Below, in pieces: positions 1-64,000 of a stretch of DNA of 64,000 nt. The first letter of the stretch is position 1, and the number at the start of each line of letters is the position of its first letter. The notes under the pieces are model-generated. The model saw only the letters and a list, made by a program, of their open reading frames with translations, had not been told where the DNA came from and ran no database searches. This DNA comes from a virus. The translations under genes and the position numbers were made by a program. Location of the stretch: positions 1,476-65,475 of the IMG/VR virus record IMGVR_UViG_3300028048_000141. One strand, written 5' to 3'.

Positions 1-773
1 CTGGTCCAGGCGACCTTGGCGTTGTACATGTACCCGTACTCGGCATGGATATTATTTACCCACTCGTCCATGGCCTCGATTTCCTCGTCGGTGGCCTCCC
101 TGAAACTGACGTCCTTGGCGGTCTTGCAGATGACGTTCACGACGGTCTCAGACGTTACGCCACCACCGACGTAGCCGTGGTCCCTGACGTAGCCGTAGGC
201 GATATACTTGATTTCATTGGTGTCGAGGAGGTATGAGGAGTTGCCGAACGCACGGAAGCATTCCACGATGTCATCGTCCTCGCACTCGCTTGCCAATACG
301 CAGGCGTCGATGACGGACATGATTTCGGCGCAGGCCTCCGCACTGAGTCCCCTGGTGTATTCCATGAGGCACTGCCTGCCGACCTGCCGGTACTCTCCCG
401 TCTCCATGTTGCGGACGAGGTAGGTGTCCTTGCGGGGCCTGACGGTTTTGCAGTGCTCACAATATGGATGGGATGTTTTGTACTTGGCCGGGATGTCTGA
501 TTCGAGTTCGGGGACGACGCAGCGGATGATGTTGCCGTTGTCCTTGTGCTCGACGGTGCCGACGAATTGCCAGCCGTCGATGACGTACTCGCCCGAGGCC
601 TCGACCTCGCGGCAGACGTGGAAGACGCCCTTGACGTTCTCGTCCTCGATTCGGACCTCGTCGCCTACCTCGAAGACGATTGTGTCGAGTCCCTTGTCGT
701 GGGTCTTGTTTATGATGCGGTTGACCTTCTTCTGGAGACGGTCGAGTTTGGAGACTGGGATATTGAACTTCAT
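1..773 (-). CDS. hypothetical Cys-rich protein, C-terminus runs off the window start. It is absent from the ORF track because the frame is open at the edge
   Basis: Hand translation from the ATG at 773 gives MKFNIPVSKLDRLQKKVNRIINKTHDKGLDT... with no stop before position 1. AGGAAG RBS 8 nt upstream. Codon usage matches neighbouring genes. Confidence 0.6.
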   Translation of the reverse strand, partial: MKFNIPVSKLDRLQKKVNRIINKTHDKGLDTIVFEVGDEVRIEDENVKGVFHVCREVEASGEYVIDGWQFVGTVEHKDNGNIIRCVVPELESDIPAKYKTSHPYCEHCKTVRPRKDTYLVRNMETGEYRQVGRQCLMEYTRGLSAEACAEIMSVIDACVLASECEDDDIVECFRAFGNSSYLLDTNEIKYIAYGYVRDHGYVGGGVTSETVVNVICKTAKDVSFREATDEEIEAMDEWVNNIHAEYGYMYNAKVAWT

Positions 774-797
774 GGTATCTTCCTGCCTTTCGGTGAT

Positions 798-826
798 AGT
801 ATACCACTTCCGTGACGGTGTGTCAA
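798..826 (-). promoter_or_regulatory. sigma70-type promoter: TTGACA, 17-nt spacer, TATACT
   Basis: Minus strand reads TTGACAcaccgtcacggaagtggTATACT about 25 nt upstream of the ATG at 773. Confidence 0.6.
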
Positions 827-830
827 ACCC

Positions 831-858
831 AAAATAAAAATCCACTCCGAAAAGTGGA
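831..858 (-). terminator. rho-independent terminator
   Basis: Minus-strand RNA CCACUUUUCGGAGUGG followed by AUUUUUAUUUU. Confidence 0.55.
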
Positions 859-901
859 AATCTATTGTTTTCTTAAACTTGGCGCAGTTACGCCGGTCCA
901 C

Positions 902-912
902 TTAATTTAGCG
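902..912 (-). promoter_or_regulatory. motif B (minus strand CGCTAAATTAA)
   Basis: Recurrent 11-mer. Here it lies 28 nt past the stop of the 939-1184 gene, next to the hairpin CCGTGA/TCACGG, and about 40 nt upstream of the 831-858 terminator. Confidence 0.4.
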
Positions 913-938
913 TCCGTGATTTGAGTCACGGTTTTGAA

Positions 939-1184
939 TCACAGCGAGGTGACGTTCACCATCAGCCAGATTCTCACGTCCTGGAGCACCTCGGTTATCC
1001 TGTCCAACTCACGTTCCGGGAGGTCCCATCGGAAGTCTATGGTGGCGAGTTCTTCGATAAGTTCCTTGGCCTTCTTGTCGTGTTTGAGCCTCTTGAGCAG
1101 GTAGGTCCCAATCCTAACGCAGTCCATCACCTTACGATGGTAATATGCCTCCTCGTAATCGGAAAAGTCGTATCTCGCTTCCAT
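939..1184 (-). CDS. hypothetical protein
   Basis: 81-aa ORF with a GGAGG RBS. Motif B variant 23 nt upstream. Confidence 0.5.
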   Translation of the reverse strand: MEARYDFSDYEEAYYHRKVMDCVRIGTYLLKRLKHDKKAKELIEELATIDFRWDLPERELDRITEVLQDVRIWLMVNVTSL

Positions 1185-1217
1185 ACGGACGTAGCCTCCA
1201 CTGACCTTTCCTCACAT

Positions 1218-1227
1218 GAATTTAGCG
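1218..1227 (-). promoter_or_regulatory. motif B variant (CGCTAAATTC)
   Basis: Lies about 35 nt upstream of the ATG at 1184, followed by a GGAGG RBS. Confidence 0.35.
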
Positions 1228-1244
1228 ATTGGTTTGGATGTGCT

Positions 1245-1484
1245 TCAGGCCTCCGGGCATGCCGGCTCGTCGTTGGCTGCGACATAGGCAGCCGTAACGG
1301 GGTCGCACATGGACATGAGGATGAGATGCCTCAGGAAAGCCCTTTTGCTGATGCCTAGTTCATCTCTGAGTGCCTTGATGTCGTCATCCATGAAATCCTC
1401 AAGGAGTTTGACGTTCTCGCTTGTTGCGCCCTCGCGTTGGGCTTTACGGATGAATTGGCTGAATCTTCTGTCTTTATCTGTCAT
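1245..1484 (-). CDS. hypothetical small protein
   Basis: 79-aa ORF in a compact minus-strand array. Confidence 0.5.
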   Translation of the reverse strand: MTDKDRRFSQFIRKAQREGATSENVKLLEDFMDDDIKALRDELGISKRAFLRHLILMSMCDPVTAAYVAANDEPACPEA

Positions 1485-1501
1485 TTCCTTACCGGAACGG
1501 T

Positions 1502-1756
1502 TTACTGTTCCGCCTCCACTGTTGTTTTGTTCGATGTGAATCCCCTCTCGTCCAACGCCCAGGAGATTCCGTAGTCGTCGACCTTGAGCATCCCCTCTCT
1601 GCCTCTGACGATGAGATTATATCCACCGTCGAAGAAGACCAGGTAGACGAAGTCGCTTCCCCTGAAGTCGTTGATGCCGCCGTCGTATCTCTTGACGACG
1701 ATTCCGTTTTTGACGCCTTCGATGGCTTTCTTGATGTTGCTCGATACCTGTGCCAT
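1502..1756 (-). CDS. hypothetical protein
   Basis: 84-aa ORF. Confidence 0.5.
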   Translation of the reverse strand: MAQVSSNIKKAIEGVKNGIVVKRYDGGINDFRGSDFVYLVFFDGGYNLIVRGREGMLKVDDYGISWALDERGFTSNKTTVEAEQ

Positions 1757-1757
1757 G

Positions 1758-2132
1758 TCACTCCACCATCTTTCCGCCGGAGAGTTTTTCCCAGGACATA
1801 TTGTATTCCTTGGACAGGATGTATGAGAGGTTGGGCTCCCAGTAATAGACGACGTCCTTGCTTACCGCCAATTGGAGTTCGAGTCCCACGTAGGGGGCGA
1901 TGGCCGCGGTTCCGCCTGATGCCATCGTCGCTCCGCCCTCCGGTCCGTATTCGGCCCATCCGCTGATGTGGTAATATGTGTCGCCGGTGAGTTGCGAGCG
2001 TACCAACGCGTAGTTGTATTGCCTTGAGCCGGTAATCATCTGATTGCCGCCGACCTTCTTGTAGTTCTCGTTGCATCCGGCCATGCATGACACGCATGCC
2101 AACGCCAACATCGCCAATGTAAGTTTCCTCAT
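1758..2132 (-). CDS. putative lipoprotein
   Basis: Start reassigned to the ATG at 2132. N-terminus MRKLTLAMLALACVSCMAGC is a signal peptide with a lipobox. AAGGAG RBS 8 nt upstream. Confidence 0.55.
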   Translation of the reverse strand: MRKLTLAMLALACVSCMAGCNENYKKVGGNQMITGSRQYNYALVRSQLTGDTYYHISGWAEYGPEGGATMASGGTAAIAPYVGLELQLAVSKDVVYYWEPNLSYILSKEYNMSWEKLSGGKMVE

Positions 2133-2443
2133 TGTTTGTTCTCCTTGTTCCAATTGAAGACCGCGAGATACCAATTGATACCCCTACGTATTTTGTTTTT
2201 GGTGCAGATGTTTTCGGGGTCGAACCCATCGTATTCAACGATTCCCTTTTCCATCAGGCTCTTGAATATGCGTTTGGCCTTCCTAAGGTTTCCGCAGCGA
2301 CCCAAGACCTTCATCCCATCGAAGTCATAATTTTCATACGACTCGATGTGTTTCATCAAATCACGTTCCTCTTGGGTGATTTTGACGGCTGGGTTTGGGA
2401 TGTTCGTTTTCATCGTTATTGGTCCTCTTCCTTTCTGGTCCAT
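2129..2443 (-). CDS. hypothetical protein
   Basis: 104-aa ORF whose stop overlaps the downstream start. Confidence 0.5.
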   Translation of the reverse strand: MDQKGRGPITMKTNIPNPAVKITQEERDLMKHIESYENYDFDGMKVLGRCGNLRKAKRIFKSLMEKGIVEYDGFDPENICTKNKIRRGINWYLAVFNWNKENKQ

Positions 2444-2793
2444 ATCCCGAAGTCGTTCCTATACCAACCCGGGTTCTCCTTGTGGAATCTCTCCCAGAGG
2501 TATTTCTCGTGTTCCTCGTCGACGGCGTATTCGTAATGGCCGTTGGGGAAACGTATCTCCTTGACGACGAGTTGGTCTTCGTTCACAGGCTCGAACGTGG
2601 TTCCCCATTCGCCGTCCTTGTCTACCACGGTCCAGAAGACCTCCAGGAACATTCCCTTCATCTCCATCTTGACCTGGCAGTATGAGTCATCGTTGTCCCT
2701 TCCCCAGTCGAGCAGGGTCTCCACGAGCCTCATGGCGTATTCGCGTTCGCTGTCCTTAGACCAATCGAACCCCATGCTGTTGACCTTACCCAT
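2416..2793 (-). CDS. hypothetical protein
   Basis: 125-aa ORF. Confidence 0.5.
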   Translation of the reverse strand: MGKVNSMGFDWSKDSEREYAMRLVETLLDWGRDNDDSYCQVKMEMKGMFLEVFWTVVDKDGEWGTTFEPVNEDQLVVKEIRFPNGHYEYAVDEEHEKYLWERFHKENPGWYRNDFGIWTRKEEDQ

Positions 2794-4114
2794 TCGGTTT
2801 GTCCTCGCTTTCGAACAGGAACGAATTGGGCAATTGACCGGCGTCCTCGTATAGTCCGATGAGTTTCTTTATGAAGTCCTCCTTCGAGTCCTCAAGGTAG
2901 AATCTGACGACCCCCTTGGTCCCGACCCATGATTTGTAGTCGTCGTTGCTCCAGGCGTACATCTCCCTGTCCGCGATTGATTTGGGGACCACAATCAGGA
3001 TTGGGGTTACCATGTTCTTGAAGTCCTCCTTGGACCAACGGCTGTTGTATTCTCCGTCGCAGGGCATGTAGGCTTTGCATCCGAACGGGATGTTGAAGTC
3101 CACGGTCCTCTCCACGAATTCGTCGTATACCTCGCCGGCGTTGTGCTCATAGGGCTTGTCGTTCCAGTCGTCTCCCCAATAATCCGTGCAGTCCTTCTTC
3201 CCGAAGAACGCCTTGAACCCGGATGACGTCCTATCCATGTCAATCAACTTGAGGTCCTCTTTCTTGAGGGGAGCCTTTTGAGCCACGAACCTGAGTCTGA
3301 TTGAGGTCATGGATTCCTGATGGTCGGTAGGGAACACATCCGAGATATCCACGGTACCCTCATCCGCGTTGACCACTTTAGGCTGCTGCATGATGAAGTC
3401 GGGGTCGACGTCGTTCCTAAGGACAATCTCGACCGGGAAGTTGGAATCGATTGGTGCACCGACGTTTATCGTTGTGGTGCCTTTGTCGAAGTCGATGTCC
3501 TTGACCACGATTCTGCCGATTGGGTTGAGGTAGTTGATTACGACGTCCCTGAAGAACTCGAGGTATTTCCTGCGCCTCCAATCCGAGTGGGGGTCCATGC
3601 CGACGGACCTGGAGGTTTCGTCCGAGTCGTCGTACATGGACGTGCCGGAGATGGTGACGCTCACGTGTCTCTTCCCGTCTTCGTCGGTCGATGCCATATA
3701 CGAGCCTACGCCATGTGCGAGGTAGGGCATGATGTCAAGGACGTCGTTGAATCTGTATTCCTCCGAGACGTAGAACGTGTCGCTTCCGTTGTCCTTTACC
3801 AACTCCTCGATGGTGTCGAACTTGGCGTAGTCTCCAAACTTCCTCTGGAACACCGGGTGCTCGTCGAACCTGTATCCGCATTTGCACCTCCCGTCATTTA
3901 ACTTCCTGATTTCCTTGATGTAGTCGTACATACTTGAATGATTTGCCACATACTCGGCGTTGGCCTTGTTTATCTTTACCGGATGGACGATGTTGATGAC
4001 GCCCCCGGTGGCCTCCTTGAATTTCAGAAAGCATTCGTAGAAGTTATCGCCCTCATCCCCCGATAGTAGGATGTGGCTAATCAAATCCGATGCGTCGCCT
4101 GTGAGTCTGCTCAT
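2786..4114 (-). CDS. large hypothetical protein; start moved to the ATG at 4114
   Basis: The ORF as listed starts inside its own promoter. The ATG at 4114 (MSRLTGDASD...) has an AAAGGAGA RBS and lies downstream of a TTGACA/TATAAT promoter. No recognisable domain. Confidence 0.6.
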   Translation of the reverse strand: MSRLTGDASDLISHILLSGDEGDNFYECFLKFKEATGGVINIVHPVKINKANAEYVANHSSMYDYIKEIRKLNDGRCKCGYRFDEHPVFQRKFGDYAKFDTIEELVKDNGSDTFYVSEEYRFNDVLDIMPYLAHGVGSYMASTDEDGKRHVSVTISGTSMYDDSDETSRSVGMDPHSDWRRRKYLEFFRDVVINYLNPIGRIVVKDIDFDKGTTTINVGAPIDSNFPVEIVLRNDVDPDFIMQQPKVVNADEGTVDISDVFPTDHQESMTSIRLRFVAQKAPLKKEDLKLIDMDRTSSGFKAFFGKKDCTDYWGDDWNDKPYEHNAGEVYDEFVERTVDFNIPFGCKAYMPCDGEYNSRWSKEDFKNMVTPILIVVPKSIADREMYAWSNDDYKSWVGTKGVVRFYLEDSKEDFIKKLIGLYEDAGQLPNSFLFESEDKPNG

Positions 4115-4141
4115 AACGAATCTCCTTTCTCGTTCGTAACT

Positions 4142-4171
4142 ATTATACACCGTTTTCGGTCGGTATGTCAA
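4142..4171 (-). promoter_or_regulatory. sigma70 promoter (TTGACA, 18-nt spacer, TATAAT), motif A
   Basis: Minus strand reads ggTTGACAtaccgaccgaaaacggtgTATAATag. Confidence 0.6.
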
Positions 4172-4235
4172 CCTTTTGTTATCTGTATGTGTGATTGAAG
4201 GGTGCTTTCTTTTATATATTTTCTTTGGGGATGCT

Positions 4236-4297
4236 GTAACGTTATAACGTAACGTCTATATCGTAACGTATATAACGTAACGTATATAACGTAACAT
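4236..4297. repeat. iteron-like direct repeats of TATA(A/T)CGTAACGT
   Basis: gtaacgttataacgtaacgtctatatcgtaacgtatataacgtaacgtatataacgtaacat holds four to five copies at a 12-14 bp period, each with an ACGT palindromic core. Confidence 0.6.
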
Positions 4298-4302
4298 CAA
4301 CC

Positions 4303-4340
4303 TACTCGAATACTATATACATAGTATTCTCGTAGGTAGA
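4303..4340. repeat. imperfect inverted repeat
   Basis: CTACTCGAATACTAT-ATACAT-AGTATTCTCGTAGGTAG, 12 of 15 arm matches. Confidence 0.5.
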
Positions 4341-4501
4341 CAGGGAAAAACCCAGACCTTTGAATTTTTTAAACCCAAACATATTTTTAAGGGTATTTTT
4401 TAGAAACCGAATCCATTTGACGTATTTTGAGGCGGCCGGCCCGACCGAGGGAGGGGCCTCCGCGATGCGTCGTCCCCAATATACTGGAACGTTTCCCCAC
4501 C

Positions 4502-5119
4502 TTATTGGTTGTCCCAGAGGTCAACGGGTTCGTATCCCTCGGGGTATTGCTGTTCGGTTTGCTCGTTATCTTCGGGCTTTTTGGCTCTGTTCATCTTACT
4601 TACGAACTTACCGTAGACCTTGGAGTAATCCCTGTCCTCGGACTTGGTGATTTGGAACGTCACGTTGTCGCTGAAGACTAATGAGAACAGTTGGTCTATC
4701 GCCATGGAACTTACGATTTCGAACACGGTGTCGCATGACATCTCGTCGACGATTCCGAATTGGTCGAACGGCCCCTTGAGCCCTGCCCTCTTGTACTTCT
4801 TAGAGATTTTGAATCCCTTGAAGTCGGGGATGAACGCCTGGCATCCGGTGAGTAGCCTATTAAATAATTCATTATTTAATAGCATTCCGTAGTACTTGAC
4901 CCAGACTTTGTCGAAGTCGTCCGAGCGGATGTCGTTGGCGTCTATCGGCAGGGTGGTCAATATCTTGACGATGATGTAGGTCAGTTTCTGTTCGAACCCG
5001 ACCAACGTCTCGCCCTCGACGTAGTCCCTCAGTCTGATGTGAATCATCCCGTCTGCGCAGAGGGGGTCCACGCCCGGGAGTTTGATTTTGTTGTTGTAGG
5101 TTATCTTAGTTTCCAGCAT
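4502..5119 (-). CDS. hypothetical protein
   Basis: 205-aa ORF, no recognisable domain. Confidence 0.5.
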   Translation of the reverse strand: MLETKITYNNKIKLPGVDPLCADGMIHIRLRDYVEGETLVGFEQKLTYIIVKILTTLPIDANDIRSDDFDKVWVKYYGMLLNNELFNRLLTGCQAFIPDFKGFKISKKYKRAGLKGPFDQFGIVDEMSCDTVFEIVSSMAIDQLFSLVFSDNVTFQITKSEDRDYSKVYGKFVSKMNRAKKPEDNEQTEQQYPEGYEPVDLWDNQ

Positions 5120-6071
5120 TGTCTGTTTCCTTCTTTTTTGGTTCCAGTTTGTTTCCGTACTTGTCGAAGCAGGTCCATTCCCCGTCGACGAACTTGATGT
5201 GCAATACGTTTGACATCTTGGAGTATGCGGTGCACGCGTCGATTGCGATTAGGTTCTTACCGAAATAGATTTCAAAATTTTTAGAACAATCCCCTTCGTA
5301 TCTTCTGTGGAAGTCGCTCGCGTGCCAGTGTCCGCAGACCAACACCTTCCCCTTGTCGGCCTCAGGTTTGAAGAAGCCGGCGTCGAACTGCGTGTATGGG
5401 CATCCCCACACGGCGTCGTACCAATCTGCTGTGGGTTCCCTCCAGTTGGGGTCGTATGTGCATGCCCAGTCCGGGATTTGATAGCCCATCGTGGCGTACT
5501 GTTCGTATTCCTCCTTCGGTTTTAACGGGATGAAACTGTGGACCATGACGAATTTGTCCATCTCGAAGTAGTTGACCCATTCGTCGCTTACCAGCCAGTC
5601 GACGATTTCGCTCTTCCTGACCTCGTCCCGAACGTGGTCCCAGGTTTTGACGATGTTCTTGCTGACGTATTCCCCGGTGTCGATGATTGGTGCGTCGCTG
5701 AGGTCACCGTGCTCAAGGTAGAGGTTGGAATACCAGTACGACCTATACAGTTTCTTTTCGTCCTCGTGCGCGATTTGGCAGAAGGTCCCGACGGTACCGT
5801 TGTGGTAATCGTAGTCGTCCGGGAACTGCTTGTCGTTCAGCAATTTGAGGAACAAAGGCTCGTGGTTGCCGCGGACGAGAATCCTCCTGCGTTTCGGTAT
5901 CGACATGATGAAGTCATACATCTCGATGGTTTCCGGTCCCCTGTCGAAGACGTCTCCCAGGACGACGAGTATGTGGTCCTTGTTGGTCTTCCTGAATCCC
6001 GCCTTGAACAGGGATTTCCTGACGATTGAGTAGAATGAGTGGCTGTCGCTTATCACAAAATATTCTTTCAT
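5106..6071 (-). CDS. calcineurin-like metallophosphoesterase
   Basis: Motifs ISDSHS, GDVFDRG, GNHE and GHWH. AAGGAGG RBS. Confidence 0.7.
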   Translation of the reverse strand: MKEYFVISDSHSFYSIVRKSLFKAGFRKTNKDHILVVLGDVFDRGPETIEMYDFIMSIPKRRRILVRGNHEPLFLKLLNDKQFPDDYDYHNGTVGTFCQIAHEDEKKLYRSYWYSNLYLEHGDLSDAPIIDTGEYVSKNIVKTWDHVRDEVRKSEIVDWLVSDEWVNYFEMDKFVMVHSFIPLKPKEEYEQYATMGYQIPDWACTYDPNWREPTADWYDAVWGCPYTQFDAGFFKPEADKGKVLVCGHWHASDFHRRYEGDCSKNFEIYFGKNLIAIDACTAYSKMSNVLHIKFVDGEWTCFDKYGNKLEPKKKETDNAGN

Positions 6072-6087
6072 GGATAGTCCTCCTTAT

Positions 6088-6113
6088 ATATTATACATTA
6101 TAAATTTATAATG
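6088..6113. promoter_or_regulatory. perfect palindrome TACATTATAAATTTATAATGTA overlapping the promoter of the 5106-6071 gene
   Basis: Read directly from the sequence. TATAAT occurs on both strands. A GTATAATAT motif-A -10 sits just downstream on the minus strand. Confidence 0.55.
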
Positions 6114-6121
6114 TATAAACT

Positions 6122-6781
6122 TTATTTCACGACAATCAGTTTGGCATCCCTCTCGGCCTCGAGTCTCTTGATTCTCCTTTCGAGTTCGCGAATCTTCTTG
6201 GCGTATGATTTCCTGATTTTGTCGTTGTGCTTTTTGGCCTCGGCTTTGCGTTTCGCCAGGTCTTCGCGTGCGGCTTGTTTCTCGGATGCCTCCGTAAGGG
6301 CCCTAGAACGCCTTTCCAGCCACGATTCGCGTTCGGCCGGTGTGGGAGCCCGCCAGTACCCGTAAACGCAGCGAGAGCCGTCTCTGGAGCAATCGTAGGT
6401 ATCGTACAGTACTCCGTCCTTCACGCACGAGAAGTGTCTGGAGAGATTGAGGATGAGGTTGCCCCGGGATGGAAGTTCCCCGTCGGCGACGTGGACCTTG
6501 CATCCGGTGCCGATTCCCATGCACGGGACCCACACCCATCCGAGTTCCTCCTCGATGTATTTCTTCGCCACGCGGGTGAACACGCCGTTGCGTGGCGTCT
6601 CGTGTTTGCAGTGGCGTTCGCGTTTGCTGTATCTGCGTTCTTTGGTCAGGACGAAAAGCCGGTCGTAGACTTCCTTGTAGTCCACGCCGGTCGCGTTGGC
6701 GATGGCTCTGGTGACGCAGTCGCCCACGTCGGTGGCCTTGAAGTATTTCTCCCTGCCGCCGGTCGCATAAACGAATTTCAT
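6122..6781 (-). CDS. hypothetical protein, possibly a papain-like peptidase fold, with a C-terminal coiled coil
   Basis: GDCVTRAIANATG with a later KVHVADG may be a Cys/His pair. The C-terminus is a KR/E-rich coiled coil. Assignment is weak. Confidence 0.45.
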   Translation of the reverse strand: MKFVYATGGREKYFKATDVGDCVTRAIANATGVDYKEVYDRLFVLTKERRYSKRERHCKHETPRNGVFTRVAKKYIEEELGWVWVPCMGIGTGCKVHVADGELPSRGNLILNLSRHFSCVKDGVLYDTYDCSRDGSRCVYGYWRAPTPAERESWLERRSRALTEASEKQAAREDLAKRKAEAKKHNDKIRKSYAKKIRELERRIKRLEAERDAKLIVVK

Positions 6782-6807
6782 GATGGTTTCCTCCTATGTT
6801 CCCAAAT

Positions 6808-6836
6808 AGTATATCACAGCAGGAAACGCATGTCAA
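6808..6836 (-). promoter_or_regulatory. sigma70 promoter TTGACA, 17-nt spacer, TATACT
   Basis: Minus strand reads TTGACAtgcgtttcctgctgtgaTATACT, followed by a TAGGAGGAAA RBS and the ATG at 6781. Confidence 0.6.
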
Positions 6837-6838
6837 AC

Positions 6839-6863
6839 TAAAGAAAAAGCAACCATTGGTTGC
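6839..6863 (-). terminator. rho-independent terminator
   Basis: GCAACC-AA-TGGTTGC hairpin followed by UUUUUCUUU on the minus strand. Confidence 0.55.
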
Positions 6864-9662
6864 TTAGTCTTCCGTGTCGTATTCGTTTAGGAATCTCTCG
6901 TATGCCTCGGTACACAGCGTGTCTATACTGTAGAAGTCGTGGATGAGGTCATACGAATCCTCGAAGTTCATGTCGTAACTGTAGATGTCTATTCCCTTCG
7001 CGTTGTTGGAGATTACGAATCCGATGTAGAGGGTGTTGTCCTCTCCCCACAACAGCGGTGAGTCCGGCTTGTCGTCATCCCAATCGCTTGAGGTGTTCAG
7101 ATACAACGCGTTGTCGTTGAAGATTCCGTACTTCTCCTCAAGGTCATGGCTTGATTCCACACTGTCTTTCGTGTTCCTGTCGTAAAGGTCGGCGTCACCG
7201 CCGGCGTATACGTAAATCTCCCTGCCGTCTTTCTTCAGGCTGAAGATTCCATCTACGCCGCAATACCAGATTGGGTCTCCCCTCTTGGGGTAGACCGGTT
7301 GATGGAACTCAATCGTGAAGCCGTGCCTTTCCGCGTCGGCCTTCATCTTTGCCATGTATTGCTGCGAGCCCGTTTCGTAATCGGTGTCCAAGTTATCCGC
7401 CTCGAAGGTTATGTCCGAGATGTCGCTGTCGTCGATGTCCTCGGTAATGTGCTCCCCGAATTTGAACGTGATGTTATCAGGCTCCTTGTTATATAGGAAG
7501 TTGTATACTATTTTGTTTGACCATCCATCGGGCCTTGATTCGGCGTCGCAGTAGATGACGCACTCAGGCGACTCAATCATGGAGAACGCGAAATCCCCGA
7601 TTGTAGTGACAGATGCCGGGATGTGTACCCTCTTCAGGCTTCTTCCGTAGGTGAACGCCTGCTTTGCGATTTCGGTCGTTCCCTCGGGGATGTCCAACGT
7701 TTCCATGCCGCTGCATCCGAAGAATGCGTCTTTGCCTATTTTCCTTAGGTTATTGGGCAATTGGACCCTCTTCATGTTGCTGCATCCGGAGAAGCATTCA
7801 TCCTGGATTTCCGTGATGCCGTCGGGAATCTTCACTTCCTCAAGTCCACTGAATTTGAACGCGCCGTTTTCGATTGACTTTATCGATTCGGGGAGGATGA
7901 CGTTCCTCAGCATCTTGCATTCGCTGAATGCGAGGCTGCCAATCTTGGTAACGGATTCAGGTATCTCCACTTCCTCCAGTCCCCAGAACCTGGAGCATGC
8001 GTATGCCGGAATCTCAGTCATACCATCCGGGAAGATTACCTTCTTGACGACTGCCCTACTGTCACCTAGGTAATCGTCGCCGCCGTATGTCCACACACCT
8101 CCTGTTCTGTCCAGGAAGTCCTGTTGGCTCAACGCGACATCGAAATCGTGTCTTGATGTGGAGAACGTGTTCTTGAACCACTTCGCTATCTTCTTAGATT
8201 TGCCGACGATGTAGCGTGCGAAGTCCTGGGACGATATCCTTGCGCAGTTTTCGCCGAAGTAATCCCTGTTCCTTGCGATGAACGTCCCTATCGCGTTGTC
8301 GTCGCCGTCCAATACGACGTATGTGTTTCTTATGGCTCCGTTTCCGTTGAAGTTATATTTTACTATGTCGCTGATTCTTTCGGCATTCTGTCCGTCATAA
8401 TACGAAAGGAATTCGTCGTAACTCAAAGGAACGACAACCTTCAATCCCGTCGCGCCGTCTTTCACCTTGGTGGGATTGTCCCTGGCGACGAACTCGATGT
8501 CCCCGATGTCTTCCTCCCCGTTTTCGTCTTCGTGCAGGCTTTGGGGCCTCGATACTCCCCAGATGATTTCTATTCCGTTGAGGAACACGGGTTCCCATGT
8601 CCTGGTGTCGTAATTATACGTCGATGTCTTTCTCTCAATCCAATCCTCTGCCCAACCGTCTGGTTTCTCCGGTGCCTCGCAGTAGACCTTTATTCTGACG
8701 CTGTCCGGGTTTGGTGCGGCCTCGGACCTATACCAGTTTCTGTACAGGTTGAATGCCTGTCTGCCAATCTTCGTGACCGAAAGTGGGATGAATATCTCGC
8801 TTAGTTTTCCGCAGTATGTGAAGCAGCGTTCCTGGATTTCCTGCAACCCATCGGGAAGGATTACCTTCTCAAGGTCATAGCAGTATGAGAACGTCCCTTC
8901 CTTGAGGACCTTGACTTTTGGGGGAATCCTGATTTCCCTTATCCCTGACGAGCAGAATGCATAGGAGCCGATTTTCTCGACGCTGTCAGGCAATTCGATG
9001 CTGGTGACGTTGGGGAACCACCCGAAGGCCCTGGACCTGATTTGCTTCGTCCCCGGTACGACTTCTATTCTCCTTGCCGCCTGTTTGTCCTTATGCGCAG
9101 GCTCCATGTCCGTGGGATAGACGTATGTCCCGGTTTGGGCGACCTTCTGTCCTCCCGCCTTCTTCTTCAATGCCGTCGATGTGTATTTGAATCCCTGGTC
9201 CACGGCCCACTTGGTCAATTTGGGGTCGTTCTGTTTGAAAATCCAGGTCGCCGCGCTGTATCTCGCGAACCTGGGCGAATAGACCCCGGCCCAGTTGGAG
9301 CAGAAAAGGAATTTGTTGTTTTCGTTTTGCTTGTCGATGAACACGAAGGCACTTGGCCAGTTCTTAGTCGTCCACGATTCCTCGTCGACCTGGTCGTATT
9401 CCATCTCGCGGTGATTGTATTTGTAGGGGCTGAGCCATTTAGTGCCGGATGCAAGAAGAATCATGCCGTCGAGGTTCTTCGGCTTGTATACGTCCCATTT
9501 GCTTCCGGAGCAGACCTTGTCCGCGCCGGCGGTGATGTCGACACCCTGGAAATCCAAATCACCGAGGTCGTCCTCGTTGAATTCCGGTTCCTGTTCGACG
9601 GCTGTCTCAGCGTCTATGTCGTCTTCTTTCAATAGTTTCAATGATTCCTTCAAATATCTCAT
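6864..9662 (-). CDS. BspA-type leucine-rich-repeat (LRR_5) protein, 932 aa
   Basis: Two blocks of about 23-aa repeats such as IPDGLQEIQERCFTYCGKLSEIFIPLSVTKIGRQAF. Typical of surface or host-interaction proteins. Confidence 0.7.
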   Translation of the reverse strand: MRYLKESLKLLKEDDIDAETAVEQEPEFNEDDLGDLDFQGVDITAGADKVCSGSKWDVYKPKNLDGMILLASGTKWLSPYKYNHREMEYDQVDEESWTTKNWPSAFVFIDKQNENNKFLFCSNWAGVYSPRFARYSAATWIFKQNDPKLTKWAVDQGFKYTSTALKKKAGGQKVAQTGTYVYPTDMEPAHKDKQAARRIEVVPGTKQIRSRAFGWFPNVTSIELPDSVEKIGSYAFCSSGIREIRIPPKVKVLKEGTFSYCYDLEKVILPDGLQEIQERCFTYCGKLSEIFIPLSVTKIGRQAFNLYRNWYRSEAAPNPDSVRIKVYCEAPEKPDGWAEDWIERKTSTYNYDTRTWEPVFLNGIEIIWGVSRPQSLHEDENGEEDIGDIEFVARDNPTKVKDGATGLKVVVPLSYDEFLSYYDGQNAERISDIVKYNFNGNGAIRNTYVVLDGDDNAIGTFIARNRDYFGENCARISSQDFARYIVGKSKKIAKWFKNTFSTSRHDFDVALSQQDFLDRTGGVWTYGGDDYLGDSRAVVKKVIFPDGMTEIPAYACSRFWGLEEVEIPESVTKIGSLAFSECKMLRNVILPESIKSIENGAFKFSGLEEVKIPDGITEIQDECFSGCSNMKRVQLPNNLRKIGKDAFFGCSGMETLDIPEGTTEIAKQAFTYGRSLKRVHIPASVTTIGDFAFSMIESPECVIYCDAESRPDGWSNKIVYNFLYNKEPDNITFKFGEHITEDIDDSDISDITFEADNLDTDYETGSQQYMAKMKADAERHGFTIEFHQPVYPKRGDPIWYCGVDGIFSLKKDGREIYVYAGGDADLYDRNTKDSVESSHDLEEKYGIFNDNALYLNTSSDWDDDKPDSPLLWGEDNTLYIGFVISNNAKGIDIYSYDMNFEDSYDLIHDFYSIDTLCTEAYERFLNEYDTED

Positions 9663-9694
9663 CGTAAGTTACCGTTAAACCTTTCGTGTATCAT

Positions 9695-9705
9695 TTAATT
9701 TAGCG
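9695..9705 (-). promoter_or_regulatory. motif B (CGCTAAATTAAAT)
   Basis: 31 nt upstream of the ATG at 9662. Confidence 0.45.
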
Positions 9706-9817
9706 TCTACCTATACTAGTTACGTCCCCCATCCCTTCTCTTCTATCTCTACCCTCTCCCCATGTCCTCCTCTTCCTCGACCCCTCATATTTATATAATT
9801 GTGTAGTGTACATAGGG

Positions 9818-9857
9818 ATTTTTAAATAAATAAAGAAAGGCCCGCATTGTGCGAGCC
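9818..9857 (-). terminator. rho-independent terminator
   Basis: GGCUCGCACAAUGCGGGCC hairpin followed by a U-rich tract on the minus strand. Confidence 0.5.
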
Positions 9858-9906
9858 GTTGAGAGGGTTACCAACTGAAAGGATAAGGGATGGCAGTGCC
9901 TCTCCC

Positions 9907-9917
9907 TTAATTTAGCG
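9907..9917 (-). promoter_or_regulatory. motif B (CGCTAAATTAAG)
   Basis: 10 nt past the stop of the 9930-10313 gene. Its TAGCG forms one arm of the hairpin TAGCGA-n8-TCGCTA. Confidence 0.4.
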
Positions 9918-9929
9918 AGGAAGTTTTCG

Positions 9930-10313
9930 CTATTCCGCGGCTTTCTCGCTGACCTCCGCATCTATCGGCTCTTCCCTGGCGTATCTGAGCCTTTGTCCGC
10001 AGGCCGGGCAGTATGTGGCTACGTTAAGGAACTTATGCTCCGCCTCCGTGCACATTCTGCACACGTCCGAATAGGACACCATGGGGTTTGAGATGTCAAC
10101 GATTACCCTTCCGCATTTGGGACAATGCACGAGATGGTGTACGACAGGATACGCGACCCCGTTCACCATTATCATCGCCTGCGAGTTCTTGTCGGTCACT
10201 TCCGCAATCGTGGCCAAGGCGGGGATGTCCTTCGTGTAGTCGTGGCCGCCCTCCAGTACTTCCACTTCCGGGGAGGCCGATGTTTCAACAATGTCTTTTT
10301 CTTCCATACACAT
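9930..10313 (-). CDS. zinc-ribbon protein, possibly translated from a leaderless mRNA
   Basis: Has CPKCG and CPACG pairs. The -10 TATAAT lies only 2-8 nt upstream of ATG codons at 10313 and 10307 with no RBS. Confidence 0.5.
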   Translation of the reverse strand: MCMEEKDIVETSASPEVEVLEGGHDYTKDIPALATIAEVTDKNSQAMIMVNGVAYPVVHHLVHCPKCGRVIVDISNPMVSYSDVCRMCTEAEHKFLNVATYCPACGQRLRYAREEPIDAEVSEKAAE

Positions 10314-10315
10314 AT

Positions 10316-10345
10316 ATTATACACGAAAATATGCGATAATATAAA
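10316..10345 (-). promoter_or_regulatory. motif-A promoter (-10 TATAAT) abutting the start codon
   Basis: Minus strand reads ttttcGTGTATAATATatgtgtATG. Confidence 0.45.
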
Positions 10346-10357
10346 TAAAAAGTATTA

Positions 10358-11554
10358 TCAGACATCCCAATAATCCTCGAACGGCGTGAATTCGTTAGTC
10401 TCCAGGCTTCTGTACAAATCAATCATGTCGTCGTTCCTGAGGAACACGGTGTATTTCTCGACGTTGTCGTTATCGTACAGTTCCTCTTGCGAAGGATAGA
10501 CCTTGACGATGTTCTTGGCGTCGGTCTTGATTGCCTTCGCCAGTTCGTTTATCAATTCCGAATCCGGTTCCGCGACGTCAGGCAATCCCTCGACCTTGGG
10601 TGCTTCCGGGATGACCCTCGTGTAGTTGTCGGAATCGGTGTAGATTTCGAATCTACCGTTCGATTTGCAATAGAGCATCGCGTATTTGTCTCCGAACGAG
10701 TTGATGAAGAAATAGAACTCGGATGGTGCGCCCAGGTGTTTGTTCCTGTAGAAGTTCCAGAAGTATTCCTTCTCCTTGCCGGTGATGCACCACCTCGTCC
10801 CCTTGCCGTAGATTGTGGCGGCGTCCAGGGTGTTTATCTTATATACCTTCCAGTTCTTGGAATGGTATATGAGTTCCGCCCCTTCCTTCGCGTCGGCCCT
10901 TATCTCCGACCTGGTTTTCTTGGCGGTCAACGACGTGAGGAATTCGATGAACTCCTCGGGTGTTGAGTTCCTCATCCACCAGTAGACGTCCCTCTTCTGT
11001 GCCTCGACCCTTTGCTTTTCCTTGTTGAATGTCCTTAGCACCTCATCGGTTTCGTCCATGTCGCCGACGAATGAGTTGACCCACTTGGCGAATCTTTCCC
11101 TGTCTTCCTTTGCCTCGTGCAGTATCCCCATGTCGCTTACGTCTGTCCAGGCGAATAGGTAAACGGTTTTTCCGTGTGCGTTTAACTTCGACGTGAAGTC
11201 GTATGGCTCTTCGCAATCTGGTTCCGCATCCTTGCTTAGATAGAAACTGTATCCGAAGTTGTCGTGGATGTAGTCTGCCTTTTCGTAAGTGTAACCGTAA
11301 CCATATTCGTCTTCCGGAAGTTCGTCTTGGTCATACAAATCTGTTTTGTCAATGGCGTCCTTAATCATGTCGATGTGTATCCTGTCGCCGGCGTCTGCCA
11401 CGAGATACCATCCGTGCTCATAATCGTAGAAAACCCTCAGGTCCGATTTCTGGATGTTGTTGTCTACGAACGCAAGAAAATCGGTATCACCAACTATTAT
11501 CTTGGTCGGGGTATCGTCAATCGGGTATACGTTCTCTAGTAATCTGCTTTCCAT
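10358..11554 (-). CDS. hypothetical protein carrying a conserved WC(I)TG domain; paralogous region shared with the 11606-13861 gene
   Basis: Start set at the ATG at 11554 (MESRLLEN). Region WKVYKINTLDAATIYGKGTRWCITG...FFINSFGDKYAMLY...RFEIY aligns with a segment of the next gene. Confidence 0.55.
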   Translation of the reverse strand: MESRLLENVYPIDDTPTKIIVGDTDFLAFVDNNIQKSDLRVFYDYEHGWYLVADAGDRIHIDMIKDAIDKTDLYDQDELPEDEYGYGYTYEKADYIHDNFGYSFYLSKDAEPDCEEPYDFTSKLNAHGKTVYLFAWTDVSDMGILHEAKEDRERFAKWVNSFVGDMDETDEVLRTFNKEKQRVEAQKRDVYWWMRNSTPEEFIEFLTSLTAKKTRSEIRADAKEGAELIYHSKNWKVYKINTLDAATIYGKGTRWCITGKEKEYFWNFYRNKHLGAPSEFYFFINSFGDKYAMLYCKSNGRFEIYTDSDNYTRVIPEAPKVEGLPDVAEPDSELINELAKAIKTDAKNIVKVYPSQEELYDNDNVEKYTVFLRNDDMIDLYRSLETNEFTPFEDYWDV

Positions 11555-11559
11555 ATCAA

Positions 11560-11570
11560 TTAATTTAGCA
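11560..11570 (-). promoter_or_regulatory. motif B variant (TGCTAAATTAAT) 5 nt upstream of the ATG
   Basis: Reads TGCTAAATTAATtgatATG. There is no room for an RBS, so the transcript would be leaderless if this is a promoter. Confidence 0.4.
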
Positions 11571-11571
11571 T

Positions 11572-11596
11572 AAAGCAAAAGACCTCCGAGGAGGCC
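11572..11596 (-). terminator. terminator-like hairpin with a U-tract
   Basis: GGCCUCCUCGGAGGUC followed by UUUUGCUUU on the minus strand. Confidence 0.45.
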
Positions 11597-11605
11597 TTTG
11601 TATGT

Positions 11606-13861
11606 TTATTCGCCGATTATGACTTGGACCGCGGAGTCGACGCTCTTTTTCAAACGCCTTATCCTGTCCCTGAATGAGAGTACCGACGAACCAGATGACC
11701 ATCTTTCACCGAAGAAGATGTCGTCCAGTTTATCCTTCCTCTGTTTCTTGTCCTTGAGGGCCAATGCATTCTCTATCGATTCTACGAGGTTAGTGTATTC
11801 CTCCATGAGTTGCATCAACTGCTCTGATAGGTTCCTAAGCGTCCTAATCTTGATTGGCGACGAGTTAATCTTCTTGACGTTGAACTTGGTCAGATAGGAT
11901 GCCAGTTCCTTTCTGATTCCGTTCAATTCGTCGAGGATGTAGTCCATCGATTTGACTTTGAATTTGCCGAGTTGGATTCTCATCCTCTCGTATTTATGGG
12001 GGTCAAGAAGGTATCCGGATTTATCGTAGCCCTCGGCGTTGGCGAATCTTTGGATTCTCTTGACCGCGGTCTCGACCCACTTATCGTTCTCGTCGTAGTG
12101 GCCAGGAACCTCGACCGGTTCGTCGTGGAGCCTCCATCCCTTCTCCGGATGTCTGCCGTATTTGTCGTCCCATGTGTGGAACTCCGCTCTGCCCCTTCTC
12201 TTTTCCTTCGACCAGTTTGATTCATCCGTCGAATCGTAATAGCAGAAGTCGACCGTGTTGGCGAGGATGTCCCTCTTTGAATATTTATCAAAGGTTTCTT
12301 TGCTCCAATATGAAGGCCAGTAGTAGTATTCGTGGTCGTTCAATCCCGGAATGTAGATTTGGTCCATCTCGGTCGTCTCATCGCCATATCTATATGAGTA
12401 TTTAAGGTGATAGATGGGGACGTATGGTTCCCTGGTGAACTTCGACGCCGGGCTGGGGATATCGTCCAGGGAATAGAAGTGCATCTTGTTCAAGTCGAGG
12501 TTTGCCCTATTGAACAGTTCCTTGGCATCCTTGTTCTTTTTTAGGAAGTCCCTTAGCCATTGCGGCATCGATTCGGAGAATTCCTCATTGAGTTCCAATG
12601 CCTCCTCAACGTCCTCCCCGGACGTGAAGTTTATATGCTTTGCATAGAAAGGTTGGTTTATCCTTTTGCATGCTATCGGATGTCTCTTCGTCGTGATTTT
12701 CACCTTTTCGCATTTGTCGAACGCGTTCAATTCCAAGGTGTCGACCGATTCCGGGAGGTTGACGGTCTCAAGGTTCTTGCACCCCTCGAACGCCGATTCC
12801 CCGATATTCTTCATGGTATTCCCCTCGATTACCACGGTCTTTAGGTTCGGCATGTCCGAGAACATCCCTTGGGCTACTGCGACGAATCCGTTGCCAATCG
12901 TCAATTTCCTTAACTTCGGCCAATTCTGCCACCTTCCCCTGAATTGGGTGATGTCCACGACATCGCCGGAGCGTTCGGTCGTGATTACCACTTCCTTCAC
13001 CAACTTCCTGAATCCGTTGTTGCCCATAATCTTCCTTGCCTCGTAGGACAAATCGCCGAAGTTGTATTCGAGTTTTGCGTCGCCGTTCTCGAATTCGATG
13101 TATTCCCTTACCCTATTCATGCTTTCGAAGTTCGCGAATTCAGGTTTGTCCTTCAATAGATTGAACAACGACCTTCTGCTCAGGAAGAAATCGACGGGTT
13201 CGACTCCGGAGTTGCCGCTGTCCTTGAATTCCCTGAAGTCGTTGAATCTTCTTTCGGGGGCGTATATGGCGAATTGGTATTTTTTGTCCCTGTCGTGTTT
13301 GTTGATTATGATGAAAATCTTTCCGCCGCGTTCGGTATAGTAGTTGTAATAGTGGTCGCTGTCGTGTCTTCCGGTGCACCAGACGGCGTTGTCGCCCCTG
13401 ATGAACTTTGACGCCTCGTATGTCTGTGGGTTCCAGACCTCCCAGTCATCGTTCTTGGCGAACATGACCGCGCCTGGGATTTGCTCCGCCCTGACCTCGA
13501 AATCGGATTTGTCGTAGACGTCGACGGTGTCGAGGAAGGAAGTGAGGTCGGAGAACTTCTTGAAGGCGTTGACGTCCCTGTATTTGGCGTTGTCGCCCTT
13601 GAGTTTGTTCTTGATTGATTTGTATTTCTCCAGTGCGGGTTTTACGGCGTCCCCGATTTCGTCGAAGTCCTCTCCCCTTTTGTGCAGGGTCAAAAGCCAC
13701 TTGCCGAACTCTCCGAGTTTGTTGTTCTCGACCTTGAACGTGGGGTCAAGTGCGATAATCCTGTCGAAATCATCCCTGCCCATCTGCTGGGAATAATACG
13801 TTCCGTATACGGAATCGAGGTCTTCGTCCAATATCAATAGTCTTTTTTCTTCAAACGCCAT
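11606..13861 (-). CDS. large protein with BspA-type LRR repeats plus a WCTG paralog domain
   Basis: LRR_5 repeats such as MPNLKTVVIEGNTMKNIGESAFEGCKNLETVNLPESV. Segment WEVWNPQTYEASKFIRGDNAVWCTG...KIFIIINKHDRDKKYQFAIY is paralogous to the 10358-11554 gene. AAGGAAG RBS. Confidence 0.65.
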   Translation of the reverse strand: MAFEEKRLLILDEDLDSVYGTYYSQQMGRDDFDRIIALDPTFKVENNKLGEFGKWLLTLHKRGEDFDEIGDAVKPALEKYKSIKNKLKGDNAKYRDVNAFKKFSDLTSFLDTVDVYDKSDFEVRAEQIPGAVMFAKNDDWEVWNPQTYEASKFIRGDNAVWCTGRHDSDHYYNYYTERGGKIFIIINKHDRDKKYQFAIYAPERRFNDFREFKDSGNSGVEPVDFFLSRRSLFNLLKDKPEFANFESMNRVREYIEFENGDAKLEYNFGDLSYEARKIMGNNGFRKLVKEVVITTERSGDVVDITQFRGRWQNWPKLRKLTIGNGFVAVAQGMFSDMPNLKTVVIEGNTMKNIGESAFEGCKNLETVNLPESVDTLELNAFDKCEKVKITTKRHPIACKRINQPFYAKHINFTSGEDVEEALELNEEFSESMPQWLRDFLKKNKDAKELFNRANLDLNKMHFYSLDDIPSPASKFTREPYVPIYHLKYSYRYGDETTEMDQIYIPGLNDHEYYYWPSYWSKETFDKYSKRDILANTVDFCYYDSTDESNWSKEKRRGRAEFHTWDDKYGRHPEKGWRLHDEPVEVPGHYDENDKWVETAVKRIQRFANAEGYDKSGYLLDPHKYERMRIQLGKFKVKSMDYILDELNGIRKELASYLTKFNVKKINSSPIKIRTLRNLSEQLMQLMEEYTNLVESIENALALKDKKQRKDKLDDIFFGERWSSGSSVLSFRDRIRRLKKSVDSAVQVIIGE

Positions 13862-13885
13862 AAAAACTCTTCCTTTTGCTATCAG

Positions 13886-13896
13886 TTAATTTAGCA
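13886..13896 (-). promoter_or_regulatory. motif B variant (TGCTAAATTAAC)
   Basis: Sits directly downstream of the 13897-13920 terminator and 22 nt upstream of the ATG at 13861. Confidence 0.45.
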
Positions 13897-13920
13897 ACAG
13901 AAAAAGGACCCGAAGGTCCC
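13897..13920 (-). terminator. rho-independent terminator with a UUCG tetraloop
   Basis: GGGACC-UUCG-GGUCC followed by UUUUUCUGUU. Confidence 0.6.
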
Positions 13921-14556
13921 ATCCGTCTGTATATGTTTTGAGTGTTCTTTGCGAAATGATTTAAGACCGGCCTTCGCCGTACAATACTTCCCAACCGTAC
14001 CTTGTTATCCGACATTCACTGGCTCTGAGGGCAAGGGAGCGACCCAAGCACTTTTCCAATGGCCACTTGCGTGACGATACAACGCCGGGGAGCGGAACCC
14101 CGGAACTTTCACCGAACTTCAGAGACATAAAATCCTTAAGTCATCGTTTTAAAAAGACGTGATACGGCTACTCGCTCGACTTCGATTCCTTATAGCACAT
14201 TACTGTGCGTCAACACGTCCGATACCCGTAGGGTGAGTTGCCGGGCATTATGTTTCTCAGGCATAATACCGCAGGCGGGATGGGATTACTCCCAGTGCCT
14301 CTTGTGGGGCGGAATCCGAAGTCAGGACTAGATACCATTGACATACTGCGACACTGACCAGAGCCTTGCCCTCACGGGTAGGTGAACCGTCCGTAGGCAT
14401 CGCTGCCTTTCCTTCAAGGTCTCGCTTTCCGGAACAGTATCCCATTCCGTAATCGCTACGTCGGCCAGACCCCTGCGGTCCGTAAGACCATCTTCACAGG
14501 GTTGTCAATAAATCCTTTCTCAAAGAACACTCGTGAACCACGCTCTCGCATCGTTC
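13921..14556 (-). ncRNA. candidate structured ncRNA of about 630 nt; ORF-free, bounded by a promoter and a terminator
   Basis: No ORF of 60 aa or longer in any frame. Motif-A -10 at 14565-14570. The terminator at 13897-13920 closes it. GC-rich with many local hairpins. Confidence 0.3.
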
Positions 14557-14560
14557 ACAT

Positions 14561-14578
14561 ACATATTATACACGATAA
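14561..14578 (-). promoter_or_regulatory. motif-A promoter (-10 TATAAT)
   Basis: + strand acatattatacacgataatt. Confidence 0.45.
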
Positions 14579-14645
14579 TTCCGAAGAGTGTAAATTTTTT
14601 TACGAATTTTCTCTTCGCAATCAACCGGCAGGTTTTCGCCCGCCT

Positions 14646-14656
14646 TTAATTTAGCG
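14646..14656 (-). promoter_or_regulatory. motif B
   Basis: 36 nt downstream of the tRNA-Gln 3' end and about 80 nt upstream of the motif-A -10. Confidence 0.4.
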
Positions 14657-14682
14657 TGTATTTTTTGCGCATTTTTGCGCTT

Positions 14683-14757
14683 TGGCTGGGGCGGGTGGAT
14701 TCGGACCACCGCATCCGCGGTTCAAAGCCGCGTGCCTTACCGCTTGGCTACACCCCA
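14683..14757 (-). tRNA. tRNA-Gln (anticodon UUG)
   Basis: Cloverleaf parsed by hand. Acceptor UGGGGUG/CGCCCCA, anticodon loop CUUUGAA, encoded CCA. Confidence 0.75.
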
Positions 14758-14762
14758 ATGTG

Positions 14763-14838
14763 TGGCACCCTCTGGGGGACTCGAACCCTCAACCTACTGC
14801 TTAGGAGGCAGTCGCGATATCCTTTTCGCCAAGAGGGT
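14763..14838 (-). tRNA. tRNA-Arg (anticodon CCU)
   Basis: Acceptor ACCCUCU/AGAGGGU, loop CUCCUAA, T-loop UUCGAGU, CCA. Confidence 0.7.
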
Positions 14839-14846
14839 GTGTCGGT

Positions 14847-14922
14847 TGGCACCCCGGGCAGGACTCGAACCTGCAACTTACTGCTTAGAAGGCAGTTACT
14901 CTATCCATTGAGTTACCGGGGT
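14847..14922 (-). tRNA. tRNA-Arg (anticodon UCU)
   Basis: Acceptor ACCCCGG/CCGGGGU, D-stem ACUC/GAGU, loop CUUCUAA, 76 nt, CCA. Confidence 0.8.
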
Positions 14923-14950
14923 ATTTATGGGCTTTCCGTCCACCCACCGT

Positions 14951-14962
14951 ATATTATACACG
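14951..14962 (-). promoter_or_regulatory. internal motif-A promoter inside the tRNA cluster
   Basis: atattatacacg on the + strand. Confidence 0.4.
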
Positions 14963-15009
14963 AAATCGGCAGAGGATGCAAATGTTTTTTTTCGGATGCG
15001 TTCCATCCG

Positions 15010-15083
15010 TGGCGGGCCCTGAGAGAATCGAACTCACATTCTTCGGTTAACAGCCGAGCGTTCTGCCTTTGAACTAAGGGCCC
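15010..15083 (-). tRNA. tRNA-Asn (anticodon GUU)
   Basis: Acceptor GGGCCCU/AGGGCCC, loop CUGUUAA, T-loop UCGAUUC. Confidence 0.75.
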
Positions 15084-15086
15084 GTA

Positions 15087-15171
15087 TGGTGGGAGGTGAT
15101 AGAGTCGAACTACCCGAGCCGATGGCAACTGTTTTACAGACAGTCCCGCTACCCCTACGGTATAACCTCCC
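15087..15171 (-). tRNA. tRNA-Tyr (anticodon GUA), class II
   Basis: 85 nt with a long variable arm. Loop CUGUAAA. Acceptor GGGAGGU/ACCUCCC. Confidence 0.75.
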
Positions 15172-15175
15172 GCGT

Positions 15176-15246
15176 TGGTCGCCGCACATGGAATCGGACC
15201 ATGCCTACGGAGGTATGAACTCCGCTTCGCCCCAGACTATACGGCG
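15176..15246 (-). tRNA. tRNA-Met/Ile2-like (anticodon CAU)
   Basis: Anticodon stem CGGAG/CUCCG with loop UUCAUAC. T-arm CAUGG-UCCGAUU-CCAUG. The D-arm folds poorly. Confidence 0.5.
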
Positions 15247-15248
15247 TT

Positions 15249-15323
15249 TGGTGGATTAGGTTGCGCTCGAATCAACTTCTGCAGATTTTCAGTCTGCCAC
15301 TCTACCATATAAGTTACTAATCC
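15249..15323 (-). tRNA. tRNA-Phe (anticodon GAA)
   Basis: Acceptor GGAUUAG/CUAAUCC, anticodon stem GCAGA/UCUGC, loop CUGAAAA. Confidence 0.7.
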
Positions 15324-15327
15324 ATAT

Positions 15328-15405
15328 TGGTTGTGAGGACGGGATTCGAACCCATACCCTCCCGGCTCCGGACCGGGTGTGCTACCAAGTTACATCCACC
15401 TCACA
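15328..15405 (-). tRNA. tRNA-Pro (anticodon CGG)
   Basis: Stem CCCGG/CCGGG with loop UCCGGAG. Acceptor UGUGAGG/CCUCACA. Confidence 0.65.
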
Positions 15406-15409
15406 ATGT

Positions 15410-15485
15410 TGGTGCCCCGAGAGGGATTCGAACCCCCAGACTACTCGTTCTAAGCGAGCATTGTATACCGTTCCAGCATCGGGGC
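15410..15485 (-). tRNA. class-I tRNA-like with anticodon UAG (Leu-type anticodon in a 76-nt body); atypical D-arm
   Basis: Acceptor GCCCCGA/UCGGGGC, anticodon stem GCUCG/CGAGU, loop CUUAGAA, T-arm GGGGG-UUCGAAU-CCCUC. No canonical D-stem could be found. Confidence 0.4.
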
Positions 15486-15499
15486 GATTCGGACGGATG

Positions 15500-15574
15500 T
15501 GGTAGGCTGGGGCAGAGTCGGACTGCCGTCTCAGACTTATCAGGTCTGCGTTCTGACCGTTAAACTACGAGCCT
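15500..15574 (-). tRNA. tRNA-Ile (anticodon GAU)
   Basis: Stem CAGAC/GUCUG with loop CUGAUAA. T-arm GGCAG-UCCGACU-CUGCC. One C-C mismatch in the acceptor stem. Confidence 0.65.
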
Positions 15575-15580
15575 ATTCAT

Positions 15581-15658
15581 TGGCGGACCACGAGGGAGTC
15601 GAACCCTCCTCTCTACCGTGACAGGGTAGCATACTCAGAACCGATATACGAGTAGTCC
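15581..15658 (-). tRNA. tRNA-Asp (anticodon GUC)
   Basis: Stem CUACC/GGUAG with loop CUGUCAC. T-arm GAGGG-UUCGACU-CCCUC. Confidence 0.7.
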
Positions 15659-15662
15659 GTTT

Positions 15663-15739
15663 TGGTGCACTAGGGAGGGCTCGAACCTCCGACCTCCAAC
15701 TTGTAAGGTTGGCACTCATCCCATCTGAGTTACTAGTGC
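15663..15739 (-). tRNA. tRNA-Val (anticodon UAC)
   Basis: Acceptor GCACUAG/CUAGUGC, D-stem ACUC/GAGU, stem CCAAC/GUUGG, loop CUUACAA. Confidence 0.8.
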
Positions 15740-15748
15740 ATATTAATT

Positions 15749-15827
15749 TGGTCGGGAGGGTGGGATTCGAACCCACGCCCTCTTGCTTCCAACGCAAGCA
15801 CGATAGACCAAACTACGCTACCTCCCG
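15749..15827 (-). tRNA. tRNA-Pro (anticodon UGG)
   Basis: Acceptor CGGGAGG/CCUCCCG, stem CUUGC/GCAAG, loop GUUGGAA, T-arm GUGGG-UUCGAAU-CCCAC. Confidence 0.7.
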
Positions 15828-15930
15828 ATGAAAAAGGGTGACACGGATTTTTCGTCCATGCCACCCTCGAAGTTGATTTAGAGCCTTGTTACCGCTAATT
15901 ACCACCTGAAATGGGCATGGACAAATAACC

Positions 15931-15945
15931 AATCATATTATAATC
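15931..15945 (-). promoter_or_regulatory. motif-A-like -10 (TATAAT) upstream of the tRNA block 15010-15827
   Basis: + strand catattataatcaaag. Confidence 0.35.
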
Positions 15946-16025
15946 AAAGACTGGTCTGGGTTGCACGAATACGAGATTGTCGTTTAGTCTCTTTGTCATG
16001 ATTGTCCTTCTCCTTTTTCAGACAC

Positions 16026-16036
16026 TTAATTTAGCG
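16026..16036 (-). promoter_or_regulatory. motif B. Its AGCGA forms a hairpin with a downstream TCGCT
   Basis: + strand TTAATTTAGCGAgtcgttttCGCT. Confidence 0.4.
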
Positions 16037-16093
16037 AGTCGTTTTCGCTTCAATGATTTTGTTAACAAACTTTTCGATTATGTCGTTTGTCAA

Positions 16094-16181
16094 TGGCGGA
16101 GGCACCGCGACTCGAACGCGGACGCCGGTTGCCCGACGGACACCTTAGCAGGGTGTTGAGATGCCATTACTCCATGCCTCC
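16094..16181 (-). tRNA. tRNA-Ser (anticodon GCU), class II
   Basis: 88 nt. Acceptor GGAGGCA/UGCCUCC, loop CUGCUAA, long variable arm. Confidence 0.75.
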
Positions 16182-16195
16182 TGGTTTAACTTCAA

Positions 16196-16269
16196 TGGAG
16201 CGGGCGACGGGAATCGAACCCGTATGACCACCTTGGCAAGGTGGCGTTCTACCATTGAACTACGCCCGC
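16196..16269 (-). tRNA. tRNA-Gly (anticodon GCC)
   Basis: Acceptor GCGGGCG/CGCCCGC, D-stem GUUC/GAAC, stem CCACC/GGUGG, loop UUGCCAA. Confidence 0.8.
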
Positions 16270-16272
16270 AAA

Positions 16273-16347
16273 TGGAGCGGGATACCGGAATCGAACCGGC
16301 GTCTCCTGCTTGGAAGGCAGGGGCCCTGACCATTGGACTAATCCCGC
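16273..16347 (-). tRNA. tRNA-Gly (anticodon UCC)
   Basis: Acceptor GCGGGAU/AUCCCGC, stem CCUGC/GCAGG, loop CUUCCAA. Confidence 0.8.
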
Positions 16348-16350
16348 ATG

Positions 16351-16427
16351 TGGAGACCCCAACGGGATTCGGACCCGTGAATGCAACCTTGAGAGGGTTG
16401 TGACTTAAGCCGCTTGTCTATGGAGCC
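16351..16427 (-). tRNA. tRNA-Glu (anticodon CUC)
   Basis: Acceptor GGCUCCA/UGGGGUC with two G-U pairs. Stem CAACC/GGUUG, loop CUCUCAA. Confidence 0.65.
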
Positions 16428-16449
16428 GTTTTATGATGTTACTATACAC

Positions 16450-17100
16450 CACATCATGGGGGTGAGGCTTATTCTACGCTCGTTTCTATTTCGCCTCTGC
16501 CGTTCGCTTCCACGAGAAGGCACTTCACTAGCCCAGCCTGCTTTCTTCTTACAGGAACATTCTAGGTTCTACCTGGGAGGGACTGTACCCACATACACAG
16601 GATTCTGGGTGTGGAACTTTTCCGGATGCCGTTTTGTGCATCACACGCTGTACTTGGTGGACTCGTTTATGCTGTGCCCTTTTGCAGCCGTAGGCGTAAT
16701 ATCCCGCTTCCGTTTGAATTCGGGCAGTTTGATGTGATTGCCCGGCACATTAGGTGTGCACGCTTACCCTTCCTCTCGTCGTGCCTCCTACCGTTCCTTT
16801 TTTACTTCTTCGGCGTAACGGCTAAGATACCAATTAAGGTTTTGTTTATTTGTCCTGCTTCTTCAACGACCTGCGCCGTCTGAGCCGGGCCTTTTGATTC
16901 GACGCACTTCCCGGTCGCGTCACCATTAGCCAGGTCCTACCTTATCCTGGTTTTCAACCCCATTCTGCATCATCCCGGATATTCGGGACCGTTTTCTCAA
17001 GGGTGAGGTCGCAGAGGTTTTACGTCTTCGTGCCGACGGGCTGTAAACATGATGCCTTAATACAATCACTTGCGGCATATGCTGTTATCATAGGGAAGTG
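16450..17100 (-). ncRNA. candidate structured ncRNA of about 650 nt; ORF-free, downstream of tRNA-Trp
   Basis: No credible ORF; the + strand ORFs here overlap tRNAs or have no signals. GC-rich. Bounded by tRNA-Trp and the tRNA-Glu promoter. Identity unknown. Confidence 0.25.
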
Positions 17101-17112
17101 AATGACCTATGA

Positions 17113-17186
17113 TGGCAGGCCTGCTAGGATTCGAACCCGGATACGCGGTTTTGGAGACCGCAGTCCTACCGTTGGACGACAGACCT
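17113..17186 (-). tRNA. tRNA-Trp (anticodon CCA)
   Basis: Acceptor AGGUCUG/CAGGCCU, D-stem GUCC/GGAC, stem GCGGU/ACCGC, loop CUCCAAA. Confidence 0.7.
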
Positions 17187-17196
17187 ATGTTCAGGA

Positions 17197-17718
17197 TTAG
17201 TCTTCTTCCGACTTCTCCTGTTCGAGAACCCAATCCAGGTTCTCCTTGTCGACATACCATATCTCGGCCTCATCGCCGTCGATTTTGGTCGGGTGGAATA
17301 CCCAGTCGCCTGATTTGACCTTCAATGCGTCGTTGATGTAGACATCTCCCCATCCGTCGCATTTCCTGAAGCCAACCCAGTATTTCCAATCCTTAAGGAA
17401 CCTCTCGGCATCATTCGCCTTCATTTCCATAAGTTGTTCCTCGGTGAAGTAGTGTGACAGCAACCAAGCCGCGGCGTACTCCGAGGATATCGAATCCTCG
17501 TCAATACATACCTTACGGCAGATGCCGTCCATCAGGGCTCCGGCAGACAGTTTGTCGTAGACCCTGCCACCATAACCCTCGTGCATGCAGAACGTGGCGA
17601 TGTCCGCGTAATCGAGGACGACGTCCCTCTTGCCTTCGTATTCACCCATTGTGAAGTAATTGGCCGTGAGTTTGAAGTGGTCGACCACCTTCAATTCAAG
17701 TTCATCCAAAACAAGCAT
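17197..17718 (-). CDS. hypothetical protein
   Basis: The listed ORF start overlaps tRNA-His. The ATG at 17718 (MLVLDEL...) has an AAAGGAG RBS. Confidence 0.55.
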   Translation of the reverse strand: MLVLDELELKVVDHFKLTANYFTMGEYEGKRDVVLDYADIATFCMHEGYGGRVYDKLSAGALMDGICRKVCIDEDSISSEYAAAWLLSHYFTEEQLMEMKANDAERFLKDWKYWVGFRKCDGWGDVYINDALKVKSGDWVFHPTKIDGDEAEIWYVDKENLDWVLEQEKSEED

Positions 17719-17736
17719 AGACTCTCCTTTCTGCAT

Positions 17737-17811
17737 TGGGGTGGGATAAGGGTGTCGAACCCATGTCCTCCGGTTCACAGCCGGATGCACTGCCGTTGTG
17801 CTAATCCCACC
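17737..17811 (-). tRNA. tRNA-His (anticodon GUG) with a genomically encoded G-1 and C73
   Basis: Reads G-GUGGGAU...AUCCCAC-C-CCA. Stem UCCGG/CCGGA, loop CUGUGAA. The extra 5' G pairs with discriminator C73. Confidence 0.75.
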
Positions 17812-17819
17812 AAGGTATG

Positions 17820-17905
17820 TGGTGCCCATGGTCGGACTCGAACCGACACGCTTTAGGGGCGGCAGATTTTGAGTCTGCTGCGTCTACCGGTTTCGCCACA
17901 CGGGC
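17820..17905 (-). tRNA. tRNA-Leu (anticodon CAA), class II
   Basis: 86 nt. Stem GCAGA/UCUGC, loop CUCAAAA, long variable arm, T-arm GUCGG-UUCGAGU-CCGAC. Confidence 0.7.
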
Positions 17906-17909
17906 ATGA

Positions 17910-17997
17910 TGGCGGAGAGTTAGGGATTCGAACCCCAGGTAGGTTGCCCTACTTCTGTTTTCAAGACAGACGCCTTCGACCGCTCGGCCAACTCTCC
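17910..17997 (-). tRNA. tRNA-Ser (anticodon UGA), class II
   Basis: 88 nt. Acceptor GGAGAGU/ACUCUCC, loop CUUGAAA. Confidence 0.8.
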
Positions 17998-18026
17998 ATT
18001 ATGGCTCCAGAAGGAGCCGTCGTTCA

Positions 18027-18428
18027 TTACTTGTCGCTCTTCAAGTAGGCGTGGCGAGCATCCAACTCGTCGATGGCCTCGCGAACCGTGTGTGCAAGGT
18101 AATCGACCTTGTTGAGCAGTTTTACGAGTGCCTCGCGGGCTTCGCGGTTGCCTTTGGCTTCCGCACGCTTGGATGCTAACACCTTACCGAAGATTTCGTC
18201 ATAGACGTCGTTGGGATTGCATTTGGCAACGCCGGCGGTCTTGAATCCGACTTCGGCGTTGCAGGAATTCCAGTTGAACGCCTGCGCCTCGTCAAGGGCC
18301 CGCATGACTTCCGAATGGGCCTTGTCGATGGCTTTGTCGGGCCTGTAGTTGGTGATGCCAAGCACAGTGGTGACGGGTCCTTTGCGAATGACTTTCTTCT
18401 CGGTGAATTTGAATGCCTTGGTGCTCAT
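18027..18428 (-). CDS. hypothetical protein
   Basis: 133-aa ORF. Confidence 0.5.
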   Translation of the reverse strand: MSTKAFKFTEKKVIRKGPVTTVLGITNYRPDKAIDKAHSEVMRALDEAQAFNWNSCNAEVGFKTAGVAKCNPNDVYDEIFGKVLASKRAEAKGNREAREALVKLLNKVDYLAHTVREAIDELDARHAYLKSDK

Positions 18429-18458
18429 GAGATTTCCTCCTTAATTATAGGTATTCAT

Positions 18459-18532
18459 TGGTGCCCCAGGGTCGAATCGAACGGCCGTCGGATGCTTACA
18501 AGGCAACTGTTCTGCCATTAAACTACAAGGGC
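18459..18532 (-). tRNA. tRNA-Thr (anticodon UGU)
   Basis: Acceptor GCCCUUG/CUGGGGC, D-stem GUUU..GAAC, loop CUUGUAA. A few mismatches. Confidence 0.55.
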
Positions 18533-18555
18533 ATCTGAGCAACTTGCCGGCACTT

Positions 18556-18566
18556 TTAATTTAGCG
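18556..18566 (-). promoter_or_regulatory. motif B, 22 nt upstream of the tRNA-Thr 5' end
   Basis: CGCTAAATTAAAagtgccggcaagttgctcagat, then the tRNA begins. Confidence 0.4.
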
Positions 18567-18580
18567 AAGGCTGGCTGCTC

Positions 18581-18594
18581 AAATATATTATACA
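18581..18594 (-). promoter_or_regulatory. motif-A promoter (-10 TATAAT)
   Basis: + strand atattatacatg. Confidence 0.4.
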
Positions 18595-18621
18595 TGATTT
18601 TTTCGAAGGGTGCAACGATTT

Positions 18622-19350
18622 TTATTTGGACTTTCTTTTGATTGCCCTGTCAATCGCCACCCTGTGGATGGAAGGCACGTCCTTCAACTTGCCTCCCTCG
18701 ATGATTGATTTCAGGTTTACCGGGGTGTAGTCGATGAACTCGGCGCACATGTTCATCCTATTTGGGTTTCCGCCCTCCCAGTTCGAGTGGTCGTGTCCGT
18801 GGATGTTGAACATGTACGGTGGAAGGTTCTCTATCGGTTCGTGTGACAAGATTATTTTGTCGTTAATCATGAGGGGACCTTCGTAGACTTCGTCGAACAG
18901 TTTGTTGTCGACCGTCTCCACGGTCGTGTATTTGCTTAGGACGTAGGTGTTAGCCTTCCTGAAGGCCTGCTTGTCCCCGTTGATGGCGGCCATCGTGTAC
19001 ATGTTCAAGAGCGTCGCGTCCTCGGCGGTCATGTTCTCATTCGAGAATTTCTCGACGGTGTTGACTTCCCTCCTGTAGTTGGTGACACCCTTGTCGTGGT
19101 TGCCCATGATAAGGACTTTGTAACCTTTTATTTTCCTGATGTAGTTGACGTCCCCGATGTCGCCAAGGAAGATGATGGTGTCGTTTTTGCCGACCTTTTT
19201 GTTTATCCTTCTGACTTGCTCGTCGTCTCCGATGTAGTCTTTGCGGAGGTGTTTCATCTCATCGTCACCGAAATGCGGGTCGCTGTAAATCCAGATGCTT
19301 CCGCCACGATACCATTTATCCGCGAATATCTCGTATAGGTGTTTTTTCAT
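18622..19350 (-). CDS. calcineurin-like metallophosphoesterase
   Basis: Motifs SDPHFG, GDIGD, GNHD and GHDH. Confidence 0.7.
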   Translation of the reverse strand: MKKHLYEIFADKWYRGGSIWIYSDPHFGDDEMKHLRKDYIGDDEQVRRINKKVGKNDTIIFLGDIGDVNYIRKIKGYKVLIMGNHDKGVTNYRREVNTVEKFSNENMTAEDATLLNMYTMAAINGDKQAFRKANTYVLSKYTTVETVDNKLFDEVYEGPLMINDKIILSHEPIENLPPYMFNIHGHDHSNWEGGNPNRMNMCAEFIDYTPVNLKSIIEGGKLKDVPSIHRVAIDRAIKRKSK

Positions 19351-19352
19351 GG

Positions 19353-19694
19353 TTAATCCTCCATCTGGAAACTTCTTTCCGGCTGTTGTCTCCGTTGCTC
19401 ATAGATGTGTGAAGGAGTGTGCTCGGAAACAGCGAGGTCTTTGACGGTTATTATCGTGACGTTGACGCTGGTCTTGGAACCGTCTCTCTTATTTTTCAGG
19501 ACGTCGACGTATGAGTGTTCGACGTTTACGACTTCCTGGTTAAGATACGTGGGACTGATTACGGGCACAATAGAGCCTTTTACAAGGCAGATGTAATAAC
19601 AGCAGATGTAATGACCTACGAAATCTGCCTCTTTGACAATGGCGCAGATTTCACCTGCGTCGAGATGTGACTCTAGGTATTCTTCAAGTTTCAT
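19353..19694 (-). CDS. hypothetical protein
   Basis: 113-aa ORF abutting the upstream and downstream genes. Confidence 0.5.
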   Translation of the reverse strand: MKLEEYLESHLDAGEICAIVKEADFVGHYICCYYICLVKGSIVPVISPTYLNQEVVNVEHSYVDVLKNKRDGSKTSVNVTIITVKDLAVSEHTPSHIYEQRRQQPERSFQMED

Positions 19695-20383
19695 TATCTT
19701 CGTTCCGTCCTTTCATGGAATATTCTGATTGCATCTTCGTCGGAGTCCGCCTCGAATCTGATGGCCCTCGTTTCTAAATAGGAGCAGTTTTCGTGATAGC
19801 GTCTTTTCGTGCCAATTAAATCCTCGTGGCCTTCCTTGTGGGATTCGGCGATTGATTTGAGGATGAATCCGTCGTCAAGGAACTCATACTTGAGATTCGC
19901 ATTCCCGTTTTTGAAATAATCGTCCTTGTCGATGAATCTGGTTTTGTCGAAGAATATCATATAGTTTTCGGAATCGACGATTTCATCCTCATAGGAGATT
20001 AAGACCCTTCTGTAAAGATTGGTACCGTCCTCCGCCCGTTTTGGCGCAATGAGAACCATGGCGTATTTCTTAGGCTTCGGTTCCACGGCGGCATCATATT
20101 CTTCCTTCCTTTTGATTTGCCCGTTTTCATCGATGTGACAGATAACGGGTTTAACCTTCATACTTTCGATTAGGACAAGTGGTTTCAACAACTCATCGAT
20201 TTCCTTTCGGACTTCGTATAGACTGAGCCGCCCTTCTGCTATCTCCCGTCTTACCTCTTCCTCCGCATATTTCCCTTTCATGGAGATTTCAATCATTTCC
20301 TCCGGTGTTTTTGGGGGAAGCATACCCAAAAGAAGCATATTGGCTAACGCTATCTTTGCTAATTCATTTTTTAATGTGCTCAT
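19694..20383 (-). CDS. hypothetical protein
   Basis: Start set at the ATG at 20383 (MSTLKNEL), which has a GGGGGAAAAGGA RBS. Confidence 0.5.
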   Translation of the reverse strand: MSTLKNELAKIALANMLLLGMLPPKTPEEMIEISMKGKYAEEEVRREIAEGRLSLYEVRKEIDELLKPLVLIESMKVKPVICHIDENGQIKRKEEYDAAVEPKPKKYAMVLIAPKRAEDGTNLYRRVLISYEDEIVDSENYMIFFDKTRFIDKDDYFKNGNANLKYEFLDDGFILKSIAESHKEGHEDLIGTKRRYHENCSYLETRAIRFEADSDEDAIRIFHERTERR

Positions 20384-20423
20384 TCCTTTTCCCCCTTTTC
20401 GTTCTTCGGCCTTTTTGCTTTCG

Positions 20424-20789
20424 TCATAACGATGCCACCAGTGCAAATGACACTATAATCTGCGCTAAATGGATGCCTTGGTCGATTAACATATTGGTTT
20501 TGCCGACGCACTTAAGCCAATCCACGAAGAAGTGAATGGCAACATTAGCGGCGAAGCAAACGACGAATGGTAAGCCAATCGCAGGCCAAACCAGCAACAG
20601 AAGTGGGAGCATGATGCAAGCCGTCCATATCGCGGAATGGGCGAACAGAACTGGAATCCATCCAGCCTTGTCTTTCGTGTCTTTCCAATAAGAAGGGCTT
20701 TTCGCTCCAGCAATCCAAGATGTTTGGAGAACATAGTCTCCGATGCAATGCCCGACAATCATTAACAATACTGTTAACGCATGATTCAT
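20424..20789 (-). CDS. small integral membrane protein
   Basis: Three to four hydrophobic helices. Contains HCIGDYVLQ. Confidence 0.5.
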   Translation of the reverse strand: MNHALTVLLMIVGHCIGDYVLQTSWIAGAKSPSYWKDTKDKAGWIPVLFAHSAIWTACIMLPLLLLVWPAIGLPFVVCFAANVAIHFFVDWLKCVGKTNMLIDQGIHLAQIIVSFALVASL

Positions 20790-21178
20790 TTTTCTTCCTC
20801 CTTGTTCAGCAACTCGAATTTTCCTTTCTCATTCATCTTCGCTGCATATATAAGGCCTTTGTCGGTCCATATCGCGCCATAATATCTTGCGTTTGAGAAC
20901 GAAAACGAACTTCCTTTGAAGTCATTGAAATTGCAGATGTTTGCGATTATCGGTATTTGACCATCGACTACGAGCACTTTTTCGTCACACAATTCTTCAA
21001 TAGTGTCGGCTTGCCTGACAATGTCTTCAATCGGTATATAAGTGATTTCTTTATCACTATCTTGCCCCCAATGGTTTAGGTCAATGCCAACAACTTCGCC
21101 ATTAAAGGTTCTTTCAACGACTTTTTTGTAAACGCTTGTATCGACAATGTGTCCGTCTTTCGTTCTGATGTATTTCAT
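20786..21178 (-). CDS. hypothetical protein; tandem paralog of the 21175-21510 gene
   Basis: Shares IRTKDGHIVDT, ADTIEELCD and GAIWTDKGLIYAAK with its neighbour. Confidence 0.5.
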   Translation of the reverse strand: MKYIRTKDGHIVDTSVYKKVVERTFNGEVVGIDLNHWGQDSDKEITYIPIEDIVRQADTIEELCDEKVLVVDGQIPIIANICNFNDFKGSSFSFSNARYYGAIWTDKGLIYAAKMNEKGKFELLNKEEEK

Positions 21179-21510
21179 AATAACTCAAACTCCCACTTTC
21201 CCTTACCATCTTTTAGTTTTGCAACATACTTTAGACCCCACTTTGTCCATATCGCCCCGTAGATTTCGTGACCATACATTAATCGATATGGTTTTTCGTT
21301 GGAGATAATGTGGCTATCTTCTCTCTCGTAATAATCCACGAAGTAATCACACAATTCCTCAATAGTGTCGGCTTCGCTTCTTATCTTGAACATTCCCCAC
21401 GAATTAAAGTCAATGTAGCCGTCCCCCAGCATATATGGGAGGGTGTTCTGCGTGTCTATTATGAATCCTTCTTCCGTCCTAACGTATCTCATTTCCCTTC
21501 CTCCAGGCAA
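21175..21510 (-). CDS. hypothetical protein; tandem paralog of the 20786-21178 gene
   Basis: Contains VRTEEGFIIDT, ADTIEELCDYFV and GAIWTKWGLKYVAK. Confidence 0.5.
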   Translation of the reverse strand: MPGGREMRYVRTEEGFIIDTQNTLPYMLGDGYIDFNSWGMFKIRSEADTIEELCDYFVDYYEREDSHIISNEKPYRLMYGHEIYGAIWTKWGLKYVAKLKDGKGKWEFELL

Positions 21511-21914
21511 AGGCGAATCGCAATCGAGTGAGACAAACCGATGTCATCGTAACAATAGTACGAATCATAGCCGTTGTCGAAGTAAGCCAAGGGACAGATG
21601 GCAGGGTGAATGTTGTCTTCGTCACCTAGGAAATAATCCACGATTTGGTCGGTTCTACCTTCCCTATAGGCGAGTTGGTCTTTGAACGGTAATGTTCTGA
21701 CTTCTCCCCATAAAGGAAGTCTTGCCTTGTATTTTTCGCGGATTTCCTGTGGTGCGTTATAATCAAACCATTGGGCTATTTTTGCTTTCAATGCGCGTAA
21801 TTTGTCAAGTGAGCCGTGCAACTGGGTTCCCTCCCATATCACGCTTTCCGCCAATAAGATGTTGCCGAATCTCTTGAATTCTATTTCTTTTCCGTCTTTG
21901 AATTTGATAACCAT
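21489..21914 (-). CDS. hypothetical protein
   Basis: 141-aa ORF. Confidence 0.5.
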   Translation of the reverse strand: MVIKFKDGKEIEFKRFGNILLAESVIWEGTQLHGSLDKLRALKAKIAQWFDYNAPQEIREKYKARLPLWGEVRTLPFKDQLAYREGRTDQIVDYFLGDEDNIHPAICPLAYFDNGYDSYYCYDDIGLSHSIAIRLCLEEGK

Positions 21915-21953
21915 CGTTTTACTCCTTTCAGTTTAGACTCATACATTATAACA

Positions 21954-22232
21954 TCAATCGGAAAAAGAGTCAACTGTCTCGTCTGCTTTGATTTTGGGGT
22001 TTAGTTCAAGTACCCGCTCGATTGTTAGCCCTGACATTTCCGCCAGGAACTCGGGGCTGCAGTACGTGAAGTCTACCTCCGGGTCTATCTGGGATATGAA
22101 GTCCTCCCAGGAATCGAATTCGCCGATATACCAATCTGAATCGCCGCATTCATCGCAATAGAGTTCGTCGTAATCCTTTTCGTAATCCGTCGTGTAGATT
22201 ACGCCGCTCAGATGGCTTTCATAGAAATACAT
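21954..22232 (-). CDS. hypothetical acidic protein
   Basis: 92-aa ORF. Confidence 0.45.
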   Translation of the reverse strand: MYFYESHLSGVIYTTDYEKDYDELYCDECGDSDWYIGEFDSWEDFISQIDPEVDFTYCSPEFLAEMSGLTIERVLELNPKIKADETVDSFSD

Positions 22233-22252
22233 ACCTATTCACCGTCCTTTGA

Positions 22253-22795
22253 CTAGGAGATGAGTGACGCGAGTATGTGCTTGCAGTCCTCGATGATGTT
22301 GTCTATGCCGTCGGTAACGTCGTAGACTTTGATTTCGCCGCCCCTGAGCGTGAACCTTGCGGTCTTGTGGTCGACGTCGGCGTAGTTGAGGTATGCGCCA
22401 AACCAATCTTTATTGTCATCTGCGAATGCATGGATGAAATCGAGGTCTCGGTCAATCACGCTTTCGATTTCCCTTTCCGGGAATAGGTTGTAGGTTCCGC
22501 ACCCGTATACTTTGCCTTTGTAATAGAAATAGAAGCACTGCCCGGTATCGTCGTCGAAGATATCGACCGATATCCCCCTGTATTTGTGCGTCTTGCAGTA
22601 ACAGTGTTTCTTTTCGTATTCCGTTGGCTCGGTCTCGCCTAACGCTGGGATGTATTCTACGAACTTCTTTTCGAACTCTTCCTTGAACTTGGGAATGTCC
22701 TGACCCTTGTCGAGGTACTCTTTGATTAAATAGGATACATATGAGACGGTGTTCAGTTTGCCGTTCTCGTATCCCTGCCCGAATTTATTACCCAT
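22253..22795 (-). CDS. hypothetical protein
   Basis: 180-aa ORF with an AAAGGAG RBS. Confidence 0.5.
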   Translation of the reverse strand: MGNKFGQGYENGKLNTVSYVSYLIKEYLDKGQDIPKFKEEFEKKFVEYIPALGETEPTEYEKKHCYCKTHKYRGISVDIFDDDTGQCFYFYYKGKVYGCGTYNLFPEREIESVIDRDLDFIHAFADDNKDWFGAYLNYADVDHKTARFTLRGGEIKVYDVTDGIDNIIEDCKHILASLIS

Positions 22796-22887
22796 CCTTT
22801 TGCTCCTTTCGATTTAGATGGTGTTACTCAAAAGAGTGTTGATTATCACATTGATTCAACGGTTTCTTTCCTTTGAGTTGTAGATGA

Positions 22888-22963
22888 TGGTGGACCCTAC
22901 CGGGCTCGAACCGGTGACCTCCTGCTTGCAAAGCAGGCGTTCTCCCAACTGAACTAAGGGCCC
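22888..22963 (-). tRNA. tRNA-Ala (anticodon UGC)
   Basis: Acceptor GGGCCCU/AGGGUCC with a G3-U70 wobble. Stem CCUGC/GCAGG, loop UUUGCAA. Confidence 0.8.
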
Positions 22964-22980
22964 AATTATAGACGTTTTCC

Positions 22981-23000
22981 ACGTCCAGTATTATTATACA
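22981..23000 (-). promoter_or_regulatory. motif-B variant fused directly to a motif-A -10 (CGCTAAATTCggtgTATAAT)
   Basis: This is the only site where B sits 4 nt upstream of the TATAAT. It drives tRNA-Ala. Confidence 0.45.
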
Positions 23001-23021
23001 CCGAATTTAGCGTAAGTGCAA

Positions 23022-23045
23022 ATAAAAAATCCGGAATTGACCGGA
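23022..23045 (-). terminator. rho-independent terminator
   Basis: AUCCGG-UCAAUU-CCGGAU followed by UUUUUU. Confidence 0.6.
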
Positions 23046-23112
23046 TTTCGATTTTCGAAGTTCTTACTTGTTTTGGACTAGGTAAGTAAGCGAATGCCTA
23101 GTGCTGAACTTA

Positions 23113-23334
23113 TTAGTATGCCCTTTGAATGTAGAACCTGACATTACCATCGGCGATATAAGTCTTGTCGTGGTTGTCGTCCCATACCTCATTGATTCTC
23201 AAACCGTATTTGTCGCAGATGCTGTACATGTATTGGTTTGCCGCCTGCCTTGAGGAGAAAATCTTGGAACCAAGTTTCATCCCGGTGCATGCGAATGAGT
23301 AGGCGTGTTCAGCGTTAGATGTAAATCCAAACAT
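23113..23334 (-). CDS. hypothetical small protein
   Basis: 73-aa ORF with a GGAGG RBS. Confidence 0.5.
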   Translation of the reverse strand: MFGFTSNAEHAYSFACTGMKLGSKIFSSRQAANQYMYSICDKYGLRINEVWDDNHDKTYIADGNVRFYIQRAY

Positions 23335-23660
23335 TGCTATACCTCCACATTAGTTTAACGTCGTCCCGGACGAACGGAGGAGCAATGTCGTTGCTGACAA
23401 TTTAAGCCGGTATTTAAGGCACCGGCGGGCCCTGAAAGGAGGAAACGCAGTTTTTCGGTTTTTAGCCGTGGTCATTAGGCTTGGCATCATACACCATCGC
23501 TGATGTGCCATCTGCTAACCATCCGCCCGGACTGTCGTTATCTGGCCAACGGAAGTCCGCACCGTAGGCCCCATGATACACCCTTTGGTTCAAAGCCCCC
23601 AAACCCCGTCAAGGTAAGTGTATTGAAGGGGGTATAGTTTAGTGTCGTTTCGGACAACCC
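23335..23660 (-). ncRNA. about 325-nt ORF-free, G-run-rich leader or candidate ncRNA downstream of a motif-A promoter
   Basis: -10 at 23665-23670. No ORF over 20 aa. Runs of GGGG/CCCC suggest structure. May be a long 5' UTR for the 23113-23334 gene. Confidence 0.25.
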
Positions 23661-23693
23661 ATATATTATACAGGAATTTTTCGGAAAGTGCAA

Positions 23694-23999
23694 TTATTTT
23701 TTGCTTTCTTTTTCCTTCGAGGCCTTCAGTGCGTTCTGCTTGACGTTCCTGAAGAACTCCTCGCGTTTCTCTTTGGTATCGAGTCTTCTGAAGTCGCCCC
23801 AGAGTTCGTCAGAGACGTTTCTGACGCCTCTGGCCGTGCAGGAAGCCTCAAACGATTCCCTGTCGTTGTGCTTGGACAACATCCCGCACTTCGCCATTTC
23901 CATTCTCATGGTCTTGGAGTATTCGTGGAACATCTTCCTTTTGGGGCCGTGTTTCTTGTGAGGTCCGGCTGACCCCGTCTTCGCTTTTCCTTTTGCCAT
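23694..23999 (-). CDS. small basic protein, possibly DNA or RNA binding
   Basis: 101 aa, K/R-rich at both ends. AAAGGAG RBS. Confidence 0.5.
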   Translation of the reverse strand: MAKGKAKTGSAGPHKKHGPKRKMFHEYSKTMRMEMAKCGMLSKHNDRESFEASCTARGVRNVSDELWGDFRRLDTKEKREEFFRNVKQNALKASKEKESKK

Positions 24000-24024
24000 G
24001 GTTTCGTCAGGCTCCTTTCAATAT

Positions 24025-24035
24025 TTAATTTAGCG
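24025..24035 (-). promoter_or_regulatory. motif B, 28 nt upstream of the ATG at 23999
   Basis: CGCTAAATTAAATATTGAAAGGAGCCTGACGAAACCATG. Confidence 0.45.
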
Positions 24036-24037
24036 TG

Positions 24038-24421
24038 TCATTTAAGGGAATTGTACACAAAGATGAACTTAGCGTATAAATCCTCGATGGAATCGGCACT
24101 CGTAAGGCTGGTGATATCGTAGATATCGTCAAGGGTGATGGGGGTGACGTTCTTGGTCGCGTCCTTCTTCGGTTTCTTCGATTCGAAGTCATAGTAGAGG
24201 TTCCTCATGAACTCCGTGAACGCACGCTTGGCCTTCCTGAGATGCTTCTTATCATTTAGGAGGAGGCAGAAGTAGTAGGTGCCATCCTGCTTGTCCCTGG
24301 ACACGGAGAACCAACGTCCGTGCTCATCGGAAATCTCGATGAAGTAATCATGGAGTTCCCTGTCCATCGCATCTATGAATTTGAGAAGGTCGATTTTCTC
24401 CGCTATGACTTTAATCCCCAT
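24038..24421 (-). CDS. hypothetical protein
   Basis: 127-aa ORF. Confidence 0.5.
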   Translation of the reverse strand: MGIKVIAEKIDLLKFIDAMDRELHDYFIEISDEHGRWFSVSRDKQDGTYYFCLLLNDKKHLRKAKRAFTEFMRNLYYDFESKKPKKDATKNVTPITLDDIYDITSLTSADSIEDLYAKFIFVYNSLK

Positions 24422-25094
24422 ATGACAAGTCCTCGATTCCCTCGAAAAGGTATGCGCCGGATTTGATTAACGAGTTGGTCCAGGATTTCTTGGAGGTGGG
24501 TGCGCAGTAGATTTCTGCACCGAGTTGGAGCGAGGACAACAACGCACTCATATTGGCATCCGATTCCTTTGCCCTGTTGAAGATAATCTTGGAGCAGATT
24601 TTGCCGAAGAGATAGGCAAGTGCGTCCCTGGACACGTCGTCTTCTGTCGCTGATAGGGTGATGTAGGCGGTGTTGCTGCCGTCGACCGCGGACAACTCGA
24701 TGACGTGGCTGCCGAGGTATGCGGCGACAGCGTCCTTGTTGACGGAGAGCAACGCGGGTTCGAATTCGTCCCCGGATGGGAGTTTGTCTTCCCTGCCCAA
24801 GATGCCGACGATGTTGCCACGGCCTTCGGTGAGGGTATTGAGGACCCAGTCGACGTCGCCTTCGATGAATAGGACGAGTTCGGGGAGCATGGTGTCCTTT
24901 AAATGCTCGGGATACCTTTCATCGAGGATGGTGACGGGGGTCCAACCGGAATCCCTGACTTTCTTAAAGGATTCCTCAAGTTCCTCGTCGGACGGGCGGT
25001 TTTCGACGTCCTTGATGGTTTTGATGACTTCCTTGGAGTCACCGGATGCGAGGATGGCCAACGCCACCAATAATTCAAATGCATTTAAGTCCAT
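24411..25094 (-). CDS. possible DprA/SLOG-like Rossmann-fold protein (weak)
   Basis: Start set at the ATG at 25094 (MDLNAF), which has an AAAGGAGG RBS. The GNIVGILG...SAVDGS...EIYCAP layout resembles the DprA/LOG-like fold. Low certainty. Confidence 0.4.
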   Translation of the reverse strand: MDLNAFELLVALAILASGDSKEVIKTIKDVENRPSDEELEESFKKVRDSGWTPVTILDERYPEHLKDTMLPELVLFIEGDVDWVLNTLTEGRGNIVGILGREDKLPSGDEFEPALLSVNKDAVAAYLGSHVIELSAVDGSNTAYITLSATEDDVSRDALAYLFGKICSKIIFNRAKESDANMSALLSSLQLGAEIYCAPTSKKSWTNSLIKSGAYLFEGIEDLSYGD

Positions 25095-25096
25095 GA

Positions 25097-25402
25097 TTAG
25101 TTTTCCTCCTTTGGCATGATTTGATTGAGTAATTGTTCGAATTCCTTGAACTCTTCGTCGTCGTGGTACCATATATAATTCTCACCGTGAATATAGGTTA
25201 AGGACGTGCTGTTTTCGGATGTGGCAAGTCCCTTGACGACGACGCCTAGTTTGACCAAGAGTTTGACCACCTTGTCGATTAGTGCCTTCTCGGCGGACAA
25301 TTGTCCCTTTAGGGACGCGACCTCTTCGGTCAGGGCCTCGTTCTTCTGTTCTTCGGTTTCTAAGAGTTGAAGAACCTTCTCTTCGCAGGTTTTCGCTTTC
25401 AT
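25097..25402 (-). CDS. hypothetical coiled-coil protein
   Basis: 101-aa ORF. Confidence 0.5.
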   Translation of the reverse strand: MKAKTCEEKVLQLLETEEQKNEALTEEVASLKGQLSAEKALIDKVVKLLVKLGVVVKGLATSENSTSLTYIHGENYIWYHDDEEFKEFEQLLNQIMPKEEN

Positions 25403-25414
25403 GTGATTTCCTCC

Positions 25415-25603
25415 TTACCTGGATTTCTTCCTGGCTTTGCGGGCGGCCTTGTTTTTCTTTCGGTTGTTTGCTTTCCTCTGTGCCTTCTGCTCCGCTTTCT
25501 GCTGGTAGTTGGCACGGTACTTGCAATGCCGTACAGGCTCGGACGACATCCTCCTCGACTCGTTTAGGTAGAAGTCGAATGCGTCCGCGAAATCGTATTT
25601 CAT
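25415..25603 (-). CDS. small basic protein
   Basis: 62 aa with a C-terminal K/R run. Fills the gap between neighbouring genes. Confidence 0.4.
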   Translation of the reverse strand: MKYDFADAFDFYLNESRRMSSEPVRHCKYRANYQQKAEQKAQRKANNRKKNKAARKARKKSR

Positions 25604-25665
25604 AACAAATCCTCCCGCTTATGCCTACCATAATTATAGGTTATTTGCATACGCATGTCAACATG

Positions 25666-26541
25666 TTATTCCCCGACGTTGATGAGGTTTTCGACGTAGT
25701 CCCTTCCGGAGTCGACGAACCTCGGGATGTCGTCGTCGATATCCCATCTGCTGTAGAATTTGGTATCGCGTGGAAGTTCGCATGTGCTGTCTGTGAAGAA
25801 CAACCATCCGCCTTCCGGTGTCGGATAGACCTCTTCCTCGGAGTGCTCGTTTCCGTCGGGGTCCTTGAAGTAGCACCTCTTGACGCAGCAACTGCCACGT
25901 TTGTATGTGGTAGGTTCGTTTCCCCAAACAAATCCCTTCTCCCTCTCCATCTTGTCGACGAGTTGCGGGCAGGTGAGGTTTTGGAGTTGCTTGTGGGAGA
26001 ACATGGATTGGGCATAGGATTGGATGGAGTTCCTCTCCGCGTCCAACTGCCTCCAAAAAATGCAGTTCGTTACCTCTTCCTTCGGGATGTTGAACGCCCT
26101 GGCGTCGAACGTGGCCTGGAAGAGTTTCCTTGCGTATTTCTTGAATTCGTTTTCGTTCTCGGTCATCTCCGCGATGTTGTTCATGAACACCCTGTTGAAT
26201 TCGAGGGTGGCCATCGAAGCACTGATTGAGACGAGTTTCTGGACGTCGTATTCGAACCAGGCGGAAGACGTGAGCGTCTGATAGTCGACCAACACCAACG
26301 TGATTTCGTCCGATTGCGTGTATCCCAGGACGCAGCCCTGGATGTTCTTGCAGAGGTACTGCATCGTCTCCTGCATGGACTTGACGAGTATCGCGTCGAT
26401 TGGTTTGTCCATCCCCTTCGTGAATGTGTGGAAGGCCCTGCCGTCGATTCTGATGATTACCGGTGTCCTTCTGGTTAGTTTGAGTTTTGCGGGGTTTTCG
26501 TAGAATGCCTTCATCCTATCCCCAAGTGAGTCCTTTACCAT
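25666..26541 (-). CDS. Thg1-like protein (tRNA-His guanylyltransferase family, 3'-5' polymerase)
   Basis: VIIRIDGRAFHTF and LGYTQSDEITLVL match the two hallmark Thg1 catalytic motifs, VVVRLDGRNFHRF and AYGQSDEYSFVF. Confidence 0.75.
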   Translation of the reverse strand: MVKDSLGDRMKAFYENPAKLKLTRRTPVIIRIDGRAFHTFTKGMDKPIDAILVKSMQETMQYLCKNIQGCVLGYTQSDEITLVLVDYQTLTSSAWFEYDVQKLVSISASMATLEFNRVFMNNIAEMTENENEFKKYARKLFQATFDARAFNIPKEEVTNCIFWRQLDAERNSIQSYAQSMFSHKQLQNLTCPQLVDKMEREKGFVWGNEPTTYKRGSCCVKRCYFKDPDGNEHSEEEVYPTPEGGWLFFTDSTCELPRDTKFYSRWDIDDDIPRFVDSGRDYVENLINVGE

Positions 26542-26558
26542 TGTCTATTCCTCTCAAA

Positions 26559-26978
26559 TTACCACTCATGTGATTCTTCCTTGTGCTTCACATAATTGGC
26601 GTACAGCACCTCGAATGCCTCGGCAAGGACCTTTCTGAATTGCCTGGTTGATTCCCAGTCCGGGCATTCCTTTTCGATTCTGTCACCGACCGAGCGATAT
26701 GAGCATTCACCGTCCTTGTCGTGTTCGACGAACGCGATGACGATGTAACTCGGTTTCTTCTTGGTGCCGTGGTTAACGTTGACCTCGATGGCCAATTCCT
26801 CATGTGGCGGAATCGTTTCGAAATCTATGGCCGGGAATCCCTTTTCGTCTTTCTTGGTCGAGCCGTCGTCATTGTGCATGAAGACCAGCCTTGCGACCGT
26901 GCAAAGCCTGAATTTGCCAAGCGTCATGAAATCCTGATGCTTGCCGTCGCCTTTGAGTTTAACTACGTTGCGTTTCAT
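26559..26978 (-). CDS. hypothetical protein
   Basis: 139-aa ORF. Confidence 0.5.
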   Translation of the reverse strand: MKRNVVKLKGDGKHQDFMTLGKFRLCTVARLVFMHNDDGSTKKDEKGFPAIDFETIPPHEELAIEVNVNHGTKKKPSYIVIAFVEHDKDGECSYRSVGDRIEKECPDWESTRQFRKVLAEAFEVLYANYVKHKEESHEW

Positions 26979-28867
26979 TGGTTTCCTACCTTCTCAGTGT
27001 ATTTGCATTTGGGATATCCGGTGCATCCCAGGAATCTTCCGTAAGCACCCGTTCTGAACACGAGCGGCTTACCACATTCCGGGCAGACTCTGTCGGAAGG
27101 CTCGGCCTTTGGACGAGGTCCTCCTGAGACTTTCTTCGCGGTCTCCTCCAATTTATTATACAGGTTTTTGAGGAACGAGAGATAATCCAATTTCGAATTG
27201 GCGATTAAGTCAAGGTCCTTTTCCATTTCGCTGGTATAATTTACGTTGATGATGTCCCCGAACGACTTGTCGAGGAAATCGGATAACGCCATTCCCTTTT
27301 CGGTAGGCACGATGCATCCGTCCACTACTTCGCAGTATCCCCTGGATGGGTCTAGGAGGGTGGACAATATTGTGGAGAACGTCGAAGGCCTTCCGATTCC
27401 GCAGGATTCCAATTCCTTGATGAGCGTGGCTTCCTTGAATCTGGCGGGAGGTGTGGTCGTCTTGCTTACAGCGGTCATTGACGGGCTGTACGACTTATCG
27501 ATTACCTCACCCTTCGAGAACGTTTCCTTGACTAACTCGTCATCGGTCTTGTCCTTATCCTTATATGTGTAGACCTTTTGGTATCCGTCGAACACCAATT
27601 CCTTGGAAACCATATGGAACTCGTGCTTTCCGCATTTGATTGTGTATGTGGTCTCGCCGGTGACGGCAGGTGCCATCATGGTAGCGACGGTTCTTTTATA
27701 GATGATTTCATACACCTTTACCAAATCCTTGTCATCCAGTAGTTTGGCGAGTTTGCTAGGCGTCATATTGAGGTCAACCGGTCTGATTGCCTCGTGGCCG
27801 TCCTGGGCCGTTTCCGCCTTCTTTGCCTCCTTGATTGGTGCGAAGTATTCCTTGCCGTATTTTGATTTGACGTGCTTCTCCAAGATGGGTAGGAACTCCG
27901 GTGCGAATTCCGGGCTGTCAGTTCTGATGTATGTGATTAAGGCGATGTGCTCGCCATCGATATTAAGTCCCTCAAATAATTTCTGGGCATATTCCATGGA
28001 CCTCTTGGTGCTGATTCCCAACTTGGACGAAACCTCCTGTTGGAACGTGGAGGTGATGAATGGCGGCTTGGGAAAACTGTTCTTGTTCTTATACTTGATG
28101 TCTGAGACGGTGAACCAATCTCCCTGTTTTGTCGATTTTTTGCAATCTTCGGTGACTTCGACGCAATAGTCGTAGGAAGGTCTCTTTACTTCCTTTCCGT
28201 CGCACCCGAAGTATTTGGCTTTGAATTCCTTTCCGTTCTTGACGAAGTTCAATGTCAGTTCGCCGTATTCATCCGGGACGAAGTCGATGATTTTCCTTTC
28301 GAGGTCGGCGATTAACTTAAGGCCTGCTGATTGGCATCTTCCGACGCTCTTGGCTTGGACCTTCCTCCTGGCCTCGGGCGAAAGCCTATATCCGATTAAA
28401 CGGTCCGCTATGCGTCTGGTATGGGCCGCATTGACCAGGGCGTCGTCGATATTGCGTGGTTTCTCGAATGCCTTCAGAACCGCGTTCTCTGTGATTTCGT
28501 GGAACGTTACCCTGTGGCACTTGGCCGCCGGAATCTTAAGGAACTTCTTGAGACCCCAGGCAATGGCCTCACCTTCGCGGTCAGGGTCGGTCGCCAAGTA
28601 TACCTCGTCGGCGAGTTCGACCTGTTCCTTCAATTCAGAAACGATTTTCTTCTTATCCGCCAAAACGGCGTACTTGGTCTTGAAATCGTTTTCCGGCTCA
28701 ACACCGGTATTCCAATAGGTTCCGCCGTTCTGTATTTCGCAGATGTGTCCCACAGAGGCCTTGACGACGCATTTGTTGTATCCGGCATCCTTGAGGATTT
28801 TGGAAATCGTCGGGACCTTGTTCGGAGACTCGACGATTATCAATGTTCTTTTCTTTTTGTCAAGCAT
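26975..28867 (-). CDS. topA: type IA DNA topoisomerase with a C-terminal zinc ribbon
   Basis: Toprim region LIIVESPNKVPTI, DPDREGEAIAW, active-site YIRTDS, C-terminal CPECGKPL...CTGYPKC. AAAGGAGG RBS. Confidence 0.85.
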   Translation of the reverse strand: MLDKKKRTLIIVESPNKVPTISKILKDAGYNKCVVKASVGHICEIQNGGTYWNTGVEPENDFKTKYAVLADKKKIVSELKEQVELADEVYLATDPDREGEAIAWGLKKFLKIPAAKCHRVTFHEITENAVLKAFEKPRNIDDALVNAAHTRRIADRLIGYRLSPEARRKVQAKSVGRCQSAGLKLIADLERKIIDFVPDEYGELTLNFVKNGKEFKAKYFGCDGKEVKRPSYDYCVEVTEDCKKSTKQGDWFTVSDIKYKNKNSFPKPPFITSTFQQEVSSKLGISTKRSMEYAQKLFEGLNIDGEHIALITYIRTDSPEFAPEFLPILEKHVKSKYGKEYFAPIKEAKKAETAQDGHEAIRPVDLNMTPSKLAKLLDDKDLVKVYEIIYKRTVATMMAPAVTGETTYTIKCGKHEFHMVSKELVFDGYQKVYTYKDKDKTDDELVKETFSKGEVIDKSYSPSMTAVSKTTTPPARFKEATLIKELESCGIGRPSTFSTILSTLLDPSRGYCEVVDGCIVPTEKGMALSDFLDKSFGDIINVNYTSEMEKDLDLIANSKLDYLSFLKNLYNKLEETAKKVSGGPRPKAEPSDRVCPECGKPLVFRTGAYGRFLGCTGYPKCKYTEKVGNQ

Positions 28868-28925
28868 GCTTTCCTCCTTTCGTTTGTACGCATAAGAGGC
28901 GGATTGTCTGTCCGCCCCTTGTGCC

Positions 28926-28940
28926 CGACACCTATATTAT
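28926..28940 (-). promoter_or_regulatory. motif-A promoter for the topoisomerase gene
   Basis: + strand cctatattatacagg. A GGCGGA/TCCGCC hairpin lies in the 5' UTR. Confidence 0.45.
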
Positions 28941-28965
28941 ACAGGATTTTCAATCATTGTGTGAA

Positions 28966-29874
28966 TTATTTGACGCTGGTCACCTTGGTGCGGTAGTGGA
29001 AGCATTGGATGTTCCAGCCGCCGGCACTGAAGGTCTGTACGCTGGCTTTGCCGTTGAGCCCCTCGACGATTCCGTTGATGTCACCCTTGGCACCGATGCG
29101 GAGACCGAGTGCGTCGGTGATTTCTCCGGTGATGTGGGTGATTTGGTTGATGAGGTTCTTGTATTTGGCCTTGACTTCGTCGTCGAGGATTTTCTCAAGG
29201 AGTTCCTCATCGATTTCGTAGGAGTCGAGGACGTATTCGTAATCCCAGCGGTTCTCGGGGTTGGGATACACATATTTGTGTTTGAGTTTGGTGATTTCCT
29301 TGGTAACCCTGTCGATTCCCCACCAATAGTTTTCCTCGAATGATTTCTCCTGATACCAGTCGAGTCTTCCGCGTTCGTTGGCGTGTTCGGCGACGTATGC
29401 GTCCTTGGCTGCCTTGTATCCCAACTTGAGGTCATAGTATCTCTTGGCGTTCTTGCGATACCATTCGCGGGAGAGTTCCTTCCAGTTCATGAGGAACTTC
29501 CAGATGACCTCGATTTTCTCTTCCTTGTCGAAGTTGATGAGTTTGTCCATTTGGACCTGGTATTTGGAAAGGGTGGCTCTGGCTTCGGCCAAATCGCGGT
29601 ATGCACGGTAGGTCTCGTTGAGTTGTGGGCCCTTGTTCCATTCGTGGTCCTGACGGTATACGGTGGGGTCGTCGTAATGGGAGGTCTCGTATTCCTTGTA
29701 GGCTTTGTATGCGTCGTTGAATCTGACGTCGCCGTAGACGAGTTCGCAATTGGCGCAGACGGCGATGGCCTCTGGATTCATCCCGGAAGTCCATTTGGCG
29801 ATTCTCTTGAGAATCTTCTCGATGTCTTTTTGCTTCTTGTCGATGCGTTCTTGGATTTGTTCTTTGGTCATCAT
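28966..29874 (-). CDS. hypothetical protein
   Basis: Start set at the ATG at 29874 (MMTKEQ), downstream of a TATAAT and an AAGAGGAAAA RBS. Confidence 0.55.
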   Translation of the reverse strand: MMTKEQIQERIDKKQKDIEKILKRIAKWTSGMNPEAIAVCANCELVYGDVRFNDAYKAYKEYETSHYDDPTVYRQDHEWNKGPQLNETYRAYRDLAEARATLSKYQVQMDKLINFDKEEKIEVIWKFLMNWKELSREWYRKNAKRYYDLKLGYKAAKDAYVAEHANERGRLDWYQEKSFEENYWWGIDRVTKEITKLKHKYVYPNPENRWDYEYVLDSYEIDEELLEKILDDEVKAKYKNLINQITHITGEITDALGLRIGAKGDINGIVEGLNGKASVQTFSAGGWNIQCFHYRTKVTSVK

Positions 29875-29938
29875 TGTCGTTTTCCTCTTTTCGTAGACGA
29901 TTATACCACGGTTTCCCCCGGTATGCAAATGTTTTCGA

Positions 29939-30163
29939 TTAAAGGATGCCCCAGAATTCCATTAACATGGCCTTAACCGGTTCTGAGTACATGTTCCTGA
30001 ACTCCCAGATGTCACCACGGGGACGGAATCCGTTTTCGTCTTTGTAGATGTCGGAATAGAAGTCAATCATACTCTCGACGACATCGAAGCCGTTCCTGGT
30101 TGGATTGGCGTTGAGTTCCCCGATGGCCTTGATGATTTTCTGTTTGTAATCTGCTACTTCCAT
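29939..30163 (-). CDS. hypothetical small protein
   Basis: Start set at the ATG at 30163 (MEVADYKQ), which has a GGAGGAAA RBS. Confidence 0.5.
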   Translation of the reverse strand: MEVADYKQKIIKAIGELNANPTRNGFDVVESMIDFYSDIYKDENGFRPRGDIWEFRNMYSEPVKAMLMEFWGIL

Positions 30164-30204
30164 GACATTTCCTCCTGTCGTGTCCGAAAACATTATAGAC
30201 CGAG

Positions 30205-30232
30205 ACGATGTATAATGTCAAATATTTTTAAC
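30205..30232. promoter_or_regulatory. inverted repeat ACATTATA-n12-TATAATGT spanning a -10
   Basis: + strand aACATTATAgaccgagacgatgTATAATGTc. It uses the same half-sites as the 6088 palindrome. Confidence 0.45.
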
Positions 30233-30261
30233 GTTAAAATGAAAAAGCACCGTTTCCGATG

Positions 30262-30492
30262 CTATTCCTTGTGGTGTTTGTAATACTCCTCCCAGATGAG
30301 GGCCGTCGTGATGTCCCCCTGGGCAAGAATCTTTCCGTAGAAGTTCGTGGTGTGGTTTTTCTTGAACCTATAGTATCCTAGAATCTTACCGTAGAAGTCC
30401 CTGGCTACCTTATTGCCGTCGGACAAGGTCTCGACCGAACCTATTTCTATTCCGTTGAACTTCCTGATTTTCTGCTTGGACGTGACTGCCAT
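30262..30492 (-). CDS. hypothetical protein
   Basis: 76-aa ORF. Confidence 0.45.
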   Translation of the reverse strand: MAVTSKQKIRKFNGIEIGSVETLSDGNKVARDFYGKILGYYRFKKNHTTNFYGKILAQGDITTALIWEEYYKHHKE

Positions 30493-30878
30493 CAGTAATC
30501 CTCCCCGTTGCCGTAATTCACCATGACTTCCCTGAGGTCCCGGTGTTGTTCCGCGGCCTCCATTATATCTATTAATTTAGCCTCACACAATTTCTTCCTC
30601 TGATAGAAGGTGGTATTGAGGAAGGTATTGATTTCCTTGATTATCTTTACTTCCTTGTATTCCATCCTCTTAAGGGAACTCGTGTAACCGTTGGGCAGAT
30701 GGTCGATGTCGGGGATGACCGGGCCCCAAGTGAATATGGTCGTGGTTCCAAGCGACGTCCTCGCCACCATGTAGAAGTACACACCATCCTCGGTGCATGC
30801 CTCTATGGCGAAATTGCCGATGTCCTCTATCTTCAATAGGTTCTGGGCCGTAGACAATCGATTGTATTCAAAATCCAT
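30492..30878 (-). CDS. hypothetical protein
   Basis: 128-aa ORF. It contains an internal motif-B-like 11-mer at 30573. Confidence 0.5.
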   Translation of the reverse strand: MDFEYNRLSTAQNLLKIEDIGNFAIEACTEDGVYFYMVARTSLGTTTIFTWGPVIPDIDHLPNGYTSSLKRMEYKEVKIIKEINTFLNTTFYQRKKLCEAKLIDIMEAAEQHRDLREVMVNYGNGEDY

Positions 30879-31549
30879 TATTTTTTGTCTTCCTTGATTT
30901 CCTCGGGCTTCTCAAGCGTGATTTCGCCTGACGCGACGCCTGCCATGAATTTAATGGCATCGTCGATTCTCTTCAACTCGGGGTCCTCCTGGATTTCCTT
31001 TTGGAGTTCCTCGTTCCTCTTCTTGAGGGAATCAATCCACATCTCGATGATTTGTGTTTGGATTTCCTCCGGTGCCTTGTCGAAGTCCTCGTCAATCTCA
31101 AGTCCGATGTCCGACAGTAGGATTCCGTCCAATAGGTTGACCATTTGCTCGAAGACCTCTGCGACCACGCCTTCGAACTTGTTTTCCTCGACGTATCCGT
31201 TGGGTTTCTGGTACTTGGCGAGGATTCTGTCGTGTCTTGGGGTGATGAACGTCCTTCCGGGGAGGCTCGGCGAGGTTTCCCTTGCCAAATGCATGCCTTC
31301 CGTCTTGGTAATCATCGGATTGACGAACGTCCTGATTTCCCCATCGGAGAATTTGATGCAGAAGATTCTGTCGTCGTGTCCCAATTGGGGTGCGGCGAGT
31401 GCGACGACGTCGACGTTGTCCTTCAAGGTGTCCTTGAGGTCCGAAACTATCGATTGCGCCTCGCCTCTGCGTTGAAGCACGTTGATTTCCTCGCTTCTTT
31501 CCGACAATTTGTCTGTGTCGGTGCTGATTTTCAATACGTATTTTGCCAT
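30878..31549 (-). CDS. peptide-deformylase-like protein with all three metal ligands replaced; predicted catalytically inactive
   Basis: PDF motif 1 is conserved (VALAAPQLG against G-x-G-x-AA-x-Q). Motif 2 EGCLS is changed to ETSPS. Motif 3 QHExDH is changed to FEQMVN. Acidic C-terminal tail. Confidence 0.5.
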   Translation of the reverse strand: MAKYVLKISTDTDKLSERSEEINVLQRRGEAQSIVSDLKDTLKDNVDVVALAAPQLGHDDRIFCIKFSDGEIRTFVNPMITKTEGMHLARETSPSLPGRTFITPRHDRILAKYQKPNGYVEENKFEGVVAEVFEQMVNLLDGILLSDIGLEIDEDFDKAPEEIQTQIIEMWIDSLKKRNEELQKEIQEDPELKRIDDAIKFMAGVASGEITLEKPEEIKEDKK

Positions 31550-31550
31550 T

Positions 31551-31820
31551 TTATTCCTCCGCCTCTGTTACGATAATCCTATAGATGCCTTCCTCGAAGT
31601 TCCCGATGAGTTTGATGTCGTAATCGTCGCTCATGAAGACGAATTCGCTCACGTTTTCGTTCAACAGCGTCGAATCCTCGTCCATGTCGAGCCCTTCGGC
31701 GTTGTCCAATAGGGTGTAGACCTTCGAATATTCCTCGCTGTCGGGCAATTCGACGATGTATTTCTCGCCGGCCATCTTGCCTGGGTATTCGATTCCCAAT
31801 TCCTTTAAGAACTTATCCAT
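31551..31820 (-). CDS. hypothetical protein
   Basis: 89-aa ORF. Confidence 0.5.
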   Translation of the reverse strand: MDKFLKELGIEYPGKMAGEKYIVELPDSEEYSKVYTLLDNAEGLDMDEDSTLLNENVSEFVFMSDDYDIKLIGNFEEGIYRIIVTEAEE

Positions 31821-32178
31821 CTTTGACCTCCGATTTGCATTTCCTGATGTATTCCCTGAATTCCTTGAGGCAATCCTCGTTCTCGGCTATGACGTAATCG
31901 TCTGATGCGGACTCCAACGCCGAATAGACGTCCTTGTTCTGTCTCTTGTAGGCCTTTTCCTTGGATTTCCTGTTGGGTTTGGATAATAAGAGGGCGACGT
32001 ATGCCAACCTCTCGTAGTTTTCCTTGATTTTGGCGAGCATCTGCTGTGCCTGCTCGACCTGTTCCTGAGTCACCTGTCCTTCCTTCAACAATATATTGAA
32101 GTCCTTGGTGTCCTCAAGCATCTCGAAGTACTGTTCCTGTACCTGAGCGTAATATCTCTTGAAGTGTTTCAGTGCCAT
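31813..32178 (-). CDS. hypothetical protein
   Basis: 121-aa ORF. Motif-A promoter at 32203-32220. Confidence 0.5.
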   Translation of the reverse strand: MALKHFKRYYAQVQEQYFEMLEDTKDFNILLKEGQVTQEQVEQAQQMLAKIKENYERLAYVALLLSKPNRKSKEKAYKRQNKDVYSALESASDDYVIAENEDCLKEFREYIRKCKSEVKDG

Positions 32179-32213
32179 GCAAATATCCTTTCAATTATAT
32201 TATACACGGTTTC

Positions 32214-33443
32214 TTACTTTAATCTAACGTTAATGTCGACGACGTTGTCGCCGTCGAACACAAGGAGTTTCTGCTCAGGCTCGCTGAACAGCCTCCTTCC
32301 GTATGCGTATGTGTCCGTGCCCATGATGCTTCCGTTGACGTACACCTTGCAGTTTTGGAAGGTGTGTTCAGCCGAGTTGTGGAAATGCGCAAGGAAGATG
32401 CAACTTACCCACTCGTTGGTGAGGCCAATCATGTCCTGGACGACGGACGATTTCTTGTCTTCGTGACCGTGTGCGAACATGAAGAGTTTTCCATTGATTC
32501 TGAACATCCCGACCCCGGCGTCGATGTTGTCGTTGGGGAACATGATGTCGGTGTTCTTCAACCTTTCCTTGATGAACCAGTCGATGATTCTGTTGAGGTT
32601 CTCCTTTTCGATTGCCTCGTCCTTGTTGGGGGACAATCTGGCGTGGTTGTCGGTTACGCTCCTGTACGTGACGACGGGTGCGGCCTCCTGCAACGTGTTA
32701 AGGAACTCGGCAAGCATCTCGGCGGCCATCATTGCTTGGTCGACGACGTTGATTGTCTGCTCAAGCCTGATTGACGTGTGGATGATTCCGGAAATCATGT
32801 CTCCCATGTTGAGGACGTGCAATACCTTGACGTTGAACTTCTCGCAGTAGTCCTTGATGTTGGCCGCGAACTTGTTGAGCCTCTTTACGGCGATTTCGGG
32901 CGAATACGAATTATACGAATTATTGAAGTATTCGCCAAGATGCAAATCGGATACCCCGACTACCATCTCGGTCGTCCTGTCCCCGATTGTCTCCATAGGC
33001 TTGACCTTTGGTAGGTCACGCATCTTTTCCGCGGCCCGGACGATTTCCTCCTTGAACAACTCGATTCTCGCGTCGTCCCTCAAGGTCCTCCTGTACGCAG
33101 CGTAGGTGTCCCTGAGTTTGGTCCTTTCCCTATACAATTCGGCTTTCTGCTCGTCCAGGGATTTCTCAACTTCCTTGGTGGTCACCTCGCTGACGGTCTT
33201 GTCGTCCAACACCTTGGGGTTCTTCGGAACGACCCCGTTCTTGTAACGTTTGGCCAAAACCCATTTCCTTAGTTGTTCCCCGGTCTTGTTGGGGACAAGC
33301 ATGGAGGCGACCTCGTTCCAGTCCTTATCGGCCCTCAGCATCTCCTGGTGGGTGACGCCGATAGCGTATATCTCGTCATCGGTGAATTCACCCGGTTTCT
33401 TATTGAACATCTTGACATAGTTTATGAATTCTGCCTTAGTCAT
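32214..33443 (-). CDS. metallophosphoesterase with an N-terminal extension
   Basis: Motifs VSDLHLG, GDMISG, DNHA, GHEDK and AHFHN. Start set at the ATG at 33443, which has an AAGGAGAAGAACG RBS. Confidence 0.65.
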   Translation of the reverse strand: MTKAEFINYVKMFNKKPGEFTDDEIYAIGVTHQEMLRADKDWNEVASMLVPNKTGEQLRKWVLAKRYKNGVVPKNPKVLDDKTVSEVTTKEVEKSLDEQKAELYRERTKLRDTYAAYRRTLRDDARIELFKEEIVRAAEKMRDLPKVKPMETIGDRTTEMVVGVSDLHLGEYFNNSYNSYSPEIAVKRLNKFAANIKDYCEKFNVKVLHVLNMGDMISGIIHTSIRLEQTINVVDQAMMAAEMLAEFLNTLQEAAPVVTYRSVTDNHARLSPNKDEAIEKENLNRIIDWFIKERLKNTDIMFPNDNIDAGVGMFRINGKLFMFAHGHEDKKSSVVQDMIGLTNEWVSCIFLAHFHNSAEHTFQNCKVYVNGSIMGTDTYAYGRRLFSEPEQKLLVFDGDNVVDINVRLK

Positions 33444-34059
33444 CGTTCTTCTCCTTATCTCCGTCTCCGTCGCCTTCGGCCTCAGGCTTCTCAAGTTCGA
33501 CCGTCTGCACGCCCGAGTCTATGTCCTCAGCCGGTTGCTCCGTCGATGCCGTAACCTGCTTAATCAATTCCTTAACGGCGTCCAATACCTTGTCCCTGGA
33601 ATCCCTGGTCAACGCGTTGTCGCCGACGTGGATATTGACCTCGTTCTTCTGCTGGTTCAATTGAATCATCGGCTTCTCGTCTATGTGCTCAAGGGTCTGT
33701 TGCGACGCGGCAATCTGCTCTTGGACAATCTTCATGTACTGCAGCAACTCCTGGTTGCTGATTTCGTCGGGCCTCTTCGTGAACCTCTCGATTGCCTGGT
33801 CATGGACCGCATCCAACAGGTTGTTCAACTTGACGACCCTCAACGCGTTCTTCTTGGCCTGGTTCATCGAGAACTTGCCAACCAGCCCTGTGAGTTCGTC
33901 CTGAGACTCCGCCTTGACTATCCCGGAAACGATTTCGGCCGTTTCCCTTTCCAGCGGCAAAGTATCGATTTCCGCCGGTAACATCGTGTCTTCTTCCAGC
34001 GTTTGTTCCGCTTGTTCCGCTTCCTGTTCCGTCTGCTCGATTTTCTTCTCTTCTTCCAT
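33436..34059 (-). CDS. hypothetical acidic protein
   Basis: 207 aa, E/Q-rich. Confidence 0.5.
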   Translation of the reverse strand: MEEEKKIEQTEQEAEQAEQTLEEDTMLPAEIDTLPLERETAEIVSGIVKAESQDELTGLVGKFSMNQAKKNALRVVKLNNLLDAVHDQAIERFTKRPDEISNQELLQYMKIVQEQIAASQQTLEHIDEKPMIQLNQQKNEVNIHVGDNALTRDSRDKVLDAVKELIKQVTASTEQPAEDIDSGVQTVELEKPEAEGDGDGDKEKNDD

Positions 34060-34427
34060 TAAACGATTTCCTTGTAGACCTTGGTCACCCTCTCGACGAG
34101 GGCTTCCTCAAGTTCGTCTTTCAATAAATTTTGCTTGTAAATTATGGATTGTTTCACCACATCCTCGAGTTTTTCGGACGGAACGAAGTGATATACCGCT
34201 TCGTTGTCTTCGACTTTGATGCTAAGGGTTCCGATGCCGATGTCGATATCGGTGATGTCCTTATCCGCTTGAGCGGAATCCGCGATTGCGTCGCTGATGC
34301 AAAAAAGTTCCTTGGTCACCAATCTCCTGAGGGCCTTCTCGGGGATGGTGGTGAGAATCGATACCCCTTTGATAATGTCATTCATCGTCGTCTTCCTCCA
34401 ATTGTATTTCCTCGAACGGTTCCGCAA
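34059..34427 (-). CDS. hypothetical protein
   Basis: 122-aa ORF. Confidence 0.5.
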   Translation of the reverse strand: MRNRSRKYNWRKTTMNDIIKGVSILTTIPEKALRRLVTKELFCISDAIADSAQADKDITDIDIGIGTLSIKVEDNEAVYHFVPSEKLEDVVKQSIIYKQNLLKDELEEALVERVTKVYKEIV

Positions 34428-34731
34428 TCTCGCCGTTCCCGTCCAGGTAGTCGTCCTCGTCGTTCGAATACTGACCCAACTTATCCCCGTCCTTCGGTGC
34501 GAACACCTTGTTGATGTCCTTAATCATCGAGATTGGGTTCTTAGACAACAGGAATTGGATGTTCTCCACCAGGTTGTCGTAATAGTTGTTGAACGACCCG
34601 TCCAGTCTCTTGTCTATGCATTCCCCGATTACCTCGGCCGCCGTCTTGGCGTCGCTGGACTGCGATGCCCTGTCCTTTATGGTAAGTAGGATTTCCTTGA
34701 ACCTCGCCAGACTATTTCCTTCTGAAGTCAT
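34378..34731 (-). CDS. hypothetical acidic protein
   Basis: 117-aa ORF. Confidence 0.45.
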   Translation of the reverse strand: MTSEGNSLARFKEILLTIKDRASQSSDAKTAAEVIGECIDKRLDGSFNNYYDNLVENIQFLLSKNPISMIKDINKVFAPKDGDKLGQYSNDEDDYLDGNGEIAEPFEEIQLEEDDDE

Positions 34732-35104
34732 AGTTGTTCAAGACCTCCTTGACCTTGAAATAACAGGATTTTATCTCGGCGGTTTTGTAGTCCTCGGAAT
34801 CAAGGAGTTTCAACGCCTGTTGGAATGGAATCTCCTCGATGTCGACGTATTGGTATAGAAGCAATGCGTTGATGACCAACTTGAATTCCTTCATGGTCGG
34901 GACCTTGATTGTCATTCCGCCGAAGTACTCAAGGAAGTTGAACAGCGAATCGTTGTCGAGGATATAGGCCAACTCGCTCAGGGTGCTGTATTCCGGGATA
35001 TCCTTCATTTTGTATACCGCGAACAGAATCATCGAGTAGACGTCCGTCATCTCGAGTCCCTCTAGTTTTTCCTTAACTGCTTTTCTCATATCATTCCACC
35101 TCAC
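34712..35104 (-). CDS. hypothetical protein
   Basis: 130-aa ORF. Confidence 0.5.
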   Translation of the reverse strand: MRWNDMRKAVKEKLEGLEMTDVYSMILFAVYKMKDIPEYSTLSELAYILDNDSLFNFLEYFGGMTIKVPTMKEFKLVINALLLYQYVDIEEIPFQQALKLLDSEDYKTAEIKSCYFKVKEVLNNYDFRRK

Positions 35105-35938
35105 TGTTATCCCTCGGCTCCGTGTTGTAAGCCGACATTAGTATTGAGTTCAAATCGTCGTCGGACAACCTGAACGATTCGGCGGTACCGTTTATGTTGT
35201 CGCTTATCTTCTGTCTGGTCATGTTGGCCAATAGTTCAACGTAATTGGCCCAGGAGTTATCGAGCATCCAGACGGTCGTGCTCGTCTCCTTCTCCCTTTC
35301 GAATGCCCTGAGGATTGCATCGTCCCTTATCTGCGAGCCTTCCTCGTTCAACTTCGCAAGGAAACCGTTGCTCAACGTGACGCTCTTGAGAATCGTTATC
35401 AACACGGACATGTACAGCCTTCTGCACAATACCTTGTCGTCCCTGTACGGCGTGTTCCTGATGGTTTTCCTTATGTAGTAAGGAATCCTCGAGAACTGCC
35501 TTTCCATCTCCTCAGACAATCCGTGATTGTAATCGGCCTGGACGCTGTCCTTGAGCCTGTTGCCTACCGCCTGGCATACGTCCTCCCCGTCGTATTCGGG
35601 GACCAACACCCCGGAGTATTTCTCCCTTAGGTAATCTACCCTCATCTTTGGAACGACGAACTTGGCGTAGTTCAGTATCGATTTGATGTCCTTGTTGGCT
35701 ATGACCCTAAGGTACATCCTCGATGCCGCGTACAACGAGAACTCGTCGTATTCGGCGAAGTCGTCGAAGTTCTTGGTGCTGAAGTATTTGCCCTTGCACG
35801 CAAGCATGTATACTATGTGGTATAGGTATTGGTACATCAACGCGTCCGGCCTTTCCCCTTCGGCGTCCCTTATGTGGGAGTCGAAGAAGATTGCCATGTC
35901 GGTGTACTTAACCCCAGCCGGTCTTTTGTATGTCGCCA
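35091..35938 (-). CDS. hypothetical protein
   Basis: Start set at the ATG at 35938 (MATYKRP), which has a GGAGGTGA RBS. The longer listed ORF would overlap sbcC. Confidence 0.55.
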
Positions 35939-35950
35939 TCCAATCACCTC

Positions 35951-37834
35951 CTATTTCACGTAACTTACCCCGGATTCGTTCTTCTCGACGGTCAACTCGC
36001 TGTCGCATGGGATTTCGAGTTCGTCGCTGTGGTGCGAGATGATGAACACGCTCTCGATTCCGCCCAGTTCCTTCGTGATGAAGTTCAGGACCCTGTCGCA
36101 ACTGGTGCTGTCCAACGCGTCCGTTATCTCGTCCAAGACGAGGATGTTCGATGAGAATCCGAGGTATTTGCACATCATGTCCCTCAAGGCGAATTGGACG
36201 ATGAGGTCGACCCTTTGCTTCTCCCCACCCGATAGGTTCTCGTAATCCTTTCTGAGGTATGAGATGTTGATGTTGTTTCCGTCGAGTTCGAATTCGATTT
36301 CGTCCGAGCCGAAGATTTGCGACGAGTATTCCTTGGCCCTGGAGTTGATGTAATCGATGACACCGGTCAACAGGTATCCCCTGAAGTTCCTCCTGAGCAT
36401 CGTGGACATCTTGTCCAAGACCTCCTGGTGTTTCTTCAACGACGAGTGCTCTTCGGCAAGCACGTTCAATTCGTTGTTCAACGAGTCCAACGATTCCTTT
36501 GTCTCGGAGATTTCCTTCTTGAGCCTATTGATGTTGGATTCGTGGTTTTCCTTCGCGGCCTTGGTGGATGCGAGGTCCCTTTCCAACATCGACTTGGAGG
36601 ATAGAATCATCCTGATTTCGCCCTGGAGGTTGAACGTCTCCGCCTTCAGAACGTCGATTTTCCCCTTCAAACCTGAGGTCATTTCGTTGAATTTGTCGTT
36701 GATTCCGTTGATGGCGTCCCTGTATTCCTTCGCGTCCTCCGCGATTTCGGAATCGATTTTATTCAGGCTTTCAACCACGGTTTTGAGTTCTTCCTCAAGT
36801 GCCGTAGTGTCGGGCTTGATTACGTTCGGAATCTTCTGGCCGCATGTCGGGCAGACGTCCGTGATTGATTTCATTTTGCGGATTTCCGCCTCAAGCGAGA
36901 ACTTCCTATTGGAGACGTCCTGCCTCTTCGAATTGAGTTCCTTCGAATATTCCAAATGGTTGGTCTCCATTTCGGTCAAGGCGGCTTGTTTCTTCTCGCC
37001 GATGGAGTAATACTCCTTTTCGAGTCCGTCCAGTTCGGTGGACTTGGCCGTGACCAAATCGGACTTTGCCTTCTCGGACTCCTCGTTCGCTTTAATCTTT
37101 TCGGTGAGGTCCTTTATCGTGGAATCGTATTCTACCGGCTTTTCCGCCTCTTCGAGTTCGGCTTCCAATCTGGTCATGGTTTGTTCGTATAACGATTTCT
37201 TGGAGGTTCCGGAAAGCGTCTTGTCCTCGTTCTCGCGAACCATCCTGCCCACGATTGAACCGCGGGCCTCGACCCTTTCCTTGAGGTCCTGAATCATGAA
37301 ATCTGATTTTGAGAGGTGCTCCAACACCTCCTTACGTCCGCTTGGTTTGTTGCTCGTGAATTTCTGAGGCAATCCCTGTCCTAGGATGATTACGCTGCCC
37401 AGAAGTTCTGGGGTGACGTCGGGCAGCAATTGGTCCAGGATTTCCCTCGACTCGTTGATGCCCTTTCCGGACTTGTCCTCGCCGTCTACCATGATTTTGA
37501 GGTTGGTGCCCAACTTGGCGTCGTCCTTGCTTCTGGTGACGACGTATGTCTTGCCGTCTACCTCGAATTCGAGCGATACCCAACAGCCGTCGTCGAAATA
37601 GATATTGGCAAGGTTGGATTTGATTCCACCGATTGTCTCTCCGGTCAATGCGAATGAGATTGCGCTCCAAATGGTGGATTTGCCGGAACCGTTCGATTTG
37701 GCCGCGTCCTTGGGGTTTCTGTTGACCCCGCTGACCAGGCAGTATCCGCGGTCACGCAAATCTATCTCCGCGTCCCCGAACGAAAGGAAGTGGTGGATTT
37801 TGACCTTATTGAATCGAATATTCATTATTTGCAC
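35951..37834 (-). CDS. sbcC: SbcC/Rad50-family ATPase
   Basis: Walker A NGSGKST, central coiled coil with a CPTCGQ zinc hook, C-terminal LVLDEITDALD. Confidence 0.8.
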   Translation of the reverse strand: MQIMNIRFNKVKIHHFLSFGDAEIDLRDRGYCLVSGVNRNPKDAAKSNGSGKSTIWSAISFALTGETIGGIKSNLANIYFDDGCWVSLEFEVDGKTYVVTRSKDDAKLGTNLKIMVDGEDKSGKGINESREILDQLLPDVTPELLGSVIILGQGLPQKFTSNKPSGRKEVLEHLSKSDFMIQDLKERVEARGSIVGRMVRENEDKTLSGTSKKSLYEQTMTRLEAELEEAEKPVEYDSTIKDLTEKIKANEESEKAKSDLVTAKSTELDGLEKEYYSIGEKKQAALTEMETNHLEYSKELNSKRQDVSNRKFSLEAEIRKMKSITDVCPTCGQKIPNVIKPDTTALEEELKTVVESLNKIDSEIAEDAKEYRDAINGINDKFNEMTSGLKGKIDVLKAETFNLQGEIRMILSSKSMLERDLASTKAAKENHESNINRLKKEISETKESLDSLNNELNVLAEEHSSLKKHQEVLDKMSTMLRRNFRGYLLTGVIDYINSRAKEYSSQIFGSDEIEFELDGNNINISYLRKDYENLSGGEKQRVDLIVQFALRDMMCKYLGFSSNILVLDEITDALDSTSCDRVLNFITKELGGIESVFIISHHSDELEIPCDSELTVEKNESGVSYVK

Positions 37835-38856
37835 ACCTCCGACAATTCGGCGTATACCGTTTCGCTAGGGCCCAATTCCTTTATGACGAACTCCCTGAAT
37901 TTCTTCAGATGGTCGACGTCCGTGAGTTCCTCTATGTTCGCCTCGGAACCTGCCGATGCCTCCGCGCAGTAAAGTATGATTTTATATGCGATGATGTTGG
38001 GATAGTTCCGGATTGCGTCGCGGAGTTCGGCCTCGCAGCCCTCCTCGCATTTGATTGAGACGACCGCGTTGTTTCCGAGTTCGCCCAGTTTTTTCTCGAT
38101 TTCCTTTTCGTCGCCGATTTCTATTTTGTAGAATTTCATCGCGTGCGGGTTGGTGATGAATTCTATGAGTTCGGTGTCAGTGTCATATATCATGACTTGG
38201 TGTTTATAAATGAACCCATCCTCGCCGAAGTTCTGTCCGGTTAGGTTCCCAAGGTTCAACGCATATATGTTGTCGCCGTCATAGAATAATCCCTGATTGT
38301 GCAGGTGTCCGTTGATGTAAACCTTGCAGTTCTCGCGGATTTCGTCCAAACCGAATCCGATGGTGGATTCGAACGCACCGTATCTGACCCCCTTCAAATC
38401 GTTATGGGAGAACACGACCGGTTTCTCAATCCCGCCAAGGTACTCGACCAAGGGTTTTCTGTTTTCCTCAAGGATATAGGGAATCAAGACGAGCGAATCG
38501 AAAATGACGGTCGGCTCGCTTATGATATGGAATCCCTCCTTCTCAAGGGCCTTGGTAGAATTGTATTTCAAGGAGGCCACCGAAGACTCGTGGTTGCCTA
38601 CGATGAAATAATGCGGAATCTTGCTACTCCACTTGACCTCTTGCAAAACGGTGAGTTCCTCGCTGGTCAAATCCGCCTTGTCGAAGAAGTCACCCAAATA
38701 TATCACGGCGTCGCAATTGTAAAACACCGCATCGTCCTCGGCCCAGTTGACGCTTTCCAAAAGGTTGCTTAACCTGGTGGAACATTTGTCGTTTCTGCTT
38801 CTGACTATGGACGAATACGTGCTCCAATGGACGTCGCCTACTACGAGTATCTTCAT
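37825..38856 (-). CDS. sbcD: SbcD/Mre11-family nuclease
   Basis: Motifs VVGDVHW, GDFFD and GNHE. Start set at the ATG at 38856, which has an AAAGGAGA RBS. Confidence 0.8.
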   Translation of the reverse strand: MKILVVGDVHWSTYSSIVRSRNDKCSTRLSNLLESVNWAEDDAVFYNCDAVIYLGDFFDKADLTSEELTVLQEVKWSSKIPHYFIVGNHESSVASLKYNSTKALEKEGFHIISEPTVIFDSLVLIPYILEENRKPLVEYLGGIEKPVVFSHNDLKGVRYGAFESTIGFGLDEIRENCKVYINGHLHNQGLFYDGDNIYALNLGNLTGQNFGEDGFIYKHQVMIYDTDTELIEFITNPHAMKFYKIEIGDEKEIEKKLGELGNNAVVSIKCEEGCEAELRDAIRNYPNIIAYKIILYCAEASAGSEANIEELTDVDHLKKFREFVIKELGPSETVYAELSEVCK

Positions 38857-38880
38857 GCAATCTCCTTTCACGCTACACGA

Positions 38881-38894
38881 ATATTATACATTAA
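38881..38894 (-). promoter_or_regulatory. motif-A promoter for sbcDC
   Basis: + strand atattatacatt. Confidence 0.4.
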
Positions 38895-39346
38895 AATTCG
38901 GTATCTTCTAAATAATTTATCATTTTGGTGCCATATTTGGTGGCCGTTCCCTCAAACCATATCGAATCGTACCAGTCGTCCGGGAAACTCCTTTTGCTCA
39001 ATCTATGGTACCAATATCTTATCACCGACGGTATTCCGACGATGAACGGTTGAAGCGGGCCGAACGCGAGGTTCTGCAATGCATGTCCGAACTCGTGCCT
39101 TCTGGTGTGTTCGAACCAGTAGGGATTAGTCTCGGAGTAATTTCCGCATAATGCCACCGCACCGAGTTCCAGTCCTCCCCAGTTTCCGCCTACTTCCACT
39201 ATATATGATACACCGTTTTTGTGCACCTTGCAACCACAAAGTGCCAAAATCCCGGTGACGATTAATCCCGGGACGGTCATCAACGCTCCCCAAGTCAGGG
39301 ATACCAACCAGAAGTATATTCCGAATAGAACCTTATTTGACTTCAT
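38891..39346 (-). CDS. membrane protein with an HExxH zinc-metallopeptidase motif
   Basis: Two N-terminal TM helices, then HEFGHALQ. Confidence 0.5.
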   Translation of the reverse strand: MKSNKVLFGIYFWLVSLTWGALMTVPGLIVTGILALCGCKVHKNGVSYIVEVGGNWGGLELGAVALCGNYSETNPYWFEHTRRHEFGHALQNLAFGPLQPFIVGIPSVIRYWYHRLSKRSFPDDWYDSIWFEGTATKYGTKMINYLEDTEF

Positions 39347-39869
39347 CTTTTATCTTGCACTCCTCTTTATTCATCCTTACATATTCACGTTCCTTAACAT
39401 ATCCGTCGAAACACCTTTCGCAGAACGGCAGGATATATCCCTTCGTCATGTATTCCGCCTGTTTTCCGCATGAGATGCAGTAGTTGCCTGAGATGTCCTC
39501 ATAACGTTCCAGGACATCCATGACTTCCTGAGGTGCGGACGCATATAGGCATAGGCATCCCCATTTCTCCTTGATGTCCTGCCAATGTATTGTCGGGTCC
39601 TCGCAGCCATTCGCCTTAGCCTTCTTCAATGCCGCTGCGATGTCCTTGGTCAATTGCTTTCCGAAGGCCTTTCTCCATCCGCACGGAATCTGGTCGTATT
39701 GGGTGAATCTGTATCCTAGTTTCCTTCCATCCCATACGTTCCTGGCTGTCCAGAACGGATACCTTAGGCAGAATATATAATTGCGAATCCAGACAAACGG
39801 ATATGTGATACGATACCAGGCGTTCTTCAAGAATCTTATGAATTTGTTTGTTATCATCAATCCCACCAC
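39333..39869 (-). CDS. hypothetical Cys-rich protein
   Basis: 178 aa with several CxxC pairs. Confidence 0.5.
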   Translation of the reverse strand: MVGLMITNKFIRFLKNAWYRITYPFVWIRNYIFCLRYPFWTARNVWDGRKLGYRFTQYDQIPCGWRKAFGKQLTKDIAAALKKAKANGCEDPTIHWQDIKEKWGCLCLYASAPQEVMDVLERYEDISGNYCISCGKQAEYMTKGYILPFCERCFDGYVKEREYVRMNKEECKIKDEVK

Positions 39870-40213
39870 TCCCTTATGTGTTTGCCGACTTTGTCGAATA
39901 ATTCCTCGACGTCCTCCTGCCTGTAATCGCAGTCGTGAGTTTCAATCATCCTACGTATGAGGTCAGCCAATTCCCCAAGGGATTCCTCCTGTTCCTTCGT
40001 ATCGGCGGAATACACGTTGAATCCCATTTTGTAATATTCATAGAAGTCGACGCAGATTGACATCAGCATGTTTATGACCCACTCGGAATCGTACATACTG
40101 TATTTCTTCCTAATCAACTTCATGAGTTTCCTTTTGTTCTTCCTCTGAATCCTTTTCTGCTCCATCTTGAGCCTGAAGGATAATTTAGGGAACATTTTGT
40201 CGTTTTGGCTCAT
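39857..40213 (-). CDS. hypothetical protein
   Basis: 118-aa ORF. Confidence 0.5.
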   Translation of the reverse strand: MSQNDKMFPKLSFRLKMEQKRIQRKNKRKLMKLIRKKYSMYDSEWVINMLMSICVDFYEYYKMGFNVYSADTKEQEESLGELADLIRRMIETHDCDYRQEDVEELFDKVGKHIREWWD

Positions 40214-41196
40214 TTTCTGTAAACCCTCATGACCCTGACGTCCTTTGGCTTTTCCACTGGAACCACGACGATTTCCTCGGAGACGATTTCCTCGGATTTT
40301 AGTTTCTTGAACGCCTCCAGAATCCTCTCGTGGTTCTCCTCACCCATCCATTGGTTCTCGACGTCGAACGAGGGCTTCTCCCTTGTCCAGTGGCTGTAAT
40401 ACGGGCAGAGGTTCTTTCCCTCTTCCTTCAAGTGCGGATTGGTGTATGAGAATTGGCACCAATAGCATAACGGCGTCGGTTTCGGTTTGAAGTCCTTGTT
40501 TCCAATCTTCTCGAAGAGTGAGTCAAGTTTCTTCCTTCCCCTATTCATGAATCCTTTGGTTCCGGCATCCTGGGTCGTGTCACAGAGGGGCAAATCGTAT
40601 TGGCAGATGAAATTCTCCTCAGTGGTATCATACATCTTGGTTGCGGCAAGGATGTAGATGACGAATTGCAACGGAGTCACCAAGTCGGCATGCTCAAGTT
40701 CGACGTCGTATGATTTTATGTCCTGGATGATGTATTTGTTGGTCAGACCGTCGTAGATGACCCTGTCGATTGCCCCCTTGAACGTCCTTCCCTTGTCGTC
40801 GGTGAAGTTGAACTTCTTCTCGATTCCGACGATTTTGTAGGAAGGATGTGCATTCATCAGTGTTTCCAATCTATGAATGCCAGACGTGACGTATTGCTCG
40901 GTCTTCTGCTTATAGGTCCTGCCGGATTTAGGGTTGACCTCGTTGTATTCCTTGGGATACTTCTTCTCAATCTTGGCGGCTGTATCAAGGAATGATTTTT
41001 TCAATGCGTCATAATCGATTGGCTTTCCGTCGACGATGCTGTTCGCGATTGATTCCTCGGTCTTGTGGATTAGCGTGCCGTATTCGGTCGCCACCGTCTC
41101 GTCATAGATGAAATGCTTGTCAACGTAGACGAGTTTGTATTTGAACCCACAGTTCTCGTAGGTATTCAGTTTTGAGTATGAAAAATTCTCTGCCAT
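40210..41196 (-). CDS. PD-(D/E)xK exonuclease of the Cas4/RecB family with a 4Fe-4S cysteine set
   Basis: SYSKLNTYENCGFKY at the N-terminus, AIDRV...IQDIKS in the middle, CYWCQF...CPYY at the C-terminus. Confidence 0.7.
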   Translation of the reverse strand: MAENFSYSKLNTYENCGFKYKLVYVDKHFIYDETVATEYGTLIHKTEESIANSIVDGKPIDYDALKKSFLDTAAKIEKKYPKEYNEVNPKSGRTYKQKTEQYVTSGIHRLETLMNAHPSYKIVGIEKKFNFTDDKGRTFKGAIDRVIYDGLTNKYIIQDIKSYDVELEHADLVTPLQFVIYILAATKMYDTTEENFICQYDLPLCDTTQDAGTKGFMNRGRKKLDSLFEKIGNKDFKPKPTPLCYWCQFSYTNPHLKEEGKNLCPYYSHWTREKPSFDVENQWMGEENHERILEAFKKLKSEEIVSEEIVVVPVEKPKDVRVMRVYRK

Positions 41197-41201
41197 GCAC
41201 G

Positions 41202-42122
41202 TTACCTCACTATATCGAAGAATTTGGCCGTTACGTAGGACACCAGACCTGAGTTGCTTATGCCGAGCCTTCCGGTCTTCAAATCGTAGTCGATTCCGGT
41301 AAGGAACCTCATCAGTTCAATCAACTGCTCATGCGTGAATAGGTTGCTGTTGTATCTGATTGCGTTGAATTGGTTCTGCTTCATGCCCAAGGCATCTGCC
41401 GTGGCCCTCGGATTGAACTTGACGTCAATCATGTTCTTCACGTTCCTTTGCAGCAACGTGACCACGCCGGTCCCTTCCACATCGATGAAATCGAGATGCG
41501 AGAGGATGAACGCGACGGTGTCCATGTCACGCTTAATCAAAGCCTTTATGAAATCGAATATTCCGAGTTGGATGGAATCGACGAAATCCCCGTCTTCGAT
41601 AAGTTCTTTTAAAACATTTTGCTGGAGTTCTGCGGGGAATAGTTTTATTTTGTCGAGTTTCGACGAAATGTTGTAGATATCCCCTCCGGTCAAGGCGTAT
41701 AACTTCGACGCGGATTGGCTGTCCAACCCCTTGCACACCTCCATGATGTAGTCAACGACCTGCCACTCCAGCAACTTTGGCATCACGTATACGTTGACGT
41801 CCTCGCTTTCTGCGATTTCCTTGGAGACCGATTTGCACACGATGACAGTGTTCCTGGCCGCCTCATAGTCCAAAACGTCCCCCTCGACCTTGTCCGTATA
41901 CAAAACGAAAAGCGTATCGGCGGAGCCTGTGAAGGTGTTCTTGCTCTCAAGGGATTCCGACAGTTTGTCGATGGCCAATTTGACCATTCCCCTGGAGTTG
42001 GCGATTCCGTTGACGTATGTCTTGGCCAGGAAGTTGTCTTCCGGGCAGACGAAGATTGCACACGTGCTTTCTACGGAGCCGGACAATATCTTTGCCTTCA
42101 ATGAAATCAAACTGCCTTCCAT
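41202..42122 (-). CDS. clamp-loader delta-like subunit (HolA-like)
   Basis: Sits directly downstream of two AAA+ clamp-loader subunits. Assignment rests on position and length only; no diagnostic motif was identified. Confidence 0.5.
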   Translation of the reverse strand: MEGSLISLKAKILSGSVESTCAIFVCPEDNFLAKTYVNGIANSRGMVKLAIDKLSESLESKNTFTGSADTLFVLYTDKVEGDVLDYEAARNTVIVCKSVSKEIAESEDVNVYVMPKLLEWQVVDYIMEVCKGLDSQSASKLYALTGGDIYNISSKLDKIKLFPAELQQNVLKELIEDGDFVDSIQLGIFDFIKALIKRDMDTVAFILSHLDFIDVEGTGVVTLLQRNVKNMIDVKFNPRATADALGMKQNQFNAIRYNSNLFTHEQLIELMRFLTGIDYDLKTGRLGISNSGLVSYVTAKFFDIVR

Positions 42123-42131
42123 ATCTCCTCC

Positions 42132-42917
42132 TTACGCTTTTCTTCTTTGCATCCACGCGACGGTGACGTAATTGTACATCAACTGCTCCGCGTTCAGTTT
42201 CGGGAACCTAATCAACCTGTTTTTGTAGTCCTTGGTGAGTTCGTACATTCCCAATAGCGAATCGTCGAAACCCGCCATATACTTATTATACAACTTTTTT
42301 ATCGTTAAGTTAAGGAATGCCAGAACATTGTCCTTGCATTTCGCGACCAACGACATGGCGTTGTCGAATCTGGCGTCCTGAAGTTTGTCCACGAACGCCG
42401 TGCTTAGGGAATCCAGTTCCTTAATCCTGTTCGGTTCGACGTCCATTATCTGACCGGGCGTGGAACCTGAGTCCAGGATTAGGTCTATTTCGTCGTCCAA
42501 GGCCATTGGTGACACGAATTCCCTTAATGTGTCCCTGGAGTATTCCTCGAACTTGTATTGGACGCATCTATTCTTTATCGTGGGCAACAGAACCTCAGGG
42601 TTGTCGCAGACGATGATGATGTGCGCGAAGTCCCCTGGCTCCTCGATGAACTTGAGCATCGAGTTCTGGACCTTCTCTGTCAAGGACGACGCGTCTATGA
42701 GATATAGCGTCGGAACCGGTCTGGCCTGGTATTCCGCTATCGAATCGGCCGATAATCCCTCGGATACGTCCATGTACTCAAGCCCGAACCTTTCGGCGTA
42801 TTCTTTGGCCAATGTGTGCTTTCCGCACCCGTATTCCCCTAAAAACAGCATCGTTTTGGGGGAATATGAGATGTCTTGGGAGAATAAACGGCCAATCAAC
42901 TTATCTTGACCGACCAT
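42132..42917 (-). CDS. AAA+ clamp-loader small subunit (delta-prime-like)
   Basis: Walker A GEYGCGKHT. SRC-type motif IKNRC. Confidence 0.65.
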   Translation of the reverse strand: MVGQDKLIGRLFSQDISYSPKTMLFLGEYGCGKHTLAKEYAERFGLEYMDVSEGLSADSIAEYQARPVPTLYLIDASSLTEKVQNSMLKFIEEPGDFAHIIIVCDNPEVLLPTIKNRCVQYKFEEYSRDTLREFVSPMALDDEIDLILDSGSTPGQIMDVEPNRIKELDSLSTAFVDKLQDARFDNAMSLVAKCKDNVLAFLNLTIKKLYNKYMAGFDDSLLGMYELTKDYKNRLIRFPKLNAEQLMYNYVTVAWMQRRKA

Positions 42918-42918
42918 A

Positions 42919-43935
42919 TCACTTACCCCTGGCGAATCTTGAGAACGACAGCATGACCGTCGTCTTGATATCGGAATCGTTATACAGCGACTTCTTCAAG
43001 TCGAGGAGTTTGTCCATGAGGTCGACGAAGTATTTCTCGCTTCCCTCGAACCCGACCGTGTACTTGACCTTCGCCTCCAACGATTCCGGGATGGAAGTCG
43101 GACCGAGGTCCTTGAACAGGCAGTATTTCTCGATATCGAAGATGAACGCCGCGTATTGGTCAACGAACAATCTCAAATCGGTGCCGGATTTGTAGCAGTT
43201 TTCGAGAATCCCGATTACCTTCGCGTGTTCGCGGTCGACCATCGCGTCCGTCAATTTGAACATCGTTTCGTATGAGAACTCGCCCAAACACTCCAACACG
43301 TTCTCCATCGAGATGTCGTTGGAATACTGGGAGCATTTGTCTAGGTTGCTGATGGCTTCCCTTACGCACCCGTTGGACACCTTCGCGATATAGGTGCAAG
43401 CGGCATCATAGTTAGTGAATCCCTCTTTTGCGCAGATTTCCCTCAACCTTTTTTCGATGTCCTCGGCCGGGACCTTCGTGAGGTTGAATCTCATCAACCT
43501 GTTGAGAATCGTCGCCGGAATCTTCTGGGGGTCGGTGGTGCAGAACATGAATATCGTGAACATGGGAGGTTCCTCGATTCCCTTAAGGAACGCGTTCCAT
43601 CCCTGAGTGGTAATCATGTGCGCCTCATCGATGATGAAGATTTTGTATTCGCCGTAGATGCTCCTCTGTTGGGCGTCCTCGATTATTTCCCTGACGTTGT
43701 CGACGCCGTTGTTTGACGCCGCGTCGATTTCGATTGGCATGCCCTCCCCGCCGTTAATCTTCCTGGCGAAGATTCTGGCCAACGTGGTTTTGCCGGTTCC
43801 TGAGGGGCCTGAGAACAAATAGACGTTAGAATACTGCTTCGACTCCAACTGCCTTTCGAGAATCCTAATCGTAGACTTCTGCGACAGTGTTTCCCCGAAT
43901 TCGTTTGGTCTGTACTTAACCGCTAAACTTTCCAT
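42919..43935 (-). CDS. clamp-loader ATPase (DNA polymerase III gamma/tau-like)
   Basis: Walker A GPSGTGKTT, Walker B IFIIDEAH, sensor TTDPQKIPATILNR. Confidence 0.75.
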   Translation of the reverse strand: MESLAVKYRPNEFGETLSQKSTIRILERQLESKQYSNVYLFSGPSGTGKTTLARIFARKINGGEGMPIEIDAASNNGVDNVREIIEDAQQRSIYGEYKIFIIDEAHMITTQGWNAFLKGIEEPPMFTIFMFCTTDPQKIPATILNRLMRFNLTKVPAEDIEKRLREICAKEGFTNYDAACTYIAKVSNGCVREAISNLDKCSQYSNDISMENVLECLGEFSYETMFKLTDAMVDREHAKVIGILENCYKSGTDLRLFVDQYAAFIFDIEKYCLFKDLGPTSIPESLEAKVKYTVGFEGSEKYFVDLMDKLLDLKKSLYNDSDIKTTVMLSFSRFARGK

Positions 43936-43938
43936 CCG

Positions 43939-44316
43939 TCAAATCCTTTCTAAGACCTTTACCATGTTGAGTGGGAGCCATCCCATCCACACGGTTGTCT
44001 TGTCCGTTTTCGTTGCTGGGTCGTAACCGAATCCCATGACCTTAATCATCCTGTTCATCTTGGAGAGCACCTCGACCTTGAAGTACTTGTCCTCCGGTAC
44101 CTTGCCCTGATTCCAGTTGCTTACCAGGATTTGGTTGGCCAACGGATTCAACAACGAATCGTCCAACTCAATCAGGTAGCAACTCCCGACGTCCATTCGC
44201 ACGTCCGATATCTTAGGTATGTGCCACGTCTTCGTCCGTGCGTCGTAATTGGATAAATCAGCCTCTTGGACCTTGGCCAATTGGCTTTCAATTATCTTGT
44301 TCATGCCTTTGCTCAA
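43939..44316 (-). CDS. hypothetical protein
   Basis: 125-aa ORF. Confidence 0.5.
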   Translation of the reverse strand: MSKGMNKIIESQLAKVQEADLSNYDARTKTWHIPKISDVRMDVGSCYLIELDDSLLNPLANQILVSNWNQGKVPEDKYFKVEVLSKMNRMIKVMGFGYDPATKTDKTTVWMGWLPLNMVKVLERI

Positions 44317-44926
44317 TCAGGTAACAACTCATCATATCGGCACAATGTAAGAGAGTCGTCAGACTGCTTTTCGCCAAAATCGAACACATGTCCTTGTTCG
44401 CGTATCCGATGTCGAGTCCGCAATTGAAGTTAATCAACGCCGAGGTCTCGTCGGGATTGAGGGGGATGAACTTGCTCACGAGTAGGAACGTGTTGACGGC
44501 TACGTTTCCGAGTTCCCTGTCTTCCGGTTCCCTGATTTTGAATTCCCTGACGGAAGTCCATTTCCCGTTCTCGTCCTTGACGTTCCTGGCGTATTCCGTG
44601 AAATAGTTCGCCTTGCCCAAATCGTGGAGCAGGGCGACCACCTTAAGCGAGTTCTCGTCGAACTTCCTTTCGTCCGCCAGTTTCTGTTCGCCGAGGTATT
44701 CCATGTACCCAGCCAATTCCACGATTACCCTGTATGTGTTTAGGGAATGCTCGCAAAGACCGCCGTCGTAGGCGGCGTGGCATTTAATGGACGCCGGTGC
44801 GAAGAAGAAATCGCTTTCGTCCAAAAACGAAATGAGACCGTCGATATCGGCCCCGTGGATGTCTATGGATTTCAATAGGTTGACGAACGTCGCCCTGTTC
44901 TGGACAATCTTTTCCTTTGTTAACAT
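44288..44926 (-). CDS. HD-domain phosphohydrolase
   Basis: H...HD pattern: CHAAYDGGLCEHS then LLHDLGK. Motif-A promoter at 44941-44955. Confidence 0.6.
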   Translation of the reverse strand: MLTKEKIVQNRATFVNLLKSIDIHGADIDGLISFLDESDFFFAPASIKCHAAYDGGLCEHSLNTYRVIVELAGYMEYLGEQKLADERKFDENSLKVVALLHDLGKANYFTEYARNVKDENGKWTSVREFKIREPEDRELGNVAVNTFLLVSKFIPLNPDETSALINFNCGLDIGYANKDMCSILAKSSLTTLLHCADMMSCYLIEQRHEQDN

Positions 44927-45040
44927 AGTGCTTCCTCCTCACAATATTATACGATAAACTTAGAAAAAATGAAAGTGTTGATTGTATGGGTGTTATCGCC
45001 TCACCCGACTCCACCACCTCAGGAGGGTGCCTGAGGACAC

Positions 45041-45508
45041 TTAGTTCTTCTTCTTGAGTCTGTGTTCGAGCATCTTCTCGTGGTTCTCACGGTCGGTGAC
45101 GACCAAGTACTTGGTCTGCTTCGTGGAGATGAATGGGTTGATGGCTTCCTTAAGGGCCGCGTTGTCCTTGAGTTCCTTGTTCAATTCCTTTTTCTTGATG
45201 CTGACCTCGACCTTCAAGAAGTCGTTGAACCCGTTGTCGGAAAGGTATTTCTTGACGGCTTCCTCGTCGTCGTAGCCGGTGGTGCTGGTGACGCCGATGG
45301 ACGCGATGACGTCGCCGACCTCCTTCTCGTTGATATTGTTCTCAAGGAATTCCTTCAATAGTTCCGCCTTGATGCCGTTGGCCTCGTTGCGGGCTGCCTT
45401 GATTTCCTCCTCGATTGCTTTCTTCTCCCCCTCCCTGAAGTCTGCAAAATACTCAAGTTCGAAGACCTTGTTGATTTTTTCTTCCTGTGTCATATGCTTT
45501 CCTTTCAA
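45041..45508 (-). CDS. hypothetical protein
   Basis: 155-aa ORF, K/E-rich. Confidence 0.5.
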   Translation of the reverse strand: MKGKHMTQEEKINKVFELEYFADFREGEKKAIEEEIKAARNEANGIKAELLKEFLENNINEKEVGDVIASIGVTSTTGYDDEEAVKKYLSDNGFNDFLKVEVSIKKKELNKELKDNAALKEAINPFISTKQTKYLVVTDRENHEKMLEHRLKKKN

Positions 45509-45522
45509 GAATATGTATGTTA

Positions 45523-45597
45523 TGGTCCTCCAGCAGGGAGTCGAACCCCGATTTAGCCCTTATAAGGAGCCCACTCTGACCGTTGAGTTACAGGAGG
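45523..45597 (-). tRNA. tRNA-Ile (anticodon UAU, reads AUA)
   Basis: D-stem ACUC/GAGU. Anticodon stem GGCUC/GGGCU with G-U pairs. Loop CUUAUAA. T-arm CGGGG-UUCGACU-CCCUG. Confidence 0.55.
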
Positions 45598-45605
45598 ATA
45601 TGTCA

Positions 45606-45690
45606 TGGTGCCCAAGACCGGAGTCGAACCGGTATGCCTTTCGGCGAGGGATTTTAAGTCCCTTGCGTCTACCGATTCCGCCACTCGGGC
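45606..45690 (-). tRNA. tRNA-Leu (anticodon UAA), class II
   Basis: 85 nt. Acceptor GCCCGAG/CUUGGGC, stem AGGGA/UCCCU, loop CUUAAAA, long variable arm. Confidence 0.75.
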
Positions 45691-45693
45691 AAT

Positions 45694-45773
45694 TGGTTGC
45701 AGGACTAGGAGTCGAACCTAGTATCTCAACCGGTTATGGGCCGTGAATGGTATATCCGTTCCACTCTCCTGCA
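45694..45773 (-). tRNA. tRNA of undetermined identity (80 nt)
   Basis: Clear acceptor UGCAGGA/UCCUGCA, T-arm CUAGG-UUCGACU-CCUAG, and ACCA. The anticodon arm could not be folded canonically; a CAU triplet is present. Confidence 0.4.
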
Positions 45774-45827
45774 ATATATGTAATCGAGGTCTTTTATAAC
45801 GGTGTCTCTTAACCGAGGATAATCGTT

Positions 45828-46224
45828 TGGTGGACCCGCCGGGAGTCGAACCCGGGTCCAAATACCTTTGGGCGACAATCTCTACATCTTAGTCGATTTG
45901 ATTGTGACGGCAGGATGTTTAACCGACAACGTCCCCTGACCGTGTACGCCACATTTGTTTTCGCTTTCCTCGGGTGACGTTCCTCGGTTCGCTAGTCCGA
46001 TTGTTTGCCCGAATACCGCCATCAGACTTCACGGGATTCAGGAGAGCCGTTACTCAGATTAGTAACTTAAGGCCATTCTAGGAGTGCCAACTTTGAAGAG
46101 GTTGGCGAAGAATGATTTGACTCTGTTGATTAAAGATTTGCCATTTGTTGTTTGTTTGGTTTATGGTGACCAACCGATGCAATCGTAACCCGCAAATACC
46201 TGTCAAAACCAAATATACGAGCCC
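45828..46224 (-). ncRNA. ssrA: tmRNA (SsrA), about 397 nt
   Basis: 3' end GGACCCGGGUUCGACUCCCGGCGGGUCCACCA is a T-arm plus acceptor with no anticodon arm, as in E. coli GGACGCGGGUUCAACUCCCGCCAGCUCCACCA. The 5' end GGGCUCG pairs with CGGGUCC including a G3-U70 wobble, and A73 follows. The 5' region UUUGACAGGUAUUUGCG and GGUUGGUCACCAUAAACC parallel E. coli UUCGACGGGAUUUGCG and GGUUGGCCUCGUAAAAAGCC. The tag ORF is not resolved. Confidence 0.65.
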
Positions 46225-46282
46225 AGTTTGTTTTTCCCGACCTGGCAATGGCCGGAAGCACGGATTTCCCATCCGCACCCTT

Positions 46283-46311
46283 ATTTTAGCACGTTTGGGC
46301 AGGCAAGTCAA
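46283..46311 (-). promoter_or_regulatory. sigma70 promoter TTGACT, 17-nt spacer, TAAAAT, upstream of the tmRNA
   Basis: Minus strand reads TTGACTtgcctgcccaaacgtgcTAAAAT. This implies a roughly 50-nt leader that would be removed by RNase P. Confidence 0.5.
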
Positions 46312-46362
46312 CGACTTTCGCGTTTTCTGACTTAACCTGCCCACGCACATCATGCATTACCT

Positions 46363-46755
46363 TTAGGCTTCGAATCCGCCGTCGTCATTGCCACCGTCAT
46401 TCCCTATTTTGCCAAGCATGCGCCTTGCGTTGTCCTGCTTGTTCTGGAGTGCGTTCTTCAGGAACCTGGCCCTTTGTTCATGGAAGTTGAGTTCCAATCC
46501 CATATGGTAGGTTTCCGCGACGTCCGCCTCCTCGGGCAATAGCCAGTAGGGCTTCGGGGCCTCGTCGTTGTCGTCGACGTATTCGATTAGCACCTTCGAT
46601 TTGCGGTCGTCGAGATTGACCGCCACCACGATTTTTCCGCCTTCCAGCAACATGGAGACCGTATCTCCGATTTTCTTGTAGAACGTGGCTGCGTCCGGAT
46701 AGTTGACCTTGTCCAGGACCACCCTGTTCACATCGTTTAGGATTGTCGTAATCAT
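46363..46755 (-). CDS. hypothetical protein
   Basis: 130-aa ORF. Confidence 0.5.
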   Translation of the reverse strand: MITTILNDVNRVVLDKVNYPDAATFYKKIGDTVSMLLEGGKIVVAVNLDDRKSKVLIEYVDDNDEAPKPYWLLPEEADVAETYHMGLELNFHEQRARFLKNALQNKQDNARRMLGKIGNDGGNDDGGFEA

Positions 46756-47108
46756 TTGGAATTCTCCTCCTCAAGTTTCCCCACGAGGAACCTGAACAGC
46801 GATTCGTCGATTAGGAAGTAGTTTTCGGTCCCGGGTGCGAACGTGACCGCTATGGCCGTGTTGGATAGGCGTTGCGTGAACGCCTCCTCTTTGTTCTTGT
46901 CAATCCATTCCTTTTTGATGGATATCGAACTTTTCTCGGATGTCGGCGTTTTGCATTCAATCAGCATGGACGCCCCGTCATGATGGACGTCGCCCTTTCT
47001 GAACTTTCCGGCACCCGAGTTGGAGACCTGTTGCCCTCCGACCAGTTTGACGACCGATTTCTCCTGCATGTCGGAGTAGTACCTAGTGCTTTCCCTGTTC
47101 TTAGTCAT
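46752..47108 (-). CDS. putative PD-(D/E)xK nuclease (VRR-NUC-like)
   Basis: GAGKFRKGDVHHDGASMLIECKT fits the G..G.(P)D...ExK pattern. Sits next to the recombinase gene. Confidence 0.45.
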   Translation of the reverse strand: MTKNRESTRYYSDMQEKSVVKLVGGQQVSNSGAGKFRKGDVHHDGASMLIECKTPTSEKSSISIKKEWIDKNKEEAFTQRLSNTAIAVTFAPGTENYFLIDESLFRFLVGKLEEENSK

Positions 47109-48273
47109 CGGCCTGTTCCTTCGCCAAATCGACCCCGAACTTCTCCTCGATATCGGTATCGAGCATCTCGTTGAAGATGGCGACGTAGTTGTCTTCCTTC
47201 TTTTCGAGTCTCTCGTAAATCTTGGTGTAGAGTTTCTTCCAGACGTCCTTGTGTTCCTCGAAATATGCCTTGAGTTTCTTTCTGCCCTGGACCTTGATTG
47301 GCTTGCCGTTGTCGTCGAACATGGCCGCGCCTTCGTAGTCCGGATTCATCACCACATACCATCCGGCGGACGCGTTCATGATGTAGCCGAAGTGCAAGGC
47401 GACGTCGATTGTGTCTTCGAGGATGTCCACGCCCCTGACGTAGTTGAGGTGCATGTATCCGACTTTCCTGTCCCACTTGCAGACTTTCGTCTTGAGGACG
47501 GCCACCTCGATGATGTGTCCTGCCGGCGATTCGGCCTTGGTGGTCAGTTTCGCGCCTTCGTCGTCGAAGAATTCGCCACGCTTGAACATGAGCCTCATGG
47601 AGCATGCGTGTTTCCAGGCACGTCCGCCGGGGGTCATCAGGAAGTCGCCATAGCCGGAGAGGTTTTCCCTGACCTGGTTGATTGCGACCAACGTGGCCTT
47701 GTATTTCCTCAACAGCCCGATTGCCGTGTTGGCGAACCTGGTCAATGAGCCTGAGATTCCGCCCATCTGTTTCTTTTCCATCGATTCGTTGGCGATTTGC
47801 ATGGGAACCAACGTGGCGATTGAGTCGAAGATGAGCAAACCGACCTCTCCGGTCTTCAGCATCTCCAACGCCATGTCGAAGATTTCCTCGGCCGATTGCG
47901 CCTCCGGTCTGATGATGACCGTCCTGACGGGTGCATCGGCATCCATGTCGTATCCGAGTTTCTTTGCCCAGACCGGGTCAGCGGTGCCCTCGTTGTCCAA
48001 TAGGACGATGGCACGTGGATTGTCGGGGTTCCTTTCGATTTCGGCCCTTTGGTATGATGCCGCAATCATGAACGCGGTGGTGGTTTTTCCCGAACCCTCG
48101 GCACCACTCAATTCGATGATACGTCCCTCAGGCACACCGCCGTAAACGCAGTAATCGAACGACGGGGAACCCAACGAAAGCATGCCGTCGACGGACAATT
48201 CCTCGACGCCTACCTTGACGACAGAGTCGCCGTATTTCTTTGAGATGTTCTTCAATACATCGGTTAATCCCAT
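47101..48273 (-). CDS. RecA/UvsX-family recombinase
   Basis: Walker A SGAEGSGKTT. RecA core LLIFDSIATLVP. 390 aa. AAGGAGG RBS. Confidence 0.8.
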   Translation of the reverse strand: MGLTDVLKNISKKYGDSVVKVGVEELSVDGMLSLGSPSFDYCVYGGVPEGRIIELSGAEGSGKTTTAFMIAASYQRAEIERNPDNPRAIVLLDNEGTADPVWAKKLGYDMDADAPVRTVIIRPEAQSAEEIFDMALEMLKTGEVGLLIFDSIATLVPMQIANESMEKKQMGGISGSLTRFANTAIGLLRKYKATLVAINQVRENLSGYGDFLMTPGGRAWKHACSMRLMFKRGEFFDDEGAKLTTKAESPAGHIIEVAVLKTKVCKWDRKVGYMHLNYVRGVDILEDTIDVALHFGYIMNASAGWYVVMNPDYEGAAMFDDNGKPIKVQGRKKLKAYFEEHKDVWKKLYTKIYERLEKKEDNYVAIFNEMLDTDIEEKFGVDLAKEQADD

Positions 48274-48378
48274 TACATTTCCTCCTTCTTGTATTTTCTG
48301 ACGTTTTTCCTGAATATCCTGATGACCTTCCTCAACGCCCTCTTGGTCTTTCTGTCGAGGACGGTTTTACCTTTGCCG

Positions 48379-48957
48379 TTATTGTCCATTGCCCTTGAAT
48401 CCACTCTTGTTCTGGTTGACCCCTCCGAACATGGACAATTGCTTATCCTGCGCGTGGGAACTGATGAGTTTGCTCAATGTCCTTACCATTTCCTGGGCGG
48501 CCTCGATTTTGCTCTTGACGATTCTGAAACTCCTGGAGTAGATTTGGTTGATGATTGTCTCGTTCAACGATGCCTTCTCGGCGTATGCCACATGGTCTCC
48601 GACGGTCGTTCTGGCCTTCTTCGATGAGGTGTCGACTGCCGCCTTCGCCTGGCTTTCGCTGTAGGCCTCGTTGTATTTCATCCTGGCACTCGTCTTGGAC
48701 ATGTCGTCGTAGAACCCGAAGAACTCGCAGTTGGCGTTCAGGAAGTAGAGTGCGTTCGTGAGTTCGAGGAAATACCTTTCCAACAATTCGTCCGACGGAT
48801 TGTCCTGGATGACGATTCTCTCCTGAATCTCGGTCATCAAAGCGTCCAAATCCTCGGTCTTCGCCTTGACGATGTCATTGGCAATCAACTGGATGGTTCT
48901 TACCTGCTCGTCCGTTTCCTTGAGCAAATCGTTTAACGTTTCCTTAGTCACTTCCAT
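48379..48957 (-). CDS. hypothetical protein
   Basis: 192-aa ORF between the recombinase and the resolvase. Confidence 0.5.
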   Translation of the reverse strand: MEVTKETLNDLLKETDEQVRTIQLIANDIVKAKTEDLDALMTEIQERIVIQDNPSDELLERYFLELTNALYFLNANCEFFGFYDDMSKTSARMKYNEAYSESQAKAAVDTSSKKARTTVGDHVAYAEKASLNETIINQIYSRSFRIVKSKIEAAQEMVRTLSKLISSHAQDKQLSMFGGVNQNKSGFKGNGQ

Positions 48958-49297
48958 ATGTCGAACATCCTCCCGGACAACCCGTGTCCAAATTCAATGT
49001 GCTTACCCATTCCGAGAACGCGTCGTCCTCGTATTTCTCCTTGAGCCAATCGCAGAACCCATAGTCGGAGTATATCTCCCACATATCCAACGTGTTGTTG
49101 AGCCATGAGTCCTCTATTCCCTTGACGAATTCCTTTGCCCCGTCCTCTAGGTACCAAGCAAGGGGATGGTAGGGTTTGTTGTAGTGTTTGCAGTACTTGT
49201 ATTCAATCACGTCCTGCAACGACTCATGAACCGCGTACCCGTAATCGACCACGGAGTTTCCGCCGTAGTCGAAGGTGTAGTATACAATCTTATCCAT
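48944..49297 (-). CDS. hypothetical protein
   Basis: 117-aa ORF. Confidence 0.5.
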   Translation of the reverse strand: MDKIVYYTFDYGGNSVVDYGYAVHESLQDVIEYKYCKHYNKPYHPLAWYLEDGAKEFVKGIEDSWLNNTLDMWEIYSDYGFCDWLKEKYEDDAFSEWVSTLNLDTGCPGGCSTYGSD

Positions 49298-49769
49298 TTT
49301 GCATCTCCTTCAACGCCTTTACCAGATACGTGTAATCGGTATTGAGGAACACCCTCTTCTTAACCGACGGAATGTCCACTACCTTATACTCATCGACCAT
49401 ATTCGCGTTTATAGATTTATGGCCGTCCTCACGTATCCTCTGAAGTTCCTCTGCCGGGAACCACATGACCTTATCCTGCTTTTCGAACCATACGAGGACC
49501 CCAGGATAGGTGTCCTCGGTCCCGATGTAAGACACGAGCCTATCGTACTGTCGTATCTTGGCGAAGTTCAACGTGTTCTGATTCGTAGACTTGCACTCCA
49601 TCAGGAACAGCATCTTGTTTGTGAACCCGATGAAGTCGCAGGGATTCTGGCTTGTGGTAAGATACCCGGATATTTGGTCCGGAAGTCTGTAGATGAAGGA
49701 TTTCGGGAAGCACCTCTTCCAGTCCTCCTTCACCTTCGCCTCAAACTTCTTACCCCTGTTTACCGCCAT
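49290..49769 (-). CDS. recU: RecU-like Holliday-junction resolvase (PD-(D/E)xK)
   Basis: NPCDFIGFTNKMLFLMECKST matches the RecU D...E-x-K core. Confidence 0.65.
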   Translation of the reverse strand: MAVNRGKKFEAKVKEDWKRCFPKSFIYRLPDQISGYLTTSQNPCDFIGFTNKMLFLMECKSTNQNTLNFAKIRQYDRLVSYIGTEDTYPGVLVWFEKQDKVMWFPAEELQRIREDGHKSINANMVDEYKVVDIPSVKKRVFLNTDYTYLVKALKEMQNG

Positions 49770-50890
49770 TATCGGGTCTCCCTCACCTCGGGAAGTATGT
49801 TCTTGACGTTGTTCCTCTCGATGATGATTGCCTTGTTGTTCCCGAACCTGATTGTGATGAAGTCCTCATCGCAACTCTCAAGCGTCAACTTAAGGTCGTT
49901 CGCGTTCAACAACACGGAATAACTGATTGCCGATGCCGCGTTCGAGTATGGAACCGGTTCGAGGTTCTCCTTCTTGGTGTCGTAGACAACCAATTCGTCG
50001 GAGCCGAAATCGATATGGAATATCGGACTGAGCGTCTTCGATTTGAGGTCCACGAAGATTGCCAACCTGTTGATTGCGTCGAGAAGGATGTTCTTGTCGA
50101 CGACTACCTCGTATTTGTAAACCGAGTTGGCGAGGTTTCTGATTGCCTCCTTGGGTACCATCGTGGTGAATGCCTTATCGGAGGTGAGGATGGCCACCAA
50201 TTGGATGTAGTCGTCCTCGAAACTGACCTTCGTCTGAACCGCCCCGGCGACCTCGTCGTAACCGATTTTGAAGTCGACCGAATCGGAGTTGAACAACTTG
50301 AACAGTTTGACTAGTTTCTCGCTTAACGTCAACACGACAGGCTGGGGCAATGTGAATGAGTTGACGCAGGCCCCGGCCGCGAACGTGATGGCCCCTTGCT
50401 CGTCGACGTGGAAGAACCTTCTCGCGTCCTTTGAGGAAGAGCCGCTCTTCGCCAATTCCTTCGAGTTGTATTTGAGGATTGACTTGAGTATCGTCGTGTC
50501 GATTGCGAACTCGCTCGTCACGTTGTCGATGTGGATTTTATTGATGGTCACCAACGCACCATCCTTGTCCACGATATACGGAATCTTGTATTTTCCGTTC
50601 GCCTTGATTAGAAGGTACGTGTCTTCCTGTTCGAAACTCACCTCTTTCGTGGTGATTTTGCTGATTAAGTCAAGGAAGAGCGTGGCCTTAACCACGACGT
50701 GGAACTCCGTCTCGAATTCCAAGGGAATCTTGACCGAGACGAAATATTCGTTGTTCGCCACGTTCAAGTGCAAGACGTTCCCGACCATCTCCATTTCCAG
50801 TGTCTCGCTTCCGGGGGTACTGGAATGGGAATCGACGGCGTCGAAAATCTTCTTTGCGCTGTCCTGTAGCAATTTTGTTTCAATTACCAT
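49769..50890 (-). CDS. dnaN: DNA polymerase III beta sliding clamp (DnaN-like)
   Basis: 373 aa. N-terminal LEMEMVGNVLHLNV resembles the DnaN LEMEMVARV segment. Confidence 0.7.
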   Translation of the reverse strand: MVIETKLLQDSAKKIFDAVDSHSSTPGSETLEMEMVGNVLHLNVANNEYFVSVKIPLEFETEFHVVVKATLFLDLISKITTKEVSFEQEDTYLLIKANGKYKIPYIVDKDGALVTINKIHIDNVTSEFAIDTTILKSILKYNSKELAKSGSSSKDARRFFHVDEQGAITFAAGACVNSFTLPQPVVLTLSEKLVKLFKLFNSDSVDFKIGYDEVAGAVQTKVSFEDDYIQLVAILTSDKAFTTMVPKEAIRNLANSVYKYEVVVDKNILLDAINRLAIFVDLKSKTLSPIFHIDFGSDELVVYDTKKENLEPVPYSNAASAISYSVLLNANDLKLTLESCDEDFITIRFGNNKAIIIERNNVKNILPEVRETR

Positions 50891-50925
50891 TTGATTCTAT
50901 CTCCTCTCACACATCCATATTATAC

Positions 50926-50940
50926 ACGTTTTCATGATAA
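50926..50940 (-). promoter_or_regulatory. motif-A promoter for dnaN
   Basis: + strand catattatacacgttttc. Confidence 0.4.
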
Positions 50941-50944
50941 ACTA

Positions 50945-53503
50945 TCATAGTTTTTTAAGCACTTCCGCCAATTCCTCGCGAGGCGTCTCACAATGTTCCT
51001 TGGCGATTTCTGAGAATGCTGTCTCAGCGTCCACACCGGACTTCCTGAGGTCCGCGTATTCCTCTTTGACGACGTCCATGTAGTCGTTGTAATACCATCT
51101 GTCGCAGATGTCGGCGTCGCACTTGAACGGGACGTTGACGAATCCCTCGACGGACCTCTTCATGATGTCGCAGAGCCTTTCGGCGACCTTGTCGGCGTTT
51201 TCCTTCGGGCATTCGCCGATGAGTTCGTCGTGGACGCCGATGAGGATTTTGAATCCCCACTCCCTCAACTTCTCGTCGTTGTAGAGTTTAATCATGGCTA
51301 TCTTTGTCATGGTAGCCGCACTTCCCTGGATACGTGCGTTGAGGCATTGGCGTTCGGCCTGGGAAATCTTACCGGAGTTGTCGACTACCTTGAGTCCGTG
51401 GACCTTCGCCAGGCCGACTATCTCGCTGACTTCCTTCTTGTATCTCGTCTTGTATAGCATCGCGGTGTATTTGTCGATGATGTCCTGGTTCGATACCCTG
51501 TTCCTGCAGTTCAGGAATGGATTGAAGTCGTTCGCGGACACGTTATTTGACGTGACCACGAATTTGGGGAGGTTGATGTCGGGCAACCTTCTCCTCCTTC
51601 CCCAAAGGTCGGTGACGTAACCCAACGCCTTCGCCATGGAATGCGATGCGTCGATTGTGTCCTTGACCCGTGGGAACGATTTGTAGAAGTTGTCGATGAT
51701 TCCCTGTGCGTCGGCGATTGTGCTGTGGATTTGCTCGGCGATGGCCGCAGGTCCGCGTGAATACATGATTCCGAGGAGGATTGACTTGCAGTTTCCCCTC
51801 CTCTTCTTTCCCTCGGGATTGGCTGAGCCGTCCTTATGGTGTTCCATGTTGTCCCAGTAATCGTTATGGTATACGCCGCTCGCGATTGTGGCATACAGGT
51901 CCTTGCCTTCCCTATAGGCGTTAATCATGTTCTCGTCACCTGACAACTGACTCAGAAGACGGGGTTCCTGCTGCGAGAAGTCTGAACCTACCAACGTATA
52001 TCCGTCCCTTGCCTTGAAGAGCATACGGATTTCCTTGTTGTGGGAGGGAATCTGCTGGAGGTTTGGTTCGGACGAACTGAACCTGCCCGTCTTCGCGCCG
52101 TATTGGTTGAACGAACAGTGGATTCTTCCGTCGACCGGATTGATTTTGGTCGGCAACGAATCGATGAAGGCGGTGATTAGTTTGTTGATTTCCCTGTACT
52201 CCGACAGTTTGTTGGTTAGCGGTGTGTTGATTTGGCTTAGGATGTCGTCGCCCGTGCCACGCGGTTTGCTTTCGTCGACCGGAGGGGTCTTCATGATATC
52301 GTAAACCAAGATGGCGATTTGCTGTGGGCTTCCAAGGTTGACGACCTCGTTGAGTTGCTCGCCTTTGGATTTCCCCAGTTTGTACCTTCTTCCGGATTCG
52401 TCCACGAACGGATAGGATTTTTCGATGTTCTTCCTTTCCCTTTCGTATTCCTCCGGCGTCAGTTTCTTTTTGGTTTTCTTTGGCTTGTAGTATATGCGTG
52501 GCTTGAACGTAGCGTCCTCGGTAAGCCTCCAGGCGTCGATGTCGGGTTGAATCTTGGCGATTTCGGCATAGACGTCGTCCTCTTTGTTTTTGAGCAGAGT
52601 ATGGTACTTGTCGCCGAGTCGTTTAGAATACTCGACGTCGAATTCGACCCCGGTGAGTTCCATCTCGGCCACCACGACGATACAGGGCATCTCGACGTTG
52701 AAGAACAACTCCCTGATGTCCGCGTAATCCGGTGAATCCATGATGCCCTTTTGGTATTCCGAATACAGCCTATAGGTCATAAGGGAGTCGGTGGCGGCGT
52801 ACAACGCGAACAACTCCGGGGAGAAGATTTCGTATTTCTCCTTCTCGAAGAGTTTCTCGATGCTGTATTTGACCTGCTCTTTGTCTATGTGGGTAATATA
52901 TTGGGTCTTGAGGTTGGCCTCCTCGTTCTCGTCGATGAGTTTGGCCGCAATCAAGGTGTCCCAATAGCACGGCAATTCGACGTGACAGGTGCATTTGAGT
53001 ACCTGATAGTCGAATTTGTAGTTGTGGAATATGAGTTTGATTCCTGTCAGCAACCTGACGAGTTCCTCGGCGATGTCGCCTTCTGTCAATTGCCAAGGCA
53101 GTCTTTCACCGGTCATGTAATCGATATGGTTGACCGGAACGTAAACTTGCTTCTGACCTGGGGTATATAAACAAAGACCCATCAACTTACATGTCAACGG
53201 GTCAAGGCTGTTATTGGTTTCGGTATCGACCGCCAATACCCCGTTGGCAATGGCAACAGAGATATAGTCATGAAGGTCTTCCTTGGTCTTCACGACGGAT
53301 ACGTTTCCGACCTGACGGCCAAGGATTCTGTAGACCTTCTCTTTGATTACCGATATTCTCTCGCCTATGGATAGTTTCTTTGATGCACCCCGGACAGTGG
53401 CCTTAACCTCTTTGGGCTTGCGGATTTTCCTCAACGCGGCTTTGGTTTGTTCTTCCGTGTCGATGTTGAACTCCGCTCCCCAAAGGCTTTCTATCACGGA
53501 CAT
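50945..53503 (-). CDS. polA: family A DNA polymerase (Pol I-like) with a 3'-5' exonuclease domain
   Basis: 852 aa. Motif A DFSQQEPRLL, motif B RQCLNARIQGSAATMTK, motif C LIGVHDELIGE. AAGGAGG RBS. Confidence 0.85.
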   Translation of the reverse strand: MSVIESLWGAEFNIDTEEQTKAALRKIRKPKEVKATVRGASKKLSIGERISVIKEKVYRILGRQVGNVSVVKTKEDLHDYISVAIANGVLAVDTETNNSLDPLTCKLMGLCLYTPGQKQVYVPVNHIDYMTGERLPWQLTEGDIAEELVRLLTGIKLIFHNYKFDYQVLKCTCHVELPCYWDTLIAAKLIDENEEANLKTQYITHIDKEQVKYSIEKLFEKEKYEIFSPELFALYAATDSLMTYRLYSEYQKGIMDSPDYADIRELFFNVEMPCIVVVAEMELTGVEFDVEYSKRLGDKYHTLLKNKEDDVYAEIAKIQPDIDAWRLTEDATFKPRIYYKPKKTKKKLTPEEYERERKNIEKSYPFVDESGRRYKLGKSKGEQLNEVVNLGSPQQIAILVYDIMKTPPVDESKPRGTGDDILSQINTPLTNKLSEYREINKLITAFIDSLPTKINPVDGRIHCSFNQYGAKTGRFSSSEPNLQQIPSHNKEIRMLFKARDGYTLVGSDFSQQEPRLLSQLSGDENMINAYREGKDLYATIASGVYHNDYWDNMEHHKDGSANPEGKKRRGNCKSILLGIMYSRGPAAIAEQIHSTIADAQGIIDNFYKSFPRVKDTIDASHSMAKALGYVTDLWGRRRRLPDINLPKFVVTSNNVSANDFNPFLNCRNRVSNQDIIDKYTAMLYKTRYKKEVSEIVGLAKVHGLKVVDNSGKISQAERQCLNARIQGSAATMTKIAMIKLYNDEKLREWGFKILIGVHDELIGECPKENADKVAERLCDIMKRSVEGFVNVPFKCDADICDRWYYNDYMDVVKEEYADLRKSGVDAETAFSEIAKEHCETPREELAEVLKKL

Positions 53504-53515
53504 GCACTATCCTCC

Positions 53516-54406
53516 TTAGAATAAAGTATTGTATCTGCGGGGTCTGTCTGCGGAAGCGGGTGCTTCTTCGACGGGGGCCGCGACTGCGGCGTGGACAGTT
53601 GCGGGAGCGGGTTCCGATGCCACGGGTGCGGCGGGGGCGACGGGTGTCGCTTCCGCTGCTTTGGCGGGAGCGGCCTCGGCGGTCGCTGTGCCTTCTTTCT
53701 TGAAGGCGGGGAATTCGCCGGTTTCGAGGTATTTTGACATATCCTCGGCGGTCTTGACGCTATAGGAGTGATGTCCGGCGTCGAACCCTTCGAACGCTGA
53801 GAAGTCCTTCACATAGACTTCGGGGCGATAGACGTTGGGGTTCTTGGCCTTGATGTGGTAGACGGTGTCGCGGCTTCCCTTCGCGCCGGAACGGGTGATT
53901 TGGAACACGACGTCGCGGATGGGGGTGCCTTCGGCATAGAAACCGTCGTCGATGCCGTCCTTATACGCCCTGACGATTTCCTCGGAAATCTTGGCGGGAC
54001 GGTCCCAGCAATGGGGCTCAGCGGATGTCTTTCCGTTGTTGTCAACGGTGTAGACGACCATCTTGACGAACATTTTGTTCTTGACGGCCGAGATGCCTTC
54101 GTCGGTGGATGAGCAGAACGGGCAGACGGAAATGGGTTCCTTGGGTCCCCTTAGGCAGGAGACGTAACGGTTGTAGGTCTTGCCGCTTGCGGAAACCGCC
54201 TTGACGGAGTGGACGGTGACGATTTGGAAATCGTTTGGGGAACCGTAGTCGAAACGGACCAAGATGGAATCCTTGTCGTTGCTTAGGAGTCCCTTGAGAT
54301 ACCCGACCTTACGTTCGGGGAAGTTGCCGCCGAAACCGCCGTTGGCGTCGCGGGCAGCCGCGCTGTTTTTGTTGTTGATGTAGTCTTCAAATGTTTTGAT
54401 AGCCAT
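53516..54406 (-). CDS. gp32-like single-stranded DNA-binding protein
   Basis: His, then Cys-x10-Cys-x2-Cys zinc site (HSVKAV...VSCLRGPKEPISVCPFC). Ala/Pro-rich acidic C-terminal tail. Confidence 0.5.
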   Translation of the reverse strand: MAIKTFEDYINNKNSAAARDANGGFGGNFPERKVGYLKGLLSNDKDSILVRFDYGSPNDFQIVTVHSVKAVSASGKTYNRYVSCLRGPKEPISVCPFCSSTDEGISAVKNKMFVKMVVYTVDNNGKTSAEPHCWDRPAKISEEIVRAYKDGIDDGFYAEGTPIRDVVFQITRSGAKGSRDTVYHIKAKNPNVYRPEVYVKDFSAFEGFDAGHHSYSVKTAEDMSKYLETGEFPAFKKEGTATAEAAPAKAAEATPVAPAAPVASEPAPATVHAAVAAPVEEAPASADRPRRYNTLF

Positions 54407-54463
54407 AAAATTTTCCTTTCATACCCCTATTATACACTGTTTTCATTATAAGTGCAAACATTT

Positions 54464-55081
54464 TTACTTCCCGGTGGACCCCAATCCGCCGATTCTTTCG
54501 CCGGTGGCGTCGTCGTCATCGGTCGTGTCGTACTTGACGAAGATTCCCTGGAGAACCCTGTCGTTCTTCTGGACGTGGAACACGTTGGGGCCGAAGTTGT
54601 GGAACCTAGCCTTAATCACGCCCTCGTTATCCTTATTGTTGTAATAGTCGGAGTCGATGATACCGGCAGTGTTCGTGATTGCGATGTGGTTCGTCCCCTT
54701 GAATCCCAAACTACTTCTTGGGACAATCATCAGGAATTCACCGGGTTTGATTCTGCACTTAATCTCAAGCGAGACCTCGACCGTGTCCCCAGGTTCCACC
54801 CAGAACTCCACCGGCGAGTGTAAGTCGTATCCGGCACTCCTCCCCGTCGACCTATGGGGCAAATCGAAGTCCCGTGGGCCGTCGCTTAGGTATTCGAACC
54901 TATTGTATGATTCGTTTGGCTCCCCGACGATTTCACAATCCGATACGTCGATGTCCGGATGTTTTTCCTGGGGGTATCTCATTACAGTGTCGTGTGCGAT
55001 TAGGTTGCCGTCCAAATCATAGATGTAGCCATCGTCCGGACACCAGTACTGATTTCCCTCCTTAACCAATTTCTTCCCCAT
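54464..55081 (-). CDS. dut: dUTPase
   Basis: dUTPase motifs AGYDL, PRSSLGFKG, AGIIDSDY and RIGGLGSTG. Confidence 0.8.
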   Translation of the reverse strand: MGKKLVKEGNQYWCPDDGYIYDLDGNLIAHDTVMRYPQEKHPDIDVSDCEIVGEPNESYNRFEYLSDGPRDFDLPHRSTGRSAGYDLHSPVEFWVEPGDTVEVSLEIKCRIKPGEFLMIVPRSSLGFKGTNHIAITNTAGIIDSDYYNNKDNEGVIKARFHNFGPNVFHVQKNDRVLQGIFVKYDTTDDDDATGERIGGLGSTGK

Positions 55082-55346
55082 CGAATATAACCTCCTTGGT
55101 TTCCTTTACCAGTTTCTTTCCGCAAAGCGGACAGTATTTGAAGTGAATCTCGGATTCCATTTCGTTGTTCTTGTCCAAAACGTATGGCGACATGAACAAC
55201 TTACCGGTTTTCTCGCAGGCTATTTCCACTTCGCCTACCTTCTTGTCCTCGTTCTCAAGGATGTCGATGACGTTGACCCTGGCATGGCCATCCGCCAAAA
55301 TGAATGCTACTTTCTTCATTTTCTTCCTCCGTATCTCGCCAACCAC
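55062..55346 (-). CDS. hypothetical zinc-ribbon protein
   Basis: 94 aa with CEKTG...CPLCG. Confidence 0.5.
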   Translation of the reverse strand: MVGEIRRKKMKKVAFILADGHARVNVIDILENEDKKVGEVEIACEKTGKLFMSPYVLDKNNEMESEIHFKYCPLCGKKLVKETKEVIFDGEEIG

Positions 55347-56305
55347 TCGTCGCTTCCGATTATCTCAAGGGAGTCGTATTCCTCCTCGGTCAAATCGTTG
55401 ACGTCCTTTCCACGCGGTATCATTATGATATCGACGAACACGTCTTTCCTTATGGCCTTCAGGAACCTTCTGATTCCCTTGTCGCCTGCCTCGTCACCGT
55501 CGAACGCAAGGTAATAGTGCCTTATCGGACTTCGGTTGAGGATGTCATATTGATGCCTTGTCCCGGTTCCGAACAAAGCGATTGACGGCATTCCGTATTT
55601 CCAGAGGGTCAGACAGTTGATTTGCGATTCGACTATCGTCACCTCCGGTATGTCGAACTTCTTTATGAAGTTGAATAGATATAGTGGTTTTTCCTTATCG
55701 GATTCGAGTACGAACCTCTTGCTGTTCACGCTTCTCTTGGTGACCGTGTAGAGGTTTCCGTCCTCATCCCAGACGGGGAATACCACGCACTCCTCGTTGG
55801 GGTCGTATCTTACTTTGAACTTCCCGCACACCTCTTTGGTGAGATGCCTCTTCTCGAGATACGGATGCCAATCGAGCAATCCGTCCAGGAACGATTCGTC
55901 CATAGCCTCGACCTTTTTCTTTTCTGACGGCAGTTCTATGTCCGACATGACAATCGAGGAGGTATCGGTGAGATATCCGAAGTTATCCACCAACCAATCT
56001 TCCCCAAATTCATCGTCCTCGTCGAAACATAATCCGATGAAATGTGCGAGTGAGCCGTTCTCGCCACAGGTGAAGCAGTGCATCGTCCCATATTCCCTAT
56101 CCGGGGAATCTCCGCAATACACACCGCAACTCGGCCTGCTCTCGTGTCCGCCCTTATGCTCGGGGTTAGGGCACGTGACCTTAACCCAGTCGTTGTTCGG
56201 CTCAATCCTTTCAAGTTTGCCGTTTGTCAACTGTGACTTGGCCAACTCAAGTATGTCCTCGATTGGGGCGTCTATCAGATGGTTTCTGATTATCAAATCG
56301 CTCAT
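55316..56305 (-). CDS. DnaG-type DNA primase (zinc-binding domain plus Toprim)
   Basis: CPNPEHKGGHESRPSCGVY zinc site. Toprim region EVTIVESQINCLT...AFDGDEAGDKG. Confidence 0.75.
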   Translation of the reverse strand: MSDLIIRNHLIDAPIEDILELAKSQLTNGKLERIEPNNDWVKVTCPNPEHKGGHESRPSCGVYCGDSPDREYGTMHCFTCGENGSLAHFIGLCFDEDDEFGEDWLVDNFGYLTDTSSIVMSDIELPSEKKKVEAMDESFLDGLLDWHPYLEKRHLTKEVCGKFKVRYDPNEECVVFPVWDEDGNLYTVTKRSVNSKRFVLESDKEKPLYLFNFIKKFDIPEVTIVESQINCLTLWKYGMPSIALFGTGTRHQYDILNRSPIRHYYLAFDGDEAGDKGIRRFLKAIRKDVFVDIIMIPRGKDVNDLTEEEYDSLEIIGSDEWLARYGGRK

Positions 56306-57621
56306 CAGAAGATTCCCTCGCCGCCGTCGGGACTGTTGTATCTGCTCTCGAACTCGGCCTGTTCCCTGTCGGAAACGGGATTGAACACGGCACCGCCGTC
56401 GTCCTTGGTCTCTTCCGGGACATAGGTGAAATAGCCCTTGTTCAAGTCGATTACGTAAGTCAGTTTCTGGCCGTTTGCGCTGTCCCTCGATTTGACGACG
56501 TGCATGGTCATGATTGTGTTGTCCTTCTTGTCCCTGGTGATGCCGATTACGAACGTGGCGAATCTGCCGACGTCGTCGGAACCGGCGATTTGCGTGGTGT
56601 CGATTACGTCCGGGTTATCGTCGTTCTTCGTCCTGTTCTGTTGCGATACGGAGATGATGGGGATGTGCGCAAGGACCTGGAGTTTCTTCAAGTCCTGCGA
56701 GATGTTGGCCATCCTCTCGGGAAGGCTTCTGCCGTTCCTCTGGTCGTCCAACAACGACAGTTGGTCTATGAACAGGATGTCGAGTTTCTTCTTCTCGATG
56801 AACACTCGTAAGGCGTTCACGTCGGCCATCCCGTTAATCATCTGAGGTGTGAGAACCTCCAATGTCCCGGTGTATTTCCCAGGCAATTCGTCCATATATT
56901 TCTTGTATTCGGTCTGAATCATGTCGTTGCCGTGGTTCAACGCTCCGTTGTTGATGTGGCCCAATAGGGTATCGATTCTGTAACCGACCTTCCTTTCGGA
57001 CATCTCGCCGGAATACAGTCCGACCCTCAATCCCTGGGCTGCCGCAGCAGACGCCATCTTGGCCAAAATCCAGGACTTACCGATGTTGGTTCTGGCGACT
57101 ATGACGCCGAGGTCCTCTTCCCTGTCGATTCCGCCGATGACGTCGTCCAATTCCTTGAACCCTGTGGAAAGGTAGTATTTGGAATAATCCTGCGTTCTCT
57201 CGACGTATGCGTCGTATCTGCTGGTATCCTTGAGGATATCCACGCTCTTCAGGCTGACGCCCACCTTATTGATTTTCTCGATTGACTTCTCGTATTCCCT
57301 GGTGGCCTCGTCGACCTTACCGGAAATGAGCAACTTCTTTACGGAGTTGAACGTGGCGGCCATTTCCCTGGCCTTGTAATCGTCCAGGAGTGCTTGGATT
57401 AGATAGTCCTCGCTCTCATTTACTACGATGATTTCGAACTGCGGGAACACGCTGAGGAATGTTTCCTTGTCGGGAACGATTCCGTATGTGTCCCTGTGGT
57501 TTACAATGAACTTGAACTCTTCCCTATAATCGCTGAAATAATCTGCGGTGAGGTTGTTCAAATCAATCAAAGACGTGTCTTTTGTGTTAAGTATGTAATT
57601 CAAGACCTGTAATTGAATCAT
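56305..57621 (-). CDS. dnaB: DnaB-family replicative helicase
   Basis: RecA-like core with Walker A ARTNIGKSWILAKMA, preceded by an N-terminal helical domain. Confidence 0.8.
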   Translation of the reverse strand: MIQLQVLNYILNTKDTSLIDLNNLTADYFSDYREEFKFIVNHRDTYGIVPDKETFLSVFPQFEIIVVNESEDYLIQALLDDYKAREMAATFNSVKKLLISGKVDEATREYEKSIEKINKVGVSLKSVDILKDTSRYDAYVERTQDYSKYYLSTGFKELDDVIGGIDREEDLGVIVARTNIGKSWILAKMASAAAAQGLRVGLYSGEMSERKVGYRIDTLLGHINNGALNHGNDMIQTEYKKYMDELPGKYTGTLEVLTPQMINGMADVNALRVFIEKKKLDILFIDQLSLLDDQRNGRSLPERMANISQDLKKLQVLAHIPIISVSQQNRTKNDDNPDVIDTTQIAGSDDVGRFATFVIGITRDKKDNTIMTMHVVKSRDSANGQKLTYVIDLNKGYFTYVPEETKDDGGAVFNPVSDREQAEFESRYNSPDGGEGIF

Positions 57622-57652
57622 TATAATCCTCCTCCCATATTATACACGATTT

Positions 57653-58339
57653 TCATTGGTTCTTTAATTTTCTTTTGTCAAGTCCCTTGAACTGTATTGC
57701 GTCGGACGCATTGAAGATTCTGCTGTATAATCTGTCACCGACCGCGTCCTTTAACTCTTCCTTCCCCAAATTGGAAGTGAATATGTTGGACTTTCCGTGG
57801 AATATCCTGCCATCGATGAACGACAACAGGTTCTCGGCCTCGAACGACGTGATTGCCTTTGTGGCGATGTCGTCCCAGACCACGATGTCAGCCGATAGGA
57901 TGTTCTTCTTGATGTGTTCGACGTACTCGCTCTTGTTTGAGATGTTTTCCTTGAGTGCTATCAGGAACTGGGGAACGTTGATGAACAACGCCCTGCAGGT
58001 CAACTCGGACTTATACCAAATCTTATTTAGATATGATTGGATAAGGACAATCGCCCATGACGTCTTCCCGCATCCGCATTGGCTTGAATACAGATATAGG
58101 TTCTTTCCGGAGCCGACGAATTCGAGTATGTTGTTCGATACGGAACTGAGATAGTCATAAACGTCCTTATCCGGGTCGTTGGTATAGAGATAGAACTCCG
58201 GCCTCTTTCTCATTTCGTGCGGGATTAGGGCCTCATCGAACAGGTAGTCCAACTTGAAGTGCTTAAGGCAGAACGTATCGCAGTCGGCATGGCTGCACGA
58301 ATCCTTCATCCAGCAGTTATCATTGTCTATCGTTAACAT
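57653..58339 (-). CDS. DnaC/IstB-like AAA+ helicase loader
   Basis: Walker A SQCGCGKTSWAI. Walker B VVWDDI. Confidence 0.65.
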   Translation of the reverse strand: MLTIDNDNCWMKDSCSHADCDTFCLKHFKLDYLFDEALIPHEMRKRPEFYLYTNDPDKDVYDYLSSVSNNILEFVGSGKNLYLYSSQCGCGKTSWAIVLIQSYLNKIWYKSELTCRALFINVPQFLIALKENISNKSEYVEHIKKNILSADIVVWDDIATKAITSFEAENLLSFIDGRIFHGKSNIFTSNLGKEELKDAVGDRLYSRIFNASDAIQFKGLDKRKLKNQ

Positions 58340-58514
58340 CGATTGGCCCCCTTTCCTCGTTCTTTCTTAAAGTGAAAAAGGAGACGTCATCATATTCAGG
58401 ATTGGCCAAGCACTCGTTCAAGAACCTGACGGCATCCCCCTTGTTGTCGAAATTCCTAACCACCTTAGAATAAGGCATGTTGATTCCGACGGTTAACGTT
58501 ACTGTGTATGACAT
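58320..58514 (-). CDS. hypothetical small protein
   Basis: 64-aa ORF. Confidence 0.4.
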   Translation of the reverse strand: MSYTVTLTVGINMPYSKVVRNFDNKGDAVRFLNECLANPEYDDVSFFTLRKNEERGPIDVNDRQ

Positions 58515-58529
58515 GATGACATCCTCCCG

Positions 58530-59273
58530 TTATTTTCGTTTGCTTCGTTTGTATTCCTCGATTTGCTCGTCGGACAACTCGCTTTGGGCCGTGTTCCTGA
58601 CGGATTTAGTCGAAGAAGACCTGGGCATTAAGCACTCGTATGCCCAGTTGCAATTAGTATACGACATCGTGATTGCGATGTCAATGACTTTCAACATCGT
58701 GTCGACGTCTCCGTTTGTGAGTTTTACCAACTTCTTCTGGAAATCCGTCACGATTACCTTGGTCAAGGCCTTATTGGTATCACACAGTGAATCAATCCAG
58801 GAACCGAGCATCTCCCGAACCTTCTCGTCCAATTCGGGCATGATGTAGTGCTTGAGCCTTTCGGCCACTTTTTCCCTCCTTGCCTTGGTCATGTCCTTGA
58901 TTCCGCAGGTGTTCCTGATGTCATCAATCAACACGCTATCCGCCGGAATCATCATGAGGTTGAACACCTTATTGAAGTCTACCTTTATGACGTCGCCGGT
59001 TTCCCTTTCGAGAATCTTGAGTGTGATTAGGTTATCCTCAATCTTCCTTTGTTCGGCGACGTCGAGGGTTGTCCTTCCCTTTATGTATTTTCTGTCGACG
59101 TAGAAGAATCCGTTGTCGACGCAGTTCTTTACGACCGCTTTCCTATATATCCTAAGCAACTCGGAGATATACACCGCCCCGATAAGGCCAAACCCCGCGT
59201 TATTCGCGAGGTTGATATTGTATGATACGTAGTTGTCCGGGTTGAACGCCGCGGTTACGTCTATATCGAGCAT
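58530..59273 (-). CDS. hypothetical protein; replication-initiation role possible from position alone
   Basis: 247 aa, directly upstream of the helicase-loader gene. Confidence 0.45.
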   Translation of the reverse strand: MLDIDVTAAFNPDNYVSYNINLANNAGFGLIGAVYISELLRIYRKAVVKNCVDNGFFYVDRKYIKGRTTLDVAEQRKIEDNLITLKILERETGDVIKVDFNKVFNLMMIPADSVLIDDIRNTCGIKDMTKARREKVAERLKHYIMPELDEKVREMLGSWIDSLCDTNKALTKVIVTDFQKKLVKLTNGDVDTMLKVIDIAITMSYTNCNWAYECLMPRSSSTKSVRNTAQSELSDEQIEEYKRSKRK

Positions 59274-60157
59274 CCTGTCAATTCCTTTCTCAAGAATCTC
59301 TTGACCCTATCGAGTTTCTTATGCATCTTGGAACTGTAATATCCATGCATTTCCTTGGTGAATTCGAGAACTTTATTGGAATCCAACCCGAACTGTTCCG
59401 CGAACTCGATGGCGTCTTCGTCTGGAATATAGTGGAGATACTCGATAAGGGTTCTGTCGCTGTAGTTCCCACTCTCGTCGGAAACCATGATACCTTCGCC
59501 CCTGGCGATTGCCCAGGTCGTTATCGCCCCGAAGAGGTTGTCCTGCCCAAGCAACTTGACCACAAAACCGTCTACCGAGTCTGATTTCGAGAAATAGGTG
59601 TCCTCCACATACAGCGTGTCGCCCAACGTGACTACGTCACCTGACTTCTCATATTGCTGAACTATGTCGTCAAGGCTGATGGTATTGTAGTCGAACCTCC
59701 TCTTGATATAGTTGCTTCGCTGGTATTGTGTGCACCTGACGGAGTAGATGCACCTGTTGATGCATTTCTCAGGGCCTCTGCGGTCGTTGTAGAACTTGAA
59801 GTCCTTGTCCAACCATTTCCTCGCTTTCCTGTCGGTCGCCTTTTGGATACCCATGAAAATCCAGTCAATCATGTCCGACATTTCATAGCCGCTGCCTGCA
59901 CTCTGCTTGTAGAAAAGCGGAACGAGGTGCCAGTATCTAACCAATAAGGCACTGATGTATTTGTCCTTTGCCTCTTCGTCGTTGGCATCCCTCGCCTCGC
60001 AGTATTTGTTTGCGAGCACGTCGATGTCATACGGGACGTCTTCCTTCTGTCCGACTATAAAACCGGGAATGCATGACGCCCTATCCGTGAATTGCTTGTA
60101 TACCTTGTATAGACTCATTTGCTTTCCTCCTCCATAATCCCCATCAGTATAACACAT
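59261..60157 (-). CDS. hypothetical protein; weak resemblance to a divergent sigma factor
   Basis: ISALLVRYWHLVPLFYKQ is like sigma region 2. C-terminal IPDEDAIEFAEQFGLDSNKVLEFTKE looks like an HTH. Speculative. Confidence 0.3.
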   Translation of the reverse strand: MCYTDGDYGGGKQMSLYKVYKQFTDRASCIPGFIVGQKEDVPYDIDVLANKYCEARDANDEEAKDKYISALLVRYWHLVPLFYKQSAGSGYEMSDMIDWIFMGIQKATDRKARKWLDKDFKFYNDRRGPEKCINRCIYSVRCTQYQRSNYIKRRFDYNTISLDDIVQQYEKSGDVVTLGDTLYVEDTYFSKSDSVDGFVVKLLGQDNLFGAITTWAIARGEGIMVSDESGNYSDRTLIEYLHYIPDEDAIEFAEQFGLDSNKVLEFTKEMHGYYSSKMHKKLDRVKRFLRKELTGCSI

Positions 60158-60325
60158 ACGTCCACTCCGGTCAAACGTTTTTACCAGGGAGGTCTGAATG
60201 TTACCCTGTCTATCTTGACGATTTCCTCATAAGCGAGAATAACTCCCCGACGGATATTTCCTTTCCGAGGGGGAGTCTGTTCGCTACATGGAGGCTTTGA
60301 TGCAGGGTCAAAACCTCTTTCATGC

Positions 60326-61693
60326 TTAATTTCCTCCGGGAACGATGATGCTGAGTGCGTCGTCACCAGCGACAACGTCAGGCAAGTTGCCATCCCATTT
60401 AGCGAGGTATGCGAGGTATTGTAGGTAGTCCTCTACGAGCGATTTGAACTTATCGGCACCGGGTCCGGTTGTGATGTCGATGTCATACTTGGTGGCAACC
60501 AACGTGACCGTCGTGGTTACCGTCATAGTTCCGGTTTCGATTCCGACGGTTTCTGTCGTGGTGGATTCCGCCTGTTTGACATCGAACACGTCTTCGGCAG
60601 TCGCGATTGTTACGTCACCGTTGGAGTATTCGGTCTTGACTTCTGTCTTGTAAGTATACTCTTCGTTGACGGTATAACCTATGGTTCTCGCCAACTCGAT
60701 GATGTTGTAGGTTGCCGCCTCGGCTGAAGCCTGCGCGACAATCTTCTGCGCCTCGGCGTTACCGTGGGCCTCCTCGATTTTCTTCTTCGCCTCAAGTTTG
60801 GCGACCTCCAATTCGGCTTCCGCCTTGGTGATGGACGCCTGCTTTTGCTGTTCCGCGATGACTTTGTCCTCGACGGCCTTCTCGAACTCATCTGTGAAAT
60901 CGATGTTGGTCAAGACGACGTCTTTGACGTTCACGTAATAGTCGGCGGAGATTCCATTCCTGACGTTATCGGAAACGTTATTGGAGAATTGCGCACGGTT
61001 TTGGATGATTGTCATGGCTTCGGCGGAAGACATGATGGCCTTCGTCTTTTCGATGGCGACTGTTTCGATACGGGCCTGAAGTGCGTCGAGGCTTCCGTAT
61101 TCGGTCGCGATTTTCATGATGTTCTCGCTTTGGACCTGATACTGTAAGAATACCTCAAGTTCCATCGTCTGCCCGTCTTTGGAATAGGCGAACGTGGTGA
61201 TTTTGTCCTGTTGGACCTTGGTATCGTAGGTTTCGTACTTGTTGGTCATGTAGAAGTCGAAGTACGTGCCCGGCAACCTCAAATCGTTAATCTTACCGAG
61301 TTGTCTGACGACGGCGACGGTACCGGTTTCGACCTGATGGAACGAACCGGGGACGGTGATGACGAACGCCAATGCGGCCAATGTCAGGCCGACGGCGGTC
61401 AAGAATCCGAGGGGCTTTGCCTCAGTGACCTGATGTTCGGCCTTGTACTGTTCGACGAGTGTATCGTATTTCTTGTTTTCCCTGGCGAGTTCCGCATCTG
61501 CTGTCTTACCGGAATACTGAAACTTGATATAGTCGATGCTTTCCTTGTGTTTTTTCTCGAGTTCGGCCAAGCCGTCTTCGTAACGGGATTCCTCTTCGCT
61601 CCTCTTGGAGTATTTGATTCCCTGCCAGATGGCGATGCCGGCCACGGCGGCCAATACCAAGAAACCCACCGTGAATAGAATTGCCTTAATCAT
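60326..61693 (-). CDS. SPFH/band-7 (stomatin/HflC-like) membrane protein
   Basis: N-terminal TM helix, second TM, SPFH core VETGTVAVVRQLGKINDLRLPGTYF, coiled coil, Thr-rich C-terminus. Confidence 0.65.
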   Translation of the reverse strand: MIKAILFTVGFLVLAAVAGIAIWQGIKYSKRSEEESRYEDGLAELEKKHKESIDYIKFQYSGKTADAELARENKKYDTLVEQYKAEHQVTEAKPLGFLTAVGLTLAALAFVITVPGSFHQVETGTVAVVRQLGKINDLRLPGTYFDFYMTNKYETYDTKVQQDKITTFAYSKDGQTMELEVFLQYQVQSENIMKIATEYGSLDALQARIETVAIEKTKAIMSSAEAMTIIQNRAQFSNNVSDNVRNGISADYYVNVKDVVLTNIDFTDEFEKAVEDKVIAEQQKQASITKAEAELEVAKLEAKKKIEEAHGNAEAQKIVAQASAEAATYNIIELARTIGYTVNEEYTYKTEVKTEYSNGDVTIATAEDVFDVKQAESTTTETVGIETGTMTVTTTVTLVATKYDIDITTGPGADKFKSLVEDYLQYLAYLAKWDGNLPDVVAGDDALSIIVPGGN

Positions 61694-61722
61694 ATCCTTT
61701 CATGTCCTCCTGATTAAAACGA

Positions 61723-63996
61723 TTATAACCTGAATTTAGATAGGGAGTCAAAGCATTTTTCCATGAATTTCTCCCTGAGGCTGATTATATCCGTCGGATA
61801 TGGATACGTGGGTGCCTCGCCCTTCGTCTTGACGGCGTCGTTCTCATATGCGTCCCTGCAGAACGCGTAGAATAGGTTTTCGAGGTATGACGTCAACATT
61901 CCCGTCTTCGTGATGTAACCGCATCTCAACGTCGTCGTCGCGACTCCCCTCAACTTCTTCCATAGATTGTAGTATCCCGTCTTGGCCTTGAACATGAATC
62001 CGGCCGAGTCCTCGAACACGAATCCCTCGACGTACTCACCGTTCAATTGGTATTCTACGTCATCCAAGGATTTGTAGAACTCATATAACGAATCCCAGTC
62101 CTTGAACTCATATACCAACTTCTTATGCTCGAACCCGAGTTCGTCCGCGATTGCCGACATCTCATTGTATCCGAGTTTCTCGAACGTGAGTTTGTTTTTT
62201 ATGATGTCAAGCAACACGAGTTTGCTCTTATCGTATTTTATGATGTGCGGGTCGTTCTTTACGTCGATGCACTCGAACACGAAACTGACTTTTTCGTCCG
62301 GGTTTTGCAGGGTTTTCTGTTTTTCCCTGAACCAGTTCAACAAAGAGTTCCATAACTTGTCGTCGTCTTGGTGCAACGCCGTGTGGATGTATTTGGCGAA
62401 ATCCCCGCCGAGTGATGACTTGCTTGCAATCAACAGGTCGTCCTTTTCCTCGTCATATGACACGATTGCGAGGAACCCGTTCTCCTTAAGGTAGGCCGAT
62501 ACCGGGAACACCAGGTTTGATTTGAGCGAAGCGGGCTCAGTGGCCGCGACCTCGCCGACCCTGAAGAACTTCTCATAACTCCTTGCCGCCACCTCATACT
62601 TGGCCGTGTCGATGAACAGGCCGCGTGCCAGGATTGTCTGACGGTTCCAGTTGCCCTTCTCGAAGGCTTCCCTGCTGAAGTTGAATGACGAGATGTTCCT
62701 ACCTTGGTCCTTCTCGTTGACGAACCTGTTGTTTCTGAGATAGTCTACGGCATCCTTGACCGTTTCGACCGGCCTTTCCTCCGTGTTGAGGTTTTCGTTG
62801 ACCGGCTGGCAGTCGTCCAGGTAAACGGGCGTCCACTTCAGGTTCCTGTCCAACTCTACGATTCTGAGTTGTCCGCCGAACTCGACCCTGCCCTCAAGGT
62901 TGAAAACCCTGTCGCAGATATCGATTTCGCTGCCCTCCGTGTTCCTGTGGCCATGGACGAGGAATTGGTTTTCCTTCGTCTGCGCCATCCAGGATTCGGA
63001 AACGGTGATGTAGTCGCTGTAGGTCCCGGCCCCGTGGATGAACTTATCCGTAGGCAGGAACAACGGGTTAGTGTTCAGGTTGGGGATGCCGCCATGGCAG
63101 GCGAGAATCTCCAAACCGTTGTATGTGATGTGGGAGAACTGCCTGCATTTGCGGTAGAACATCCTGGCCATCTTCTCGTCGAATCCGCCCTCAATCAAAG
63201 CCGGCTTCGTCTTGTATTCGAACTCGCGTGACCTGGCTGGAACACCTTCGCCGTAATCGCGAATCCAACGCTCGTGGTTTCCCTCAAGCAGACAGACGTT
63301 CGGCAGGTCCTTGATTGAATCAAGCCACTTCAGAACCTCGCAGTTTTGGTTTCCGCGGTCGATGTAGTCGCCCAAGAAGATGTATTCGTATTTCGGATTC
63401 AATCCGTTTTTGAAATCCGGATACTGCATCAAGGTGTCGAAGCACCCGTGGATGTCCCCGACGAACACGAGTTTTTCGTACTCGGAGACGTCGAACGGCT
63501 CGTCCAGGATGGATTCGAATTCGTCCGGCTGGATTACCTTGATTCCCGCCGGGACCTTTTGGGTCGCGTAACGGGCGTAGATATTGAGGATTGCCTTATC
63601 CGGAACAATCTTCTCCTGGGGCCTCATCCTGTTTTGCTTCAGACATGTCTCAAGCGGAACGCCCGTGAAATCTACGCAGAACATCCTGTATCTGTACTTG
63701 GACGCAAGGTCCTTGTACTGCTGCATGTCCTTGGTCTTTGAGCAGGTTGCGTCGATGACGGTGAATTCGCCGCGTTGCATCCTGTGCTCAAGAATCTTGA
63801 ACAAGACTGACCAAACCTCGTTTTCGTTGTCCCTTTCCTGCGAGATTGAGAACTCGCCGAAAGCGTTCAGGTCGACTGAACTGCAGAGGATTCTGATGTC
63901 GTCCGGGGACAACGTGTAGTTCTTAAGGTGGTGCTTCTCAATCCAGGTCGTTTTGCCTGCGCCAGGGGCACCACGCATCAATAATAGAGTTCTCAT
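61723..63996 (-). CDS. Pnkp-like RNA repair enzyme: 5' kinase, metallophosphatase, and ligase/adenylyltransferase domains
   Basis: P-loop GAPGAGKTT. Central calcineurin-like motifs VFVGDIHGC, GDYIDRG and GNHE. C-terminal KENG lysine motif. Same domain order as Clostridium thermocellum Pnkp. Confidence 0.7.
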   Translation of the reverse strand: MRTLLLMRGAPGAGKTTWIEKHHLKNYTLSPDDIRILCSSVDLNAFGEFSISQERDNENEVWSVLFKILEHRMQRGEFTVIDATCSKTKDMQQYKDLASKYRYRMFCVDFTGVPLETCLKQNRMRPQEKIVPDKAILNIYARYATQKVPAGIKVIQPDEFESILDEPFDVSEYEKLVFVGDIHGCFDTLMQYPDFKNGLNPKYEYIFLGDYIDRGNQNCEVLKWLDSIKDLPNVCLLEGNHERWIRDYGEGVPARSREFEYKTKPALIEGGFDEKMARMFYRKCRQFSHITYNGLEILACHGGIPNLNTNPLFLPTDKFIHGAGTYSDYITVSESWMAQTKENQFLVHGHRNTEGSEIDICDRVFNLEGRVEFGGQLRIVELDRNLKWTPVYLDDCQPVNENLNTEERPVETVKDAVDYLRNNRFVNEKDQGRNISSFNFSREAFEKGNWNRQTILARGLFIDTAKYEVAARSYEKFFRVGEVAATEPASLKSNLVFPVSAYLKENGFLAIVSYDEEKDDLLIASKSSLGGDFAKYIHTALHQDDDKLWNSLLNWFREKQKTLQNPDEKVSFVFECIDVKNDPHIIKYDKSKLVLLDIIKNKLTFEKLGYNEMSAIADELGFEHKKLVYEFKDWDSLYEFYKSLDDVEYQLNGEYVEGFVFEDSAGFMFKAKTGYYNLWKKLRGVATTTLRCGYITKTGMLTSYLENLFYAFCRDAYENDAVKTKGEAPTYPYPTDIISLREKFMEKCFDSLSKFRL

Positions 63997-64000
63997 TTCC

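Follow-up and report, generated by a model that had tools for sequence, protein, structure and literature searches.

The window analyzed here is a 64,000-nt stretch of IMG/VR virus record IMGVR_UViG_3300028048_000141 (positions 1,476-65,475), in which nearly all genes lie on the minus strand and are phage genes. A one-piece tmRNA gene sits in the replication module, with flanking replication and recombination genes on the same strand. Besides the UvsX-like recombinase and Holliday junction resolvase listed in Table 1, the window encodes a clamp loader, a family A DNA polymerase, a sliding-clamp-like factor, a DnaB helicase, a primase, a topoisomerase and an SbcCD-like nuclease. It also carries genes for translation and RNA repair, including 25 tRNA genes, a peptide deformylase, a Thg1-like enzyme and a polynucleotide kinase-phosphatase-RNA ligase fusion, as well as a ROOL RNA. 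The same phage encodes a relative of the SPFH-type regulators of FtsH.

The carrier of the tmRNA is a large gut or rumen-type phage. Its nearest cultured phages by DNA polymerase and recombinase, at 35-39% amino-acid identity, infect Clostridium, Streptococcus and Bacillus. Shine-Dalgarno-like motifs precede 52 of 80 starts, and this high frequency, together with the type of promoter found upstream of the tmRNA, fits a Bacillota host.

Table 1. Features of the tmRNA locus, numbered from the first base of the 64,000-nt window, and tag peptides predicted for the homologous tmRNAs.
Feature	Position	Strand	Details
UvsX-like recombinase	47101-48273		
Holliday junction resolvase	46752-47108		
Sigma-70-type promoter	46311-46283	-	TTGACT (46311-46306), 17-nt spacer, TG-extended TAAAAT (46288-46283); 10/12 match
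Precursor leader	46225-46282	-	About 50 nt, two small hairpins possible; removal by RNase P presumed
Mature one-piece tmRNA	45828-46224	-	397 nt; Rfam RF00023, ARAGORN at 90% thresholds, covariation in 9 homologues
5' acceptor strand	46218-46224	-	GGGCUCG, with G3 of G3·U70 at 46222; sequence and alignment
Pseudoknot 1 (PK1)	46156-46175	-	GGUUGGUCACCAUAAACCAA; stems GG/CC and UGG(U)/(A)CCA; aligned to Rfam PK1
Tag reading frame	46059-46142	-	GGC (46142-46140), 27 sense codons GKSLINRVKSFFANLFKVGTPRMALSY, stop UAA (46061-46059)
Helix 5 hairpin	46049-46066	-	GUUACU-AAUCUG-AGUAAC, stop codon at apex
Pseudoknot 2 (PK2)	45995-46042	-	CCUGAAU/AUUCGGG stem, inner stem, loop GUCUGAU with downstream AUCGGAC
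PK3/PK4 region	45891-45994	-	Two hairpin domains; Rfam alignment, low posterior probability
T arm	45856-45838	-	
3' acceptor strand	45838-45832	-	CGGGUCC
A73 and CCA	45831-45828	-	
Tag of L039			As window tag, with N at position 17
Tag of L001			AKSLFSRVSAFFSNLFAPVMALSY
Tag of L017			AKSLFSRVAAFFSNMFAPVMALSY
Tag of L030			AKSIKSKVKAFFSNLFVTPRMALCY
Tag of L037 and L038			GKSLISKAKAFFSGLIARPQRMAVCY
Tag of L034			AEEKATRDGFFANLFTNNARAFARA
Tag of L041			AKNVENRDGFFANLFNSQRAYARA

A preliminary description, made from the letters of the sequence, had proposed a phage-encoded tmRNA with alanine identity elements and its own promoter at 45828-46311, in a stretch that it called ORF-free, and had named covariance-model and ARAGORN-type searches as ways of checking this. 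As a description of a phage tmRNA and its promoter it is accurate. The Rfam tmRNA model RF00023 matched the proposed gene end to end (model positions 1-374 of 374) with 94.6 bits and an E-value of 1.4e-35, about twice the gathering score of 47, and the homologous tmRNAs described below scored 91.1-92.7 bits. ARAGORN gave a divided answer: at default settings it called no tmRNA in the whole window or in the sub-region, but with thresholds lowered to 90% it returned a tmRNA whose ends were identical to those given by Rfam. Mechanical ORFs do overlap 45828-46311, none of them credible, so the stretch is not ORF-free in the strict sense. The 503 nt comprising promoter and tmRNA gene are 100% identical in an independent Logan assembly (SRR8442993).

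Six of the seven scanned homologue loci with a complete tmRNA copy were likewise missed by ARAGORN at default settings, the exception being L034. The Rfam model finds the window tmRNA and its relatives where default ARAGORN, the tool of the published surveys, fails. Since this tool misses the window tmRNA and most of its relatives, surveys based on it probably undercount such tmRNAs, and the published frequencies of phage tmRNAs are probably underestimates.

We traced relatives of the locus through the recombinase, which has relatives on 26 IMG/VR phage contigs. In the group at 75% recombinase identity (L001, L002, L003 and L017), a tmRNA occupies the equivalent place after the recombinase gene; around more distant recombinase relatives, no tmRNA was found within 6 kb. 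Searches by sequence pattern contributed a further IMG/VR contig, L030, and eight contigs from JGI metagenomes; among the latter, L039 is nearly identical to the window. The PK1 pattern matched seven stretches in IMG/VR, and two of these were set aside, L027 because its match falls by chance within a coding sequence and L029 because nhmmer detected no tmRNA there. The exact 3' end of the tmRNA, sought in the same database, had 0 hits. Among 50,697 GenBank phage records, no match was found to the tmRNA region by blastn or to the consensus tag by tblastn. By these searches, the lineage formed by these tmRNAs is small and confined to phage-like contigs.

Since ssrA is a common integration site, the window gene might be a bacterial ssrA, carried by a piece of host DNA or located where a prophage joins the chromosome, and not a phage gene; fragments of ssrA in prophages are known (PMC9004378). 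We regard this as extremely improbable. The gene is complete, is flanked by phage replication genes that share its strand, has no integrase close by and is syntenic in other, related IMG/VR phage contigs, all of which bears out the phage origin given in the preliminary description. Two family-specific patterns, moreover, had 0 exact matches in 185,579 bacterial and archaeal species genomes, one per species.

To describe the structure, we aligned nine complete tmRNAs (the window copy and eight homologues from phage or metagenome contigs), with a mean column identity of 70%. The tRNA-like domain has a T arm and is without an anticodon arm, and its 3' end reads GGACCCGGGUUCGACUCCCGGCGGGUCCACCA, the CCA being encoded in the gene. 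The acceptor stem comprises 7 bp (GGGCUCG/CGGGUCC), with the G3·U70 pair and a U5·G wobble, and is followed by A73 and CCA. The first four pairs (G1-C, G2-C, G3·U and C4-G) are invariant in 9/9 sequences, the fifth shows a compensatory change, and two pairs of the T stem show compensatory changes as well. The alanine identity elements proposed earlier, G3·U70 and A73, are therefore both present. At tmRNA position 20 (GGUUUUGAC) the window copy has U, against C in all eight homologues and in the Rfam consensus.

RNAalifold recovered the acceptor stem, the T arm, helix 2 and one PK2 stem from the nine sequences, with compensatory changes at 26 of 52 pairs; on inspection, its small local helices at alignment columns 152-164 and 235-246 were replaced by helix 5 and the PK2 knot. 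The structure that we counted has 51 pairs, including the two PK1 stems and the PK2 knot helix. Standard pairs occupy 96.5% of its cells across the nine sequences, against 37-46% in controls in which the 3' partners were slid by 1-3 columns. At 23 of the 51 pairs, some in the PK2 pseudoknot helix, both sides have changed, and none of 500 shuffles reached the observed pairing or covariation score. The long helix 2 (helices 2-4) contributes 19 pairs, 10 with compensatory changes, and is 90-100% paired. Counterparts of helix 5 are found in the homologues with compensatory changes (GUUAC/GUAAC, GCUAC/GUAGC and UGCUAC/GUAAGCA).

Covariation in the pseudoknots, to which the preliminary description had also looked, is found in PK2. 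There, helices 7, 8 and 9 have 4, 4 and 2 compensatory pairs, respectively, the last two lying in the knot helix, which is 98.4% paired. The PK1 stems can form in 9/9 sequences, but since PK1 never varies and was also the search pattern, covariation is uninformative for it. In each homologue, the PK3/PK4 region yields two hairpin domains on folding; its sequence is too divergent to align.

These features bear on whether the molecule is a working tmRNA at all. It might be a decoy or inhibitor that titrates host trans-translation by binding SmpB, much as an inhibitory potential has been noted for the molecule of mycobacteriophage DS6A that consists of a tRNA-like domain only (PMC4131195), or it might be a decaying relic; the two substitutions of the window copy at otherwise conserved positions (nt 20 and, as described below, position -5 relative to the resume codon) would fit such a history. 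In this lineage, by contrast, the mRNA-like domain, an open tag frame, helix 5 and PK2 have been kept with compensatory or in-frame changes at about 70% column identity. Neither a decoy nor a relic would preserve them, and we consider both unlikely, with only a small share of our confidence. Our main reading is that the window gene is a phage-encoded one-piece tmRNA that is predicted to be functional, to which we give a probability of about 0.8.

The tmRNA has its own promoter, as had been proposed. The -10 element ends 58 nt before the mature tmRNA 5' end; the surrounding 1.3-kb region contains two promoter-like sites, compared with 1.2±0.9 in shuffles. Promoters with a match of at least 10/12 sit 23-58 nt upstream of the tmRNA in the window, L039, L037 and L017, and the promoter of L017 is a perfect TTGACA-17-TATAAT with TG (12/12). 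In L034 and L038, the tmRNA is preceded at a distance of a few bases by the end of a tRNA, and most homologues have a tRNA or tRNA-like element beginning just a few bases beyond the CCA. Downstream of the window tmRNA lie a tRNA-like element, for which there was no Rfam tRNA confirmation at E ≤ 1, and genes for tRNA-Leu and tRNA-Ile. The adjoining tRNAs fit co-transcription of the tmRNA with tRNAs and maturation of its ends by tRNA processing enzymes. By analogy with general tmRNA biology, the leader is presumably trimmed by RNase P.

The preliminary description had offered two reading frames for the tag, one giving the peptide ANL and one giving a 26-residue peptide ending in ALSY. The long frame stands, with 27 codons by our count. 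This GGC frame is the sole frame open in all homologues, the other two carrying stops. Gaps within the tag segment of a frame-blind nucleotide alignment are 3, 6 and 9 nt long, and several codons have switched family with the residue kept (serine from TCT to AGT or AGC, leucine among CTC, TTA and TTG, arginine between AGA and CGA). Uncorrected pN/pS values for the tag lie at 0.39-0.6 inside clades and come closer to 1 when different clades are compared. Across the whole tag family there is no third-position excess (28, 26 and 30 substitutions by codon position), so the case for a coding frame rests on its openness, the in-frame indels, the codon-family switches and the within-clade pN/pS. From this comparison, the tag, which has 24-27 codons in the lineage, appears to be under selection as a peptide. 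Some of this constraint may concern the RNA itself, since the sequence UUCUUC never varies at the nucleotide level (9/9), and the third Phe codon varies.

The position of the resume codon agrees with what is known from Escherichia coli. The codon is G[GC]N at tmRNA nt 83 (GGC in the window) and comes 13 nt after PK1, which ends at nt 69; in E. coli, the distance is 12 nt and the frame is set by A86, four bases before the resume codon (PMC2481249). An A at -4 is invariant in the nine sequences and UA occupies -5/-4 in eight of them; the window copy has C at -5, against U in the other homologues, and the corresponding U85C change is tolerated in E. coli (PMC2481249). ARAGORN places the tag in the same register, both in its default call on L034 and at 90% thresholds in the window, where it reports the tag as GKSLINRVKSFFANLFKVGTPRMALSY with the remark 'Tag not identified'.

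Resumption one base later, at GCA, would produce the three-residue tag ANL (GCA AAU CUU UAA), so that rescue would leave hardly any tag. Resume codons are most often GCA (PMC8012679), an A also stands at -4 of GCA in the window copy, and the Rfam alignment puts its consensus GCA one base off. The other homologues, however, have no matching short ORF and no conservation in that frame, in 8/9 sequences the UA at -5/-4 is in register with the G[GC]N codon, and ARAGORN picks GGC. We therefore rejected ANL as the main frame and judge its use very improbable. The identity of the tmRNA and the GGC frame of its tag are both well supported.

Translation of the GGC frame would add 28 residues to a stalled chain, counting the alanine borne by the tmRNA. 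Known tag peptides span 8 to 35 residues (PMC8012679), so this length is unusual and has precedent. The tag is basic and aromatic, with a net charge of +5 when the added alanine is included and of +1 to +5 across the family. Its most conserved core is FF[AS]NLF, which appears as FFSGLI in the pair L037 and L038.

In the canonical system, the C-terminal LAA of the SsrA tag is read by ClpX. The absence of this ending had been suspected from the sequence alone and holds across the lineage: the window tag ends in ...RMALSY, and the tags of the lineage end in LSY, LCY, VCY or ARA, none of them in AA. The canonical ClpXP-type degron, [YF]A[LV]AA with alanine at the last two positions, does not occur in the window tag. 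A locus that has, covariation in PK1, PK3 and PK4 apart, the sequence-level features of a tmRNA and lacks a canonical ClpXP-type tag is best regarded as a true phage-encoded tmRNA with a variant tag.

What such a tag would do to the proteins that carry it is less certain. It is plausible, and we would put the chances at about even, that it diverts them to a different fate. We hold with similar, evenly balanced confidence that it marks the released fragments for a receptor other than the LAA pocket of ClpX; the candidates are Lon or FtsH, or a role of the tag as a membrane-binding amphipathic helix.

The strongest competing explanation is that this is an ordinary tmRNA, whose tag would go on serving as a degron, for ClpXP or more generally, in its actual host, so that the phage would only boost ribosome rescue and leave protein fate unchanged. 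The length of 27 codons is within the range of known tags (8-35 residues; PMC8012679), the endings ...AFARA and ...AYARA of two homologues and the M-A-L-S-Y of the window look like diverged forms of ...YALAA, and several proteases recognize hydrophobic C-termini (PMC9382460). Weighing on the other side is a screen of C-terminal pentapeptides in E. coli, in which strong degrons were ssrA-like, with alanine enriched at the last two positions, and YALAS was a much weaker degron than YALAA (PMC10862746). No homologue of the window tag ends in AA, and the conserved internal FF[AS]NLF core would be needless for a purely C-terminal degron. We take this explanation to have perhaps a one-in-three standing.

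A more specific form of changed fate, which we regard as speculative and rather unlikely, is that the tag is a purpose-built basic amphipathic helix, similar to that of MinD, which would route tagged proteins to the membrane (e.g., to FtsH) or shield them from proteolysis and would not lead to ClpXP. The tag segment NRVKSFFA resembles AKIKSFFG of Bacillus subtilis MinD (KGMMAKIKSFFG), both fitting [KR]-[IV]-K-S-F-F-[GA] (bioRxiv 10.1101/2024.06.11.598461), and both the MinD membrane-targeting helix and the tag have basic amphipathic segments near the C-terminus. This likeness spans only eight residues, could be due to chance and is followed in the tag by 12 more residues, making it a lead and not a sign of membership. 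The KSLINRVKSFFANLFK segment has a helical hydrophobic moment of 0.59, a marginal value reached by 89 of 2000 shuffles, and the amphipathic signal is weaker or absent in other homologues and not significant in several. If membrane routing or shielding were true, the virus would be reprogramming the output of bacterial trans-translation.

Taken with the conserved elements, a functional tmRNA with a variant tag suggests the following course of events. Starting at the gene's own sigma-70-type promoter, host RNA polymerase would transcribe the tmRNA and probably continue into the downstream tRNA-like element and the tRNA-Leu and tRNA-Ile genes, and RNase P would then remove the leader of about 50 nt. 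Host alanyl-tRNA synthetase would charge the tmRNA by recognizing G3·U70 and A73, and, during infection, host SmpB and EF-Tu would bring it into ribosomes that have stalled on broken or non-stop mRNAs. The nascent chain would be moved to the tmRNA-borne alanine, and translation, in the frame indicated by comparison of the homologues, would resume at GGC, add GKSLINRVKSFFANLFKVGTPRMALSY and stop at the UAA in the loop of helix 5.

We infer this dependence on the synthetase, SmpB and EF-Tu of the host from the conserved elements of the tmRNA. Pfam scans showed no SmpB or protease genes in the 64-kb window, and tblastn with an approximate E. coli SmpB query, a weak test, gave nothing significant in the window and the fetched loci. 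Most likely, the role of the tmRNA is to sustain ribosome recycling in a phage with a heavy investment in the upkeep of translation, to which its 25 tRNAs, peptide deformylase, Thg1-like enzyme, kinase-phosphatase-RNA ligase fusion and ROOL RNA all belong.

Phage tmRNAs have been catalogued and, to our knowledge, almost never studied functionally, and they are usually taken to duplicate the system of the host. The lineage described here has kept the RNA features needed for ribosome rescue and appears to have replaced the degradation signal with a different peptide under selection, which raises the question of whether the virus wants only ribosome recycling or also redirects the tagged proteins. 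If specific, the tag could serve as an orthogonal degron or localization tag.

In its architecture, the window tmRNA follows the bacterial tmRNA of the E. coli type (SsrA, RF00023), with which it shares a tRNA-like domain with G3·U70, A73 and CCA, the long helix 2, a putative PK1 with the resume codon some 12 nt beyond it and an A at -4, a stop codon placed in helix 5 and, further downstream, PK2 together with the putative PK3 and PK4. It differs from E. coli SsrA in being phage-encoded, in resuming at GGC and in having a 27-codon basic, aromatic tag that ends in ...MALSY instead of ...YALAA. Precedent for a protease switch comes from the Mollicutes, where the long tag of Mesoplasma florum ssrA is read by Lon (PMC9382460). 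That tag, like the one in the window, is long, has internal hydrophobic or aromatic residues and has a C-terminus other than LAA; the two nevertheless have no sequence similarity, and the NYAFA ending of the Mesoplasma tag is absent from the window tag.

The preliminary description overstated matters in implying that a phage tmRNA is new as such, since phage tmRNAs are already well documented (PMC4131195, PMC7162821, PMC9004378). They have been described in Bxz1-like mycobacteriophages and Bacillus phage G, alongside the tRNA-like-domain-only molecule of DS6A (PMC4131195), and in huge phages (PMC7162821), and ARAGORN found tmRNAs in 402 of 18,146 phage genomes (PMC9004378). As in these cases, the window belongs to a large phage with many tRNAs, and its one-piece tmRNA lies within or next to a tRNA cluster (PMC4131195, PMC7162821, PMC9004378). 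In the Bacillota example that we checked, Lactococcus phage phiL47, the tmRNA also lies among tRNAs, and its tag (VKTKLNIIANTQLAVA) ends in a canonical-like LAVA, unlike those of the window lineage. What is new is a tmRNA lineage found only on phage-like contigs, with a basic, aromatic tag that ends in LSY, LCY, VCY or ARA.

In the tag frame of the phage tmRNA, codons 11 and 12 (window 46107-46112, minus strand) encode Phe-Phe and read UUCUUC in all nine homologues, with UUU never used at either position. The third Phe codon of the tag motif is UUC or UUU, differing among the same nine sequences. The invariance of UUCUUC while the third Phe codon varies is a hint that the RNA, and not just the peptide, is constrained. 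Two substitutions are peculiar to the window copy: nucleotide 20 of the tmRNA (window 46205, minus strand) is U (GGUUUUGAC), in place of the C found in the Rfam consensus and in each of the eight other homologues, and position -5 relative to the resume codon (window 46147, minus strand) is C, where the other homologues have U. The nearly identical tmRNA of contig L039 retains the conserved base at both positions.

The tmRNA is probably co-transcribed with the nearby tRNA-Ile(UAU) and tRNA-Leu(UAA) genes, which are separate from the main tRNA array and both read A-ending codons. In the neighboring tRNA-Met(CAU)-like element the acceptor stem (UGCAGGA/UCCUGCA) pairs perfectly over 7 bp, and a T arm and ACCA are present, but the anticodon stem is weak and the loop is CCCAUAA, in which position 33 is C. 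The element was not called by ARAGORN with default settings or by Rfam at E ≤ 1. Its homologue at 1123-1194 of L034, another contig carrying a tmRNA homologue, is identified by ARAGORN as tRNA-Met, and the loop of the L039 counterpart is the canonical CUCAUAA.

Features of the window accompanying the tmRNA
Feature	Window position	Strand	Evidence or location
BspA-type leucine-rich repeat protein (large)	6864-9662	-	PF13306, 7.2e-73
BspA-type leucine-rich repeat protein (large)	11606-13861	-	PF13306, 1.2e-12
ROOL RNA	13950-14525	-	Rfam RF03087, full length, 160.9 bits (cut-off 99.1)
22-tRNA array	14683-18532	-	
Thg1-like tRNA-His guanylyltransferase family protein	25666-26541	-	PF04446, 6.8e-30
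Peptide deformylase	30878-31549	-	PF01327
tRNA-Ile(UAU) and tRNA-Leu(UAA)	45523-45690	-	A short way downstream of tmRNA
Degenerate tRNA-Met(CAU)-like element	45698-45779	-	Between tmRNA and tRNA-Leu
SPFH/Band 7 domain protein (455 aa)	60326-61693	-	PF01145, 1.3e-26
Polynucleotide kinase (AAA_33), metallophosphatase and T4 Rnl1-type RNA ligase (three-domain fusion)	61723-63996	-	

One end of the main tRNA array lies about 160 nt from the ROOL RNA, on the same strand. The Thg1-like, deformylase and three-domain fusion genes belong to translation and RNA repair and, taken with the 25 tRNAs and the tmRNA, suggest a defense against host tRNA-cleaving systems. The two BspA-type proteins may be host-recognition or surface proteins.

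A tmRNA among tRNAs also occurs in Lactococcus phage phiL47, where ARAGORN places it at 50544-50889 of KF926093 (positions 544-889, plus strand, of the extracted locus L044), with the tag VKTKLNIIANTQLAVA; the GenBank record leaves it unannotated and gives just the neighboring tRNAs. In bacteria, the SPFH proteins HflK and HflC regulate FtsH, and the phage SPFH/Band 7 protein could be connected with the unusual tmRNA tag.

Follow-up and report, generated by a model that had tools for sequence, protein, structure and literature searches.

An open reading frame (ORF) at the very end of the 64,000-nucleotide stretch of phage DNA analysed here (hereafter the window) raises two questions, namely which of the known RNA repair designs its product belongs to, and by what route it would join broken RNA ends. 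Three heal-and-seal designs have been solved biochemically: T4 Pnkp with Rnl1, bacterial Pnkp with Hen1, and fungal and plant Trl1 with Tpt1. The original prediction had assigned this ORF the architecture of the second.

Gene and domain organization

On the minus strand, positions 61723..63996 form a single ORF of 757 amino acids (aa) plus stop, complete in the window according to the ORF list and its translation, with an ATG start at 63996 and a stop at 61723-61725; the same interval read on the plus strand is stop-rich. The PHROG 8238 profile matches the protein with an E-value of 5.9e-198 (residues 1-747 on profile positions 1-732 of 737), 3764 homologues were found at E <= 1e-5, and the database copy of the protein differs at one residue (N677D). 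The three-domain ORF predicted for this position is real, with domain matches far beyond chance, and every motif quoted for it at the time (P-loop, GDIHGC, GDYIDRG, GNHE and KENG) is found in the translation. Pfam models for the kinase (AAA_33, aa 4-142, E 2.9e-18), the metallophosphatase (Metallophos, aa 175-354, E 1.5e-15) and the ligase (RNA_lig_T4_1, PF09511, aa 457-676, E 5e-37, profile positions 2-227 of 227) each gave a match, the last of which bears out the nucleotidyltransferase proposed for the C-terminus. Judged by its sequence, the product is a P-loop polynucleotide kinase joined to a binuclear metallophosphoesterase and an ATP-dependent RNA ligase, with all catalytic motifs intact, and very probably works as a trifunctional RNA heal-and-seal enzyme. 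The features discussed below are the following:

61723..63996, minus strand: ORF of the kinase-phosphoesterase-ligase protein (ORF list, PHROG 8238, homologues)
63502..63996, minus strand: P-loop polynucleotide 5'-kinase domain, N-terminal, aa 1-165 (residues K15/T16, D32, R35, R125)
63949..63972, minus strand: P-loop GAPGAGKT, aa 9-16 (G9, P11, G12, G14 and K15 invariant in relatives)
62797..63489, minus strand: binuclear metallophosphoesterase domain, central, aa 170-400 (Metallophos match and motifs)
63445-63459, minus strand: metallophosphoesterase motif GDIHG (GDIHGC is aa 180-185)
63352-63372, minus strand: metallophosphoesterase motif GDYIDRG, aa 209-215
63271-63282, minus strand: metallophosphoesterase motif GNHE, aa 239-242
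62947-62955, minus strand: metallophosphoesterase motif HGH (a further key residue of the domain is H301)
61978..62736, minus strand: ATP-dependent RNA ligase adenylyltransferase domain, aa 421-673 (Pfam, profile-versus-structure matches, residue conservation)
62476-62487, minus strand: ligase motif I, K504-E-N-G (KENG), aa 504-507
62245-62247, minus strand: ligase H584
62014-62028, minus strand: ligase motif IV, E657-G-F-V-F
61981-61989, minus strand: ligase motif V, K670-A-K672
61726..61977, minus strand: helical ligase C-terminal domain, aa 674-757 (homologous to the Trl1-LIG C-domain)
61948-61962, minus strand: ligase C-domain motif W679-K680-x-x-R683
61774-61791, minus strand: ligase C-domain motif D736-I-I-S-L-R741
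25666-26541: Thg1-like gene

In the kinase domain, K15 and T16 lie within the P-loop and D32 is the putative general base, with R35 and R125 as further residues. The phosphatase is of the Metallophos type and no Pfam match to the HAD family was seen in the 757-aa protein, which agrees with the earlier claim of a non-T4 phosphatase. H348 was considered as a metal ligand of this domain that some relatives have lost, about 27 sequences having F, N or Y there; since it is H350 that forms the unvarying His of the GH motif, H348 was judged peripheral. The ligase domain holds an Rnl1-type N sub-domain and motifs I, III, IV and V, its other key residues being R458, K476-F-F, K526 and, in motif III, E575; R458, K476, K504, G507, K526, E575, E657, G658, K670 and K672 are conserved across relatives. 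We take their T4 Rnl1 counterparts to be, in the same order, R54, K75, K99, G102, K119, E159, E227, G228, K240 and K242. This T4 numbering is drawn in part from PMC6379707.

The ligase module

The joining domain resembles in its sequence the fungal tRNA-splicing ligase Trl1 (Rnl6 type), C-domain included, and not Pnkp's own ligase. When the ligase profile was compared to PDB structures, it matched 9qw7 with E 2e-36 and 6n0v with E 2.7e-31, the alignment reaching residue 396 of 407, and by these alignments the module is clearly closer to Trl1-LIG (E 2e-36) than to T4 Rnl1 (E 3e-14). The T4 Rnl1 alignment covers the adenylyltransferase part only and ends where that domain ends and, from alignment to structures, the C-terminal tRNA-specificity domain of T4 Rnl1 type is absent from the 757-aa protein. 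What follows the Rnl1-like adenylyltransferase is the distinctive helical C-domain of the Rnl6 type, whose homology to Trl1-LIG is by itself modest (E 0.003-0.005, with 1 in 20,000 shuffles scoring equally high).

Residues N150, H227, R334 and R337 of CthTrl1 align with N506, H584, K680 and R683 of the phage protein, and among 312 aligned relatives N506 is found in 310, H584 in 308, K680 in 302 (with Arg in three more) and R683 in 304. The triad reads His-Lys-Arg here versus His-Arg-Arg in Trl1, the Arg-to-Lys change in the middle position being a conservative one. In Trl1 the triad enforces a 2'-phosphate end, and ligation depends strictly on a 3'-OH,2'-PO4 terminus. In Trl1, these four residues bind a mimic of the 2'-PO4, and the 2'-PO4-binding residues were called unique to the Trl1 clade (PMC6379707); their mutation makes RNA adenylylation 60- to 580-fold slower (PMC11404444).

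Genomic context and distribution

As the gene is on the minus strand, the side past position 64000 is its upstream side, which we read from a contig (L001) that matches the window across 12.3 kb at 99.96% identity. A Hen1 partner had been suggested as a possibility there, but the genes on this side encode instead a membrane protein of 70 aa, an HD-domain-containing CCA-adding enzyme, two genes upstream of the gene studied here, and an AAA ATPase; a Pfam scan of ten flanking genes of L001 showed no Hen1 or other methyltransferase, and none adjoins the genes of the relatives either. The downstream gene encodes an SPFH/Band_7 protein. ARAGORN reports 25 tRNA genes in this phage, and flags an intron in none of them. 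At the nucleotide level, megablast of positions 58000-64000 against isolated phages gave no match.

Homologues of the protein are widespread. At E <= 0.001 there are roughly 1,400 clusters with the ligase domain; 533 of these reach E <= 1e-30, and the majority of the 533 are tri-domain proteins. The gene is carried by 140 isolated phages. They include closely studied phages of Staphylococcus and Lactobacillus and of the Bacillus SPbeta-like group, whose annotations of the gene go no further than "RNA ligase", "hypothetical" or "polynucleotide kinase". We found in the literature no biochemical study or measured activity for any member of the family (PHROG 8238), and nothing on a Trl1-type ligase from phages or bacteria, even though an earlier computational description may exist; Thg1-PNK-RNA ligase neighbourhoods in bacteria were noted in 2010 (PMC2904730).

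Of 32 loci from bacterial genomes, 14 have a Tpt1/KptA gene adjoining the homologue on the same strand. Its phmmer E-values run from 1e-17 to 2e-51, with the 12 intact genes all at 1e-43 or better, and Pfam PF01885 gave 2e-42 and 6e-43. The Tpt1-linked loci show two distinct gene orders, and Thg1 too belongs to this operon with the tri-domain enzyme. Because all 14 loci fall within one clade, with at least 58% mutual identity, the association is phylogenetically narrow; this adjacency suggests a yeast-type 2'-phosphate repair route. On the viral side, no Tpt1 was found within 10 kb of the gene in any of 80 IMG/VR viral loci, and none of the gene-carrying isolated phages (Staphylococcus, Lactobacillus) is among 98 phage records with Tpt1. 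The same is true of this phage: a Pfam scan of 20 window ORFs of 149-321 aa gave no PF01885 match, a Tpt1 HMM, applied to every ORF of 80 aa or longer from the window, L001 and L123, gave no hit better than E = 1, and altogether no Tpt1 was seen in 79 kb of the phage's 105-kb contig k141_269272.

Route of repair

By homology, the Pnkp-type P-loop kinase would phosphorylate the 5'-OH end, the Pnkp-type metallophosphoesterase would open the cyclic phosphate, and the ligase, after being adenylylated at K504, would join the ends. The Pnkp of C. thermocellum (CthPnkp) opens the cyclic phosphate via a 3'-OH,2'-PO4 end (a 2'-phosphomonoester), and its CPDase-only mutant H189D feeds the yeast Trl1 ligase (PMC1920235). 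Since the Trl1-type ligase of the phage protein keeps the 2'-phosphate-binding N506, H584, K680 and R683, we favour, at about even odds, a scheme in which this 3'-OH,2'-PO4 intermediate would itself be sealed to yield a junction carrying a 2'-phosphate, to be cleared later by a host-supplied Tpt1/KptA-type 2'-phosphotransferase or possibly by the enzyme's own phosphomonoesterase. To the reading as a whole, that of a self-contained, Hen1-independent RNA repair enzyme that uses the 2'-phosphate route, we assign a probability of about 0.5.

The phosphoesterase might instead remove the phosphate fully to leave 2'-OH,3'-OH ends, with ordinary 3'-OH/5'-PO4 ends then being sealed as by T4 Rnl1 and the conserved His-Lys-Arg binding some other RNA phosphate; a 2'-phosphate junction would not be formed, so that Tpt1 would be unnecessary. 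We regard this T4-style route as less likely, but worth taking seriously. H183 of the phage protein corresponds to H189 of CthPnkp, on which monoesterase activity depends. The same His occurs in 237 of the 265 relatives that have any residue there, and in the phage protein, being intact, it is expected to make full dephosphorylation to 2'-OH,3'-OH possible. Wild-type CthPnkp, moreover, channels tRNA halves to T4 Rnl1 and not to the yeast ligase (PMC1920235), and the failure to find Tpt1 in this phage and in the viral loci and phages surveyed is in keeping with such a route. The ligase, however, is nearer to Trl1-LIG than to T4 Rnl1 and ends in the C-domain of the former, its 2'-PO4-binding residues are near-invariant, and in one bacterial clade the gene shares an operon with Tpt1, all of which argue for the 2'-phosphate route.

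To our knowledge, the Trl1 (Rnl6) clade has hitherto been regarded as fungal, plant and kinetoplastid only. It is possible, although we advance this tentatively, that the present family is a prokaryotic Rnl6 branch that seals 3'-OH,2'-PO4 ends, and would thereby be the long-sought source of internal RNA 2'-phosphates in bacteria and of the natural substrate of KptA/Tpt1. If so, in phages that lack Tpt1 the host enzyme could remove the junction 2'-phosphate or, alternatively, a persisting 2'-phosphate could block re-cleavage by transesterifying anticodon nucleases, in parallel to the 2'-O-methyl mark that Hen1 leaves in the Pnkp-Hen1 system. If the His-Lys-Arg site does enforce a 2'-phosphate end, the Rnl6 clade would not be limited to eukaryotes, and the origin of the eukaryotic tRNA-splicing ligase would become addressable. 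Why bacteria retain Tpt1/KptA, a question raised in PMC6097658, could likewise be put directly to the test, with the enzyme and its operon (Tpt1, Thg1 and the tri-domain enzyme) both defined.

Biological role

The 25 tRNA genes, the CCA-adding enzyme and the Thg1-like gene make a counter-defence role in tRNA repair plausible. The enzyme would act alongside the phage tRNAs, the CCA-adding enzyme and the Thg1-like 5'-end repair polymerase to preserve a working supply of tRNA in the infected cell once anticodon nucleases of the host, or other defences that cut RNA, are triggered. This would make it a candidate phage answer to defence systems that cleave tRNA, of which more and more are being described. 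A role apart from counter-defence, either in routine processing or maturation of phage RNA (the phage's own tRNA cluster, for example) or in repair of nucleic-acid ends at the time of replication, seems improbable to us. Such a role would fit the position of the gene, which is flanked by the CCA-adding enzyme and by replication genes (DnaC-like, DnaB, primase, PolA), and the fact that Pnkp-type kinases and phosphatases also work on DNA ends, CthPnkp being active on DNA as well as RNA ends (PMC1920235). The Rnl1/Trl1-type ligases that have been characterised, however, are all RNA-specific (PMC6379707), the tRNA genes found by ARAGORN offer no flagged intron, and the bacterial homologues lie beside the tRNA repair genes Tpt1 and Thg1 and not beside replication genes.

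Relation to known repair systems

The protein is a hybrid, in which a Pnkp healing half and a Trl1-type sealing half are carried on one chain, without Hen1. Of the Pnkp architecture first proposed, what stands is the single polypeptide with three domains in Pnkp order (P-loop 5'-kinase, binuclear metallophosphoesterase, lysine adenylyltransferase), as in C. thermocellum Pnkp; what does not stand is membership of the Pnkp family. The kinase and phosphatase domains are indeed nearest to CthPnkp, with the CthPnk-type 5'-kinase and lambda-phosphatase-like metallophosphoesterase features of bacterial Pnkp both present, and the best NCBIfam match is bacter_Pnkp (TIGR04075). This match, however, reaches 66.3 bits where the curated equivalog cut-off is 750, and it spans the kinase-phosphatase half only (profile positions 9-428 of 851), and an Rnl4-type adenylyltransferase was not found, as Rnl4 structures are missing among the top matches and the ligase is of Rnl1/Rnl6 type, whereas that of C. 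thermocellum Pnkp (870 aa against 757) belongs to the Rnl4 clade. That this is a true Pnkp-Hen1 member, whose ligase would need Hen1 and whose junctions would be marked by 2'-O-methylation, is refuted as far as family membership goes by the TIGR04075 score, the ligase type and the missing Hen1, and we consider it highly improbable. C. thermocellum Pnkp has its Hen1; as the phage protein does not, the 2'-O-methyl mark is not expected.

Trl1 is likewise a trifunctional heal-and-seal protein. Homology to its ligase extends over the whole module, with the helical C-domain and the residues that bind 2'-PO4 shared as well, and Trl1 works with Tpt1, which is operonic with bacterial homologues of one clade here. 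The domain order is reversed, however, LIG-KIN-CPD in Trl1 against kinase-phosphoesterase-ligase in the phage protein. The kinase of Trl1, within its LIG, KIN and 2H architecture, is GTP-dependent, and its 3'-healing is by a 2H cyclic phosphodiesterase, whereas the phage protein uses a metallophosphoesterase and no 2H domain was found in it by Pfam. Trl1 is, in addition, a fungal and plant protein, while the present enzyme comes from a phage and bacterial setting with no need for tRNA splicing.

T4 Pnkp and Rnl1, which repair tRNA against PrrC, also represent phage-encoded healing and sealing of broken tRNA, but are two proteins where here there is one; the T4 Pnkp phosphatase is a HAD (DxDxT) acylphosphatase and not a metallophosphoesterase, and the C-terminal tRNA-specificity domain of Rnl1 is not shared. 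A viral single polypeptide with an Rnl1-like ligase, a P-loop kinase and a 3'-phosphatase is known in baculovirus AcNPV ORF86, which differs in its ligase-kinase-phosphatase order and its T4-type HAD phosphatase. The HD-Pnk/ligase/Tpt1 candidate cluster of Runella slithyformis differs in that healing falls to a fusion of an HD phosphoesterase with the kinase, and its ligase is a protein of its own, but as in the bacterial homologue loci described here it combines end-healing enzymes, an ATP-dependent ligase and Tpt1, and it was proposed as a sign of a pathway that installs 2'-phosphate junctions (PMC6097658).

Domain layout of the tri-domain enzyme

The gene at the edge of the window is complete, and the ORF and the three-domain order of the original prediction were borne out by its 757 codons and by the Pfam domains AAA_33, Metallophos and RNA_lig_T4_1, which follow one another in this order from the NH2- to the COOH-terminus; every motif quoted at the time was also found in the translation. 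The sole correction concerns the strand, which is the minus one, the plus-strand frame of 61723-63996 being interrupted by numerous stops.

Tri-domain gene and protein
61723-63996, minus: complete ORF, 757 codons, ATG at 63996, stop at 61723-61725
aa 4-142: AAA_33 P-loop kinase domain (Pfam E 2.9e-18)
aa 9-16: GAPGAGKT motif
aa 175-354: Metallophos domain (Pfam E 1.5e-15)
aa 180-185: GDIHGC motif
aa 209-215: GDYIDRG motif
aa 239-242: GNHE motif
aa 457-676: RNA_lig_T4_1 domain (Pfam E 5e-37)
aa 504-507: KENG motif

Over 12.3 kb the window is matched at 99.96% identity by a 105-kb metagenomic contig (ERZ27252073 k141_269272), which extends past the edge of the window. Because only 5 nucleotides differ in these 12.3 kb, and a single residue (N677D; codon 677, 61966-61968) between the window protein and its database copy on that contig (P0001), the window represents a very close strain variant of this contig and not the contig itself.

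A Trl1-type ligase fused to Pnkp-like healing domains

A profile built from the ligase module and 19 stand-alone homologues (310-350 aa) was searched against all PDB sequences, and matched the ligase domain of Trl1 from C. glabrata (E 2e-36) and from C. thermophilum (E 2.7e-31), in the latter case with an alignment that takes in the helical C-domain and ends at residue 396 of 407, while the match to T4 Rnl1 (E 3e-14) covered the adenylyltransferase domain only. The Rnl6 clade, to which the fungal and plant Trl1 ligases belong, is defined by this C-domain, for which Banerjee et al. found no structural relative (PMC6379707). Common to the tri-domain ligase and the Trl1 C-domains are a W-K-x-x-R directly past motif V and an I-I-x-L-R-x-x-F near the C-terminus (DIISLREKF in the window protein, GIIKLRNDF in Trl1). 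With a profile of the C-domain only, the two Trl1 C-domains ranked first and third (E 0.003-0.005) among 20,002 sequences, 20,000 of which were composition-matched shuffles; such a match is modest alone, but agrees with the result at the level of the fold, for which a model of the whole protein, predicted from a 35-sequence alignment with a mean pLDDT of 82, was compared with solved structures. The classic ligase residues are conserved (R458, K476, K504, G507, K526, E575, E657, G658, K670 and K672), and the module has the Rnl6-clade features in both sequence and structure. On this evidence the ligase is of the Trl1 type.

In C. thermophilum Trl1, N150, H227, R334 and R337 hold a sulfate taken as a mimic of the terminal 2'-PO4, and were reported to be peculiar to the Trl1 clade (PMC6379707); mutants in H227, R334 or R337 adenylylate RNA 60- to 580-fold more slowly (PMC11404444). 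The profile-PDB alignment places N506, H584, K680 and R683 of the window protein, in this order, at these positions, which are conserved among 312 aligned relatives that take in tri-domain proteins, stand-alone ligases, and phage and bacterial copies.

Conservation of the putative 2'-phosphate site among 312 aligned relatives
N506: N in 310
H584: H in 308
K680: K in 302, R in 3
R683: R in 304

As for the healing half, the kinase domain aligns to that of Clostridium thermocellum Pnkp (CthPnkp) in sequence comparison (E 1.2e-6), with K15, D32 and R35 opposite the catalytic K21, D38 and R41. Since, in addition, the NCBIfam equivalog model for Pnkp covers the kinase-phosphatase half only, the protein is most simply described, on these alignments, as a hybrid in which the end-healing half of Pnkp is fused to another ligase. 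The Pnkp domain order that had been proposed stands, but membership of the Pnkp family fails on the ligase clade, on the absence of a neighboring Hen1 gene and on the score with the curated model (66 bits, the cut-off being 750). T4 Pnkp/Rnl1, in turn, differs in phosphatase type and ligase C-domain, and Trl1 in domain order and in the type of 3'-healing domain, so that the protein would resemble the known heal-and-seal systems in its working, yet belongs to none of the three characterized ones.

About 23 family representatives, Myxococcota among them, carry GDLQG instead of GDIHG. This natural His-to-Gln substitution affects the residue that corresponds to H189 of CthPnkp, mutation of which reprograms that enzyme, and shows the position to be evolutionarily labile within the family. 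The carriers (loci L025, L026, L028 and L035, and about 20 cluster representatives such as P0161, P0171 and P0182) form a sub-clade, often with longer proteins (800-913 aa), that is represented in Myxococcota; the search of the 6 kb around their genes revealed no Tpt1.

Association with Tpt1

Using E. coli KptA as a query against all ORFs of the fetched loci, we found a Tpt1/KptA gene directly beside, and co-oriented with, the tri-domain gene in 14 of 32 bacterial loci. E-values ranged from 1e-43 to 2e-51 for the 12 intact genes, with two weaker matches (L018, 6e-32; L015, 1e-25 to 4e-17), and Pfam upheld the identity in two examples (E 2e-42 and 6e-43).

Gene order in two apparently chromosomal operons
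L012 (Phascolarctobacterium), 3412-8199: WCX-domain (WYL-type) regulator, 63-aa ORF, Tpt1, Thg1, tri-domain enzyme
L030, 2793-10146: IleRS, tri-domain enzyme, Tpt1, DEAD-box helicase

The presence of a WYL-type regulator hints that damaged RNA ends control the L012 operon, and Thg1, whose gene in L012 is flanked by those for Tpt1 and the tri-domain enzyme, may for this reason be part of the same set of repair enzymes. All 14 loci fall into a single clade (at least 58% mutual identity, about four sublineages); the association is genuine, but of narrow phylogenetic reach. Tpt1 was seen within 10 kb of the tri-domain gene in 0 of 80 IMG/VR viral loci, and nowhere across 79 kb of the 105-kb contig of the present phage. 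It is encoded by 98 isolated phages (Erwinia and Dickeya jumbo phages, and C. difficile phiCD211-like phages), none of which is among the Staphylococcus and Lactobacillus phages carrying the tri-domain gene.

Possible routes of repair

By homology, the kinase would add a phosphate to the 5'-OH, the metallophosphoesterase would open the 2',3'-cyclic phosphate, and the ligase, adenylylated on K504, would seal the ends. CthPnkp opens the cyclic phosphate to a 2'-phosphomonoester, whose removal is slower; the wild-type enzyme feeds T4 Rnl1, and its H189D mutant, which halts at the 2'-PO4 and is hence a cyclic phosphodiesterase only, feeds yeast Trl1 ligase (Keppetipola et al., PMC1920235). We give a probability of roughly 50% to a yeast-type route, in which 3'-OH,2'-PO4 ends would be sealed and the junction phosphate removed afterwards. 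The Trl1 2'-phosphate site residues in the fused ligase and the operonic Tpt1 in one bacterial clade speak for it, and both count against a T4-type route, where the phosphate would be removed in full before sealing; this second route is a tentative alternative, given that H183, the counterpart of H189, is intact in the window protein and complete dephosphorylation is therefore possible. Other roles for the enzyme account for the remainder and are unlikely.

Genomic neighborhood

Since the gene is read from the minus strand, sequence past position 64000 lies upstream of it. A Hen1 partner had been thought possible there, and what the contig holds instead, in locus L001 and on the same strand, is a 70-aa membrane protein and a CCA-adding enzyme directly upstream (intergenic gaps of 12 and 23 nt, in this order) followed by an AAA ATPase; neither Hen1 nor another methyltransferase is found among the genes flanking the tri-domain gene on either side.

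Neighboring genes and translation-related genes
L001 8298-9752, same strand as the tri-domain gene: CCA-adding enzyme, 484 aa (PolyA_pol head, RNA-binding and HD domains)
L001 9776-9988, same strand as the tri-domain gene: predicted membrane protein, 70 aa
60326-61693, minus: SPFH/Band_7 protein, 455 aa, N-terminal membrane segment, long C-terminal extension
14683-18532, 22888-22963 and 45523-45690, minus: tRNA genes
25666-26541, minus: Thg1-like tRNA 3'-5' nucleotidyltransferase (polymerase) gene (Pfam Thg1 E 6.8e-30)
30878-31549, minus: peptide deformylase (Pfam Pep_deformylase E 6.8e-22)

In the closest syntenic relative (L004), the tri-domain gene is again accompanied by a CCA enzyme gene and a small ORF. 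The SPFH/Band_7 gene, 29 nt downstream and followed by replication genes, is not at the corresponding position there. Other relatives have genes for PhoH, a release factor and a tRNA synthetase close by (L005); additional Metallophos genes occur near the tri-domain gene in L005 and L006. The 25 tRNA genes of the window, each of them on the minus strand and most of them densely packed into a single block, fit, together with the Thg1-like gene and peptide deformylase, a phage investing heavily in sustained translation.

Distribution and novelty of the family

Full-length homologues (35-41% identity) are present in 140 isolated phage genomes, including Staphylococcus Twort-like, Sepunavirus, Bacillus SPbeta-like, Lactobacillus, Fusobacterium and Brochothrix phages, where they are annotated as "RNA ligase", "polynucleotide kinase" or "hypothetical". 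The ligase module, used as the query of an exhaustive search, returned 533 clusters at E<=1e-30, most of them of 710-790 aa with a C-terminal ligase and a minority stand-alone ligases of 310-370 aa; the bacterial genome records with a tri-domain gene are mainly from gut Firmicutes, Succinivibrionaceae and Myxococcota. By itself the window gene is an unremarkable representative of a common family of phage genes, already catalogued as PHROG 8238. Thg1-PNK-RNA ligase neighborhoods were noted in 2010 (PMC2904730), and the literature already considers KptA-based repair in phages (PMC7824862, PMC9503650). Our literature search found no paper on a phage or bacterial Trl1-type ligase, although an earlier computational description may exist, and no biochemistry for the tri-domain protein. 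The family appears to be an uncharacterized hybrid that could link bacterial Tpt1 to a substrate.

Elsewhere in this phage, the window encodes an HD-domain protein and two further stand-alone calcineurin-like phosphoesterases (44288-44926, 18622-19350 and 5106-6071, all minus). The anaerobic ribonucleotide reductase NrdD occupies two adjacent ORFs of 466 and 155 aa (L001 103-2233 and 3715-4341), with a radical-SAM activase close by, which could reflect a split gene, an intein or intron, or a frameshift. Two large proteins with leucine-rich-repeat (LRR_5) domains (window 6864-9662 and 11606-13861, both minus, corresponding to 6431-9208 and 2211-4466 of locus L123) have perhaps a receptor-binding or host-interaction role.
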